From Paraspadella gotoi (lineage: Eukaryota; Animalia; Chaetognatha), in assembly GCA_051294375.1 (NCBI GenBank), contig CM119263.1:3618785-3682784 (forward strand): 64,000 nt of DNA. The letters run 5' to 3'. Positions 1 to 64,000 of this stretch are shown here, one piece after another (within the stretch, counting starts at the first letter, position 1; each line of letters opens with the position of its first letter). The notes under the pieces were generated by a model that was not told where the DNA came from, ran no database searches, and was given only the letters and a program-made list of their open reading frames with translations. A program made the position numbers and the translations under genes.

Positions 1-439
1 GGATCAAGCCGGACGACCGCATCGAGTGAAAAATGGAATTCAAGATGCGATTCATGGGGATTAAGAACGCTTTCTGACGCGTGCGAACGCTGTGTTGAGA
101 TCGGACGGACGTGTGGGGTCTTGGGTTGGGTCGCTCTTGCTTGGACCCCGATGAGACTAAATGGGATAGCATCAATGGGGTAGCTTTTCATTGGACTCGT
201 AAAAGCTTTGGTGTGATAGGTCTTGCTTGGACCCATGATTGCTTGGATGAGGTTTAAATCTTGTTTTGTCTTGCGTTAGAAAGCCAAATTTGCTTGTTTT
301 GGCCAATTCATTTTAGCTATTTGCTTGTTTTATTGTGGGCTGATTGATTCCGTAACTCAATAAAGATTTCGTCCGGGACTCAATTTAAGTACTAGTGCTT
401 ACCCCCGCTGGGCATGAGTTCAAATAACTCCCTCCCTCC
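1..439. repeat. Near-identical copy of 12808-13260
   Basis: Same sequence (ggatcaagccggacgaccgc...ctagtgcttacccccgctgggcatgagttc) differing mostly by 1-nt indels. Confidence 0.9.
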
Positions 440-464
440 NNNNNNNNNNNNNNNNNNNNNNNNN

Positions 465-566
465 TGGCAAAAATTGGCAAAACTGGCAAAAATGGCAAAA
501 TGGCAAAATGGCAAAATGGCAAAAAAGGCCATAAATGGCAAAAATGGCAAAATGGCAAAATGACAA
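465..566. repeat. 8-bp tandem repeat (AAAATGGC)n
   Basis: Read directly; the reverse-complement array is at 13830-13970 and a shorter one at 7525-7565. Confidence 0.9.
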
Positions 567-747
567 AAATGGAAATGAGAAATGAAAGATCTTGGAGGCG
601 TAAACGTTGAATTGGCAGTTTAATGATAAAAAAATGGAAAAGGTTTTAATGCACTAAAGAGATTGAAAAAACGTGGGAGAGAGTAGAAGAGAGAGAGAAG
701 AGAGGAGAAGAGAGAGAGAGCAGAGAGAGAGAGAGGAGAGAGAGAAG

Positions 748-788
<41 letters not shown>

Positions 789-3342
789 AAGAGAGAGAGA
801 GAGAGAGAGAGGAGAGAAGAGACGCGCTCACTTGCGATCGGTATGTTTAATGCCGAGTATGGAGCCAAAGCCTAGCAGACGGAAGAATGAAATGTCGAAG
901 GGAAGAAGACCCAGACCGCGAGAGAAGTAGACGAGGTATGGCACGAGAGGCAGGAGAAGAGGAGAGGAGGCACGGTCAAGGACGCTAGGAGGTAAGGCTA
1001 GTTGAGAACATGTTAGGGAATAGCAAGAGAGAGACAGAGAAGCGATGTGATTAGGTATACTACATCCTTGATATGTAGAAGGAGTCTCCCAGAATTATCC
1101 ATCACACGCGGGATATATGTGCTTCTTCCTCTAGAGTCAGAGGCTTCCGAAGCGGGACCTATAGGTGTTATTAGCTTGTTTTTTTATACGGACTCGCAAA
1201 TCTATCCGCAATGTATTGGGGTCTCGTGTGGTTTCTGTGACGGAGAGTACCACTCAGGCCGCGAAACCTGTAACTTTAACCGAGGGACACAAAATAAAAC
1301 ACGACAACATATTTGTAAACAGTCTTTAGACAAATACTCAGAGACGGGTGAGAAACAGAGACTACCATGTGAGAGGATTTACTATTTGTTTACTGTCACT
1401 CTATTTTCTTCTATTACTATTTATTAACCACGTACCAATGGTGTGTAGGGAGCGGAGAGGGAAACAGTCTGACGTACGAGGAAAAGAGACCACTGCGACA
1501 AATGCTGGGAGAGTGGACATGACAGATCCGAGCGAGGCAGTATGGTACAGTCACTTCCCCGCCGACATTCTCTAATCACGCTTAAAGTCCATATTCAAGT
1601 GAGTGCACGACGAAGTCTCAAAATGTGTCAGTTTAATATGGTCTTATTAACACGATACTGTTTGCACAGAATTTTGTACGTACGTTCTACCTAAGCGAGA
1701 AAAATCTTTTATTTGAGTCATATAGCAATTATTCTGAGAGAGAGACATTCTATATGATACAGCATCGCGCCCGACACACATTATATAGTATGCACAGGCA
1801 TATATATCTATCCCTTATAAATATAGAATCGAGCTCTCGCTTCCCGAAGAGCCCATTTAGTCGCACAGATTTGGCGTGGTCTACTTCGAGAGCAGCCCTC
1901 TCATAAGACAAAATCTAGAGTCTCAACTCATACAACCCACGTATTGGAGACAATCTTCACGCACTTGAGAGCAATCACCAGCGGGACAAGTGGCTCTCAA
2001 CAGGGTTGATCAGGAGAGAGATTGCATAGCGCCAGAGGTCAGCCACTTCACTCTACTATTCTCGCGGCAATATCCTCCTGTTCTCTCTCTCTCTCCGACC
2101 GTATTTCACACTTGTAAACTATATCGTCCCTACCCTATTTGAAGTATTACTCGTCTATTCCCCCCAAGGCGATCCGACGATAGCATGCTTTGTGGTGCAA
2201 GACGGCTGCGAGTCGTCAGAGATTTACACTATCTCTCTAGGGGAATATTCGAGCAGAATGTAGCCCGTAAGCCAACGAGTGAGTCGAGCCCAAAGACACG
2301 GCGCGACAGTGAGTGGAAGTCTTCTCGCTCCGACGTTCCTCGCCAGCACGTTGCTACACAACCGCCGCGCATAGAGCAGAGCCGTCACAGAAACATGTCT
2401 CGGGGTCGAGCATGTAGAGGCAATGCAACTCACCACCATCTTGAATCCGTCATCGCGTGGTGAAAGCTTCGGTTTTCCATTCGCATTAGTTATTAGATTA
2501 TATACTAATATTTCTTAGATTACATCCTGGCACTTTACAGGAGTATGGTAGTGCTCAATGGATTCATAAGATAAAAAACGCAGTAATAGTATTATTTTTT
2601 ATAAATGTGATTGTCTGTAGTTTCAATTTTTGCACTATGTGACTTGTGACTTATATTAGTTATTTGTTAGTAATGTTTTTCCAGATAATCGATTTACAGA
2701 CCTAATGAGAATCACCAGCACTCAGAACTACTTTGAGTGAAAAATAAACCTCGGTTTTATTTTTATTTAATCTATTTTCCATCCCGACCCTGGTGTCCGC
2801 CTTTTCCGAGAGAGAGGTCTTTATAGTATGTACTTTGCCTTCTTTTTTCTCGATCATCGGTCCGTGAAGAGAGGATTCGGTCATTAGTGTTTTGGCGTCG
2901 TCGTGCCGTCAGCCTGACGCGCATAGATGTAGCGAGGGTCATGCGGTCCGTCGTCGTCGTCGAGTTTTGTCGGGAGGGAATCGGCCTGTCGGCCTCCTTT
3001 TTTTCCTTTTATATATTATGCCTTTGGTGACGATAATCCAATTCCTGATCAAGCATATTTTGGCTGAAGTTGTAAGTCCTCGATCATACGAGTAATTGCG
3101 CGAAGGTCGTGCTGGGAACAGTCTCTCCACATGCGCCTCCCGTCGTTGAGGCTTCGGATATCGACGTCCTCTGGTCCGGTATAAGATGAGTCGCCTTGAG
3201 GGCGACTTGACCGCAAAATCATGGCGAGCGAGTGGAGAGGATATTATTTGATTGGAGACGCTCGAGCATCTTCTATCTGAGACGTTTGTTAAATAAAGAA
3301 TGATAGTTCTATTTGCCAGAAATTACATGCGGATTACATCAC

Positions 3343-3370
3343 ATCTCTCTCACACCACAACCGGGGGGGG
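3343..3370. other. Degenerate PacBio SMRTbell hairpin adapter remnant
   Basis: atctctctcacaccacaaccgggggggg resembles ATCTCTCTCAACAACAACAACGGAGGAGG...; the flanks (ttacatgcggattacatc / gatggttatccgcatgta) are reverse complements. Confidence 0.8.
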
Positions 3371-3444
3371 GATGGTTATCCGCATGTATCATTCCTGCAA
3401 AATAAGAAACTATTCATATTCTTTTTTTATGCAACGTTAAGAAA

Positions 3445-3811
3445 ATGGAAGAGCTCGAAGCGTCTTTCCTGTATGGCCGAACCTTCAACTCGGCACTAGA
3501 ACATGATTTTGGGCGGCCAAGTCGCCCTCAGACAGCTCATCCAGAGGACTCGAGGACGTCGATATCGAAGTCCTCAAATCGACGGGGGAGGCGCATGTGG
3601 AGAAGCTCCAAGCACGACCGTCGAGCAAATTACTCGTAATGATCGCGGTATAGATATGTTGATCGGAGAATTGGGATTATCGTCACCAAAAGGCAAAGAG
3701 GAAGGAAAAAAGGAGGCCGAACCAGGCCGATTCCGTCGCGGGACAAAACGACGAGACGACGACGACCGAGCATTTAGGAAACCCCTCGCTCATTCTATGC
3801 GCGTCAGCTGA
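3445..3811 (+). CDS. Possible terminal exon of an unknown gene (frameshifted)
   Basis: GC-rich island with protein-like overlapping frames in both arms of the fold-back; no recognisable family. Confidence 0.2.
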
Positions 3812-4249
3812 CGACCGCCGATCGCAAAACACATTGAAAGTGAACGAGATCACGCTTGTTACGGAACCCGATGATCGGAGAAAAAGAAGAGAAAGTAAGC
3901 ATTGATTTATTAGATCGAGAGACAAAAAGGAGGAGGGTCCGGGTGTGAGATTATGTTTTTATTTAAAAACTAAAAGAAGACCGAGGTTTATTTTTACATC
4001 ACTAGTGTATCAATCGATATAGGCGGTGATCTCATATGAGTCTGGAAATCGATAGAGATTTTACGTAATTGTTTGTCATCATTAAAAGTATATTTGGATT
4101 GACTGAAACTTATAAGCCATCACATTTAAAAAAAATAATACTATACTGCTTTTATCTTATGAATCCCATTGAGCACTACCATTTACCCGTAATGTCTCGA
4201 TGTAATGTAGAATTTTTTCGAAAGGAAATATAGTATAAATCTAATAACT

Positions 4250-5690
4250 AAATGCCAATGTTTTTTTATTTTCGCACTTTCCTCCCGGCCAGCCGAAGGA
4301 GGTACGTGTCTTGCACTTGCTCGACCCGAGACAGTCTTGTACGGCTCTCTCTATGCCCGGGTGAGCAACGTCGAGAAATCGAAGAAAAGACTCGGCCACA
4401 CATTTCGCCCTCGGTTTTGCACCACTTGGCTAGAATCTCATCTCGATTTTCGTAGAGTGATGCTAAAAATCTCGACGCAGCCGTCTTGCACCCACAAAGA
4501 TGCTATCGGTCGGGTATCGCCTGGGGGGAAGGTAAATTGAAAAATAAAGGAGAATAGTAGGAAAAGTGAGAAACAGGGAAGCCGCGAGAGAGAAATTGGA
4601 CCGCCTATCAATCTCCTTCAGCATTCAACCTGGTTAGATAAAAAGAGCCACTGTCCCCGCGACCAATTCGTAAGCAGTCCTCACCAATCTTTTTCAGAGT
4701 TGTCAGAAATAGAGGGCGCTTCGAAAAATTGCCCGAATACTCCTGTCGATAAAGGCGACAGGGAGAAGATCGCTTTATGAAGGGGAAGAAATATGCGTCA
4801 ACAAATGCGCGATTGCTTTCAACTCTGATTTTTTAAAATTTGGTATGCAAATATTGAATTTTTCTGAATTTAGGTAAAACTGGTAAAACGCCGTGAACGT
4901 GTAAAACCTAGATTTAATGAAATCATTGTTGAGATGTCGTCGTTCTACTTTGATGGACTTAGCATGTAGAGGAATGTCGGGGGAAGGACTGTACTCTGCG
5001 TCGCGGTCTGTCAATGTCCCACCCCCAGCATTGTCCGAGGGTGGGTAGTTTCCCTTTTCCTCTAAGTAATTTTGTTTGTGCGTGACTTCCCGAGATCGCG
5101 CTAAAAGTAAAAACTGAGTGGTTTATAAAGTAAATGAAGTGACAGAAACAATAATAAATCCTCTCACAATGTGGTAGTCTCTGTCTTCATCAACGCGTCT
5201 CTGAATATTTGTCTAAAGAACTTTTGACATATTTGTTCTGTTTTTGGCGTTAAAAGTTAAGGTTATCGGCGGCGAGTGGAACCGTCGCGCCAACAGACCA
5301 ACATCTTGCTGATCGAATTTGCGTCCGTAAAACATCACCCTTGTCCCTGCTTTCGAGAAACCCATTTCAGAGTAAAGGAGAGAAAGCCCATACGTAAAAT
5401 TGTCGATTATGGTTGAGACTGCCTCACTCAAAATAGACCTAAAACCTTCTCTGTTTTGTATTCCAAAAGTTGAATCTAGCCTTACCCGTAGGCTTGGAAC
5501 CGACCTCTTCCTTCTGCCTCGGCCCGTACTCGCATTCGGTGTTTTCCCCCTCGAATCTTCTTCCGTCGGAGGTTGAACAACCGAACAAAGCGACGCAAGC
5601 AGAAACGCGCCAGCCAGCGCAGACCAGGGCCAAACCATAAAAGTAAAAGGATGCACCGAGGAACAATTTCCCTCGTCTAGACAACGGAAT
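4250..5690 (-). CDS. Putative multi-exon gene of unknown function, possibly a type II membrane protein (frameshifted by read errors)
   Basis: Basic N-terminus followed by a hydrophobic segment (SRRGKLFLGASF/FMVWPWSALAGAFLLASL); protein-like ORFs 5213-5728 and 4775-5014; candidate short GT-AG introns (gtaagg..ttttag near 5440-5487) and a polypyrimidine+cag acceptor near 4521. Confidence 0.35.
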
Positions 5691-6455
5691 TGGAATATAA
5701 AATAAGGAGTAAGGAAGAACAATGACATTTTTAGCCAGTTAGTCGCTAATTATCAATAAAGGCAAGAAAGCAAAATAAGTTTTTGTTTTTGAAGTTCGCA
5801 TACCTTTCTTTTTTGTAAGACGCAAGATATACAAAAATGTATAGGGGTAAGAGGGACATCTGAAAAAAAAACAAAGCAAATGGATGCGCACGCAATTTAT
5901 TTTATCCGTACTCTCGCTTCCAAAAGTTTTCATCCTAATGGGCCTCAGCAGAATTCGCGGGAGACGAGACAATTGCTTTGCGTCTCAAATTCTTTGGTTT
6001 AAAAAATATTATCTTTTGGCGATCGATCAACATGAGTTAAAGTTAAGTAAATAACAATCATACCTAGCTTTTATAATCCTGCTTCATATTGTTTCACTGG
6101 AAAGAGGTAAACCGTAAAAGTCTGCATCGGTTCTCAGCGATTGCGTAATTTTGAAGTGAAAAAACTAAACGACGAAAAACGGTAACATAACAAAAACGAA
6201 GAAATAATGCCATTTGAAATGGAGAAAGACTAGATTTTTTAAAAGTGGCTCGATTATATAATGTATTGCCAACTTTCAGAGCCAAATGAATGGACTAGAA
6301 AATATCTAATGAAGAAATAATATTAAATTGGACATGAAATAATTTGTATCTATTATTCGGGGGAAAAAGGAAAAAGTAAATTTCACACAGCACTTCGAAA
6401 CCCAAAAGCCATCTACGATTGTCAGTCTTAACGAGCGTTGTTTCGCTTCTCAGGT

Positions 6456-7440
6456 TTAGGTTATCACGGTCGGCTTGTTTTCTTCCAGTGTACTCTTGCC
6501 AGCTTGGAAATCTCCAGGGCGATCTTGACTTAAAGGTCTAGCCATTCTTGCGTATCGTACTTAAATCTGAATAAAACGGAAAAAAAGAAAAACTATTCTT
6601 AAAAAACCGTTTCAAACGCATGGGCAGCACAAGCTCCATCCTCGGGCGCTTCAAACCTTTGAAAGGCGAAGAAGTGTAGGGATTAGATGTAAAGGTCTGA
6701 CGGTGGCAACCTGAGGATCCGGTTCCCGCTAAAGTCGAAAAAACGCATTCCGAGATTCCGTCGTGGAAAATGTGGCGAACGCCCGTGGCCAGGTAGCGAT
6801 GAATACGAAGTCGCTCGAATTCAAAATAAAAAATCAAAAGTGTAAAGTAAACTAAACCTGATTGGTCGTAACGGCTTCCGTCGATGGGGATCGTCGTATT
6901 GGAAATCGTCCATCTTGATCACTTGATAGGATCTGTGCCGAGCGGATAGACTAAGTTTCACACTAATTGCGCCGTTAAAATAAAAGTTATCTTTATAAAA
7001 TGGGGATTCTCACCTGATTCCCGCAATGGAACCACTTGCTGACCGAGCGACTTAAGTCTATACCAGCCTCCGCAGCCTTCGATCATCTTCTCGCAGGCAG
7101 CAGGGAAGCGCAACTCCTCATAGTCGTAATCGCGTGAAGTAGTAAGCGAACCCGTACTTGACCAAAAATCGGCCAGGATCTCTTGAACGTCTTTTTCCCC
7201 TGCGGGGACGGAAATAAAATGAGGGGAAATGAAAAATATACATATGATAAGTACGAGTTAAATCAAATTCGAACCCTTTGGACAAGGATGGTGAGCCAAG
7301 CTAGGGCGGCCCACATTCATCCTTTCTCGGATGTGGTCGCTCCGGTGCGAAAGATTCTTTCCCGCAAAGACAAATCTTCCCAGCATCCATGAGATTACCG
7401 AAGAATTTCCATCCCGTGGGACCTCGAAACACTGGAGACC
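6456..7440 (-). CDS. PGM1: Phosphoglucomutase (PGM1-like), 3' five exons only, with indel errors
   Basis: Frameshift-corrected translation gives [49 protein letters not shown] (7440-~7275), DVQEILADFWSKYG..YFTR.DYEE (7199-7014), KMDDFQYDDPIDGS.TTNQ (6932-6858), G.R.IF.DG..FRLSGTGSSGATVRLYI and KIALEISKL.EYTGRKQPTVIT* (stop 6456). GT-AG introns of about 70-80 nt. Confidence 0.93.
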
Positions 7441-7524
7441 CTGTTTTTTATAAATAAAAAAAACATTGAAAAAAGAAAAGTATTAATCAAAACGACTGTA
7501 TATTAACTAGCCTTTGATTTAGCG

Positions 7525-9026
7525 ATTTTGCCATTTTGCCATTTTGCCATTTTGCCATTTTGCCAGTAAGAAATCGTCCACCCACGATTCGCGTCAATTT
7601 AAAAACACTTTTCGTATCACTGTTTTTAACATTTTTTTAATTTTATATTTGACATAATAGTTTTTTTAATATTTTACATTTTAGTTAAAAACTTTTACTC
7701 CCGCCGAACATAAAAGGATAATGAATCTATCTTCTGTTGCTCAAGAGTCGCTTTGAGGTTTCGTCAACCACTTTCCGAGATTCTATTATCGAGAATTTAG
7801 TTAATTCTCACCTCACCACCTTACCACCTTACCTTATCACCTTACCACCTAGGCAGTCGTTGCCTCTACGAACGGTCTGACCTCAAAAGTCACAACTCTA
7901 AATCCATCTTTCGGTCGAATGGGATTTTTCTGGCTCACGGAACAAAAATACGTCCAAACTCTTCCGATCTTCTTTCCAAAGAAAAAAACCGATGGATGGA
8001 AAATAAAACCCTTGGTCCCTTTTCCTCTCCTTCGGTTCGAGTTTTTGAAATATACGTTAGTCTGTTTGCCCGTCTTTCTGTCTGTCTCTCTTTCTGTTTG
8101 TCCTTCTGTCTAAATGTTATTCGGTTTGTGTAAATTTTCATTTTTCTTTCTGAGTTTTCGTTTCCCGATCCATTTAACATTTTCTATTTAAGATATTTTC
8201 TCTATAATTTTTTTTCGATTTTTTTGCCTTTTTGCTAGACAAATGCTCTAATAAAAACACAACCTTGATACAACATACAAACGAATAAAGTGAGCAAATT
8301 CTATTTTTAGCTCATGATTCAGTTTCCTTCTTTTGAGCCACAACTCACGAAAGCTTTTCGGATATTCGACTTTTTTTTTGGCGCTAGATTGAGAAAAACT
8401 GTCNNNNNNNNNNNNNNNNNNNNNNNNNNNNNNNNNNNNNNNNNNNNNNNNNNNNNNNNNNNNNNNNNNNNNNNNNNNNNNNNNNNNNNNNNNNNNNNNN
8501 NNNNNNNNNNNNNNNNNNNNNNNNNNNNNNNNNNNNNNNNNNNNNNNNNNNNNNNNNNNNNNNNNNNNNNNNNNNNNNNNNNNNNNNNNNNNNNNNNNNN
8601 NNNNNNNNNNNNNNNNNCAACAATTCACCCGGGAATCGGAAATCGAATCAACACGATCGACCTCATCTCTACTTTTGCGTTGCTACGCGACGATGAACAA
8701 CAGAAACTCTTTCTGAAATTATCAACAAAAAACCCCAATGAATTACAACTAATGATGTTATCGTTTGAGACGAAAGTTTCAACAACTATTAAAAATATTT
8801 TATGATTTACTGCTTAAATAATAATGAGGTGAAGATGTTAGTATACACGCTAAACACTGTTAAAATTGATTGATTTTTTAAACCCAGTTTATAAGAGTAC
8901 CTTCTGACGTTGCTAAGAGACGAATACCTTAGCAACGAAATTCACGATCAATTTTTTGTCTTTCAAATTCCTTAGAGAGGTTTCGAAAAACCACTTGAAG
9001 GAGGAATATAAATTCGCGTTCTCTCT

Positions 9027-9075
<49 letters not shown>

Positions 9076-12000
9076 CGCAAAAGCACTTTCTCTTGCTTTT
9101 TATTTATACCTAGACATAAGCAAGAAAAATATCAAAATGCTTTTGAACCCAAAGGTAAAACGATTATCGATAAAATGAGAACAAGTTTTCGGATATAGAA
9201 AAACGTATACTATATTTCCAGATAAAAGTTATTGCGAAAAATCCCGGTCGATAATAAGTCTTATGGCTAACATATTTATTTTTGCTAACCTGATATGAAA
9301 GGGGCCAAAGAAACGGAACTTCGTACTACAATGAAATGAAATGCAATGAAAATCGGAAAACAAGATTTTGCTCACTAAAAACTAGCAAAGTCAGTAAAAG
9401 ATATAAATATGATATGTAAAATTTTTTCATAATGAGATGATTGAGATCGAGTCAAAAACAATTTTTTCAGATATTATGACAGCATAGTGGTAAAAGATCG
9501 CTTATGATGTCATGTCACGAAATTATTCTTGCCTCTAGTACAGNNNNNNNNNNNNNNNNNNNNNNNNNNNNNNNNNNNNNNNNNNNNNNNNNNNNNNNNN
9601 NNNNNNNNNNNNNNNNNNNNNNNNNNNNNNNNNNNNNNNNNNNNNNNNNNNNNNNNNNNNNNNNNNNNNNNNNNNNNNNNNNNNNNNNNNNNNNNNNNNN
9701 NNNNNNNNNNNNNNNNNNNNNNNNNNNNNNNNNNNNNNNNNNNNNNNNNNNNNNNNNNNNNNNNNNNNNNNNNNNNNNNNNNNNNNNNNNNNNNNNNNNN
9801 NNNNNNNNNNNNNNNNNNNNNNNNNNNNNNNTGATGTCATGTCACGAAATTATTCTTGCCTCTAGTACAGTCATCTCAAAATAAAAAAAACTTTTTCATT
9901 ACCTTTTTACTCTCTGTGCTTGCGATGACGATTAAAAAGTTTTAAATCTAAACGCTTATCCCAAAACAAACCATTGAAGGGTCCCGAAACAAACCACAAA
10001 GGCTTGAACCGGTTCACAAGGGGCCCACAACATACCACAAAGGCTTGATCCAGGTCACAAGGGTCGAAAACAAACCACAAAGGCCCAAATAAAACCACAC
10101 AATCAAAACAACTCCAACCGTTGAAGCGAAAAACCTTTTTTCCCCGATTCTCGTTAAAACTGACAAATTGTCCAAGAAGAAAAAAGTAGGCAAGAATTCG
10201 GGATNNNNNNNNNNACGACGACGACGACGACGACGACGACGACAAAGAAGGCGGTGGTGGTCAACCGGAAAACCAGAAAGGAAAAGAAAAAAACTTAGGT
10301 GGGAAAAGACAAAAAAGAAACAGTGGAATAAAATATTATTGTCAAGAAACGGAAAAAGAAGAAACGAAAATAAAAAAAAGAAAGAAAGAAAGAAAGNNNN
10401 NNNNNNNNNNNNNNNNNNNNNNNNNAAGAAAAACACGAACTTCTCTAAGTCTAACCTCCATCAATCACGAAAAATATACGAAAGGAGAGAAAGAAAAGGT
10501 GAACGACTCGAGAAGGAAAAAAGTGAAGAAAGAAAACAGAAGAGAGAGAGAGAGAGAGAGAGAGNNNNNNNNNNAAAAATTGAAGGAATGAAAATAGAAA
10601 ATGATATGAGACGGAACAAAGTGTCGCGCGAAAAAACAGAGTCTCGTGAAAAATAAGCAAAGACAAAAATGTGGCTCACGTTTACTCCATCAGTTTCGGT
10701 TGAAAAATAAATTTAAATTCTCCTACATGAAATTTTTTTTTATATTTCCTTTTTTCTCTCTTCCCAGTTTTATTCTCACATCACCTTCTTCATCTCACGT
10801 CTCTTTCTTTTTTCACTCCTTCTCAACCGAATCCCCTCATCCATTCTATTTCCCCTTCGAAAAACGGACAAATTGATGGATTTCGTCGGACCCACGGACG
10901 CCTCGTTAAAACCGAAAAAGCTTTCACGCGTGAATCTTCACCTCGACTCGACGACGCTACCTCACAACCTCTCACATTCTCACCGCCTCTCACGGCTTCA
11001 CAGTTCATTCGCCTCATAACCGGTTCTTCTCTTCGGTCGCCAAAGTCATAACGAGGCTAAAAATAAGATGGCGTCTCCATTGATCAAAAAATGGGAGCCC
11101 GATGAGGGGAGAATACAGGGTGATCGACGAGAAATGGAGCGTAAGGGGAGATCTTAAAAGATTATAGAGTAAAAACAAAGAGTTATAAAAAATTATCAAG
11201 CCAAAGAATGGTGACTGTAAAATTATAAATAATTATCTAAAGAATAATTAAGAATACAAAATGCAGTTATGGCTAGTGCTCAAAAATTATTTTCAAATCA
11301 AACTGTAAAAGTATTATATTTTTAAAGCAAAAAAAAAACTATTATATTAAAATCATAAAAAATAGATTCATCTACGACAGTCTACTGGAAACACACTGTA
11401 GACACCAAACTATAAAAACGAAGATAGAAGAGGCTTTAGTCTCGGAGAAGAAAATGGTCGGAGGTTTACAAGCACAATTCATGATGGTAAGCAAGCATAA
11501 TACGTGGGGGGGGGGNNNNNNNNNNNNNNNNNNNNNNNNNNNNNNNNNNNNNNNNNNNNNNNNNNNNNNNNNNNNNNNNNNNNNNNNNNNNNNNNNNNNN
11601 NNNNNNNNNNNNNNNNNNNNNNNNNNNNNNNNNNNNNNNNNNNNNNNNNNNNNNNNNNNNNNNNNNNNNNNNNNNNNNNNNNAGATTCTTGGCCGAAAAA
11701 TGTTTTGGGAATTGGATTTCACTCGCGAGAAAAAGATTAGAGCGAAAGAGATTAAGAATATCGAAGATTAATTCTCACGAAGGGATTCAGTGATTTGCGA
11801 GATGAATGCGTGATTTGTGCGATATGAATGATGGATGAGTAGACCGTGATTCTGTGACAGCCCGACAGGAACGAATCGAAAAGAAAATGAGAACAATTTC
11901 TTCTTTGACTGAAAAGTAATATATACTACGACTCGATAAAAAACGTTTTCTCTTGTGTCAGATAAGAGTCCGCGATTTAACACAGATATTGCGCCATTAC

Positions 12001-12370
12001 TCTTCAAAAAGAAATCCGTTCAAGTCGTCAGAGAAATGTCGATATTTACGATGCAGAAACTTTATAGGAGAATTCCTTTTTGGGTTGTTCCCTCTTTCTC
12101 TTTTTGGTCAAGAATAACAAGGAATGGTTACTTCTTGGGGTTGCGCCGCAGTAACTGTTATGCGTAAGGGGATCATGTATCAAAACAAATAATAAATGCA
12201 TTATAAGCATTAAGCATCATATTGTATAGCACCGATTACTGTTACTCAAAATAATTAAATAATAAAGTATATAAAAAATTAAGGGCAAGATAGCTAGTTT
12301 ATTGAATGACTGAATAAATCTTACATATATTGGTAGTATTAATTTCAAAAAATGTGAGATCACCAACGAC
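7525..12370. repeat. Segment copy A (matches 13930-23410 apart from two insertions)
   Basis: Colinear near-identity with copy B; differences are mainly homopolymer indels. Confidence 0.9.
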
Positions 12371-12802
12371 AGGACCGACTACGTGCGATGACGTTTGACG
12401 CGGAACCACGTCGGCTCGTGACGATGTCAGTTTGTGATGTCGTTTGCATTTCCGGGTCGTCTAAGAGCAGAGAGAGCGAGAGAGAGAGAGAGAGAATGAG
12501 ATGGAGAAGATGAGAGGGAAGAGAAGAGAGAGATGAGAGAGGAGAGAGAGATGAGAGAGAGACGAGCGAGAGAAGAGAGACGAGAGAGAGAGACGAGAGA
12601 ACGATTTCGAGATTGGATGTTAAAGGTTAAGTGTTTTTTATGTCTGTTATTCGTCGAAAGTTAACAATTTACAAACTAAATGATATTATCGCCTGTATCT
12701 GTCATATACTGAATTATGTCAGATCTCGACTACAAAAACCACAACAACAACAACGACGAATATTAAAGCTGAAATGTTTATCCCATGCCGGAGGAAACAG
12801 CG

Positions 12803-13190
12803 TCAGGGATCAAGCCGGACGACCGCCATTCGATGTGAAAAATGGAATTCAAGATGCGATTCATGGGGATTAGAACGCTTTCTGACGCGTGCGAACGCTG
12901 TGTTGAGATCGGACGGACGTGTGGGGTCTTGCGGTTGGGTCGGCTCTTTGCTTGGACCCGATGAGACTAAATGGGAAGCATCAATGGCGGTAAGCTTCAT
13001 TGGACTCCGTAAAAGCTTTGGTGTGACTAGCGTTCTGCTTTTGGACCCATGATTGCTTGGATGAGGTTTAAATCTTGTGCTTGCGGCTAGAAAGCAAATT
13101 TGCTTGTTTTTGGCCAATTCATTTTTAGCTATTTGGCTTGTTTTAGTTGTGGGCTGATTGGATTCCGTAACTCAATAAAGATTATTCGAT
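12803..13190 (-). CDS. Possible terminal exon of an unknown gene (second copy at 1-360)
   Basis: GC-richer, protein-like frames (QDLNLIQAIMGP..., DPTRPSDLNTAFARVRKR); not identifiable. Confidence 0.2.
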
Positions 13191-13555
13191 CCGGGACCTC
13201 AATTTAAGTACTAGTGCTTACCCCCGCTGGGCATGAGTTCAAATAACTTCCCTCCTCCCGCCCCCGCTGGCCGCTTCCCCCCCCCACCCCCCCCCCCCCC
13301 CCACACCCCCCCCCCCTCCCCCCCCCCCCCCACCCCCCCCACACAAAAAGAAAATAGGCTCTGCGTGTTTATTTCGTTTCTCCTTTTCTCCTCAAAAAAG
13401 AAAAAAAAAAAAAAAAAAGAAAAAAAAAAGCTAAAAAAGGCAAGCTTCCCGATTTCCGGTGGAACTTCTTTTCTCATGGGATTCCTCCATCGTCTCTCTC
13501 TCTCTTCTCTCTCTCTTCTTTTCTCTCTCTCTCTCGTCTCTCTCTATTTCTCTCT

Positions 13556-13595
<40 letters not shown>

Positions 13596-13618
13596 CTCAT
13601 CCTCTATTTCTCTTCTCT

Positions 13619-13718
<100 letters not shown>

Positions 13719-13829
13719 CTCTCTCTCTTCTCCCACGTTTTCAATCTCTTAGATGCATTAAAACTTTCCATTTTTTAATCATAAAACTGCCAATCAACGT
13801 TTTACGCCTCCATCGATCTTTCCATTTCT

Positions 13830-13970
13830 CATTTTGCCATTTTGTCATTTTGGCCATTTTGCCATTTTGCCATTTTTGCCTTTGCCATTTTTGCCATTTT
13901 TGCCATCTTGCCATTTTGCCCATTTTGCCATTTTGCCATTTTGCCATTTTGCCATTTTGCCATTTTGCCA
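13830..13970. repeat. 8-bp tandem repeat (GCCATTTT)n
   Basis: Read directly. Confidence 0.92.
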
Positions 13971-14845
13971 GTAAGAAATCGTCCACCCACGTATTCGCGT
14001 CAATTTAAAAACAACTTTTCGTATCACTGTTTAACATTTTTTTAATTTTTATATTTGACATAATATGTTTTTAATATTTTACATTTTAGTTAAAAACTTT
14101 TATACTCCCGCTCGAACATAAGAAGGATAATGAATCTATGCTTTCTGTTGCCTCAAGAGTCGCTTTGAAGGTTTCGTCAAACCACTTTTCGAGATTCTAT
14201 TATCGAGAATTTAGTTAATTTCTCACCTCACCACCTTACCACCTTACCTTATCACCTTACCACCTAGGACAGCGTTGCCTCTAACGAACGGTCTGACCTC
14301 AATAAGTCACAACCTCTAAATCCATCTTTTCGTCGAATGGATTTTTCTTGGCTCACGGAACAAAAATACGTCCCAAAACTCTTCCGTCTTTCTTTCCAAA
14401 GAAAAAAAAACCGATGGATGGAAAATAAAACACCTTGGTCCCTTTTCCTCTCCTTCGGTTCGATTTTTTGAAATATACGTATTTCTGTGCCCGTCTTTTC
14501 TGTCTTGTCTCTCTTTTCTGTTTGTCCTTCTGTCAAAATGTTATTCGGTTTTGTGTAAATTTTCATTTTTCTTTCTGAGTTTTCGTTTCCCGATCCATTT
14601 AACATTTTTCTATTTAGATCTTTTTCTTCTATAATTTTTTTTTCGATTTTTTAGCCTTTTTGCTAGACAAATGCTCTAAATAAAAACACAACCTTGATAC
14701 AACATACAAACGAATAAAGTGAGCAAATTCTATTTTTTAGCTCATGATTCAGTTTCCTTCTTTTGAGCCACAACTCACGAAAAGCTTTCGGATATCGACT
14801 TTTTTTTGGCGCTAGAGATTGAGAAAAAACTGCGATCGGCGGCAT

Positions 14846-14930
<85 letters not shown>

Positions 14931-15466
14931 TCTAAAGTGAGATAGATTAAAGGCGACTAGCAATTAATCTTAGTTTGTAACTTTTTTCCCCACTAGATAA
15001 ACCAAAGAGAAATTAATTAACAATCAACAATTCTCCCGGGAATCGGAAATCGAATCAACACGATCGACCTCAATCTCTACTTTTGCTTTTGTACGCGACG
15101 TATGAACAACATAAACTCTTTCTGAAAATTATCAACAAAAACCCCAATGAAATTACAAAACTAATAAAAAAAAAATTGATGTTATCGTTTGAGACGAAAG
15201 TTTCAACAACTATTAAAAATATTTTATGATTTACTGCCTTAAATAATAATAAGGTGAAGAATCGTTAGTATACACGCTAAACACTGTTTTAAAATTGATT
15301 GATTTTTAAACCCAGTTTATAAAGAGTACCTTCTGACGTTGCTAAGAGACGGAATACCTTTTAGCAACGAAATTTCACGATCAATTTTTTGTCTTTCAAA
15401 TTCCTTAGAGAGGTTTCGAAAACCACTGAAGGAGGAAATTAAATAAAATTCGCGTTCTCTCTCTTT

Positions 15467-15554
<88 letters not shown>

Positions 15555-16468
15555 ATACGCAAAAGCACTTTCTCTTGTTTTTATTCATACCTAAGACATA
15601 AGCAAGAAAAAATATTCAAAATCTTTTTGAACCTAAGGTAAAACGATAATCGATAAAAATGAGAACAAGTTTTCGGGATATAGAAAACGTTATACTATAT
15701 TTTCCAGCTGTAAAATTAATATGCAAAAAATCCCGGTTCGATAAATAAAGTCTTATGGCTTAACATATTTTTTTGGCTAACCTGATATGAAAGCAGCAAA
15801 AGACACGGAACTTCATAAACTACATACATGTTAGAATCTACATTGTAGATGCACATGAAAATTCGATTTTTAAAAAAAAGATTTTGCTCACTAAAAACTA
15901 GCAAACTCAGTAAAGACTATAAATATTTTGATATGAATAGTTTTTTCATAATGAGAATTGATTGAGATAGAGCCAAAAAACAATTTTCCCAGATATATGA
16001 CAGCATAGTGGTAAAAGATCGCCTTGATGATGTCATGTCACGAAATTATTCTTGCCTCTAGTACAGTCATCTCAAAATGAAAAAAAAAAATTTTCAATTA
16101 CCTTTTTACTCTTCTGTGCTTTGCAGATGACGTTTTAAAAAGTTTAAATTCTAAAACGCTTATCCCAAAACAAAACCATTGAATTTCAACAAACCACAAA
16201 GCGCTTGAATCAGGTTACAAGTGTGGTCCCGAAACAAACCACAAAAGGCTTGAACCGCGTTCACAAAAGGGCCCACAACATACCACAAAGGCTTTGATCT
16301 AGGTCACAAAGGCGTTCGAAACAAACCACAAAGGCCCAAATAAAATCACACAATCAAAAACAACTCAACCGTTGAAGCGAAAAACCTTTTTTTCCCCGAT
16401 TTCTCGTTAAAACTGACCACATAATTGTCCAAGAAGCGAATAAAGTAGCAAGAACTTCGGGATAAAGA

Positions 16469-16515
<47 letters not shown>

Positions 16516-16574
16516 CGACGACAAAGAAGGCGGTTGGTGGTCAACCGCGAAAAACCACGAATAGGAAAAGAAAA

Positions 16575-19490
16575 ACAAGTTGAGTGCAAACAATTTCGGG
16601 ATCTGCCTACGATAATTAAAATTAATTAATTGATTAATTAACTTAATTAATAGATTAATTAATTAATTAATAGATTAATTAATAATTAATTAATAGATAA
16701 TTAATTAATTAAAGTAGGAATTAAATTATACATTTTATATTCAGCTTGTCATCATCGATGCTCCTTAAAATTGAGTCAGGACAGTTATTAAATGTTTTGT
16801 TTACATTTTATTCAAAACAAACATATATCCTTCTATTATCGAGCCAGGCGCGGCAAAGCCCGTCCTGTCTAGAATTTTTTTTCGGTTTAGTCTTTCGGTT
16901 CTCGCTTTTTGCAATTCATTGGCTTCTGAAAGTGTTGATATCATAGGAGTTGAATTTCCATATATGGCTTCTAATCATCAAGATCTTTAAAATTCTCATG
17001 TTTCATATCAATATTGGTATTTGTTTATGTTTTATTTTACAAACAAAAACGTTTTATTATATGTTCCTCTCTCTCTCTCTCTCTCTTTTCTCCGTCACTG
17101 CTTCTTCTAAAACGAGTTCCGAGCCTTGCAGCGTCTGTCCAGCTTCTTTCTCTCTCTCTCTCTTCTCTCTCTCTCTTCCTCTCTCTCTTTTTTTTACAAA
17201 AAAATTTTTAGATATAATGTGGGTTCACTAATGTAAAAAACGATTTTGCCGAACAGGCGCAAACCCGGGTCCTTTTGGGTATGAGAATAGCTCACGCTAC
17301 GTGCGGCGCCAAAGTACTGCCTGATTCTTAACGAGTAAAAGGGGCTGTAGAGCTTCTCTCTCTCTCTCTCTTTTAAATTATTATATATCGCATCTTTCTC
17401 TTTTTCTCTGCAGCGGGCTGTCTCTCTCTCTCTCTCTCTTTTTCTCTCTCTCTCTCTGTCTCTCTGTCTTCTCTGTGTGTGTCTGTTCCCTATCTGTTCG
17501 ATCTTTTGCGTGATCGTTTGGATTGTTTTGAACAAATTCTGATTATTTTTTTCCTTCTAAAAACTTTTTATTATTGCCATTTATTCCGCGCTTTTTTTCA
17601 ATACAAAATCCCATATTTTTCATCCGAAGGATTTTCGTGGATTTATTCTCTTTTCTTTCTCTCTCTCTCTTCTCTCTCTCTCTTCTCTCTCTTTCTCTTC
17701 TCTCTTTCTCTTTCTTATCTCTCTCTCTCTTCCTCTCTCTCTCTTCTCTCCTCTCTCTTTCACTCATACACGCATTGTTTGTTTTATTGACTAAATCATC
17801 GCATCAATGAATGACAAATCATTCGCATCCAATGAATGACAATCATCGCATCACTGAATGACTATCATCACAGCAGTTGGAATGACTATCATCGCATCAA
17901 TAATTGATTTATCATCGAATCAATAATCCAATTTCCTATTACATCAATAAATTACTATACATCAAATCAATTAGTATTACCTCAATCAATTACAGTACAT
18001 CAACAATTCGTTATCGCATGATTCATTCCGTTTTTTTCCCGCGTTTTTTTCCATTAATTTTCTATTGATAGCTGGCGCTCTGGGCTCGATCTTTGAGTCT
18101 TTTAGATTTTTTATTTTATTGCCTCCTTCTCTCTCTCTCTCTCAACTCTCTCTCTTTTCTTCTCTCACTCTCTCTCTCTCTCTCACTCTCTTCTTTCTCT
18201 CTCTCTCTCTCTCTCTTTTTATGCAATCAGCGACGCATCCTTATGCTTTTAAGATTTTTTAACTTTGATCATTTTCAACTTTCATAATTTTTTCAAACTT
18301 GCATCCGTTTTCAAAACTTTATATCTAGCTTTCTTCACTCACTTTCCTACCCGGCTCACAAAATTTCATCTCAATCTATCATGGGTTAAAATAAATAAAA
18401 AGAATTCAAGTAAATGCTGACTCATATTATTTTTCATTTAAACTCATTTCCACTGGTACGTTTCCACTGAACACTTTTATATCAAGCTTCGTTTCATTAC
18501 GTTTTCCTACCCCACACCACAAAATTTCAACTCAATCTAGTCCATCCAATGATTTTAATTGGAGTATTTATTGGCTTTAAAATAAGTAAAAAAGATTTTT
18601 AGTAAATTCGACTCTATGTTTTTTCCATTTAAACTATTTCCACTCACACGATTCCATCGAAAATTTTAATATCAGCTTTATCACACACTTTCCTACCCAC
18701 ACACAAAATTTAATTCCCTAATCCAACCATGCCCCCAATCACGAGTTATTGGAGCTTTTTTGCTAAGATGGGACGGTTATGGACGGATGGATTACTAATT
18801 AATTAATTATTGATTAATTTATTTACTATTTGATTAATTTAACTGGATTTAATTATTGATTATTAAACATCCTGCAGATACATTTAATATAAAAGGAAAA
18901 AAGAAGCCATAATCAATTAGTAAAACAGGTTTTTTGTTTTTTTCCATTTTTTAAACTCCCATTATCCACTCAAACTATTCCATCGCAAACTTTAGATTTT
19001 TCCTGTTCAATCACCACCACTCCTACCCACAAAATACAAAATTCCAGGTCAATCAAGCCCATCCACTTCATGAGCAATTGAGTGTATCAAATAGTGAATA
19101 TTATTTTTTTTTGTTTTTTCCATTTAAACTCATTTCCATCGGACGCATTCCATCGAAAACTTAATATCCAGCTCAATCAACACACCTTACCTATCCACAC
19201 ACAAAAATTTCATTTAAATCCATCCACTCAATCACGAGTAAATTGGTGTTTTTTTCTGCTAAGTGGGACGACGCGACGGACTTGACGGACGGACGGACGG
19301 ACGACAGACAGACGGACGGACGGACATCATTTTTTTTGCATAATTTATCATTAATTCGATGTTCTGCACATGAATAAGTGTCGTGCCCGACAATATTGAT
19401 GGGGTGCGGACCAGACGGAACCGAAAAATGTGAGTTATAAAAAGTGAGTTATTAAGAGGTCGGGATCTGCTGATAAGCAGTATCCCGACT
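16575..19490. mobile_element. Non-autonomous Helentron-associated (HINE/DINE-1-like) element, composite, ~2.9 kb
   Basis: Absent from the empty site (A-run at 10287-10293), inserted in an A/T run with no distinct TSD. Starts ACAAG, has sub-terminal tcgggatctgc (16596-16606), a (GACG/GACA)n microsatellite at 19275-19327 and a terminal hairpin gtcgggatctgct-gata-agcagtatcccgac (19459-19489). Confidence 0.75.
17790..17920 (-). repeat. ~23-bp minisatellite (reverse orientation of the 31380 and 41300 arrays)
   Basis: atcatcgcatcaatgaatgac units. Confidence 0.8.
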
Positions 19491-21212
19491 AAAAACTTAA
19501 GGTGGGGAAAAGACAAAAGAAACAGTGTGGAATAAAAATAGAATTGTCAAGAAACGGAAAAAAGAAGAAACAAAATAAAAAAAAGAATAGAAAGAAAAGA
19601 AAGAAAGGAAAAAACACGAACTTTCTTAGTCTCCATCACACGAAAATATACGAAGGCAGAGAAGAAAAGCTGTGAACGACTTCGAGGAACGGAAAAAAGT
19701 TGGAAAGAACAGAAAGAAGAACAGGAGAGAGAGGAGAGAGAGGAGATGAGAGAGAGAGAAGAGACGATGAGAGAGAGAGAGAGAGATGAGAGAGAAAGAA
19801 CAAAAATTGAAGGAATGAAAATAGAAAAATTGATATGCAGACGGAACAAAGTGTCGCCGAAAAAACAGAGTCTCGTTGGAAAAAATAAGAAAGACAAAAA
19901 TGTGGACTCACGTTTACCTCCATTCAGTTTCGGTTTGAAAAATAAATTTAAATTCTCCTACATGAAAATCTTTTTTTACTATTTTCCTTTTCTCTCTTCC
20001 CAGTTTTATTCTCACATCACCATTCTTTCATTCTCAGTCTCTTTCTTTTCACTCCTTTCATCAACCGAATCCCCTACTTCATTTTTCTATTTCCCCTTCG
20101 AAAAACGGACAAAATTGATGGATTTTTCGTCGGACCCACGGACGCCTTCGTTAATAACCGTGAAAAATGCTTTTCTCACGCCCGCTGGCAACTCTTCACT
20201 CCCGAACCTCGCCCGACGCTACCTCACCAACCTCTCACAATTCTCACAACGCCTCGTCACGGTCTTTCACAGTTAGTATTTCGCTCATATAACCGGTTCT
20301 TCTCTTCGGTCGCCAAGTCCATAACGAGGCTAAAAATAAAAGATGGCCGTCCCATTTGATTCAAAATATGGGGAGCCGCGGATAGGCGAGAAATAACAGG
20401 GTGTGATCGACGAGAAATGGAGCGGTAAGGGAGATTGTAAAGATTATTAGAGTAAAAACAAAACGAGTTATAAAAAAATTATCCAAGCATAAGAATGGTG
20501 ACTGTAAAATTATAAATAATTATCTAAGAAATAATTAAGAATACAAAATGCAGTTTATGGCTAGTGCTCAAAAATTATTTTAAATCCAAACTGCTAAAAG
20601 TAATTATTATTTTTAAAGCCAAAAAATATTAAAATCATTAAAAAAATAGATCATCTACCACAGTACTGGAAACACCTGCTAGACACCCAAACTATAAAAA
20701 ACGAAGAATAGAAAGGCTTTAGTCTCGGAGAAGAAAAATGTCGGAGTTTACAAGCACAATTCATGTCGGTTAAGGCACAGCATAATAGCGTGGGAGTGGG
20801 GGCGGAACGAAAAGCAAAATTCTCTGGGGTTTTCGCGGGGTGAGTTAAAAGGGCGGCGAGACGAAAGGAGTTGAAGATTCTTGGGGACCGAAAAATGTTT
20901 GGGAATTGGATTTCACTCAGCGAGAAAAAGGATAGAGCTGAACGAGATAAGGAAATATCGAAGAATTAATTCCTCACGAAGGATTCCAGTGATTTGCGAA
21001 TAGAATGCAGTGTTCGATGCACGATATGAATGATGGATGATAGACCGTGATTCTGTGACAGCCCCGACAGAACGATCGGAAAAAGAAAATGAGAACAATT
21101 ATCTCTCTTTGACTGAAAGTTAATAAATACCTACGAGCTCGATAAAAAAACGTTTTCTCTTATGTGTCAGATAAGAGTCCGCGATTTAAACACAGATTAT
21201 TAGCGCCATTAC

Positions 21213-22999
21213 TGGGATTAGCATATTCGACGAAATTTTTATTTTTCATATCGGCCGAAAAATAATAGGGAATTTGCATTCCAAAAAACGAAGGCCTTTT
21301 GAAATAGTTACTGTATGGAAAATACTAAAAAACAGAGAAAAATTTATTTTTTTTAAATCTAGATAACTGTAAGTTAGGTTTAACTAAAAACACGAAAAAA
21401 AAACTCTTTCAAATAAGAAAAATATTGGAATAGTACAGAAAGCAATATTTCTTTTTATTGTAGCGGCAAAAGAACTAGGCTTTTCCTTCGCAAAAACCTC
21501 TGTTGTTCACAGGAGGAGCAAATGGACTTTTTCTCTCAAAACAAATGATATTCTTGACTTCCCTAAATTGATGCGCAAAAATGCGCCAGCAGCAGTTTTT
21601 TGGCGCATAAGTCATCTTCTATATCATCTTTCCTACATGATATTTAATGGCCTATCGAAATCATTCCCATATGTATTAAACTTCTATATAATATATTTAT
21701 TATGATCTTATAAAGATTTATTGTGCCTTTTTTCTGCTTACAACAATTCCTCCTTTGACTAAAGTATACTTGATACCGTTAGATTATTATAATTGGGCAA
21801 TATCTTATCTATGTCTTTAACTTTTCAACATTTTAAAACATTAAACCTTAAAGGACCATTGTTGATCACCACAATTTTCTGATTACTTTTTAATTAAAAA
21901 TTGGTTCCCACTGGCTTTACGTGGTGTATCTTTGTTTCTTTTATCTATGTTGAGATTTATTTTCGGTATTTCATTTTTTCTTTGAGTTCAAAGAAAGAAT
22001 TAAAACCGAAAAATAATCTCTTTTAGAATCGGAGATTGTATAAAATATAAAAGAGAAAAGAAAAAGGGAGGAAAGGGGAAGAGATGAAAGGATAAAGTGG
22101 CCTGCAGTTTTTACGCAGCATACGCCATTCTACCGCCAAAGCGCATCGTGTAAACTTAGTTTATATTTCGAAAAATTGAAAAATAGTTTTTACGCCACAA
22201 AATTATTATATGCATATTAATATGGCGTTTTCTGTTCATTTTAACCATTCTACGCCAAAAACTGTTATAAAAAATGGCCGGAATATATATTTAAAACAAC
22301 CTCAATTGGAGTAGTTTTTATTAGTAAAATATAAACAAATGTTATTTACGCCAAGGACATTAATCTAATATTTTATATGGTTTTTTGTTCAGTTTTACGC
22401 CATTCTACGCACACATCTCTATAAAAAATGGCCGCGATAAATCTTTAAAACCACTATTGAATAGCTTTTACTAGAAAATAATCAGAAGTCTTTTACTGCC
22501 ACATCATGATATCATTATTAAACATTTTACCTTCATTTCCACGCCATTTTACGCCACAATTCTTTTCGCAAATCTCTAAATATAAAAATTTACATTATTT
22601 TAATTTTATATATTTTAAAATTACTTTTTTTAAAAAATCATTAACGCTACATATGTAATTAGCCGAAATAATTAACGGTTTTGGACGTAGTTTTTTACGC
22701 CACCAGCGCGCCAACAACACGTAAAAAAAAAAAGAAAATCATCTGGAAATCCAATACTTACAATGATTTCTTAATTAGAAAAAAGCGTTTTAAAAATTTT
22801 GGTTGAATATCCTTGACAGTAGTAAAAGAGCCAGAAACGTTCTCCAAATTGACGTAAACTCAGTTGGCGTAAATCAAATATTTTAAAAAGTCAAATTTGG
22901 AATTAATGATTTAAAGACACTTCGTTAGCCTAATATAAGGTTTAAAACCATCGAATGAAAAAAATCCAAGTATTTTTACAATTTTTATCAATAACCCTA
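21213..22999. mobile_element. Non-autonomous hAT-like DNA transposon, ~1.8 kb
   Basis: Absent at the empty site (ccattac 11994-12000); flanked by ccattac (21206-21212) and ccatttac (23000-23007), a 7-8 bp TSD. Termini are t(a)gggatta / taacccta, and there are many sub-terminal TTTACGCCA repeats at 22110-22875. Confidence 0.72.
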
Positions 23000-24229
23000 C
23001 CATTTACTCTTCAAAGAAGAAATCGTTCAAGTCGTCAGAGAAATGTCGATATTATACGATGCCTCAGAAACTTTAATAAGGAAGAATTTCCTTTCTTGGC
23101 GGTTGGTTCCCTCTTGTTCTCTTTTGGTCAAGAATACAAGGAATTGGTTACTTCTTTTGGGGTTGACCCCCGGCAGTAACTGTTTATGCGTAAGGGGGAT
23201 CATGATCAAAACAAAATAAAAATGGCATTATAAGCATTAAGCATCATATTGTATAAGCAACCTGATTATGTTACTCAAAAGTAATAATTAATAATAAAGT
23301 ATATAAAAAATTGAAAGCGGGCAAGATAAGGCTAGTTTTATGAATGACTGAATAAATCTTAACATATTATTGGTAGTTTAATTTCAAAAAATGTGGAGAA
23401 TCTCCACAGACACCGGACCGCGAGGCGAAAAACGCGACCTTTAAAAGAGATGCCTTGAGGTCGTTTCCCTTCTTACTAAAAAAAAGTGGTCCAACATCCA
23501 GATTCACTCGATAGGGAATTATCTTCTTTTGCCCGGAGAGGGGTCTGGGAAGGAGAACTGGGGTGGTTAAGGGCGTTTAGGGACGGTATTGTGGGGGGGG
23601 CGGATTNNNNNNNNNNNNNNNNNNNNNNNNNTTTTTTTCTCCAAAAAGCGAAAATATCCATTCGCGCAAATCGTCCCCTCCCGAAAATTTTTCCCGGGGG
23701 GATGAAAATAAACAAGTCCATCTTCGCTAATCTTTCCCCGGGGGGAAGAAAAGGTCCGTCTCTACAAATCTTTGAGGCAAAAAAAAAATATATTCGATTT
23801 TCGGAAAAGACGGATCTGTTTTGGGGAAAGTAATGTAAAGTTGTGGTCGTCGTGGAAGTTTTTATCGTCGTTTTTGTCGTGGTTTTCTTTGTTTCGTTTT
23901 CATTGTTGTCTTTGTTGTCATAGCGATACACTGGTTTCCCATTCGTATTGAATTCGGTACAAAAAGCGGAAACGATTAGACGAGCGACAACGACGACAAC
24001 GACGACAAGAGGACTCGTGAAAAGAAATCACGTGATTCCCGCCTCGCCGTCGTCACGTGATTCCCGTCACGGAGAGACCGTCCTTGGCGCGAGACGGACC
24101 GACGGACCGACGGACCGACGGACTCGGACCGACGCTGACCGACATCAACGTTGGAGGACGGAATGAATATCGTTCGTCGGTCGAAAGAAAATTGGACTCG
24201 CGATTGGTTGTGGGGCGTTGTGGGTAGTG

Positions 24230-24312
24230 AGGGGAGTGGGTAAGGGAGAGTGGGTATGGGAGAGTGGGTATGGGAGAGTGGGTATGGGAGAGTGGGTAAG
24301 GTAGTGTGGGTA
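24230..24312. repeat. 14-bp tandem repeat (GGGAGAGTGGGTAT)n
   Basis: Read directly. Confidence 0.85.
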
Positions 24313-25713
24313 AGTCTTGTGAATGTGGAGAAAAGTTGGCTGGAGAGGTTCTATGTTATAGTTGTTACAGGAGGGCGTAGTTAATATGTTAAGATATAAA
24401 GAGTTGGTACAAGTATTGGATTTGATAAAAATCGAGTATAAAGTGAACTGAACAGTGAACATTCCACATCAGTCGGTGGTTTCATTTAAATACATTACAT
24501 ACCTTGCGTGGTGAATGGAATGATAAGTTGAGTGGCCAGAATGGGATGGTCGAAAGAAATTGAAACGACAACGACAACGACAACGACGACGACGACGACG
24601 ACCGTCAAATTGGTTGTTGGAACCGTGAAGGTCCTGAATCACCATTTAGAATTTTAGATGTGGAGAAACTTTATTGTTATATACGAAATTTTTATTCAGC
24701 ACATAATTAGAAATAAACGATGGAGCAGGCATTTAACAATAGTATAGCTTAATTAACTCAAATATATATATATAAATATGTTCTGTTTAATACGTGCGTA
24801 TATTTTTCAGAAGATTTCCAATCACATTTTTTAGAAACGACGAGAAAAGTGAAGGTCGTTTGAAAGAAAAATCGACCAAGAATCAAGAGCAAAACGAATT
24901 CATCTCAAACATAAATTCAGTCACCTCACTAGTTAATCACCTCCAACGAATATCACCTCCCTTCAATCACCTCCAACAAAAATCCACCTCAATCACAGAA
25001 ACGCCCGAAGAGAACAATGACATCCAAATGATTTTAACCAAAAGAGTGAAACAAAAATCACCTCGGAATCACCTCAGATCCAATAACGAATATTCGGGAT
25101 CACTTCCAAAATGAATAAATTTTCGATTTTTACCAAAAAAAGAAGATCATTAAGATTCATCACCTCCTTATCCTTGACTCTCTCTCTCTCTCTCTCCTCT
25201 TTTACGACACATTCGGTTTTTTTTTTTCGGTGAAAGGCAAAACATCTTTTTGCCTCGAAATATTCTATGTAATCTACTTACACAATCCTTTCCTCCCTTT
25301 ACCCTCATACCTTTCGTTAGCTCCTTTTATCAGACTTACTTCGTCTGAATCATAACATTACTCACATCATACATATCATATCATATCATACTCCTTCCTC
25401 GGCTCAACTCCAACGAAGAACTCTGCCATCTAAAATGGATTTGCTTCACTAATCACAAATTATTCCTACACATTGATGTCACCAATTCTCGCCTCGCGCG
25501 TTTTATATTCATCCGACGGCTCTCGTCTTCTTTCATGAAGATATTATTTTCAATTTAAAAAGAAAATCAAGTTGTTTACCCTTTTTTTTATACATTTCTC
25601 TTCCCCTCGGGAGGAAAGATATTTTCTATCTTTTATTTCGTTTCATTTCGATCTAGAATCTTCTTAATTTTCTTCATTTGAATAAGAAATGATTCTGGGG
25701 TGAAAGAGAGAGC

Positions 25714-25769
<56 letters not shown>

Positions 25770-26447
25770 GAAGAGACGACGAGAGAGAGAACCGACAGAC
25801 AGACAGATAAAGATCTGTGTTTGTTTAATCCGAATGAAAAGAGAAGCGACGATGTTTTCGAAATCAAGACGCAATAAAAGAGAAAAACAAATCTGGTGGA
25901 AATTCGAGAAATTCGAACAAAAGGGAAATCGTCATAAAAACAAAAGACCGAAAAACTAAAGATTAAAATCACAAATTTCATTTCAACTTTTGAAATGTGC
26001 ATATATTGTCAATTGTTAAAATTCTTTTTAAAATGTTGATTTAACTACCTTGGAAATGGTTTTGTTAAGCATTGAAATACAAGTATTTCCAGAGACTTCA
26101 TTCAACAAAATAAATGATATTTATACATAATCTTATTAATAAATACATTCAACGTCATCGAGGCATTAAATTAAATTAAATTAATTCAATTGGATTCGCT
26201 TTTCCCTTTGGGTTTTTCTCTCTTAATTCTTTTTTCTCCCCCAAAGGATTAAGCGAGAGTTTTTTCCTTTGTAGCCAATTACATCCGCCCACATCCGGTT
26301 GAAAACACATTTTTTCCCCATCGATGTCAATTACATCCGCCCACATTCTCTTTCGACGAGTTTGTGTTTATTTATGTCATAACAATATACTTATCTCTGT
26401 ATCTAGAAAGGTCATTTCCGTTTGGAATGTTTAACTACATTTCTCTC

Positions 26448-26485
<38 letters not shown>

Positions 26486-27098
26486 AAAATATCAATATAC
26501 AAAGCTAGAATTGAAACATACCTAAATAAAAAGAAAACAAAGACTAAACATTTAGAATTGTTACAAGTCGAAAAACAATTCTAAACAAAGTAGACAATAC
26601 TAATCTTAGAAGAGAAAACAGTAAATTGTATAAAAAACAAAGCTCTTAAGGACAAAACAGTTTAAAAAAATTTTTAAAAGTATAAGGATCTCGCCAAGGT
26701 GTAGTATCACAGAAAATTAATGAAAAAGTACTATAATCTAATTTGCATATTGCAGTAAATCATAATGAAGTGGAAATTTAAACAAAAAATATTTGAATCG
26801 ATATGAAACAAAGAAAATGGACACACATTTCAACTTCCTCACTGCCTCACTAATAGAACTTGATACCTAGATATATTGTTTGGTAGTTAAACCATAAACC
26901 GGCAAAATAAAGATAGAAATTGTTTTTTTATTTTTGAGAGAAGATTATTATTGACAAATGACAACGAGAAGTGACAAGCGAAAACAGAACAGTAATTCAA
27001 CCTAAATAATAAACTATAAACTATAAACAATCATTTTATTCATGAGTCCATTTAATTTTTTTTGTAAAAAAAAAAAAGATATCTTAGCGAGTTAAAAA

Positions 27099-27260
27099 GC
27101 GTGACGCCGACGACGACGTCACAAAGAACTTTAACCGAAACAAAATCGAGCAAGCAGGCTCGATAAAAGGAGTGACGCCGACGACAACGACTACGTCACA
27201 AAGAAGCTCAACCGAAACAAAATCGAGCCCTGACCGGCTTCGCCGGTAGGCTCGATAAAA
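27099..27260. mobile_element. Doubled hairpin terminus of a dispersed (probably Helentron-type) repeat; other copies at 27886-27991, 33661-33767 and 42429-42495
   Basis: gtgacg-(GAC)n-cgtcac followed by the atcgagcc-tgaccggcttcgccggt-aggctcgat hairpin and an A-run. Confidence 0.6.
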
Positions 27261-27499
27261 AATAAATACGTATCAAGGCGAAACTCACCCATACAAAATT
27301 TTGTCATGTTTCTCAATCTGTGTGCCAAACTTGAAGCTTTATATGAATCATACCTCACGCACTTGGTTCTACCAGACCCCCTTTACTTTTACCATAACAC
27401 TCGCTTATCTACAAAAGAGCAAATAAGTAAAAAAGAAAATCTTAAAAGCATAAAGATCGAGCCGCTTTCGATAGTCGCGGACGGAAAAGAGAGAGATTA

Positions 27500-28090
27500 A
27501 AAAATCCTTTGAAGTTCCCATTCTTTATTAAAAATTAAAACAAATTTTTTGAATTTCATCTTCAATATTATATACTGCAATATGTAAATTAGATTAAAGC
27601 ATTTCTATATACTAATTTGCATATTATAAGGAGTCTTAATCCTCATTTGCATATTGCAGTAAATCATAATGAAGTGGAAATTCAAACAAAAAATACTTTA
27701 AATCCAAATGAATATGAAAATGGATCACAGCATTTCAAGATGAAAAGCCATATCTAAATTTTTTAACTTACTATGATCGCACACTTTTTGTAAAACTTTA
27801 TCATAATTCATAATAATTTTATTTTTAAAAAAAACGGTAAGTCACAGCCAAACCTATAAAAGCGTAGTAGTTTTTATATATGAAAACAGCGTGACGGACG
27901 ACGACGACCACGACGACGACTACGTCACAAAGAAGCAACCCTAAAACATTATAGAGCCTGACCCGGCTTCGCCGGTCAAGGCTCGATAAAAGAGAAGCGG
28001 ACTCGTGGTGTCCAAAAGCTCTTTACACAATTTTATTACTCTGCCATAACAAGGTCATCATGGTCGGATATTATCAGGGTCATTCTTACT
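27500..28090. repeat. Near-identical copy of 33272-33867; a diverged relative lies at 42020-42480
   Basis: Direct comparison. Confidence 0.88.
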
Positions 28091-28949
28091 GNNNNNNNNN
28101 NNNNNNNNNNNNNNNNGATAGTAACCAAATATGACGCGATGTACAGTCTCGTAGAATAAACTATGCAGTTAAAAAAAAATTTCATTATTGATTTTTTAAT
28201 TTTTTATTGTTTCTCATCCTAGTCATTACTCCGTGAATGTTATGTATTAAAATTAATGCAAAATCTTTTAATGCTCTCAAGATACAGTTAAATACATAAA
28301 TGCCGTCAGAATTCAAACTAAAAAGAAGATTGTTATTCTATAATGTGGGAATAACATATCTCTTAAAAAACAATGCAGTCAGAATCTCCTTTGTTTAAGC
28401 TGTCGTTTGATATCAAAACTTTAAACTCTTGTCTGTCTATCTGTCTGTCTGTCCGTCTTTTCTCCCATACCTTTAAAGTCTTATTACTTATGTTTGGATA
28501 AATCAATTGAGTTGAAATTTGTCCGTGATTAAAAAACTGGTTCATTTGAGCTGGAATTCAAATTTCAACAGAATCAGGCTAGTGGAAGTAAGTTTAATTA
28601 GAAAAGTAAAGATCAATTTTTAGTTTATTAATTTAATTTGTATTTTATCTCGTACATAAATGGCGTCGCCATCGTCGGTGTTGGCGTTGTTGTCTGAGGG
28701 ACAGTTATTAAATATGTTTTGTTTACATTTTATCAAAAATAAACAAATTTCCTCATTTTATTATATATCTCTCTCTCTATTCTCTTTTAATAATATAGCT
28801 TCTCTTTTCTCTCTGCTGATCAGTTTTATTTGTCAATGAAAAAGTTTTCTCCTGCTGCTACTGCTGATTCGTCCGAAAACGATTTGGCCTCTCTTCTCTC
28901 TCTCGCAATATCAGTTTTTATTTTCGTTCTTTTTTCTCGTCACTCTTTT

Positions 28950-29420
28950 TATTTTTGCTCGGATCTGCGTTCAGCAGATCCCGACTTTATAATTTACTTT
29001 GTCGGTCCGTCGGTCCGCCCACTCAATCTTGACGGGCATTCACTTATATCATGTCAGAACATCAAATTATGATAAATTATCAAAAAAAAAATGATGTCCG
29101 TCCGTCCGTCCCACCTTAACAAAAATACAAATTACTCGTGATTGGATGGATGTGTGTGGGTAGGGAAGTGTGTGTGCTTGAGCTGGATATAAAGTTTTGA
29201 TGAATCGTCCGAGTGGAAATGAGTTTTAATGGAAAAAACAAAAAAATATATTTCACTATTTGATGGGAGCTTGACCTGAAATTTTGTATGTGGGTAGGAA
29301 AGTGTGTGATTAAACTGGAAATCAAGTTTTGATGGAATCGTTGGAGTGGAAATGAGTTTTTAAATGGAAAAACCAAAGAACCTGTTTTACTAATTGATTA
29401 TGCTTCTTTTTCTTTTTATT
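28950..29420 (-). mobile_element. Inverted copy of the terminal part of the 16575-19490 HINE-like family
   Basis: tttttgctcggatctgcgttcagcagatcccgactttata, gtcggtccgtcggtcc and tgtgggtaggaaagtgtg blocks complementary to 18340-19490. Confidence 0.7.
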
Positions 29421-29439
29421 TTAAAAGTAAATTCAAGAT

Positions 29440-30090
29440 GAATTAATTATAAAAATTATAATCAGTTAATTAATCAATTAGTCAATTAATTTATCAATTA
29501 TTAATTAATCAGTCAATCAATCAAAACAAACATTTGGAGCAATTAATTAATTGCCTAATTTAATTAAATAATTACTTGAATAATATAATTATTAATTAAT
29601 TAAATAATTAATTAACTTGAATTAATTATTAATTAATTATTAATTAATTATTAATTATTAATTACCGATAATAACCATGGGCAAATCCGACTTGAATACA
29701 AGATGTTATTAATTAATCAAATAATTAATCAGTTAATTAATCAATTAGTCAATATAATTTATCAATAATTAATTAATCAGTCTATATATAAATCAAAACA
29801 AACATTTCAAATCAATAACTTGAATAAATTAATTATTAAATATTAAATAATTAATCAACTTGAATTAATTATTAATATTAACTTGAATTAATTATTAATA
29901 ATTAATTATTAATTAATTAATGACCATGGGCAGATCCGACTTGAAATACAGATGTATTAAATAATCAAATAATTAATCAGTTAATTAATCAATTATATTA
30001 TTCAATAATTAATTAATCAGTCAATTAATCAATTTATTGTTCAATAAATCAATTATTTATCTATAATTAATTATTTAATCAATCAATCAA
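29440..30090. repeat. Extremely AT-rich (TTAA/AATT) minisatellite with a ~300-bp higher-order repeat
   Basis: accatgggca(a/g)atccgacttgaataca occurs at 29674 and 29923. Confidence 0.85.
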
Positions 30091-31379
30091 GTCCATTTCA
30101 ATATCTTTCTTATCTGATGTCTCTGGTTACGAAAAAAAAAAATTTGTGGTAGCCTCGAACGTGCAACCTTCGCATCTTAAACAAACAATCAGAATTCTCT
30201 CTCTTACTTTGGCTCTTTTGCTCTCACTCTTTTGCCTCACTCTTTCTCTGTCGCTTTTTCTTTGTTTCTGCATCAATTTCAGAACTTTTGCTTACTTACT
30301 CAGCCTTGTTTGGTCATAAACATGTCCAATTCACCTTTCCATTTCTTTTGTTATATTGACAATAATTATCATTTCTATAATTATAGTCTTTGATACATTA
30401 AAAAATAATTCTTTTCAATGTTATAAGAGAAAAAACTTATTAATTTTTTTTAATATAAAAAACATTACAGTATTATTATTAAAAGTATGATTCATAAAAA
30501 TTAATTGCAAATGATCACAATAACATAAGATAGAAAAACTGTCCTCCATATCCCCCTTGAATACTTATGGAACTAAATAAAAAAAAAATAAAAAACAAAA
30601 AATTTAAAAAAACTTTTCAGACCATGCTCACGAAGAATTATAATTTTGCATAAAAAAATAAATAAAAAAAAATAAAACATCAGATTGTGACAAATCGATT
30701 GGTGAAAAATCTGATTTTTTTTAAATGCAAAATTATTTCTCAAGTTCCTTATTTATAATTCTCCATGAGACAAATGTTTTTTTCTAAAATTTAAATATTC
30801 AACTTTTTAATTAATTAAAAATCATTTTAGTTTACTAACTTTAAAATATTTTTATAAAAATTTATACCTAAAGTTCTAAGAAGATGCTTTTCCCAAAAAT
30901 GTCTCTTAGATCTTTCTTAAAACGCCAAACAAGTCACAGCCACAAAAATAAATACCAAAACTAGAGAAAAAGCATATTGTTTTGTCATTCTGATTTAGAG
31001 ATATTTGGTTGATTGTTATGCCTTAAATTTCCTTTAAATGAAAAAATAATAGGTTTAAAAGATAGCTCTTGATCTCTAGTAATAAATTGAGTTTGAATAT
31101 AACTTTTTTTAATGAGCAAGTTTAACCCAGATCAATTACAATAACAATGGTAAAGATATTTTGTACCATTTTAAGCAACTTTTAGCCTGATTTTTTACAT
31201 ATTTTGATTATCGTTTGCGATCTTACTGATGAAAAACAGTCATGGTAAAGAGGCCTATGTTCGTTCGAATATAAGGCATATGTAGTAATCAGACCAGAAT
31301 AAAATTTTTGGTCACAAGGTAAAGAATTTTGCATGGAAATAGCGTGAATAAAATTTTCCACGAGACTGTGCACCGCGAC

Positions 31380-31600
31380 ATATTGATGCGATGATAACCA
31401 CAAATATTGATTGGATTGGATATAACAAATATTGACGCGATGATAACCAATAATTGATGCGATGATAACAAATGACTGATGTGATGATAATCAAATGATT
31501 GATGCGATGATAGTCATTCATTGATATGATGATAATAATTCATTGATACGATGATAGTCATTCATTGATGCGATGATAGTGGATTCATTGACGCGCCTGA
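31380..31600 (+). repeat. ~23-bp minisatellite (ATTGATGCGATGATAACCAAAT)
   Basis: About 9 head-to-tail units with no spacers; part of a dispersed repeat. Confidence 0.88.
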
Positions 31601-34209
31601 ATCATTTCATCGTAAATAAAACAAACAAATGCGTGTGATGAGTGGAAAGATGAAGAGAGAGAGAGAAGAGAGAAGAGAGGAGACTGGACCAGTATTTCCC
31701 GCCAACGAAACGCATTATTAGGTCTCTCTCTGTTTATGTAAAGAATAATCAGAATTTTTTAGAAAAAAAATCCACGAAAATCTCGGATGTAAATTTGGTG
31801 ATTTTTGTATTGAGAAAAAAGCGCGGAAATTAAATGGCGATAATAAAAAGTTTTTTAGAAGGAAAAAAAAAGGAGAGAGAGGAGAGAGAGAAGGGAGGAG
31901 AGGGAGAGGAGGAGAGAGGAGAGAGAGAGAAAGAGGAGGGAGAGTGAGAAAGAGAGAGAGAGAGAGGTTTTCCCACCACAGAGACGCATTATTAGGTCAC
32001 TCTCGTTTATATCGGTTATCCGTTGCCTCGCAACGTGCGCGTCGTGAAATTGGGTCTATGTGATTTTTTTTTTTATACACGTACGCGTTATTAGGTCATG
32101 TTCCTCGAATTGTTTACTTGTTGCTCCCAACGACCGAAATCTAGGATTAAGTAAGTTTATTGTATTTTGGGATTTGGTTGAGATAAAATAATAAATGGCG
32201 ATAATAAAAGTTTTTAGAAGGAAAAAAATCCACGAAATCTCGGAAATAAATGGCGATAATAGAAAGGAAAAAAATAAAGAGAAAGAGGAGAGAGACGAAG
32301 AGAGAGAAAGAGAGAAAAAGATTGTTCTTTTTTTAGGGAAGCAAACCAGACGAGGTCAAATTTAATTTTGCATATTTAATTAATTATAAATAGTTATCAC
32401 AACTCAAATAATTTTATTATAAAAAAAGTTAAAAATGATTAAATATTACACTAAAAATATTTATAAATTTAATAAAGTACAATTATCAGAATAACAAAAA
32501 AAGTAATGTTTAATTTGACTATATCTTCTCTTATCAACCTCCTATTTTAGATATAATTTGCCAATTAGTGGGCCAACCGGTCCAAAGTTGCAATAATAAA
32601 TAAAAACACAAAAATTTTTTTTTTTTATAATTGTGGATGCATGCAATTATATTCTTCTGGCGAAAGTGCCTGCATATATTATAGTCACATTAGCTGATTT
32701 ATATGAACATATCATTATTAGTTATTCTACATTTTTTTAAAAAAATATATAAGAGACTGAGAGAGAGACGAGAGAGAGTTAGAGAGAGAGAGAGAGAGCA
32801 GAGAGGAGAGAGAGAGAGAGAGAAAGAAAAAGAAAAACCGAATTCGTTCAATTATATCTCAGATATTAAATTGGGGAATTTGTATTGAAAACAAAAGCGC
32901 GAATAAATGGCGTAATAAAAGTTTTGAGAAGGAAAAAATAATCAGAAATTTTTCAAAAAACGAACGATCCGTACAGAGTAGAGACAGAAAAGACAGAAAG
33001 AAGAGAAAGAGAGACAGAAAGAGAAAAAGAGAGACAAAGAGAAGGAAATGAAAGAGAAAGCTGAAGCCAGTCTGACACATCACTGCAGAACCTGGACTTC
33101 GGTTTTTAAGGGCATTCAGAAAAGCAGCAACTCGACAAATATAGAAAGAAAATTCTATATATAATTTAAAGAAATAAAAGAAGGCAAAAAATATGTAACA
33201 ATTGTTACAATTGCGAAATTTTTCCATTTTTGCCAATCGCAGCTAAAGATTATTTGATTTTAGAAAGTTCTTAAAAAATCCTTTGAGTTCCCATTTTTAT
33301 TAAAAATTAAAACAAATTTTTTGAATTTTCATCTTCAATATTATATACTGCAATATGTAAATTAGATTAAAGCATTTCTATATACTAATTTGCATATTAT
33401 AAGGAGTCTTAATCTCATTTGCATATTGCAGTAAATCATAATTGAAGTGGAAATTCAAACAAAAAATACTTAAATCCAAATTGTAATATGAAATATCACA
33501 GCTATTTCAAGATGAAAAGCCTATATCTAAATTTTTTAACTTACTATGATCGCACACTTTTTGTAAAACTTTATCATAATTCATAATAATTTTATTTTTA
33601 AAAAAAACGGTAAATCACAGCCAAACCTATAAAAGCGTAGAGTAGTTTTTATATATGAAAACAGCGTGACTGACGACGACGACCACGACCGACGACTACG
33701 TCACAAAGAAGCAACCCTAAAACATTATAGAGCCTGACCCGGCTTCGCCGGTCAAGGCTCGATAAAAGAGAAGCGGACTCGTGGTGTCCAAAAGCTCTTT
33801 ACACAATTTTATACTCTGCCATAACAAGGTCATTCATGGTCGGATATTATCAGGTTCATTCTACTGACCACTACGGGTCGTCTTCGTCGTCGCTGTTCAA
33901 ATCATTTGCGTTCCCAATAGCTGAGACCAAAATCTTACTCTCTGATCCATTATTTGATAATTTTGAATTAAAAAACGATAAGTTTTTCGAACACTAAATT
34001 TTGAAAATTAAAATGACAAATTTTTTTCCCACTTTTTCAATATTTGACTTTCCTCTTTTACTGTGTTTCTTATGTGTTGTGGCAAAGAATAAGAAGACGT
34101 TTTGAGTTAAGTTTTTGTTATTGTAATCATGTGTGTTATATTTTGAAACTATTCGGACTATACTTCTATACCTTGTGGTATAATCGATTCTTTTCGTTTG
34201 GTGTAATAA

Positions 34210-34405
34210 TTATTAGAAAGTTTGAAATGAATTTTCAAAACGATTTTATTTTTAATAAAAAACGGACATGTTTCGGCTTAACTACAGCCTTCATCAGCAT
34301 CTAATGCTAATCTAATGCTGATGAAGGCTTGTAGTTAAGCGAAAATGTCCGTTTTTTATTAAAAATAAATCGTTGTTGTAAATTCATTTCAAATTTTTCT
34401 AATAA
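34210..34405. mobile_element. Palindrome with two opposed minimal hammerhead motifs (noisier copy)
   Basis: Same as 35192-35393 with single-base deletions; motifs at ~34261-34301 (-) and ~34314-34353 (+). Confidence 0.7.
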
Positions 34406-35244
34406 ACTTTTATACCATAAATAGGGGGAGACTAACTCAGTAAGTGTGGTAAGAAATTTTGAATTAAGCACCTGCGCTCAAACGAAAATTTAGACATTTT
34501 TTATAAAAAATTTTAATAGACAATTTTTTTTTAATATTACTCCATAATCCATATATTAATTTTTTAAAATTTATTTATAAATTAAGAAAGGCTTAATAAA
34601 GTTTTTTGGGATTTTTGGATTTTAAGATCAGAGTTCAGGTAGCTTGCAAAAAAGTTGTCTGACAAAGTATAATTCTTTTTTCAATTTTTGATCTTAAGTG
34701 TGTGATAAAATTATGAAAACTTATTTATAATCATCATCATTATCATTTTTCGATATTTTATTACTTTTTCTTAATTTTGACCAAGAAAACATTATATTTT
34801 TGAAAGTTGTAGTTTAAATTTTTTATTTATCTCTCTCTTTTTTTGACCACTACGGGTCGTCTTCGTCGTCGCTGTTCAAATCATTTGCGTTCCCAAAATA
34901 GCTGAGACCAAAATCTTACTCTCTGATCCATTATTTGATAATTTTGAATAAAAAACGATAAGTTTTCGAACACTAAATTTGAAAATTAAAATGACAAATT
35001 TTTTTCCCACTTTTTTCAATATTTGACTTTCCTCTTTTACTGTGTTTCTTATGTGTTGTGGCAAAGAATAAGAAGACGTTTTGAGTTAAGTTTTGTTATT
35101 GTAATCATGTGTGTTATATTTTGAAACTATTCGGACTAATAACGTTCTTATTGACCTTGTGGTATAATCGTTTCTTTTCGTTGTGTAATAATTATTAGAA
35201 AAGTTTGAAATGAATTTTCAACAACGATTTTATTTTTAATAAAA

Positions 35245-35286
35245 AACGGACATGTTTCGGCTTAACTACAAGCCTTCATCAGCATC
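35245..35286 (-). ncRNA. Minimal type I hammerhead ribozyme
   Basis: Reverse complement reads gatg-CUGAUGA-a-ggcuu-guaguu-aagcc-GAAA-cauGUC-cguu. Confidence 0.78.
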
Positions 35287-35298
35287 TAATGCTAATCT

Positions 35299-35340
35299 AA
35301 TGCTGATGAAGGCTTGTAGTTAAGCCGAAACATGTCCGTT
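35299..35340 (+). ncRNA. Minimal type I hammerhead ribozyme
   Basis: aatg-CTGATGA-a-ggctt(gtagtt)aagcc-GAAA-catGTC-cgtt: intact core, 5-bp stem II, palindromic ACATGT in place of stem III, 4-bp stem I; predicted cut after 35336. Confidence 0.8.
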
Positions 35341-36452
35341 TTTTATTAAAAATAAAATCGTTGTTGAAAATTCATTTCAAACTTTTCTAATAACTTCTAT
35401 ACCATAAATAGGGGGAGACTAACTCAGTAAGGTGGTTAAGAAATTTGAATTAAGCACCTGCTCAAACGAAAATTTAGACATTTTTTTAAAAAATTTTAAT
35501 AGACAATTTTTTTTAATATTACTCCATAATCCATATATTAATTTTTTAAAATTTATTTATAAATAAGAAAGGCTAAAAATTTTTTTGGGATTTTTGGATT
35601 TTAAGATCAGATTCAGGTAGCTTGCAAAAAGTTGTCTGCACAAAGTATAATTCTTTTTTCAATATTTTGATCTTAAGTGTGTGAAAAATATGAAAACTTA
35701 TTTATAATCATCATCATTATCATTTTTCGATAATTTTATTACTTTTTCTTAATTTTGACCAAGAAAACATTAATATTTTTGAAAGTTGTAGTTAAATTTT
35801 TTATTTAACATTTATGCTCTCTCAGAATCCATAAAAAAGTTAAGATTTATTAAAAAAATTTTTTATCATAATATAGTAATATTGTAATTTTAATAGCAAC
35901 AATGAAAGCATTAAAATCAAACTTTTTTTAAAAATTATTTTTTTACCTAAAGTAGACTTCAAGACTAAAGTTTTGAACCCCCGCCCCTATTGAATTTAAT
36001 TTCATAGTAGATTTCTACCATAAATACCAAAAATAAAGAAAAAGTATTTTGAAAAAAAATATTTTGAGCATTGAGAATTTTAGATCTGGAATAGGGTACG
36101 AATTTAACATTTTCCAAAAAAATTAGCTTGTAGCTATTTGATATTGCTAAATGTTTTTTATTTTAACCCTGAGAATTTTATTGTGCCAATTCTCTTACTG
36201 AATATTATTTTGTCAATAGTTTTTTTGAAATTCTGTTAACATGGCCAAGTGAAGATCGAACCTGAAATTTATCTTGAATTGCAAAAATGTAAATAATATA
36301 ACAGGCCCAAAATTTCATTCCTTTTTTTGAATTCTTTGATTTCACAACAAAGTGGTTCATTTAAAAGTCATTGTAATTTTATTCCTTCGCGCATTCCCTC
36401 ATTTTTCACTCGATCTCGAATTCTTTTCCTACGAAAAATTCCATCCTCCACT

Positions 36453-36886
36453 GTCCCGAACTTCGGGCTGTAGTCCGTCACTAAAGGTGGGTTAGACGCC
36501 CCGTCGCACTTTCTTGTGTTGAGTCAGCAGGGTGGGAGGAGCTCGTGCTACCTACCTCCGGCGCCATAGGTGCTGCTGATTCTCGGACGAGTAACGGGGT
36601 ATGAAATACTACCGCTACACATCCCCCCTAGGCATCACACAACCGCGCAAGTGTGATGGCTATGATGCTCGCGTTGTGCCCAAGTACTCCTAGGAGGGGC
36701 TGCCTATTCCTGCTCCCGTCTTCACACACGATAATCAAGGGAAGAGGTGTGTTACCATGCCAGCGTGTTCGTGTGGGCTCACCAATGAGAAAGACGATAC
36801 CGCGAGCAGTTTACCGTCCGTTGAACACAAGGTCCCGAACTTCGGATCGGGCTGTAGTCCGTCACTACAGGTGGGTTAGACGCCCC
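36453..36886 (-). mobile_element. Candidate twister-ribozyme retrozyme / circRNA copy: 384-nt unit with ~50-nt direct terminal repeats
   Basis: GC-rich island in AT-rich DNA; repeats at 36453-36502 and 36832-36886; many internal hairpins; twister motif in the repeats. Confidence 0.62.
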
Positions 36887-36889
36887 ATC
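36824..36889 (-). ncRNA. Twister ribozyme-like motif (3' part intact; the 5' part is supplied by 36494-36520 on circularisation)
   Basis: Minus strand reads GA-UGGG-GCGUC-U|AA-CCC-AC-C-[UGUAGU gacgg ACUACA]-G-[CCCGA UCCG-AA-GU UCGGG]-AC-CUUGUGUU. T1 is UCCG:(C/U)GGG, T2 is AC:GU and P5 is AACACAAG:CUUGUGUU; P2 pairing is imperfect. Confidence 0.65.
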
Positions 36890-38576
36890 ACCGTTTTTTT
36901 TTATGTCTACATAGTAAAGCGTAGTGAAAGTCACAAATGAAAATTCTAATTGTTAATTATGAACAACGTACTACAAGTGAACATAAATTTATAAAAAATT
37001 TCAATTTTCGCATTAGGGTATATTTACATATCTTAAGAAATCCTAAAATTTCAAAATGGACTTTTTAATTTTTATCTTTTATCAGTTGGGAACCCTTCAT
37101 GGATTTCGGCTCATTAATTCCAATATCAAGGTAGAGGCGAGCCATCACCAAATGGTATTCCTGCATATTTTTTTAAAGATATATTTTTATGTTTATGTTA
37201 AACAGCCCATTATTAAGATTAAGGAAATTTATTAAGGTTTTGTAAATAATTTGTAATTGGTAATTTTGTAGATTGTAATTTTTAAATAATTTAAACTAGT
37301 TGTTAAATAATTGGTTAAGTTAAAATTAAGTTAACTAATAAAAGTTCAATAATAAGTTAAATCAAAAAGTTAAATAATTTTTTACATAATGTTATTGATA
37401 TTGTTATTAATATTATTTAAAATGGTTTAATTTTTTTATTTTTTATTTTTATTGGGAATTATCATGTTAAGTTAAATTTAAACTTTTTACTACGCTTTAC
37501 TGCATACACTACGTCACGCTAATTTTCATCGCGTTCGTTCGCGAGTAACACCATAAAAATCTTTACTTTAAATATTTTATAAATATATTTTATAAGTATA
37601 TCATTAATTTGAGAACTACTACTACTACTTTAATTCAATTACTATTCTATGTTTATTTTTTTATCTAGCAGTAAAATTGGCGAAAAAAGACAATTTTAGA
37701 CGTGTTATTGATTTCATTAAAAAAATTTTACATCATGAAAAATCCCTATTAATGGTCTAATCAATGGCGTATCTGAATTATAGTAATGTTTAGAAATGTT
37801 TGAGTAATGATTTTTTATTTATTTTTTTAATTGTAAATCTTGATAATCTATATAATGCTTCATCTACTGGTGTAAATAAATTTTAATAATTTTAAGTAAT
37901 TCATGAGTAATGATTTTATTAATGATTTTCTTTTTTTTAAAGATTTATTTTTTTACTGAAGATGAGAGGAAAAAAAAAATTCAATGAGAAATGGTACATA
38001 TTTTTTGGGTGTCGCTCGCGACGGACACAGGCTATTTTTCGAATATAATAATCATCGTTTAACAGACAAAATAAACTGGAATGCAACTTGATCTAAAATA
38101 CGGAACCGAATATTAAACAATGAAATACTACTGTCAACAAGCAAATTTGGATTTAGCATCTGGAACATTTTAATGAATTTACGTAGGTTTGTTCTCACAA
38201 AAACTTCATTAATTTTAGATTCACGAGTTCGTTCGAGAATATTAAATTAAAATATATTATTATTTGTTTATATTATTATATTTATTTATATTCATTATTA
38301 TTATAATATTATTATATTATATTATTATCTTTTATATTACAATGCGACCATGATCGCAAATGCTACATCACAAAAGTTTTATTTACAAATGTGGGGAATT
38401 CCACGTTTTACTGTTTGTTATGGATATGATTTGACTGTTCTAGTTTAACCTTGTGAGACTGTTTCTTCTAACTGTATGAACTTCGTGTTGCTGTTATGAG
38501 TTGAGAAAATGATTGTTGTGGAATGTGGCGCTCGTGTTATGGTTATGACTCAACGGTTGACGACGAATGATGAAAT

Positions 38577-39509
38577 TCATCTACGCTGTTGCTGGACTTG
38601 CTGCTGTCGCCAACGCTTCGCCGCCCCCACTCGCCTCTCGATGACTCGGATGCGTTGATTAACCATTAACTCTTCAGTTTTCGTCGTCGGAAGACGAACG
38701 AACCCTTTTGGGAATCTAAATGCATTAAGCATAAAATAACCGAGGTTGTTGCAATTTACGTGCACGTGGTCGACGGAATGAAAAAGCTTGTGGGCAAAAT
38801 CCCCGACCGGCGCCTGGACCGCACCCAGATCTTTTTGCATCGGAGGGACGCCGCGGCAGCAAATCAAGAAATTGAGGCTTGGTTGCTCGAAAACCTGCGG
38901 GACTCGGGCATTTGTCGTCGAGGCTAGCGACGCTGGGAATCTGGGCGCCGCGGGTTGAGGCAACAGGTCCGGCGTCACCTCCGGCTGCGGAGGGATGTCG
39001 GCGACGATAGCCGCCAGTTTGATAATGTCGTCGACCCCCGACGAGTTTGGTAGCGGCTTCGCCGGGGCGGCGGGCGCCGGTCTGCTCGCGCCGCTCGGAA
39101 TAACGTTTTCCTCAGCGAAGAACCGGTCGAGTTCCGAGTCAAGATCGTCAGGAGCGGCGTTGGGAACAAAAGCGGCATTCACAGGCGGCGCCGCCTGGGG
39201 GACCGGCGTCGCCTGGTGTTCGCTGCTATTCAGGACATCATTTTCTCTAAAGAAAACGTCGAGTTCCTCATCCAGTTCGTTGCGAACCGGATTGGCATCG
39301 GGCGAGGAAGCCACGGCAACTCGAGGCTTCTTCTGAGCGGGAGATTCCGGAGACGAATCAGGACCTCGTTTCTTGCAGCTCTTCTGTGTGGGTGTGTTTG
39401 AACTTGCGGTGGATGTTGGGGAAATGGATGTTGGTTGGTGCCCAAACCAAAAGGGCACCTCGAGGAGGTCCTGGCTCCAGGTAAAGGAAACAGAAGTGGT
39501 GCTCTCCAT
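38577..39509 (-). CDS. Intronless 310-aa orphan protein: disordered Pro/Ala/Ser-rich, NLS-like motif, two acidic motifs, small C-terminal domain
   Basis: Uninterrupted GC-rich ORF in AT-rich flanks with ATG start; AATAAA at 38378-38383 (-); promoter motifs upstream. Confidence 0.8.
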   Translation of the reverse strand: MESTTSVSFTWSQDLLEVPFWFGHQPTSISPTSTASSNTPTQKSCKKRGPDSSPESPAQKKPRVAVASSPDANPVRNELDEELDVFFRENDVLNSSEHQATPVPQAAPPVNAAFVPNAAPDDLDSELDRFFAEENVIPSGASRPAPAAPAKPLPNSSGVDDIIKLAAIVADIPPQPEVTPDLLPQPAAPRFPASLASTTNARVPQVFEQPSLNFLICCRGVPPMQKDLGAVQAPVGDFAHKLFHSVDHVHVNCNNLGYFMLNAFRFPKGFVRLPTTKTEELMVNQRIRVIERRVGAAKRWRQQQVQQQRR

Positions 39510-39789
39510 TATGAAAGAATGATAAATGAATAAATTATGAAAATTATATTAGATATTTGAAATATTTGAAATATCGAAATGAGAAAATTAAAATGAAATT
39601 GTAGATTTACTTGTGTGAAAATGAAATGTGCAAATTTATTAGAAATGAAAATTGTTGATTTCTGTTTGAAAATTAGAAAGTTAGGATTGAAATAATCGGT
39701 AAAATTGCAATGGCGAATAATGGTTTGATAGCGAGGAAAAATTTTTTTTTTAGAAAATAGATTGGCAATGTTAACGGTTCGGAATCGAA

Positions 39790-40030
39790 AGCGTAACTGA
39801 ATGAAATCGAGTCTCGTTGGCATCGTCCTGCTCTTCCTCTTCCTTCTCCTCCTTCGTGATTGGCTCTCGTCGCATCGACTTACCTCGTTTCCACCAATGA
39901 ATACGATTCTTTACTCTTTAATTTGGCGTCGTTTTTTTCTCTTATCTGATTGGATCTCGTCGATTCTCCTTACCTCGTCTCTACCAATGAACACCATTCT
40001 TTACTTTGTTTTCTCTTTCCTGATTGGCTA
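39790..40030 (-). promoter_or_regulatory. Putative promoter of the 310-aa ORF: duplicated ~90-bp module, five CCAAT/ATTGG boxes, Inr-like TCATTCAGTT
   Basis: gattgg..cttacctcgt..ccaatgaa..attctttact at 39858-39916 and 39948-40005, gattgg at 40022; Inr-like motif at ~39795-39804. Confidence 0.5.
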
Positions 40031-40435
40031 AATCTCTTCTCTTTTGGCTTTTTAGTTGATCGAGTAATCGTAATAGAAATAGTAAAATGTCAAACTATAA
40101 GATTTATAGGAAATGTTTTAATATAACGATGGTTCCATCGAGGTTTTTATTATAATTAGGCATAACACTGTTTAAATGGCGGTAAAATTGGGCAGTTTAA
40201 ATAAATAACAAAAATTAAAAATATTTACCCCATGAGCCAGAACGAATAGCAAAAACTAAAAATATATATATAATATATATACTAAGTATTTGTCATTTTC
40301 TTTTTTTAAAAGGCTCCAAATTTATGCTTAACCGACTCAGTATATGCTGTTATTATTACCCTACATATTTTACGCCTGAGATGAGCGAAATACGTTTTCA
40401 GTGATATATATTATCAGTGATATATATATATATAG

Positions 40436-41009
40436 TCAGTGATCTGCTGCACATTTGCATCTACAATTTGTTTCAGTTGGTTGACGACCTCGACTTCTGC
40501 TGTTACTTTTGGCTAATGTTACTGTAGGAAAGAGAGCTCGAATCACTTGACCAAATGATGCTAAAAACACGTGTCCCTCAAATTTGTGTCTTTTAATCCA
40601 TAAACTGATAAAACTTTGTTGCCTTTTTTAATGCGGAATTGTATGCAACCGACCACGTACGATTTTTCAAGCAGACGATTTTAAGATTTCGATAGGCTAT
40701 GTAAAAGATATATCTATATAAGATAGAAAACAGTAAGCTATTAAATAAAAAAAAATTGTGCAGTACTATCAGGTAAAAAAAAATCTGACTCGTTAATCAA
40801 TCTAGCACTGTTTTACAATATCTTCGAATGGGGGTGAACGCAAAACTTATGGTCAGATTCTTTGTCCTCAGTTTTTGACCGGTCGAATTCTCTTCTCTTT
40901 CTTTCCCTCGGGGGAGTTTTCGTCGGACAAAATGACCACCGACCACTATGACCAGTGACCGGTATCATTCTTGTGAGAGACGCTTGAGATTCACCGAGAA
41001 AAATGCCAT
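40436..41009 (-). CDS. Putative small two-exon gene of unknown function (frameshifted)
   Basis: Corrected frames give SDENSPEGKRREFDRSKTEDKESDHKF and AYRNLKIVCLKNRTWSVAYNSALKKATKFLSVYGLKD..FLASFGQVIRALFPTVTLAKVTAEVEVVNQLKQIVDANVQQ. Confidence 0.35.
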
Positions 41010-41299
41010 GTCTCTAATCTCTCTCTCACTCACTCTCTCTCTCTCTGACCGTTCTATTATCCTTCCTTTTAAAAATTTTCCCATTGTCTTTGTTCGGCCT
41101 CACAATATGTGAAGATGAAAGGCGAATAATCCTTTGTCGGTTCGCGTTACTACCGCACAAGGAAATGTTGTTGTCGACTTTAAGGTTAGGAATTTTTCTG
41201 TTTCACAGAGAAAATTAAGTGAAAAAATCTTACAAGTATACGATCTCGCCAAGGTATAGTATCAAAGAAAATTAATGAAAAAGTACTATAATCTAATTT

Positions 41300-41520
41300 A
41301 TTAATGCGATGATAACCAAATATTGATGCGATGATAACCAAATATTGATGCGATGATAACCAAAAATTGATGCGATGATAACCAATAATTGATTCGAAGA
41401 TAACCAAATGATTGATGCGATGATAACCAAATGATTGATGCGATGATAGTCATTCACTGATGAAATGATAATCATTTACTGATGCGATGATAGTCATTCA
41501 TTGACGCGATGAGTCATTCA
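41300..41520 (+). repeat. ~23-bp minisatellite, same family as 31380-31600
   Basis: Read directly. Confidence 0.88.
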
Positions 41521-42484
41521 TCGTAAATAAAACAAACAAACGCGTGTATGAGTGAGAGAGAGAGAGACAGAAACAGAGAGTGTACAAACTTTGTTTCCAA
41601 ACATAAAACACTTATTAAATATCAGAGCCATAAAATAAATCCACGAAAATCTTGGATGTAAATTTGGGATTTTGTATTGAGAAAAAAGCGCAGAATAAAT
41701 AGCGATAATAAAAGTTTGGGAAAAAAAAATAATCAGAATTTTTCTAAAAACGAACGATCACGCAAGAGATCGTACAGAGAGAGACACAGAGAAAGCCTGA
41801 ACTCGTTTTTAAATGATTCAGAAAAGGCAGCGCCTGATAAAAAAAGGGAAAAAAATAAATATATAATTTAAAGAAATAAAAGAAAGGCAAAAAATGTTAC
41901 AATTGTTTACAATTGGAAATTATTACAATTTTTTCTAATCATAGGTTGTAAAAGTTTTTATTTTTATTTGTATTAAAATTAAAATATAGCTTCTCATTTG
42001 ATTGGACATGTTTATTATAGATTCAAAGATTTTTTTATGAATTTCTTCTCTAATATTATTCACTGCAATATGTAAATTAGATTAAAACATTTCTATATAC
42101 TAATTTGGATATTATAATGAGTACTATAATCTCATTTACATATTGCAGTAAATCAAAATGAAGTGAAACTTCAAACAAAAAATACTTGAATCCAAATGTA
42201 ATATAAAAATATAATATAATATAATATATATATAATATATAATATATATATAATATAAATATAAAAATTTTAAAGCTATTTCAAGATGAGAAGCCATATA
42301 TAAATTTTTAACTTACTATGATCGCACACTTTTGTAAAACTTTATCATAATTTATAATAATTTTTATTTAAAAAAAATGGTAAGTCCCAACCAAAACTAT
42401 AAAAGCGTAGTATTTTTTATACAAAAAAGCGTGACGACAACGCCGACAACGACACCGACGACGACGACGACGTCACAAAAAAGC

Positions 42485-42796
42485 CTGGTCTTCGCTCAGA
42501 AACAAAGCTTAGCAAAAGAGTGAAAACGGTTTGGAAGGAAACTGGAATCCCAGTCGCGTTCTGGCTTCGCGCGCAGCTGAGCCGCCGGGCGGAGTCGCCG
42601 CGTCGGTGCGCAGCCGCTGCTATTTCGTTTTCTGCAGCGGCGAACGTGCGGATGGCGATATTGGGTACAGGGTGAAGCGATGATTGATATCGAGTACAGG
42701 GTGGATTTGGGCATTGGATACAAATGGCACACTTGGTACAGGGTGGGGAACATTATGAGATGTGATGCAAATTACCTGATTTTTGTAACGTGACAT
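42485..42796 (-). CDS. Possible 5' fragment of a gene with three HPV(P/L) repeats, cut off at a repeat terminus
   Basis: MSRYKNQVICITSHNVPHPVPSVPFVSNAQIHPVLDINH..HPVPNIAIRTFAAAENEIAAAAHRR (one frameshift); gtacagggtg occurs three times. Confidence 0.3.
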
Positions 42797-44689
42797 TTTT
42801 GTGAGGAAATGATTGCTGAGTTGCAAGTTATTGGTTACAAATTGTAATACAATCGATGGAAGAAAATGTATGAGAGAGAGAGAGAGAGAGAGAGAATTAT
42901 GGGAAAACTCTCGAGAGCGAGCCATGAATCATTCAACACAACATCGAGAATTATTAGAAATGGCGTCATAAATTGGCTAAAAAAGGATGGAGGCCATTTT
43001 TCGACTCTGGAAATCCTTGAGAATGAATAACGGGGTCATTTCTTGATAATTGTCTCGGCGAAATATGAACACTATAGGGTTGCGTGTTGTATGCTTTTTG
43101 ATGGATTTGTAATTTTTTACTAAACCAGGGAAACTTATCTCCTAAATTTATTTCTATTTTTAAATTGGGTTTGGTGAAGAAGATTAATGAAAAAATGTAA
43201 GTTTGCGAAATTACAACAAAAGAACTTTAATTAAAATGGAATGTATGAATAATATTTGAATATAAACAACGAACAAACATTTTTAGAGAGAAATAATGGA
43301 CTAAACAATAAATAGTTAAATTAAATGTATATCTGTGAATATATCTTTCTATGGATAACTGAAAATGAATATCAAAATACTTTTCTGAAAATTCATTAAC
43401 TCAATCTGAATTACCGTAAACTAACAATTTGTTTTTATTTTAATTAAATTTTAGATTTGTATCGCTGCAATAATGCATCGTATATAAATATGCAAATGAA
43501 AATAACAATTGTGCTCTCTCACTGTTCTTTTGTTCTTCTTCGTTACCAAACTTGGTTAAGAGAGTGCGGTATAGACCAATAAGCCTCTCAACTCTGCCAA
43601 AGGAAACAAAATGCTAAAGCATTAAAAGTTTTTTAAAAAAGTATATTTTCTTTTCTTGGTGGCTTTTACACTTCATTTCGAAAAGTCCCATTTTAGTTCA
43701 TGATCATAAGTGAAGAATAAAAATAGAATGACTTACCTTTAGTTTTAATCCAGGTGTGTTCGCAAAAAAGAGGAATTAAAAAAAGGAATGTAAGATTCGC
43801 GACTCTCTAAATGTGGTAAAGATGAGCTAAATAAGTTTTAATTTAAATTTTCTACTAAAAAGATGGCCTTAAAAAATTAAATATAACTAATTATTAAGTT
43901 ATAATGACTAGCGTAAAAACAATTGTCAGAAAATAATTTTTGAAGTTCCGTTTGAATTTTTTTCTATAAAATGTTACTAATTTATTAATAAACAAATTTG
44001 TCATTTTTTTGCCAGCCACCATCCTCCAACAACGCCAGAAACGAACGTTAAAATTTCCCTGTTAATTCAAATAATTAAAATACTGACTGTAAAATATTGT
44101 CTCTCCTCCGGTCAATCTTTTGACTTGACCTTAAAATGACCGATTCTTTCGGCTATCTGGTCACCTTCATTTGGTTTCTTTTAGCCACAGTTTTGAGAAA
44201 CTTATCATTCGAGAAGAACCAGTTACAAATTATAGTACGGCCGTCTTCAACCAAGTTTTCACAGGTTCCATAGATTCCACATTTTGAACCACAATTTTAA
44301 TGATCAATTCTTTATAAAATAGAACATTTGGGAATTTATACCACGTTTTCGAAATTCATTTCCACTCTCAAGATTTAGAGAGACAGCAAGAATTTGCGGA
44401 CCTACGTTAAAACAGCTCGGGCTGCNNNNNNNNNNNNNNNNNNNNNNNNNCCTTCCTCTCGAACGCTCGACCTTTTCGGGGCGTAGAAAATAGACACTTT
44501 CTACACCTGACATAATGACAACTCTAGAAGACGTTAACGTTCAAGGACTACTATTTCCTAAGATAAGTAAAAAAATTTAATCGCTTTTGGGACTGTATCG
44601 CTGTAAAAAACTGTTAACATTTAATGATTTATCTCTTTCTAAGAATTAAGAGGTAATATACGTTTTTAAAGGGTATGAACCATCAGGTA

Positions 44690-44938
44690 TAAAAATCGTT
44701 TCTTTTCGCAATAAAGGCGTCGCCACTTATCCTCCGCGCTCAGTGGCTGTGTCCGCCGCCATTTTTTAATAATGGCATTAGGGAGAGAGATAGGGATTAC
44801 AGCGAGAGCAGAAGGGAGAATGAAAAGGAGGAGGAGGAGGAGGCAGGAGGAGGAGGAGTAGGGAATTAAACGTAAGAAGGGACGAAGCGAGAGAGAAATT
44901 ATCGAAGCATATCTCCGCTGAGATAGAAGAGACGAAAG
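44690..44938 (+). CDS. Possible exon, acidic/coiled-coil
   Basis: ERDRDYSESRRENEKEEEEE..SRELNVRRDEAREKLSKHISAEIEETK followed by gtaat. Confidence 0.25.
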
Positions 44939-45273
44939 GTAATAAGAGCAACAGATATCGAAAAGAAAATAGGAAAAAAACAAAAGAGAGAATGAGAGGG
45001 TAATAAAAGCTCTCGAATTGGAACCAGTCAAAGAGCTGGATATAAGTGAAAGGTGAGCTTAAGCATAGTCTGAAAAAAATATCATTGAGAGAGGGAAAGA
45101 GAGAGAAGAGACGAGAGAAGAAGAGAGAGCAGAGGAGAGAGAAAGAGAGAGAGAGAGAGAGGAGAAGAGAGAGAGAGGAAGCAGTCGAAGCAAAAGAAAC
45201 GAGACGGAGAGAGAAAAGAGAAATAGTAATAAATGATCCACATAAGAACCCCATTATGTCAATAAACAGTTAC

Positions 45274-45522
45274 TTTTTCACATCAAACGTGCCATTTTAT
45301 TCGAGTATAAGTGCCATGAGCGAGCCACTGGGTATCTCGAGTCTCCGCCAGCCACTGACCCAAGCCGGCCAACTCAAATGTAGCAAGATTCATTTTTTTC
45401 CCGACCGCGGATTGCAAGGACTCTAAGATTCGGGCCCGGATCTCTCGCGCCCGTCTTGGCACTAGCGGCCAGGGCATGAAGCCGCCGGAGCAGTGCCGCC
45501 GAAACTTGAATTTGAGGATGGG
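45274..45522 (-). CDS. Possible internal exon of a helical protein
   Basis: ttttctcag acceptor and gtaact donor; QVSAALLRRLHALAASAKTGAREIRARILESLQSAVGKKMNLATFELAGLGQWLAETRDTQWL after one frameshift. Confidence 0.4.
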
Positions 45523-45537
45523 CTGAGAAAACCGCAG

Positions 45538-45922
45538 GAAGAGGATCGTTTGTGGTGGAGCGGGGAATTGGAGCAGACTGAGAAGGAGCAAAAGAGAAAA
45601 AGAGGAAGAGGGTCGGTTGTGGTGGAGCCGGGAATTGGGCAGACTGAGAAGGAGCAAAAGAGAAAAAGAGGAAGAGGTGGTCGGTTGTCGTGGAGCCGGG
45701 GAATTAGGAGCAGCTGAGAAGGAGCAAAAGAGAAAAAGAGAAGAGGATGTTTGTGTGGAGCGGGGAATTGAAGCAGACTGAGAAGGAGGCAAAAGAGAAA
45801 AAGAGGAAGAGGATCGTTGTGGTGGAGCGGGGAATTGGAGCAGACTGAAAGGAGCAAAGAGAAAAGAGGAGAGGTCGGTGTCGTGGAGCCGGGGAATGGA
45901 GCAGACTGAGAAGGAGCAAAAG
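45538..45922. repeat. ~66-bp minisatellite, 6 units
   Basis: gaggatcgttgtggtggagcggggaattggagcagactgagaaggagcaaaagagaaaaagaggaa. Confidence 0.92.
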
Positions 45923-46573
45923 CCAAAAAAAAGAGGAAAGAAAGGAATAGAAGAAAAAATAGAGAGAAGAGATAGTCGACAAGAAAAAAATAGAGGAAAA
46001 TGAAAACCAGTTTTAAAAAATGTAAACCTTATTATATTTTTAATATTTTTGCGATTATTCTTTTTTTTTTATCAAAAACACTAATAAAACGGCAAACCTA
46101 CTTTTTAGTTGCGCCGGCGAATACTCGCGGAGCAACTCTATAAATCACATTTCGGTCGGTGTTAGTCTGTCCCTCGGTCTGTTCCACTTACTTTAAAATG
46201 GAAATAATTCGCTAATGGTATTGCTATTTATTAAGGCAAAACCTCAATCTAAGTGACTGCACGCGCCGCCTTCAGGAAATCTAAAACTATAAGGAATAAA
46301 AGACGAATTTTGATGCAGTGCATGTCATAAATAAACGGGCTAAAAAGTTATAGAGTCATGTAGTATGTCATTTGAATTACAGTTCTTATTTTTATAAAAA
46401 AAAAACTGTAGTTCGTCCCGACGCGAAAGACGCCATTTTTCTAAGATCATAATAAAATCTCCTCTTTCCGTTCTCTCTTCCCCGATTTTTTCAAATTTCC
46501 ATTTTTTTTCAAGAATATTTTCTCTTTTTTAAATATTTTTTTTTGGGGGGTGGGCCGACGAATTCAGCGCAGC

Positions 46574-46696
46574 ATGAACCGCATTCCGCGCGGCGCGGGT
46601 GTCATGTTTGACGTCATGCGTCGCCACATCTTGAAGAATCCAGAAGTGTATTGGCAAATGGAAGCGAAAAGGATGCCCGACGAAACCGATTGGGGT

Positions 46697-46754
<58 letters not shown>

Positions 46755-47644
46755 AGGGAGAGAGGAGAGAGGAGGGAGAGAGAGAGGGAGGAGAGAGAGA
46801 GACAATCCACTAATCCACTTCTCTTTTCCTCCTCAGCTTCCACCTCCTCATCCTTCTATTATCTCGAATCAGCTGCTCTTCACAAAAATGATTTTTTCTT
46901 TCTTCGCGATTTCAACTCAAACGTCTCGAGTCACGAATCGGGCGACGCCGCAGCCGCAGCCGCCGATGCCGACGCCGACACCGCCGCCGACTCTGCCGAC
47001 GCCCCCTCATACAAATTAGACGTGCGGCGGCGCCAACTCCAGCGACAACAACAGCAACGACAACAACAGCAGCGGGGAGTCTCCGCTGTTGACGGCGATG
47101 GCAGGGAAAGGCTTCGTGGAGTCGAGATGGCGCTGGTAAGTTTGGTTGACCGAGGTAAGTCATATTTAAGAATTTAAAAGAGATTGAACGAGCATGTAAC
47201 AAAAAAGCAAAGTTAAATAAAACACATATGTCGTTGAAATATCGTGTCAAACATTGGCCGCTTGAGTTCTCTCGCTTGCGGTCTCTCTCTCTCGCTTTCG
47301 TCCCATTTTACCAACTGACGAACGCTCGACTCTCCTCGCAGAAGCGTCCCGTCACCGGTCATCTTCGTCCGTCCTCATCGTCGCTCGCCTCCAGCCTCAC
47401 GACACAACGACGTCTTCGACGACGACGAAAACGAGAAACGCGATGAAACCGCCGCAAACCAAAACCGCCTAAAATCCCCAGAAGCCCCAGGGATCTGAAG
47501 AGAGGAGACAAGGGTCACATCCCCAAGAGGGTGGGCGCACTCACAAACTCGGGGAGTACATGTTAAAGGGTGTCGAGTGGGCGTGCCGCGAGGGGGCGGG
47601 ATGGGGGGGGAGAGAGAAGTGACGCCATCTTGAGTCCGGAGTGA
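46574..47644 (+). CDS. Last three exons of an unknown gene, copy 1
   Basis: Same exon structure as 57639-58874. Confidence 0.45.
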
Positions 47645-48790
47645 GAAGTTGATTCATTCGAAGGACGAAAAAAGTCAAATGAAGATCGAAAAGACGGAGA
47701 ATGAAGATGTATCTTTGAGGGATGGGAGAAATGGATTTTTGGGAGGCGTCTGTTATCGATCAGATATGCATGTGCTCCCTATTGCAACTTGCCATTGCAT
47801 TTATATTTTAACTAGCTATCCTGTGCTTTGAATAGAACGAAATGATGAATCTCTAATCGTTTCTTTCAAATAAAAATAGAAAGTTGAATGATTTTTTTAA
47901 AATTTTAATGGGAAGCTAAAAAAATACTCTTCTGCAGATAAGTTTTTAACGGACAATTTAATAACGACAACTTACTATATTTTTCCTTTTTTAGAAAAAA
48001 AATCCTTTTATGAACTTTTTTATAACTTATTCTTTCTTTCTTCTTTCTTTCCCTTTTCTTATCTTTCTTCTTCTTCTTTTTTCTTTTCTTTCTTTCTTTC
48101 TTCTTTCTCTTCTTTCTTTCTTTCCTACTTTCCCTTTCGTTCTGTTCCGCTCTTCATAAACGCGCTTGAACTATTATAAAGTCGGACTCCTTTCTTTCCC
48201 ACTTTTCTCCCTCTTCTCTCCTCTCCTCCTCCTCCTTCCTCCTCCTCCTCCTCTCTCTCTCCTCTCTCTATTCTTGTTCCATCCCGGGTCACCCAGACAC
48301 TGTTTTTTCCCTTAGAGAATGCTCCATGTGTGGACTAGAGATTTATTAACTTTTTCCATTTATTAGTTTATCATCCTCCCTTTTATATTTTAATATTCAT
48401 ACTTGGTTAGCTCAATACGATTCGAACGGAGACGACGACGCCGAATATAACAACGAGACGACGACGAAGTCTTTGTACTTTGTGACCGTAGTGGTCAGAA
48501 GAATGGCCGTTCGTATCCAACAGAATGACCTTTGTTATGTCTGACCTTTTTCAGCATGAAATACGTATTTTTAATATATGTTTTCTATTCTCATAAAATC
48601 ACGTCTCGAATTTTTCTCGTAAATTCTTCTTTTAGAGATATTACGCGGCCATATCTCGCAGTTTAAACTGTTAACTTCGCGCAGTTCGGGGAAGAGAACT
48701 ATATGTTCACCGCAACTACGCCTGCGGCGGCTTCGCCGGATATCATTCCCGGCAAAGCCCGCCCAATTCTTGACGGGGACGAGAATGGCC

Positions 48791-48830
<40 letters not shown>

Positions 48831-49625
48831 GCAGACTGAGAAGGAGCAAAAGCGAAAAAAAAGAGGAAAGAAAGGATAGAAGAAAAGATAAAAGAAAAGA
48901 TAGAGGAAAAGGAAAATCAGGAACAAAGTATAAAAATTATAAATATGCGAATTCGGTGAAGTTGGTTCCTGATGATACATTTTATAAAACTAACTAACGA
49001 GTTGAAAAGTAGCCGAGAGAGAAAAAAAATCCGACGAAGGAAAAGTTTCTAAAAATTGTTGTAGAAAGTCCGAAAAGAAGTTCATTGAAAACCAGTTTTA
49101 AGAAAATGTAAACCCTTATTATATTTTTAATATTTTTGCGATTATTTTTTTTATTTTTTATCAAAAACACTAATAAAACGGCAAACCTATTTTNNNNNNN
49201 NNNNNNNNNNNNNNNNNNTTCGTTTTTTCGCCGGCGAATACTCGCGGAGCAACTCTATAAATCACTTTTCGGTCGGTTTACTCCGGTCTGTCACTCTTAT
49301 AATACGCAATGGGTCTTTATTAAGGAACCACGTGACTGACCGCGTTCAGGAATCTAAACTAAGAATAAGACGAATTATGCAGTGAGTAAATACGCAATTA
49401 TAGAGTCATGATTGTTTGAATTACAGTTCTTATTTTTATATGAAAAAGATACACTGTAGTTCGTCCCGACGCGAAGAGACGCATTTTGCTCTAAGATCAT
49501 ATAACAATTCTCCTCTTTCCGTTCTCTTCCCCGATTTTTTCAAATTCCCAGTTTATTTTTCAGAATATTTTCTCTTTTTAAATTTTTTTTTTGGGTGGTG
49601 GTGCCGACGAATTTCAGCTGCATGC

Positions 49626-50786
49626 ATGAACGCATTTCCGCGCGGCGCGGGTGTCATGTTTGACGTCATGCGTCGCCACATCTTGAAGAATCCAGAAGTG
49701 TATTGGCAAATGGATGCGAAAAGGATGCCGACGAAACCGATTGGTAGAAACGGGGGTTGATTGTAATGATGATAAGAAGTTGGGCATGGCTAAAGTCTCA
49801 AGTATAACTTAAGTTTAGATATAAACGAAAACGGGTAGAGTTCTAACAAGCAGAAACTTCAGTGAGAGAGAGAGAAGATGAGAGAGCAGGAGGAGAAGCA
49901 GAAAAGAGAGAGAGAGAGAGAGGGAGAGAGAGAGACAATCCACTAATCCACTTCTCTTTTCCTCCTCAGCTTCCACCTCCTCATCCTTCTATTATCTCGA
50001 ATCAGCTGCTCTTCACAAAAATGATTTTTTTCTTTCTTCGCGATTTCAACTCAAAACGTCTCGAGTCACGGATCGGGCGACGACCGCAGCCGCAGCCGCC
50101 GATGCCGACGCCGACACCGCCGCGCTCTGCCGAGCCTCAGCCCTACAAATTAGACGTCGCGGGCGCCAACTCCAGCGACAACAACATAGCAACGACAACA
50201 ACAGCCAGCGGAGGAGTCTCCGCTGTTGACGGCGATGGCAAGGAAAGCTTCGTGAGGTCGGAGATGGCGCTGGGTAAGTTTTGGTTGACGCGAGGTAAGT
50301 CATATTTAAGAATTTTAAAAAGAGATTTGAACGATGCATGTTAACAAAAAAGCAAAGTTAAATAAACACATATGTCGTTGAAATCTCGTGTCAAACATTG
50401 GCCGCTTGAGTTCTCTCGCTTGTGGCTCTCTCTCTCGCTTCGTCCCATTTTACCAACTGACGAAGCTCGTATCTCTCCTCGCAGAAGCGTCCCGTCACGC
50501 GTCATCTTCGTCGTCCTCATCGTCGTCGCCTCCAGCCTCACGACACAACGACGTCTTTCGACGACGACGAAAACGAAAACGCGATGAACCGCCGCAACCA
50601 AAACCGCCTAAAATCCCCAAGAAGCCCCAGGGACTGAAGAAAGTGAGACAAGGGATCACATCCCCAAGAGGGTTGGGCGCACTCACAAATCCTGCGGGGA
50701 GTACATGTAAGGGTGTCGAGTGGGCGTGCCGCGAGGGGGCGGGATGGGGGGGAGAGAGAAGTGACGCCATCTTGAGTCCGGAGTGA
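49626..50786 (+). CDS. Last three exons of an unknown gene, copy 2
   Basis: Same exon structure as 57639-58874. Confidence 0.45.
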
Positions 50787-51957
50787 GAAGTTGATTTCAT
50801 TCGAAGACGAAAAAAGTCAAATGAAGATCGAAAAGACGGAGAATGAAGATGTAATCTTGAGGGATGGGAGGAAATGGGATTTTTGGGAAGCGTCTGTTAT
50901 CGCATCTAGATATTGCATCTCCCTATTGCAATCGCCATTGCATTTATATTTTAACTAGCTATCCTGTGCTTTGAATAGAACGAAATGATGAATCTCTAAT
51001 CGTTTCTTTTCAAATAAAAATAGAAAGTTGAATGATTTTTTAAAATTTTAATGGGAAGCTAAAAAAATACTCTTTCTGCGATAAGTTTTTAGAGACAATT
51101 TAATAACCAACTTACTTATTTTTCCTTTTTTTTAGGAAAAAAATCCTTTTTATGAACTTTTTTATAACTTACTTTCTTTCTTTCTTTCTTTCCCTTTTTT
51201 CTTTCTTTCTTCTTCTTTCTTCTTTCTTTCTTTCTTTCTTTCTTTTTTCTTCTTCTTCTTTCTTTCCTACTTTCCCTTTCGTTGTTCCGCTCTTCATAAA
51301 CGCGCTTGAACTATTATAAAGTCGGACTCCTTTCTTTCCCACTTTTCTCCTCTCTCTCCTCCTCCTCCTCCTCCTTCCTCCTCCTCCTCCTTCTCCATTC
51401 TCCGTCCTCCGTATTTTGATTCCATCCCGGAGTCACCCCGAACATGTTTTTTCCACTTAAGAAGAATTGCCATGTGTGGATAAGATTTATTAACTTTTTC
51501 ACATTTATTGTTATCAATCTTCACCCTTTTTATATTTTAATATTTCTATCACTTGTGTAGACTCAATCGATTCGAACGGAGACGACGACGCCGAATATAA
51601 CAACGAGACGACGACGAAGTCTTTGATACTTTGTGACCGTAGTGGTCAGGAAGAATGGCCGTTCGTATCCAAACAGAATGACCTTGTTATGTCTGACTTT
51701 TTCAGCATGTAAATACGTATTTGTAATATATGTTTTCTATTCTCATAAAAATCACGTCTCGAATTTTTCTCTAAATTCTTCTTTTAGAGATATTACGCGG
51801 TGCCATTAGTCTCGCAGTTTTAAACATCGTTAACTTCGCGCAGTTTCGGGGAAGAGAACTATATGTATCACCGCAAAGTGACGCCCTGCGGCGGCTTCGA
51901 GGGGATATCATTCCCGCAAACCCCGCCCAATTCTTGACGGGGACGAGAATGGCCCTA

Positions 51958-51992
<35 letters not shown>

Positions 51993-53309
51993 ACTCTCTC
52001 TCTACTCTAGTCGTCTCTCTCTCACAAACGTTCTTTTTTTTTGGGGCTTCAAAGTATCTCAATGGCGATAACAATGAGTGGTCACAGATTTGAATTTTTT
52101 TTGCTTTCTTTATATGAATTTTTTAATCTATACGATAATATTGAGACAGAACAAAGTTAAAAAAAAAAGAGAAGAAAAAAGAAAGAAAAAATTATCGGAA
52201 AAAAAAAGAAAAGGAAAGAAAAGAATGAAAAAGATAATTAAAGAAGAAAGAAAGAAAGACAGTATAAGTATATTGTAAGTGTAAAAAGTGTGTTATTTAG
52301 CTGGATATACAGGCTTTCTGATGGCAATAGTTATGCTGATGAAAGACTGAATTAAAATCAAACAAACAGACAAACAAATGTCTTTTTTCAATTAAAACTC
52401 ATAAAGATGCTAAAAGAGAAGAGAGAGAGAGAAAGAGAGAGAAACAGGGAGCGACAAAATAATACATTATGTAATGTACGACAAGAGACTAAGTTTAAAC
52501 TAATGGTGAATTTTAACAATATTCTCAATAATCAAATAAAAATAGTAATGAAAGGAAAGAAAGTTTTTAATGGAAATGATACATTTTTATGAGGATAGAT
52601 AAGTTAAATTGAAAAATTTAAAGAATTAAGATAGGAATGAATCTAAATGCAAATAAAATATTATTTTGGAAATTCGTGATTGTAAGCGTTCTCTCTCATG
52701 TTTCCAGTTAATAAAGTTTTTTATCAACAAGACTCCCATGATGATGATTCACGGCGGGGACAGGGCTTCAAACGTCAATCCCCACAAAATAGTGGCGGGA
52801 TTCTCCGCCGTGGATAAAGGCAGAAGGCTTCAAACAGTAATCCCCGTAAAAATAGGGTAGGATTTCCCTCAAAACAGAGATGAAAAGAAAGGCAGTTTCT
52901 CGCGTTGAACAGAAAGAGGGCTGTCAGTTGAAACTTTCCCCGTTATAGCCAGGTTCAAACTGCGCTCTTTATGTGACGGTGCGTCATATACTTCTGTCTT
53001 TTTTAAGTCACCGACAATACCAAGATTTTCTTGATTTTGCTTATTTTTCTAACAAAAAATACATTTTTTCCTCTAAAGTAGCTTTTTCTTCTCTCGTATT
53101 TCTCACCTAAGTTTTTCCTGTTCTCCCCCTTTCCTCCCCTCTCTGGCCCCTTCCCCGTGTCTCTCTACCCCCTTTCTTCCCCCTCTTCCACTCCCCACGC
53201 TCCGCACCTCTCACCCTCCTCCCCACTCATTTCTCCATCGTTTATTATTCTTACCTCTTTGTCTCTTTGTCTTTTGGATTATTACTGACTTACAACTTTT
53301 CTCAAGCCC

Positions 53310-54010
53310 ATATGCATCGAAAGGATCAGCGATCAAACCCGTTCCCTTCGCTCGCTCCAATTTCGGCGTTGGTTTCCTCCTCCAGAACTGATGGGACTCC
53401 TGCGAGGTGGCCGGCAGGCTGACGGGCGGCAGGCGGCTGGCTGTCCGGTCACAGCAGCAGGGCGTTTGAGGTTTAAATCTCGAAGAAATCATGGGCGAGA
53501 ATTGAAGCCGGTTATCGTATGGTCGGATCCTTGGGCGCCACGCCTACCAATGCCTTTCTCGCAAACGAATGCCACGGCCTGGCAAAATCGACCGCGATTA
53601 ACTTCTCAAATAAGACGCCACGTCGCCACGGTCACGTTTGCTACGAACGCAATTCGGAATAATTTTGTCAGCAACGGTCATTTGAACTCAAAGCCGTCTG
53701 GGCAAATGTACTTATCTTCCACGCGGGTATACGAACCGATTGCGTGGTTTCTGAAATTAAGTTTGGCTATTGCCGTTGTCTTAGCGGCAAGCTTGTCATC
53801 AAGTTGGATTCGTCATCCTTGCCACGGACGAGTCGCAACCCTTTCCAAGGCCCAGACGGCTCTGTCCCACGTCTCAGCGGCGCCCTCTCGCTCCCCTGAA
53901 CTCGGGCCTTCGTTCTTCGACTTCCACTCGAAGGAAAACAAAGAGCTTAAACGAAAGTCGCCGCTAATTGCTTATGGCGTCGATGGAGGAGGAATCATTG
54001 GAGCGTCTGG
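53310..54010 (+). CDS. Noisy copy of the putative exon at 61322-61980
   Basis: Colinear, insertion-rich copy. Confidence 0.3.
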
Positions 54011-54589
54011 TGGAGGAAAAAGGAAAAAAGGAGAAGCGGGGAGATACGGCAAAATCAAAGAAAGAGGAATTATAGTGAAAAAAAAGCGGAAAAAAAGAAT
54101 AGGGAGGAGAAAGAAAATAATAGAAAAGAGAATAAAGTGGAGGACAAAAACAAAAAGGAAAAGGAGGAAGAAGGAAAAAATAGGAAAGAGAAATAGTAGT
54201 GAAGGAAAAAGCGAAATAAAGAGAAAAGAAGAGAAAGAAAGAAGAGAGAAAAGGAAAGAGAATATGAGTGGAGGAAAAAAAGGAAAAGGAAAGGAAGGAA
54301 GCGTGGAGGAAGCTCAAGAAAAAGAAAAAGAGAAAAGTGGAGTACAAAAGGAAAAGGAAAGGAGAAAAGAAGCGAAAAAAGGAAGAGAATTATAGGTGAG
54401 AGAAAAGAGAGAGAAATGAGAAAGGAGAGAGAGAAAGTGTGGAGGAATGGTTAAAGATAAGAGAAGGGAAAGAGAGGGAGAGGTTGAGCGAAGAAAAATA
54501 ATTAATAAGAGAGAAAAAGAAATAAGTAGGAGAAAAAGAAGGAAAAATAAGCTTAAGCAAAAAAGAAAGGAAAGTGAAGGAAGAGAAAA

Positions 54590-55019
54590 ACAAGAACAGG
54601 GTAATTCAAATGTTATTAATGTTGCGCCGCAGTGACCATAGCACGTGTCGATTATTTAACATTGTATGACATTATTCATGACATTGAGACGTGAACCCGT
54701 GACATGATATGACTACATGGACTACCATAACCTTTCTTGGCCCGTTGCTAGATTTACTGACAAGACACTCATTCGGAATTTGTTTTTGCCTCCTCTCTCG
54801 TCTTTATTTCCTGAAGGTGGGTGCTAGCAGTCCCTTAAGATTGAGGTTGTTTTTTCTCGTCTTAACAAATGATCAAACAACTATATTCAAGTTATGAAAT
54901 TTTAACGTAAGTGGGACAGACCGACGGACACATACCAATGGAACCGACCGATCGACGACAACCGGGACCGAAAAATTGACTTACTGACGTTGTTCCGCGA
55001 GTATTTCGCGGTCGCAACT
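54590..55019. mobile_element. Small HINE-like element (second family); copy at 62500-62891, inverted termini at ~46101-46185 and ~49220-49290
   Basis: Starts ACAAG in an A-run; sub-terminal gttgcgccgc, (GACC/GACG)n microsatellite, terminal hairpin gttgttccgcgagtatttcgcggtcgcaact plus an A-run. Confidence 0.68.
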
Positions 55020-56109
55020 AAAAGAGAAAGTTAAAGGGGAGAGAGGATATTTGATTCAATAAAGGAGACGGGAAGGAAAAAAGCGTAAAACAAGTAAATG
55101 GAAAGAAGCATGGAATAGGGAGGAAAGTAAAGCAAGGAAGAGCAAGGTGAAGCAAGTTTAGAATAAAAATGAAAATAAGAGGAAGGAAAAGATATAGAAA
55201 TATGAGAAAGCAGAAATATGTGAGAGGAATATCATAACGACGTCGGGCGAGTTTTGATTGGTCAGGAAATTTATCCAATAATATTTTCTTTCTGAAGCGA
55301 CTCTTATCTTCGTTTTAAAAACTTTGGCGATAAATAGGGCTTCTTCGATAATTACAAATTAAGTAGAGAGTAGTGAAGAATAGATTAAAATGTATTATTT
55401 TTATGGACAATATTTTAGTAATATTATCAAAATATGTTGGTCTCTATTTGATTTGATAGGAGAAGAATTTCGCTTTTGATCTTCCGATGTGATTGAAATA
55501 CACTTTTTTGTTTTTTATTCTTTAAGCGGACAATCGAAAAAATGAGAGCTAGATTTTAACTATAGGTTATTTTATATATATCTACTGTCATTATAAAGTG
55601 AAAAACAAATAGCTCTCCTAGGGCCGGCTATATTTATTTTTAAAAAATAAGGAAAAGGCATTGGTTTATTTTAATCAGATTTAAGTCAAGTTTGGTTTTT
55701 TGAATATCTCATACAAAAGTGGTCACAAAAAAAGAGATAAAAAAAAAAAAATTTTTTTTTTGTGTGACTCATTCGCGCTTAACCTTTTTTTATTAGATTC
55801 TCGCTTTTCTCTATCATCAAGTTGTCTCGTAAGGTTTAATTTTTTTTAAGCTTGAGTGGAAATTAGTAATTTTAGGACGTATTCATGTACTTTTACAGCC
55901 GGGTGAGAGAGAGAGAGAGAGATTTATGAGAGAGAGAGGAATGAGTAGAGAGATGAGCCAGAGAGAAAGAATAGATGATAGATCTGAAAGACGAGAGAGA
56001 GAGAGAGAGCGAGAAATGAGAGAGAGAGAGAGAAAATATCGACAAAGACTTGAGTCTATCGACGAAGGCCTGTCAAGAGACGATCAGGTGCGTTCACGAC
56101 GGAACGGGA

Positions 56110-56300
56110 AGGCGATAGAAAGGAGAACAGGCGTTAGAGGAGAGGGAGAGAGAGACAGGCTTTAGAGGGAGAGGAGACGGCGATAGATGGGAGAGGGAGA
56201 CCAGACGATAGAGGGAGAGGTAGACAGGTGATAGAGGGAGAGGTGAGACAGGCGATAGAGAGACAGTGATAGAGGGGAGCGATAGAGGGAGGACAGTGAG
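56110..56300. repeat. ~22-24-bp purine-rich minisatellite (GAGAGGGAGACAGGCGATAGAGG); copy at 63840-64000
   Basis: Read directly. Confidence 0.8.
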
Positions 56301-57638
56301 AAGAGTCAGCTCATTAGAAAGAAAGAAGCATTCGAGTGAGACTAAGTCAGGCCTCTCCTGAGGACGACAGTCATTATAAACGCAGATGACAAGCGTTGGA
56401 GATTTGAACGAAGAAGACGGTTGAATAGTCACAGTGAAAAAGTCTCACGAAACAAAAATATTTTATATATTTTTAAATATTTTTCCGCCAAGTGAGATTT
56501 TTGTGACTTACCTCGCATGAAACAGTATGCTGATCACCGATACCTACGAATTCTCTTTTGTATTTCCTTCCTGTGATTCTGTCCCTCTGATACTGTCGAC
56601 CTCGTGAATCCTCACTGCGTCTCAGTTATTCCAATCGATTTTCGAGTCTAACGATATCGCGACTCTCCGCAGTCGTTTTGTTGTTGGGTCGTTGTTCGTT
56701 TGTTTGTTGTAGCTTCATTACCGTGGTGACCCAAATTTAGAAGTCTGAGGATTCACATGACTCTCGCCACAGTTTCTCTTTTGTCATCCTTTGTTTTTCC
56801 TTGTTTTTTTTTTTGCTTCTGTTTTTACATAATTTCAGATAGTTTTGATTGTTTGTTCAACTGTCAAAAAGAAATCACAGAATGAGTGAATAAATAAAAA
56901 CAAACAATAATAACTTCTGGATCGAGACAACAACAACAACAACAACAACAACGACGACGTACGACAAACGTGATGAAAAAAGATCAAGTTTTCTGCTCTC
57001 TTCAACTTTTTTGATGTTCTGCAGGAACAACGGCCGAATAAACCGTTCTATATAGCGATGAAGGAGTTTAATCTTTTCTCTTCTCCTCTTGTAGAGACAT
57101 TGGCGAAGCGAAATTAACAAAAAAGAAAAAAACTATAATATCAAATAGAAGAAAATGTCATTTTTTCTTCACATTTTTTTTTCTGACGCTTTCGTTCGTA
57201 TAACCTGACTTTTTTTCATGTTGCATGCGTTCGGTCTGTTCCACTTACTTTAAAAATGGAAATAATTCGCTTATAGTTCGTTGCTCATTTATTAAGGCAA
57301 AGCCTCAAATCTAAGTGACTGCACGCGCCGCCTTCAGGAAATTCTAAAACTATAAGGAATAAAAGACGGAATTTCGATGCAGTGCATGTCATAAATAACG
57401 GGCTAAAAAGTTATAGTAGTCATGTAGTCATGTCATTTGAATTACAGTTCTTATTTTTTATTAAAAAAAACTGTAGTTCGTCCCGACGCGAAAGACGCCA
57501 TTTTCTCTAAGATCATAATAAAATCTCCTCTTTCCGTTCTCTTTCCCCGATTTTTTCAAATTCCCATTTTTTTTCTAGAATATTTTCTCTTTTTTAAATT
57601 TTTTTTTTGGGGGGTGGGGCCGACGAATTCAGCGCAGC

Positions 57639-57951
57639 ATGAACCGCATTCCGCGCGGCGCGGGTGTCATGTTTGACGTCATGCGTCGCCACATCTTGAA
57701 GAATCCGGAAGTGTATTGGCAAATGGAAGCGAAAAGGATGCCGACGAACCGATTGGGTAGAGAGAGAGAGAGAGAGAGAGAATTGAATTGTATTATTGAA
57801 TTGTATTAAAGAAACGGGCTTTGGGCTACATTGTGCCCCTAAAAGCTACATCAATTTACAAAACGATATTCACAAGTTGAAAAGTATTTAAAGATATAAA
57901 CGAAAATCGGGTAGAGTTTTTATCCTAAACATGTTTCATGAAATCTTTCCA

Positions 57952-58008
<57 letters not shown>

Positions 58009-58874
58009 ATCCACTAATCCACTTCTCTTTTCCTCCTCAGCTTCCACCTCCTCATCCTTCTATTATCTCGAATCAGCTGCTCTTCACAAAAATGATTTTT
58101 TCTTTCTTCGCGATTTCAACTCAAACGTCTCGAGTCACGAATCGGGCGACGCCGCAGCCGCAGCCGCCGATGCCGACGCCGACACCGCCGCCGACTCTGC
58201 CGACGCCGCCCTCTACAAATTAGACGTCGGCGGCGCCAACTCCAGCGACAACAACAGCAACGACAACAACAGCAGCGGGGAGTCTCCGCTGTTGACGGCG
58301 ATGGCAGGGAAAGGCTTCGTGAGTCGAGATGGCGCTGGGTAAGTTTGGTTGACGACGAGGTAAGTCATATTTAAGAATTTTAAAAAGAGATTGAACGATG
58401 CATGTTAACAAAAAAGCAAAGTTAAATAAAACACATATGTCGTTGAAAATCGTGTCAAACATTTGGCCGCTGAGTTCTCTCGCTTGGTCTCTCTCTCGCT
58501 TCGTCCCATTTTACCAACTGACGAATCGCCTCCTCGCAGAAGCGTCCCGTCACGGTCATCTTCGTCGTCCTCATCGTCGTCGCCTCCGCCTCACGACGAC
58601 AACGACGTCTTCGACGACGACGAAAACGAAAACGCGATGAAACCGCCGAAACCAAAACCGCCTAAAATCCCCAAGAAGCCCCAGGGTCTGANNNNNNNNN
58701 NNNNNNNCCCAAGAAGCCCCAGGGACTGAAGAAAGGAGACAAGGGTCACATCCCCAAGAGGGTGGGGCGCACTCACAAACTCGGGGAGTACATGTAGAGG
58801 GTGTCGGTGGGCGTGCCGCGAGGGGGCGGGATGGGGGGGGAGAGAGAAGTGACGCCATCTTGAGTCCGGAGTGA
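57639..58874 (+). CDS. Last three exons of an unknown gene, copy 3 (exons ~57639-57756, 58041-58338, 58540-58874)
   Basis: MNRIPRGAGVMFDVMRRHILKNPEVYWQMEAKRMP | STSSSFYYLESAALHKNDFFFLRDFNSN..SRDGAG | SVPSRSSSS..DVFDDDENENAMKPPKPKPPKIPKKPQGLKK..DAILSPE*. Branch-point-like ctaat/ctgac, pyrimidine tracts with cag, a gtaagt donor and compatible phases. Confidence 0.55.
57781..57955 (-). mobile_element. ~175-bp insert inside a (GA)n tract, possibly a 5'-truncated non-LTR retrotransposon tail
   Basis: Present in copy 3, noisy in copy 2 (49749-49864), absent in copy 1 (46698-46803); the minus strand ends in the repeat tail aatacaattcaataatacaattcaatt. Confidence 0.4.
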
Positions 58875-59300
58875 GAAGTTGATTCATTCGAAGGACGAAA
58901 AAGTCAAATGAAGATCGAAAAGACGGAGAAATGAAGATTATCTTTGAGGGATGGGAGAAATGGGATTTTTGGGAGAGGCGTCTGTTATCGCATCTGATAT
59001 TGCATCTCCCTATTGCAACCGCCATTGCATTTATATTTTAACTTAGCTATCCTGTTGCTTTGAATAGAACGAAATGATGAATCTCTAATCGTTTCTTTTC
59101 AAAATAAAAATAGAAAGTTGAATGATTTTTTTAAAATTTTAATGGGAAGCTAAAAAAATACTCTTTCTGCTGATAAGTTTTAAGAGACAATTTAATAACA
59201 GACAACTTACTAATTTTTCCTTTTTTTTTTAGAAAAAAAATCCTTTTATGAACTTTTTTTATAACTTACTTTCTTTCTTTCTTTCTTTCTTTCCCTTTTT

Positions 59301-59380
<80 letters not shown>

Positions 59381-60042
59381 TCCTACTTTCCCTTTCGTTT
59401 GTTCCGCTCTTCATAAAACGCGCTTGAACTATTATAAAGTCGGACGTCCTTTCTTTCCACTTTTCTCCCTCTTCTCTCCTCCTCCTCCTCCTCCTCCTCC
59501 TCGTCATTTTCTTGATATCCATCCCGGGTCACCCCACATTTTTTCCCTTAGAGAATCTCCCATGTGTGGATTAATGATTTATTAACTTTTTCCATTTATT
59601 AGTTATCATCATCCCTTTTTATATTTTAATATTCATACTTTGGTAGCTCAATCGATTCGAACGGAGACGACGACGCCGAATATAACAACGAAGACGACGA
59701 CGAAGTCTTTGTACTTTGTGACCCGTAGTGGTCAGGAAGAATGGCCGTTCGTATCCAAACAGAATGACCTTGTTATGTCTGACCTTTTTCAGCCAATGTA
59801 AATACGTATTTGTTAATATATGTTTTCTATTCTCATAAAAATCACGTCTCGAATTTTTCTCTAAATTCTTCTTTTTAGAGATATTACGCGGGCCATATCC
59901 TCGCAGTTATTAAAATCGTGTAAACTTCGCGCAGTTTCGGGGAAGAGAACTATATGTTCACCGCAAATACGCCCTGCGGCGGTCTTCGGGGGATATCATT
60001 CCCGCAAATCCCCGCCCCAATTCTTGACGGGGCGAGAATGGC

Positions 60043-60107
<65 letters not shown>

Positions 60108-61321
60108 ACAAACGTTCTTTTTTTTGGGCTTCAAAGGTATCTCAATGGCGATAACAATGAGGGTCACAGATTTGAATTTTTTTTGCTTTCTTTATATAAT
60201 TTTTTAATCACTACAGATAATATTGACAGAAAAAGTAAAAAAAAAAAGAAGAAAAAAGAAAGAAAAAATTATGGAAAAAAAAAGAAAAAGGAAAGAAAAG
60301 AAGAAAAAGATAATTAAAGAAGAAAGAAAGAAAGACAATATAGTATATTGTAAGTGTAAAAAAGTGTGTTATTTAGCTGGATATACAGCTTTCGATGGAA
60401 TAGAGTGCTGATGAAGACTTGAATTAAAATCAAACACAACAACAAACAAATGTCTTTTTCTCAATTTAAAACACAAAGATGCTAAGAGAGAGAGAGAGAG
60501 AGAGAGAGAAGAGAGAGAAACAGGGAGAGACAAAATAATACATTATGTAATGTACGACAAGGAATAAGTTTAAACTAATGGTGAATTTAACAATTATTCT
60601 AATAATAAATAAATAGTAATGAAAGGAAAGAAAGTTTTTAAATGTGAAATGATACATTTTTATGAGGGATAGATAAGTTAAATTGAAAAATTAAGAATTA
60701 AGATAGGAATGAATCTAAATGCAAATAAAATATTATTTTAAATTAGGATTGTTAAGGTTTCTTATGTTTCAGTTAAAAATTTTTTATAACAAGGACTGCC
60801 CATGATGATGATTCACGGCGGGGACAGGGCTTCAAACGTCAATCCCCACAAAAATAGTGGCGGGGATTCTCCGCCGTGGATAAGGCAGAAGGCTTCAAAC
60901 AGTAATCCCCGTAAAAAATAGTGGTAGGGATTCCCCAAAACAGAGAGAAAAAAGGCAGTTTTGCGTGAACAGAAAGAGGGTGCAGTTGAAACTTCCCCGT
61001 ATAGCCAGGTTCAAACTGCGCCTTATTGGACGGCGTCATACTTGTCTTTTTAAGTCACCGCAATACCAAGATTTTCTGATTTGCTTATTTCTAACAAAAA
61101 TACATTTCTTTCTCTAAAGTAGCTTTTTCTTCTCTCTTATTCTCACCTAAGTTTTTCCTGTTCTCCCCCTTTCCTCCCTCTCTGCCCCCTTCCCCTTCTC
61201 TCTCCCCCCTTTCTTCCCCCCTCGTCCACTCCCCACTCCCCTACCCTCCTCCCCCTCATTTCTCCTTTTATTATTCTTCCTCTTTTGTCTTTTGTCTTTT
61301 GATTAATGACTTCACTTTCAG

Positions 61322-61980
61322 CGCCATTCATCAAAGGATCAGCGATCAAACCCGTTCCCTTCGCCTCGCTCCAATTTCGGCGTTGGTTTCCTCTCGACTG
61401 ATGGGAGTCTGGAGGTGGCGGCGGCTGCGGCGGCGGCGGCGGCTGCGGCAGCAGCGGCGGTTGAGGTTAAGTCTCGAAGAAATATTGGCGAGAATTGAAG
61501 CCGTTATCGATGGTCGGATCCTTGGCGCCACGCCTACCAATGCTTTCTCGCAAACGAATGCCACGGCCTTGGCAAAATCGACCGCGATAACGTTCAAATA
61601 GACGCCACGTCGCCACGGTCACGTTTGCTACGAACGCAATTCGGAATATTTGTCAGCAACGGTCATTGACTCCAAAGCCGTCTGGGCAAATGTACTTATC
61701 TTGCCACGGGTTATACGACACGATTGCCGTGGTTTCTGAATTAAGTTTGGCCTATTGCCGTGTCTAGCCGGCAAGCCTTCATCAAGTTAGACGTCATCCT
61801 TGCCACGGACGTGTCGCAACCCTTTCCAAGGCCCAGACGGCTGCCACGGCAGCGGCGCCCTCCTCGTCACTCCTGAAACCTTCGGCCTTCGTTCTCGACT
61901 TCCACTCGAAAGGAAACAAAGAGCGAAACGAAGTCGCCGCTAATTGTTATGGCGTCGATGGAGGAGGAACATTGGAGCCG
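61322..61980 (+). CDS. Putative large exon, poly-Ala plus a weakly CUB-like region
   Basis: ttcactttcag acceptor; frames LSLEEILARIEAVIDGRILGATP.., ICQQRSLTPKPSGQMYLSCHGLYDTIAVVSEL..HPCHG..SAFVLDFHSKG. Confidence 0.35.
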
Positions 61981-62499
61981 GTGGAGGAAAAAGGAAAAAA
62001 GGAAAGGGGGAAGAAGGAAAATAAGAAAAGAGAATATAGTGAAAAAAAAGGAAAAAAGGAAAGGGAGGAAGAAGAAAAAAAGAAAGAGAATAAAGTGGAG
62101 GACAAAAACAAAAAGGAAAAGGAGGAAGAAGGAAAATAGGAAAGAGAATATAGTGAAGGAAAAAGGAAAAAAGGAAAGGGAGGAAGAAGAAAAAAAGAAA
62201 GAGAATATAGTGGAGGAAAAAGGAAAAAGGAAAGGAAGGAAGGTGGAGGAAGAAGAAAAAAGAAAGAGAATAAAGTGGAGGACAAAAGGAAAAAGGAAAG
62301 GGAGAAAAGAAGGAAAAAAGGAAAGAGAATATAGTAGAGAAAAAAGGAAAAATGGAAAGGGAGGAAGGTGGAGGAAGGGGGTAAGAAGGAAAGAGAGGAA
62401 GGTTGAGGAAGAAAAAAAAATTAAAGAGAGAAAAAGAATAAAGTGGAGGAAAGAGGAAAAAAAGTTGAAGAAAAGAAAGGAAAGTGAAGGAAAGAGAAA

Positions 62500-62891
62500 A
62501 CAAGAACGGTAATTCAAATGTGTTGCGCCGCAGTGACCATAGCACGTGTTTATTTTAACATGATATGACATTATATGACATGACGACGTGACATGATATG
62601 ACTACATGACTACCATAACTTTCTTGGCCCGTGCATTTATGACAAGCACTCCATCGGAATTTGTCTTTTGCCTTTTGTCTTTATTTCCTGAAGGTGGTGC
62701 TAGCAGTCCCTTAGATTTGAGGTTTTTTCTCGTCTTAACAAATGATCAAACAACTATATTCAAGTTATGAAAATTTTTAACGTAAGTGGGACAGACCGAC
62801 GGACAGGCATACCAATGGACCGACCGATCGACCGACAGACCGACCGAAAATTGACTTACTGAGTTGTTCCGCGAGTATTCGCGTCGCAACT
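62500..62891. mobile_element. Small HINE-like element, copy of 54590-55019
   Basis: ACAAG start, gttgcgccgc, gagttgttccgcgagtattcgcgtcgcaact terminus. Confidence 0.68.
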
Positions 62892-63677
62892 AAAAAGAGG
62901 AAAGTTAAAGGGGAGAGAGATATTGATCAATAAAAGAGACGGGAAGGAAAAAGTAAAACAAGTAAATGGAAAGAAGGCATGGAATAGGAGGAAAGTAAAG
63001 CAAGGAAGAGCAAGGTGAAGCAAGGTTTAGAATAAAAATGAAAATAAAGAGGAAGGAAAAGATATAGAAATGAGAAAGAGAAAATGTGAGAGAATATAAA
63101 CGACGTCGGGAGTTTTGATTGGTCAGAAATTTTATCCAATGAGATTTCTTTTCTGAGCGACTCTTATTTCGTTTAAAAAACTTGCGATAAATAGGGCTTC
63201 TTCGATAATTACAATAAGTGAGTATAATGATTAATGTATATTTTTTTGAAATATTTGTAGTATTATCAAATATTTGGTTACCTTTTGATTTGAAGGAGGA
63301 GAATTTCGCTTTGACTCTCGATGTGATTGAATACATTTTTTGTTTTTTTTCTTTAGCGACATCGAAAAAAAAATTGAGACTAAATTTTAATATATATAAT
63401 TATATATATATGTATTAAAAGGAAAACAAATAGCCTCTAGGGCCGTATATTTATTTTTAAAAAATAAGGAAAAAGGCATTGGTTTTATTTTAATCAGATT
63501 TAAAGTCAAGTTTGTTTTTTAATATATACAAAGTGTCAATTTTTTTTTGTGGATAATCGCTTACTTTTTTTTATTACGTTTTCTTTTCATCAAGTTTCTC
63601 GTAAGTTTAATTTTTTAAGCACTTGGAGTGGAAATTAGTTAAGTTTTAGACGTAATTCCATGTACTTTTACAGCCGG

Positions 63678-63713
<36 letters not shown>

Positions 63714-63732
63714 AAGAGAGAGAAGAGAGAGA

Positions 63733-63765
<33 letters not shown>

Positions 63766-64000
63766 AAATATCGACAAAGACTTGAGTCTATCGACGAAGG
63801 CCTGTCAAGAGACGATCAGGTGCGGTCACGACGACGGGAAGGCGATAGAAGGAGACAGGCGTTAGAGGGAGAGGGAGAGAGAGACAGGCTTTAGAGGGAG
63901 AGGGAGACTGGCGATAGAGGGAGAGGGAGACAGACGATAGAGGGAGAGGTAGACAGGTGATAGAGGGAGAGGGAGACAGGCGATAGAGGGAGACAGTGAT

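What the first reader, a model, noticed from the sequence alone, without database searches (positions are those of the whole stretch)
36453..36886. Candidate twister-ribozyme retrozyme: genomic ~1.1-mer copy of a 384-nt circular RNA
Seen: a GC-rich non-coding island with direct repeats at both ends. On the minus strand the repeat reads U|AA-CCC-AC-C-P3(UGUAGU/ACUACA)-G-P4(CCCGA/UCGGG) closing the 8-nt loop UCCG-AA-GU, with GA-CGGG (left copy) or GA-UGGG (right copy) just upstream. Established: twister ribozymes have a U|AA cleavage site, an 8-nt L4 forming pseudoknots T1 (4 bp, partner preceded by GA) and T2 (RC:GY), and optional P3/P5. Here T1 (UCCG:YGGG), T2 (AC:GU) and an 8-bp P5 (AACACAAG 36513-36520 : CUUGUGUU 36824-36831) all fit. 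Inference: the predicted cuts (36878/36877 and 36494/36493) define a 384-nt monomer, the size range of metazoan non-LTR retrozymes, which are mostly described with hammerheads. Caveat: P2 does not pair well (CCC vs GUGC), so this copy may be mutated or mis-sequenced.
Basis: partly seen in the sequence, partly recalled or inferred. Interest (0 to 1): 0.88.

Follow-up and report, generated by a model that had tools for sequence, protein, structure and literature searches.

The report
Twister ribozyme inside miniature LTR retrotransposon
This is a broken copy of an abundant, tiny, non-coding jumping element whose terminal repeats carry a tRNA-like promoter and a predicted twister self-cutting RNA, so intact copies would likely be cut into a ~400-base RNA that is circularised and copied back by a retrovirus-like helper, a design described so far (in the papers searched) only in plants and only with a different ribozyme.

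Summary
The repeat and the twister-like core are real, but the element is not a non-LTR retrozyme. Public sequencing contigs of the same organism show a high-copy family with fixed ends at 36619 and about 36786. These ends are TGT...ACA, with a polypurine tract just inside one and a CsRn1-type tRNA-Trp primer-binding site one base inside the other. So the stretch is a miniature LTR retrotransposon (TRIM): an LTR of about 220-235 bp, a 166-bp interior, and many solo LTRs. Each intact LTR holds a tRNA-derived segment, as in Helenus TRIMs, followed by a complete P5-permuted twister; no circle is needed to form it. The window copy is truncated in both LTRs, has lost the B-box segment and the downstream L4 loop, and is probably dead. 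Best model: Pol III transcription, cleavage in both LTRs, ligation to a circle, reverse transcription by a Gypsy helper, as in plant LTR retrozymes but with twister. Against it: P2 is weak across the family, Rfam gives no hit, the circle folds no better than shuffles, and there are no RNA or cleavage data. The host kingdom is not established; an animal is likely.

The parts
36786..36893 (-). 3' part of the upstream (5') LTR, truncated about 10-16 nt before the predicted cut; LTR end at about 36786 (family ends ...ACA; the window differs at 36788 and 36790)
   Evidence: loose ends into AT-rich flanks before 36791 (11 contigs in X5, 12 in X6); other letters at 36788/36790 in nearly all laid depth; depth step at about 36790-36800
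36834..36889 (-). Twister-like core, upstream copy: GA 36889-88, T1' 36887-85, P1 hairpin 36884-79, U|AA 36878-76 (predicted cut 36878/36877), P2 5' CCC 36875-73, T2 AC 36872-71, P3 36870-52, P4 36851-34 with L4 36846-39
   Evidence: P3 and P4 pair probabilities 0.96-1.0
36824..36831 (-). 3' arm of P5
   Evidence: partner arm is contiguous in natural LTR contigs (table 5c)
36775..36784 (-). Primer-binding site TGGTGAGCCC, 1 nt after the LTR end; matches the CsRn1-clade tRNA-Trp PBS
   Evidence: only match in the window, 0.06 expected; motif as printed in PMC2582038
36620..36785 (-). Internal non-coding region, 166 bp, lower copy number than the LTR
   Evidence: depth table; X9 record 28 bridges LTR-interior-LTR (36583-36815)
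36622..36629 (-). Polypurine tract AGGGGGGA, 2 nt before the LTR start
   Evidence: other interiors join behind 36628 (table 7)
36453..36619 (-). 5' part of the downstream (3') LTR, starting TGTAG at 36619, truncated 41 nt after the predicted cut
   Evidence: loose ends behind 36619 in all 7 runs laid
36533..36566 (-). tRNA-derived segment (tRNA positions 8-41, A-box/D-arm and anticodon-loop like). The window has a 4-nt duplication and lacks the following B-box/T-arm segment that other copies carry
   Evidence: 14 of 15 textbook positions with the 4-nt insertion allowed; 4 such sites in both strands of the window; tables 4 and 7
36513..36520 (-). 5' arm of P5 followed by the AAA linker and the P2 3' strand (36509-36506)
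36453..36509 (-). Twister-like core, downstream copy (predicted cut 36494/36493), broken by a 5-nt deletion in L4 and by loss of the P5 3' arm
36494..36877 (-). Predicted cut-to-cut monomer, 384 nt in this copy (LTR 218 + interior 166); about 400 nt in copies that keep the B-box segment
   Evidence: inference

Best explanation
The stretch is a doubly truncated copy of a high-copy miniature LTR retrotransposon whose LTR carries a tRNA-derived segment and a predicted twister ribozyme, and intact copies likely work as a twister-type LTR retrozyme. Shown: LTR ends, PBS, PPT, short non-coding interior, excess of LTR over interior, tRNA-like register, twister core motifs. Inferred steps: (1) Pol III starts at the tRNA-like segment of the 5' LTR and, meeting no T4 run inside the element, reads through both twisters. 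(2) Each twister cuts at U|AA, releasing a unit-length RNA of about 400 nt with 5'-OH and 2',3'-cyclic phosphate and no terminal R repeat. (3) P5 holds the ends together and a host RtcB-type ligase closes the circle. (4) tRNA-Trp primes at the PBS, and the RT/integrase of a CsRn1-type Ty3/Gypsy helper copies round the circle, primes the second strand at the PPT and integrates LTR-interior-LTR DNA with a probable 4-bp duplication. Recombination leaves solo LTRs. The window copy itself is probably dead.
For: Fixed family ends: contigs leave the window at 36619 into variable flanks (38, 19, 22, 6 contigs in X1, X5, X6, X9; 37, 32, 24, 6 in X2, X7, X8, X9) and before 36791 (11 and 12 contigs in X5, X6). 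At these independently fixed ends stand TGT, CA, an 8-purine tract and a 10/10 CsRn1-type PBS (rough joint chance 3e-10; PBS motif from PMC2582038). Flanks begin ATAT in 6 of 7 runs, and a subset begins CTAG in 3 runs; both are palindromic 4-mers. Summed depth in X1 is 30-40k over 36801-36858 against 1.3-1.5k over 36627-36684 (not a copy number). One 125-nt contig has depth 494 in X5 beside contigs of depth 7-22. Natural contigs run from the P5 3' arm through the core to the P5 5' arm (joints 36886 to 36533/36552 and table 5c; loose ends before 36463 with intact L4 in 15, 6, 8, 5 contigs). Against the published S. mansoni twisters (table in PMC8501958) both pseudoknots change on both sides (T2 GC:GC to AC:GU; T1 CCC:GGG to CCG:CGG), while UAA, GA, the L4 U and AA and the AAA linker are kept. 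In one search the only listed substitution of 3% or more inside 36463-36505 is in the P3 loop. tRNA register: 14 of 15 positions in the window, and GGTTC falls at the T-arm position in the family-only segment (read by hand table 7). P1 is dispensable and P2 imperfections are tolerated in tested natural twisters (PMC11662667).
Against: No Rfam twister match at E<=10 in three scans of the region, and none at gathering score in the window; neither window copy is complete, so this is a weak test. P2 has a 3-nt 5' strand instead of 4; it forms 2 pairs in the window copies and in the common variant with G at 36508, and at best 3 pairs with a bulge in the majority loose-end lines of X1 and X5 (agreement only 0.63 and 0.61). 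The circular monomer is no more stable than shuffles (z -0.8 and -0.7; 64-67% paired), below the >70% reported for retrozyme RNAs, and P5 has only 0.07 probability in that ensemble. The tRNA-like segment misses the conserved A at positions 14 and 58, so the promoter may be weak. No paired target-site duplication was seen, and the window copy has none. No helper element, no transcript and no cleavage were observed. Host kingdom is not established.
Confidence: 0.55

Rival explanations
1. A Helenus-type TRIM that carries a dead or passenger twister (for example from a tRNA-head SINE or RTE 5' end that once inserted into the LTR) and replicates by ordinary R-mediated strand transfer from a linear RNA.
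For: Weak P2 in all variants seen; no Rfam hit; unremarkable circle fold. Kojima proposes SINE insertion into an LTR as the origin of such TRIMs (PMC10886601). P3 opens with the same 6 nt as S. mansoni twisters, which sit at RTE 5' ends.
Against: Compensatory changes in both pseudoknots; no common change at UAA, GA, T1' or T2 listed; no T4 run or AATAAA/ATTAAA in the element to end the RNA otherwise, whereas Helenus LTRs seen in the supplement passages often have a T-run after the tRNA part.
Confidence: 0.25
2. The twister is active but serves as an end-former for a linear RNA: only one LTR copy cuts in practice, defining a 3' or 5' end and leaving a short R repeat, with no circle.
For: No terminator or poly(A) signal inside the element. 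Cassandra uses a short 18-bp repeat. Twisters trim the 5' end of Perere-3 RNA (PMC8501958 abstract).
Against: A start at the tRNA-like segment lies upstream of the P5 5' arm, so both LTR copies would be transcribed whole and both should cut (inference from positions).
Confidence: 0.12
3. One reading: a non-LTR (Penelope-mobilised) retrozyme or pseudo-LTR derivative, here a 1.1-mer copied from a circle.
For: Monomer size 384 nt fits 150-450 bp. The window copy is 1.14 units without LTR ends. Earlier scan notes report P5-type twister folds in Naiad Penelope terminal repeats (unchecked).
Against: PBS, PPT, TGT...ACA and two fixed ends; depth 10-20 times higher over the LTR than over the interior rather than even over the unit. 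Non-LTR retrozymes lack PBS/PPT.
Confidence: 0.05
4. The twister resemblance is chance in a GC-rich LTR.
For: No covariance-model hit; the descriptor was relaxed after seeing the sequence; 0.067 hits per shuffled window.
Against: 2 of 20,000 element shuffles; P3, P5 and the AAA linker also fit though the descriptor did not ask for them.
Confidence: 0.03

Closest known systems
Plant LTR retrozymes (Cervera, Urbina & de la Pena 2016, PMC4918200; passages, Discussion)
   Same: Non-coding LTR element with PBS, PPT, solo LTRs and one self-cleaving ribozyme in the middle of each LTR; cut-to-cut monomer; Ty3/Gypsy helper proposed.
   Different: Twister fold instead of type III hammerhead; LTR about 220-235 vs 300-400 bp; interior 166 vs 300-600 bp; monomer about 400 nt vs about 700 or more; tRNA-Trp (CsRn1-type) PBS; tRNA-derived segment in the LTR; monomer not unusually self-paired; host probably an animal.
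Helenus / TRIMp3 (Kojima 2024, PMC10886601; Results read; supplement motif searches)
   Same: TRIM under 1 kb with a tRNA-like A/B-box segment in the LTR; animal members have 4-bp duplications and Gypsy helpers; some wasp families use tRNA-Trp with the PBS one base after the LTR.
   Different: No ribozyme is described (the word occurs once, in a reference title). Ten short motif searches of the supplement found neither this family's PBS nor a twister-type L4 in an LTR context (line breaks can hide matches). Here a twister, not a T-run, follows the tRNA-like part.
Twister ribozyme, type-P5 permutation with P3 (Roth et al. 2014, not read; features from PMC8501958, PMC6154101, PMC11662667)
   Same: UAA, GA, 8-nt L4, both pseudoknots, P4, optional P3 and P5, AAA linker.
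   Different: 3-nt P2 5' strand with mismatch or bulge; 1-2 bp P1 hairpin; no Rfam hit on the incomplete window copies.
CsRn1 clade of Ty3/Gypsy elements (PMC2582038; passages, section)
   Same: PBS motif, TGT...ACA ends, PPT, LTRs of 146-407 bp, 4-bp duplications.
   Different: Those are autonomous 4-6 kb elements; this one has no gag-pol. No helper was found here.
Metazoan non-LTR retrozymes (PMC7229834; bioRxiv 10.64898/2026.07.22.740005) and twister-bearing RTE Perere-3 (PMC8501958)
   Same: Ribozyme-bounded monomer of a few hundred nt; twister in an animal retroelement (Perere-3).
   Different: Those lack LTR, PBS and PPT; retrozymes there use type I hammerheads in tandem arrays, and Perere-3 has one 5' twister on a coding LINE.
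Engineered tandem-twister circular-RNA expression (mentioned in PMC7229834; the name Tornado and its Pol III/RtcB details are recalled, paper not read)
   Same: Two twisters flank the unit, and ends are left ready for ligation.
   Different: That system is synthetic; this would be a natural, mobile version.

Membership tests
TRIM (non-autonomous LTR retrotransposon) | Two LTRs with TG...CA ends around a short interior, total under 1 kb | tested here: met
   Family ends at 36619 and about 36786; X9 record 28 bridges both junctions; the window holds truncated parts of both LTRs
TRIM (non-autonomous LTR retrotransposon) | PBS next to the 5' LTR and PPT next to the 3' LTR | tested here: met
TRIM (non-autonomous LTR retrotransposon) | 4-5 bp target-site duplication | tested here: inconclusive
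   Flanks start ATAT or CTAG at one end and end ..AT at the other, but the two flanks of one copy could not be paired; none at the truncated window copy
TRIM (non-autonomous LTR retrotransposon) | No coding capacity for mobility | tested here: met
   No RT, gag or integrase family among 106 ORFs scanned; one weak PhyH match on the opposite strand
Helenus / TRIMp3 | tRNA-derived A and B boxes in the LTR | tested here: met
   5' half in the window; GGTTC in register in the family-only segment (read by hand); degenerate at positions 14 and 58; ARAGORN finds nothing in the window, which lacks the B-box part
Helenus / TRIMp3 | Pol III transcription | not testable with these tools
   No raw RNA reads
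Twister ribozyme | U|AA in L1 and GA with the general-base G | tested here: met
Twister ribozyme | 8-nt L4 on P4 with pseudoknots T1 and T2 | tested here: met
   Met in the 36889-36834 copy and in family contigs; not met in the 36509-36453 copy (deletion)
Twister ribozyme | 4-bp P2 | tested here: not met
   3-nt 5' strand; 2 pairs in window copies, up to 3 with a bulge in some family lines. Imperfect P2 is tolerated in tested twisters, so this lowers membership more than function
Twister ribozyme | Match to Rfam twister covariance models | tested here: inconclusive
   No hit, but no complete natural copy was available as a searchable source
Twister ribozyme | Self-cleavage at U|A | not testable with these tools
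   Bench assay needed
LTR retrozyme (Cervera 2016) | Type III hammerhead in each LTR | tested here: not met
   No hammerhead match; a twister fold stands in its place
LTR retrozyme (Cervera 2016) | Highly self-paired monomer (>70% paired) | tested here: not met
   64-67%, z about -0.8, on a damaged copy
LTR retrozyme (Cervera 2016) | Abundant linear and circular monomer RNA | not testable with these tools
   Only contigs were available
Metazoan non-LTR retrozyme | Tandem units without LTR, PBS or PPT, type I hammerhead | tested here: not met

The most novel reading that the evidence does not exclude
The first animal LTR retrozyme and the first twister retrozyme: a Pol III-driven TRIM that releases and circularises its own RNA with two twisters (a natural counterpart of engineered tandem-twister circular-RNA expression) and is copied from the circle by a CsRn1-type Gypsy helper, arising independently of the plant hammerhead retrozymes.
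Probability: 0.45. Interest if true: 0.87.

Novelty: new variant of a known kind. Interest (0 to 1): 0.72.

Why it matters
Retrozymes are currently split into plant LTR forms with type III hammerheads and animal non-LTR forms with type I hammerheads (bioRxiv 10.64898/2026.07.22.740005). An LTR element with a twister, a tRNA-Trp PBS and a tRNA-like promoter would break that split and show that ribozyme-driven circularisation was invented again with another ribozyme, polymerase and helper. It would give eukaryotic twisters a concrete role in LTR elements, join the Helenus and retrozyme lines, and offer a compact system to test whether a circular RNA can replace the R repeat in LTR reverse transcription. 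I found no such element in ten full-text searches; Repbase, Dfam, subscription journals and the CHiTA supplement were not visible.

Tried and rejected
No whole genome is held, so copies could not be read whole. Rfam: no twister or hammerhead match. No second copy in the window. Pattern scans: viral contigs 0, 4 and 1 hits, metagenome contigs 0 and 4, genome contigs 0; all 9 loci failed the twister descriptor and were dropped as chance. No RNA holder listed. X9 is only guessed to be RNA and also covers the flanks, so it was not used for expression. Tables were cut (31 substitution rows, and 427 and 194 loose-end rows, not shown), so invariance of 36825-36886 is not established. Host identification failed: Pfam on 106 ORFs, two homologue searches and one atlas search gave nothing usable. 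An apparent P5 covariation between window and family was rejected because it rests on a likely window error at 36519. A target-site duplication round the window copy was sought and not found. HDV-like, hammerhead and twister-sister readings were inspected by eye against recalled consensus motifs and rejected. Helitron and MITE readings were rejected because PBS and PPT sit at the ends. PMC3286476 and PMC12471100 passages added nothing specific. The sequence look-up among earlier scan findings was empty.

Full report
Observation. The region 36453-36889 is a GC-rich island in AT-rich, repeat-rich eukaryotic DNA. It has a direct repeat at its ends (88% over 58 nt, E 2.6e-15; spacing 384) and no other copy in the window. 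On the minus strand the 36889-36834 copy reads GA, UGG, a GGCGUC hairpin, U|AA, CCC, AC, a 7-bp P3, a 5-bp P4 and the loop UCCGAAGU. A descriptor asking for GA, T1, UAA, T2, P4 and L4, but not P2 or P5, hits only here; shuffles gave 4 loci in 60 windows and 2 hits in 20,000 element shuffles. I allowed a 3-nt P2 after seeing the sequence. The other copy (36509-36453) lacks 5 nt of L4. Rfam gave no twister match.

The family. No genome is held, so I used public runs. Nine runs of one organism in three studies hold part of the stretch; I laid 7 of them (X9 twice). All are contigs, so depth is not a copy number. The locus itself is real: single-copy-depth contigs in X2 and X8 match 36450-36553 with 0-1 other letters and two 1-base gaps, which also shows small errors in the window. 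Depth is very uneven. In X1 it is 30-40k over 36801-36858, 21-33k over 36540-36597 and 1.3-1.5k over 36627-36684. Contigs leave the window at 36619 into unrelated flanks in all 7 runs (38, 19, 22, 6; 37, 32, 24, 6 contigs) and before 36791 in the two runs shown (11 and 12 contigs, whose last loose letters place the end at about 36786). Others jump from 36886 back to 36533-36568. So the common family member is a dispersed unit of about 220-235 bp that runs, on the minus strand, from 36619 through the repeat to 36786. The middle 166 bp is rarer but multi-copy: one 125-nt contig has depth 494 in X5, and one X9 contig spans 36583-36815 at depth 63 against 2-8 for most neighbours. My rough reading is hundreds of LTRs and tens of interiors per genome.

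It is an LTR element. At those ends, fixed by the contigs and not by motifs, the minus strand shows TGTAG at 36619, preceded 2 nt earlier by AGGGGGGA; at the other end the family reads ...ACA (the window differs at 36788 and 36790), followed after one base by TGGTGAGCCC. That 10-mer is the tRNA-Trp primer-binding site printed for CsRn1-clade Ty3/Gypsy elements, which also have TGT...ACA ends and 4-bp duplications (PMC2582038, passages, section). It occurs once in the window, with 0.06 expected; the rough joint chance of the four signals is 3e-10. Flanks begin ATAT in 6 of 7 runs and CTAG in a subset of 3 runs, which fits an integrase preference for palindromic 4-mers, but I could not pair the two flanks of any copy. 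No mobility protein was found among 106 ORFs. This is a TRIM with many solo LTRs. The window copy starts about 10-16 nt before the cut site of the 5' LTR and stops 41 nt after that of the 3' LTR, with no duplication around it; how it lost both ends is unexplained.

A tRNA-like segment. From 36566 the minus strand matches 14 of 15 textbook tRNA positions 8-37 (positions recalled) once a 4-nt duplication is skipped, which nearly all laid depth lacks (table 4); only 4 sites in both strands of the window score as high. Other copies carry a further 16-20 nt that the window lacks (loose ends before 36552 in 17, 14, 11 contigs, agreement 0.81-0.86). By hand count, GGTTC then falls at the T-arm position, with 8 of 9 recalled positions met. 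Positions 14 and 58 miss their conserved A. This is the hallmark of Helenus TRIMs, whose LTRs keep TRGCY, YGG and GGTTC and whose animal members use Gypsy helpers, some with tRNA-Trp (PMC10886601, Results read). The element has no run of four T on either strand and no AATAAA or ATTAAA on the sense strand.

The ribozyme. Both P5 arms lie within one LTR: an X1 contig runs from the core into the P5 5' arm (table 5c), and 15, 6, 8 and 5 contigs continue from the core into an intact L4 and the 3' arm. So each intact LTR holds a linear P5-permuted twister directly behind the tRNA-like segment. Against the S. mansoni twisters tabulated in PMC8501958 (section read), UAA, GA, the L4 U and AA and the AAA linker are kept, both pseudoknots change on both sides, and P3 opens with the same six letters. 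In one search the only listed substitution of 3% or more within 36463-36505 is in the P3 loop. The weak point is P2: its 5' strand is 3 nt, giving two pairs in the window copies and in the common 36508 variant, and up to three G-C pairs with a bulge in the majority loose-end lines of X1 and X5 (agreement 0.63, 0.61). A large test of natural twisters found P1 dispensable and P2 imperfections tolerated, but pseudoknot mismatches harmful (PMC11662667, passages and sections 33, 35, 38; supplement unreadable). Activity is therefore plausible but untested. The window copy has a truncated upstream ribozyme, a downstream one without T1, and no B-box in the LTR that remains; it is probably dead.

Mechanism. 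By analogy with plant LTR retrozymes (PMC4918200, passages, Discussion), cleavage in both LTRs would leave a unit-length RNA without the R repeat that LTR reverse transcription needs, and circularisation would replace it. I infer Pol III initiation at the tRNA-like segment, cleavage at both U|AA sites, ligation helped by P5, tRNA-Trp priming and integration by a CsRn1-type helper. None of these steps was observed. Against the model, the circular monomer folds no better than 60 shuffles (z -0.8 minus, -0.7 plus; 64-67% paired) and P5 has probability 0.07 in that ensemble. Plant retrozyme circles also hold their ribozyme in a blocked fold, and this copy is damaged, so I weigh that as moderate. 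The main rival is a Helenus-type TRIM with a passenger twister (0.25); next is an active twister that forms only one end (0.12).

Comparison and novelty. A July 2026 preprint still divides retrozymes into plant LTR forms with type III hammerheads and animal non-LTR forms with type I hammerheads, and does not mention twister (10.64898/2026.07.22.740005, passages). Twisters are reported at RTE 5' ends (PMC8501958; PMC7761336 passages) and in viroid-like circles (10.1101/2022.07.19.500677; PMC12542633; passages). Reviews read as passages (PMC6765202, PMC5680766, PMC7229834) and one section (PMC6154101) name no twister in an LTR. Kojima's Helenus paper describes no ribozyme, and motif searches of its supplement did not find this family. 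Ten full-text searches found no twister-bearing LTR element. Roth et al. 2014 and the engineered tandem-twister paper were not read. Scans of viral, metagenome and prokaryote collections found no relatives, so generality is unknown. The host is probably an animal, inferred from the PBS type only; direct attempts failed.

Verdict. Observation partly confirmed; interpretation partly supported. The element is a TRIM with high confidence and carries a twister-derived fold with good confidence; that it replicates through a twister-made circle is about even odds. New variant of a known kind; interest 0.72.

Noticed in passing
window 36644-36745 (+), frame starting 36632: A 33-residue stretch antisense to the interior matches Pfam PhyH (E 7e-5, just above the curated cut-off; PHYHD1 E 0.8 in PDB). 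A 1-base deletion at 36689 in most X5, X6 and X9 depth breaks the frame. Probably chance; a captured host fragment is not excluded.
   Followed up: partly
window 36628-36620: Some contigs share the LTR start and PPT but continue into different interiors (table 7), so other subfamilies or a helper may share these ends. An X9 interior carries a 24-nt insertion behind 36757.
   Followed up: no
window 36870-36864 (-): P3 opens with the same six letters as most S. mansoni twisters in the table of PMC8501958; chance or a hint of common origin.
   Followed up: no
window 36279-36394 and 36917-37003: Both flanks of the element are themselves multi-copy repeats (depth).
   Followed up: no
window 33865-34829 and 34844-35807: A tandem duplication of about 970 bp (95%), each unit with a long foldback (112-nt arms, 93%, at 35174-35411) that gives sub-threshold miRNA-model matches; likely a MITE. 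The copies differ mostly by short indels, which suggests an error-prone assembly.
   Followed up: no
window 49817-56270 / 57892-64000 and 46724-48830: Large segmental duplications at 86-91% identity.
   Followed up: no
window 38580-39509 (-) and 5216-5749 (-): A 310-residue ORF and a 178-residue ORF with no Pfam family and no homologue found.
   Followed up: partly
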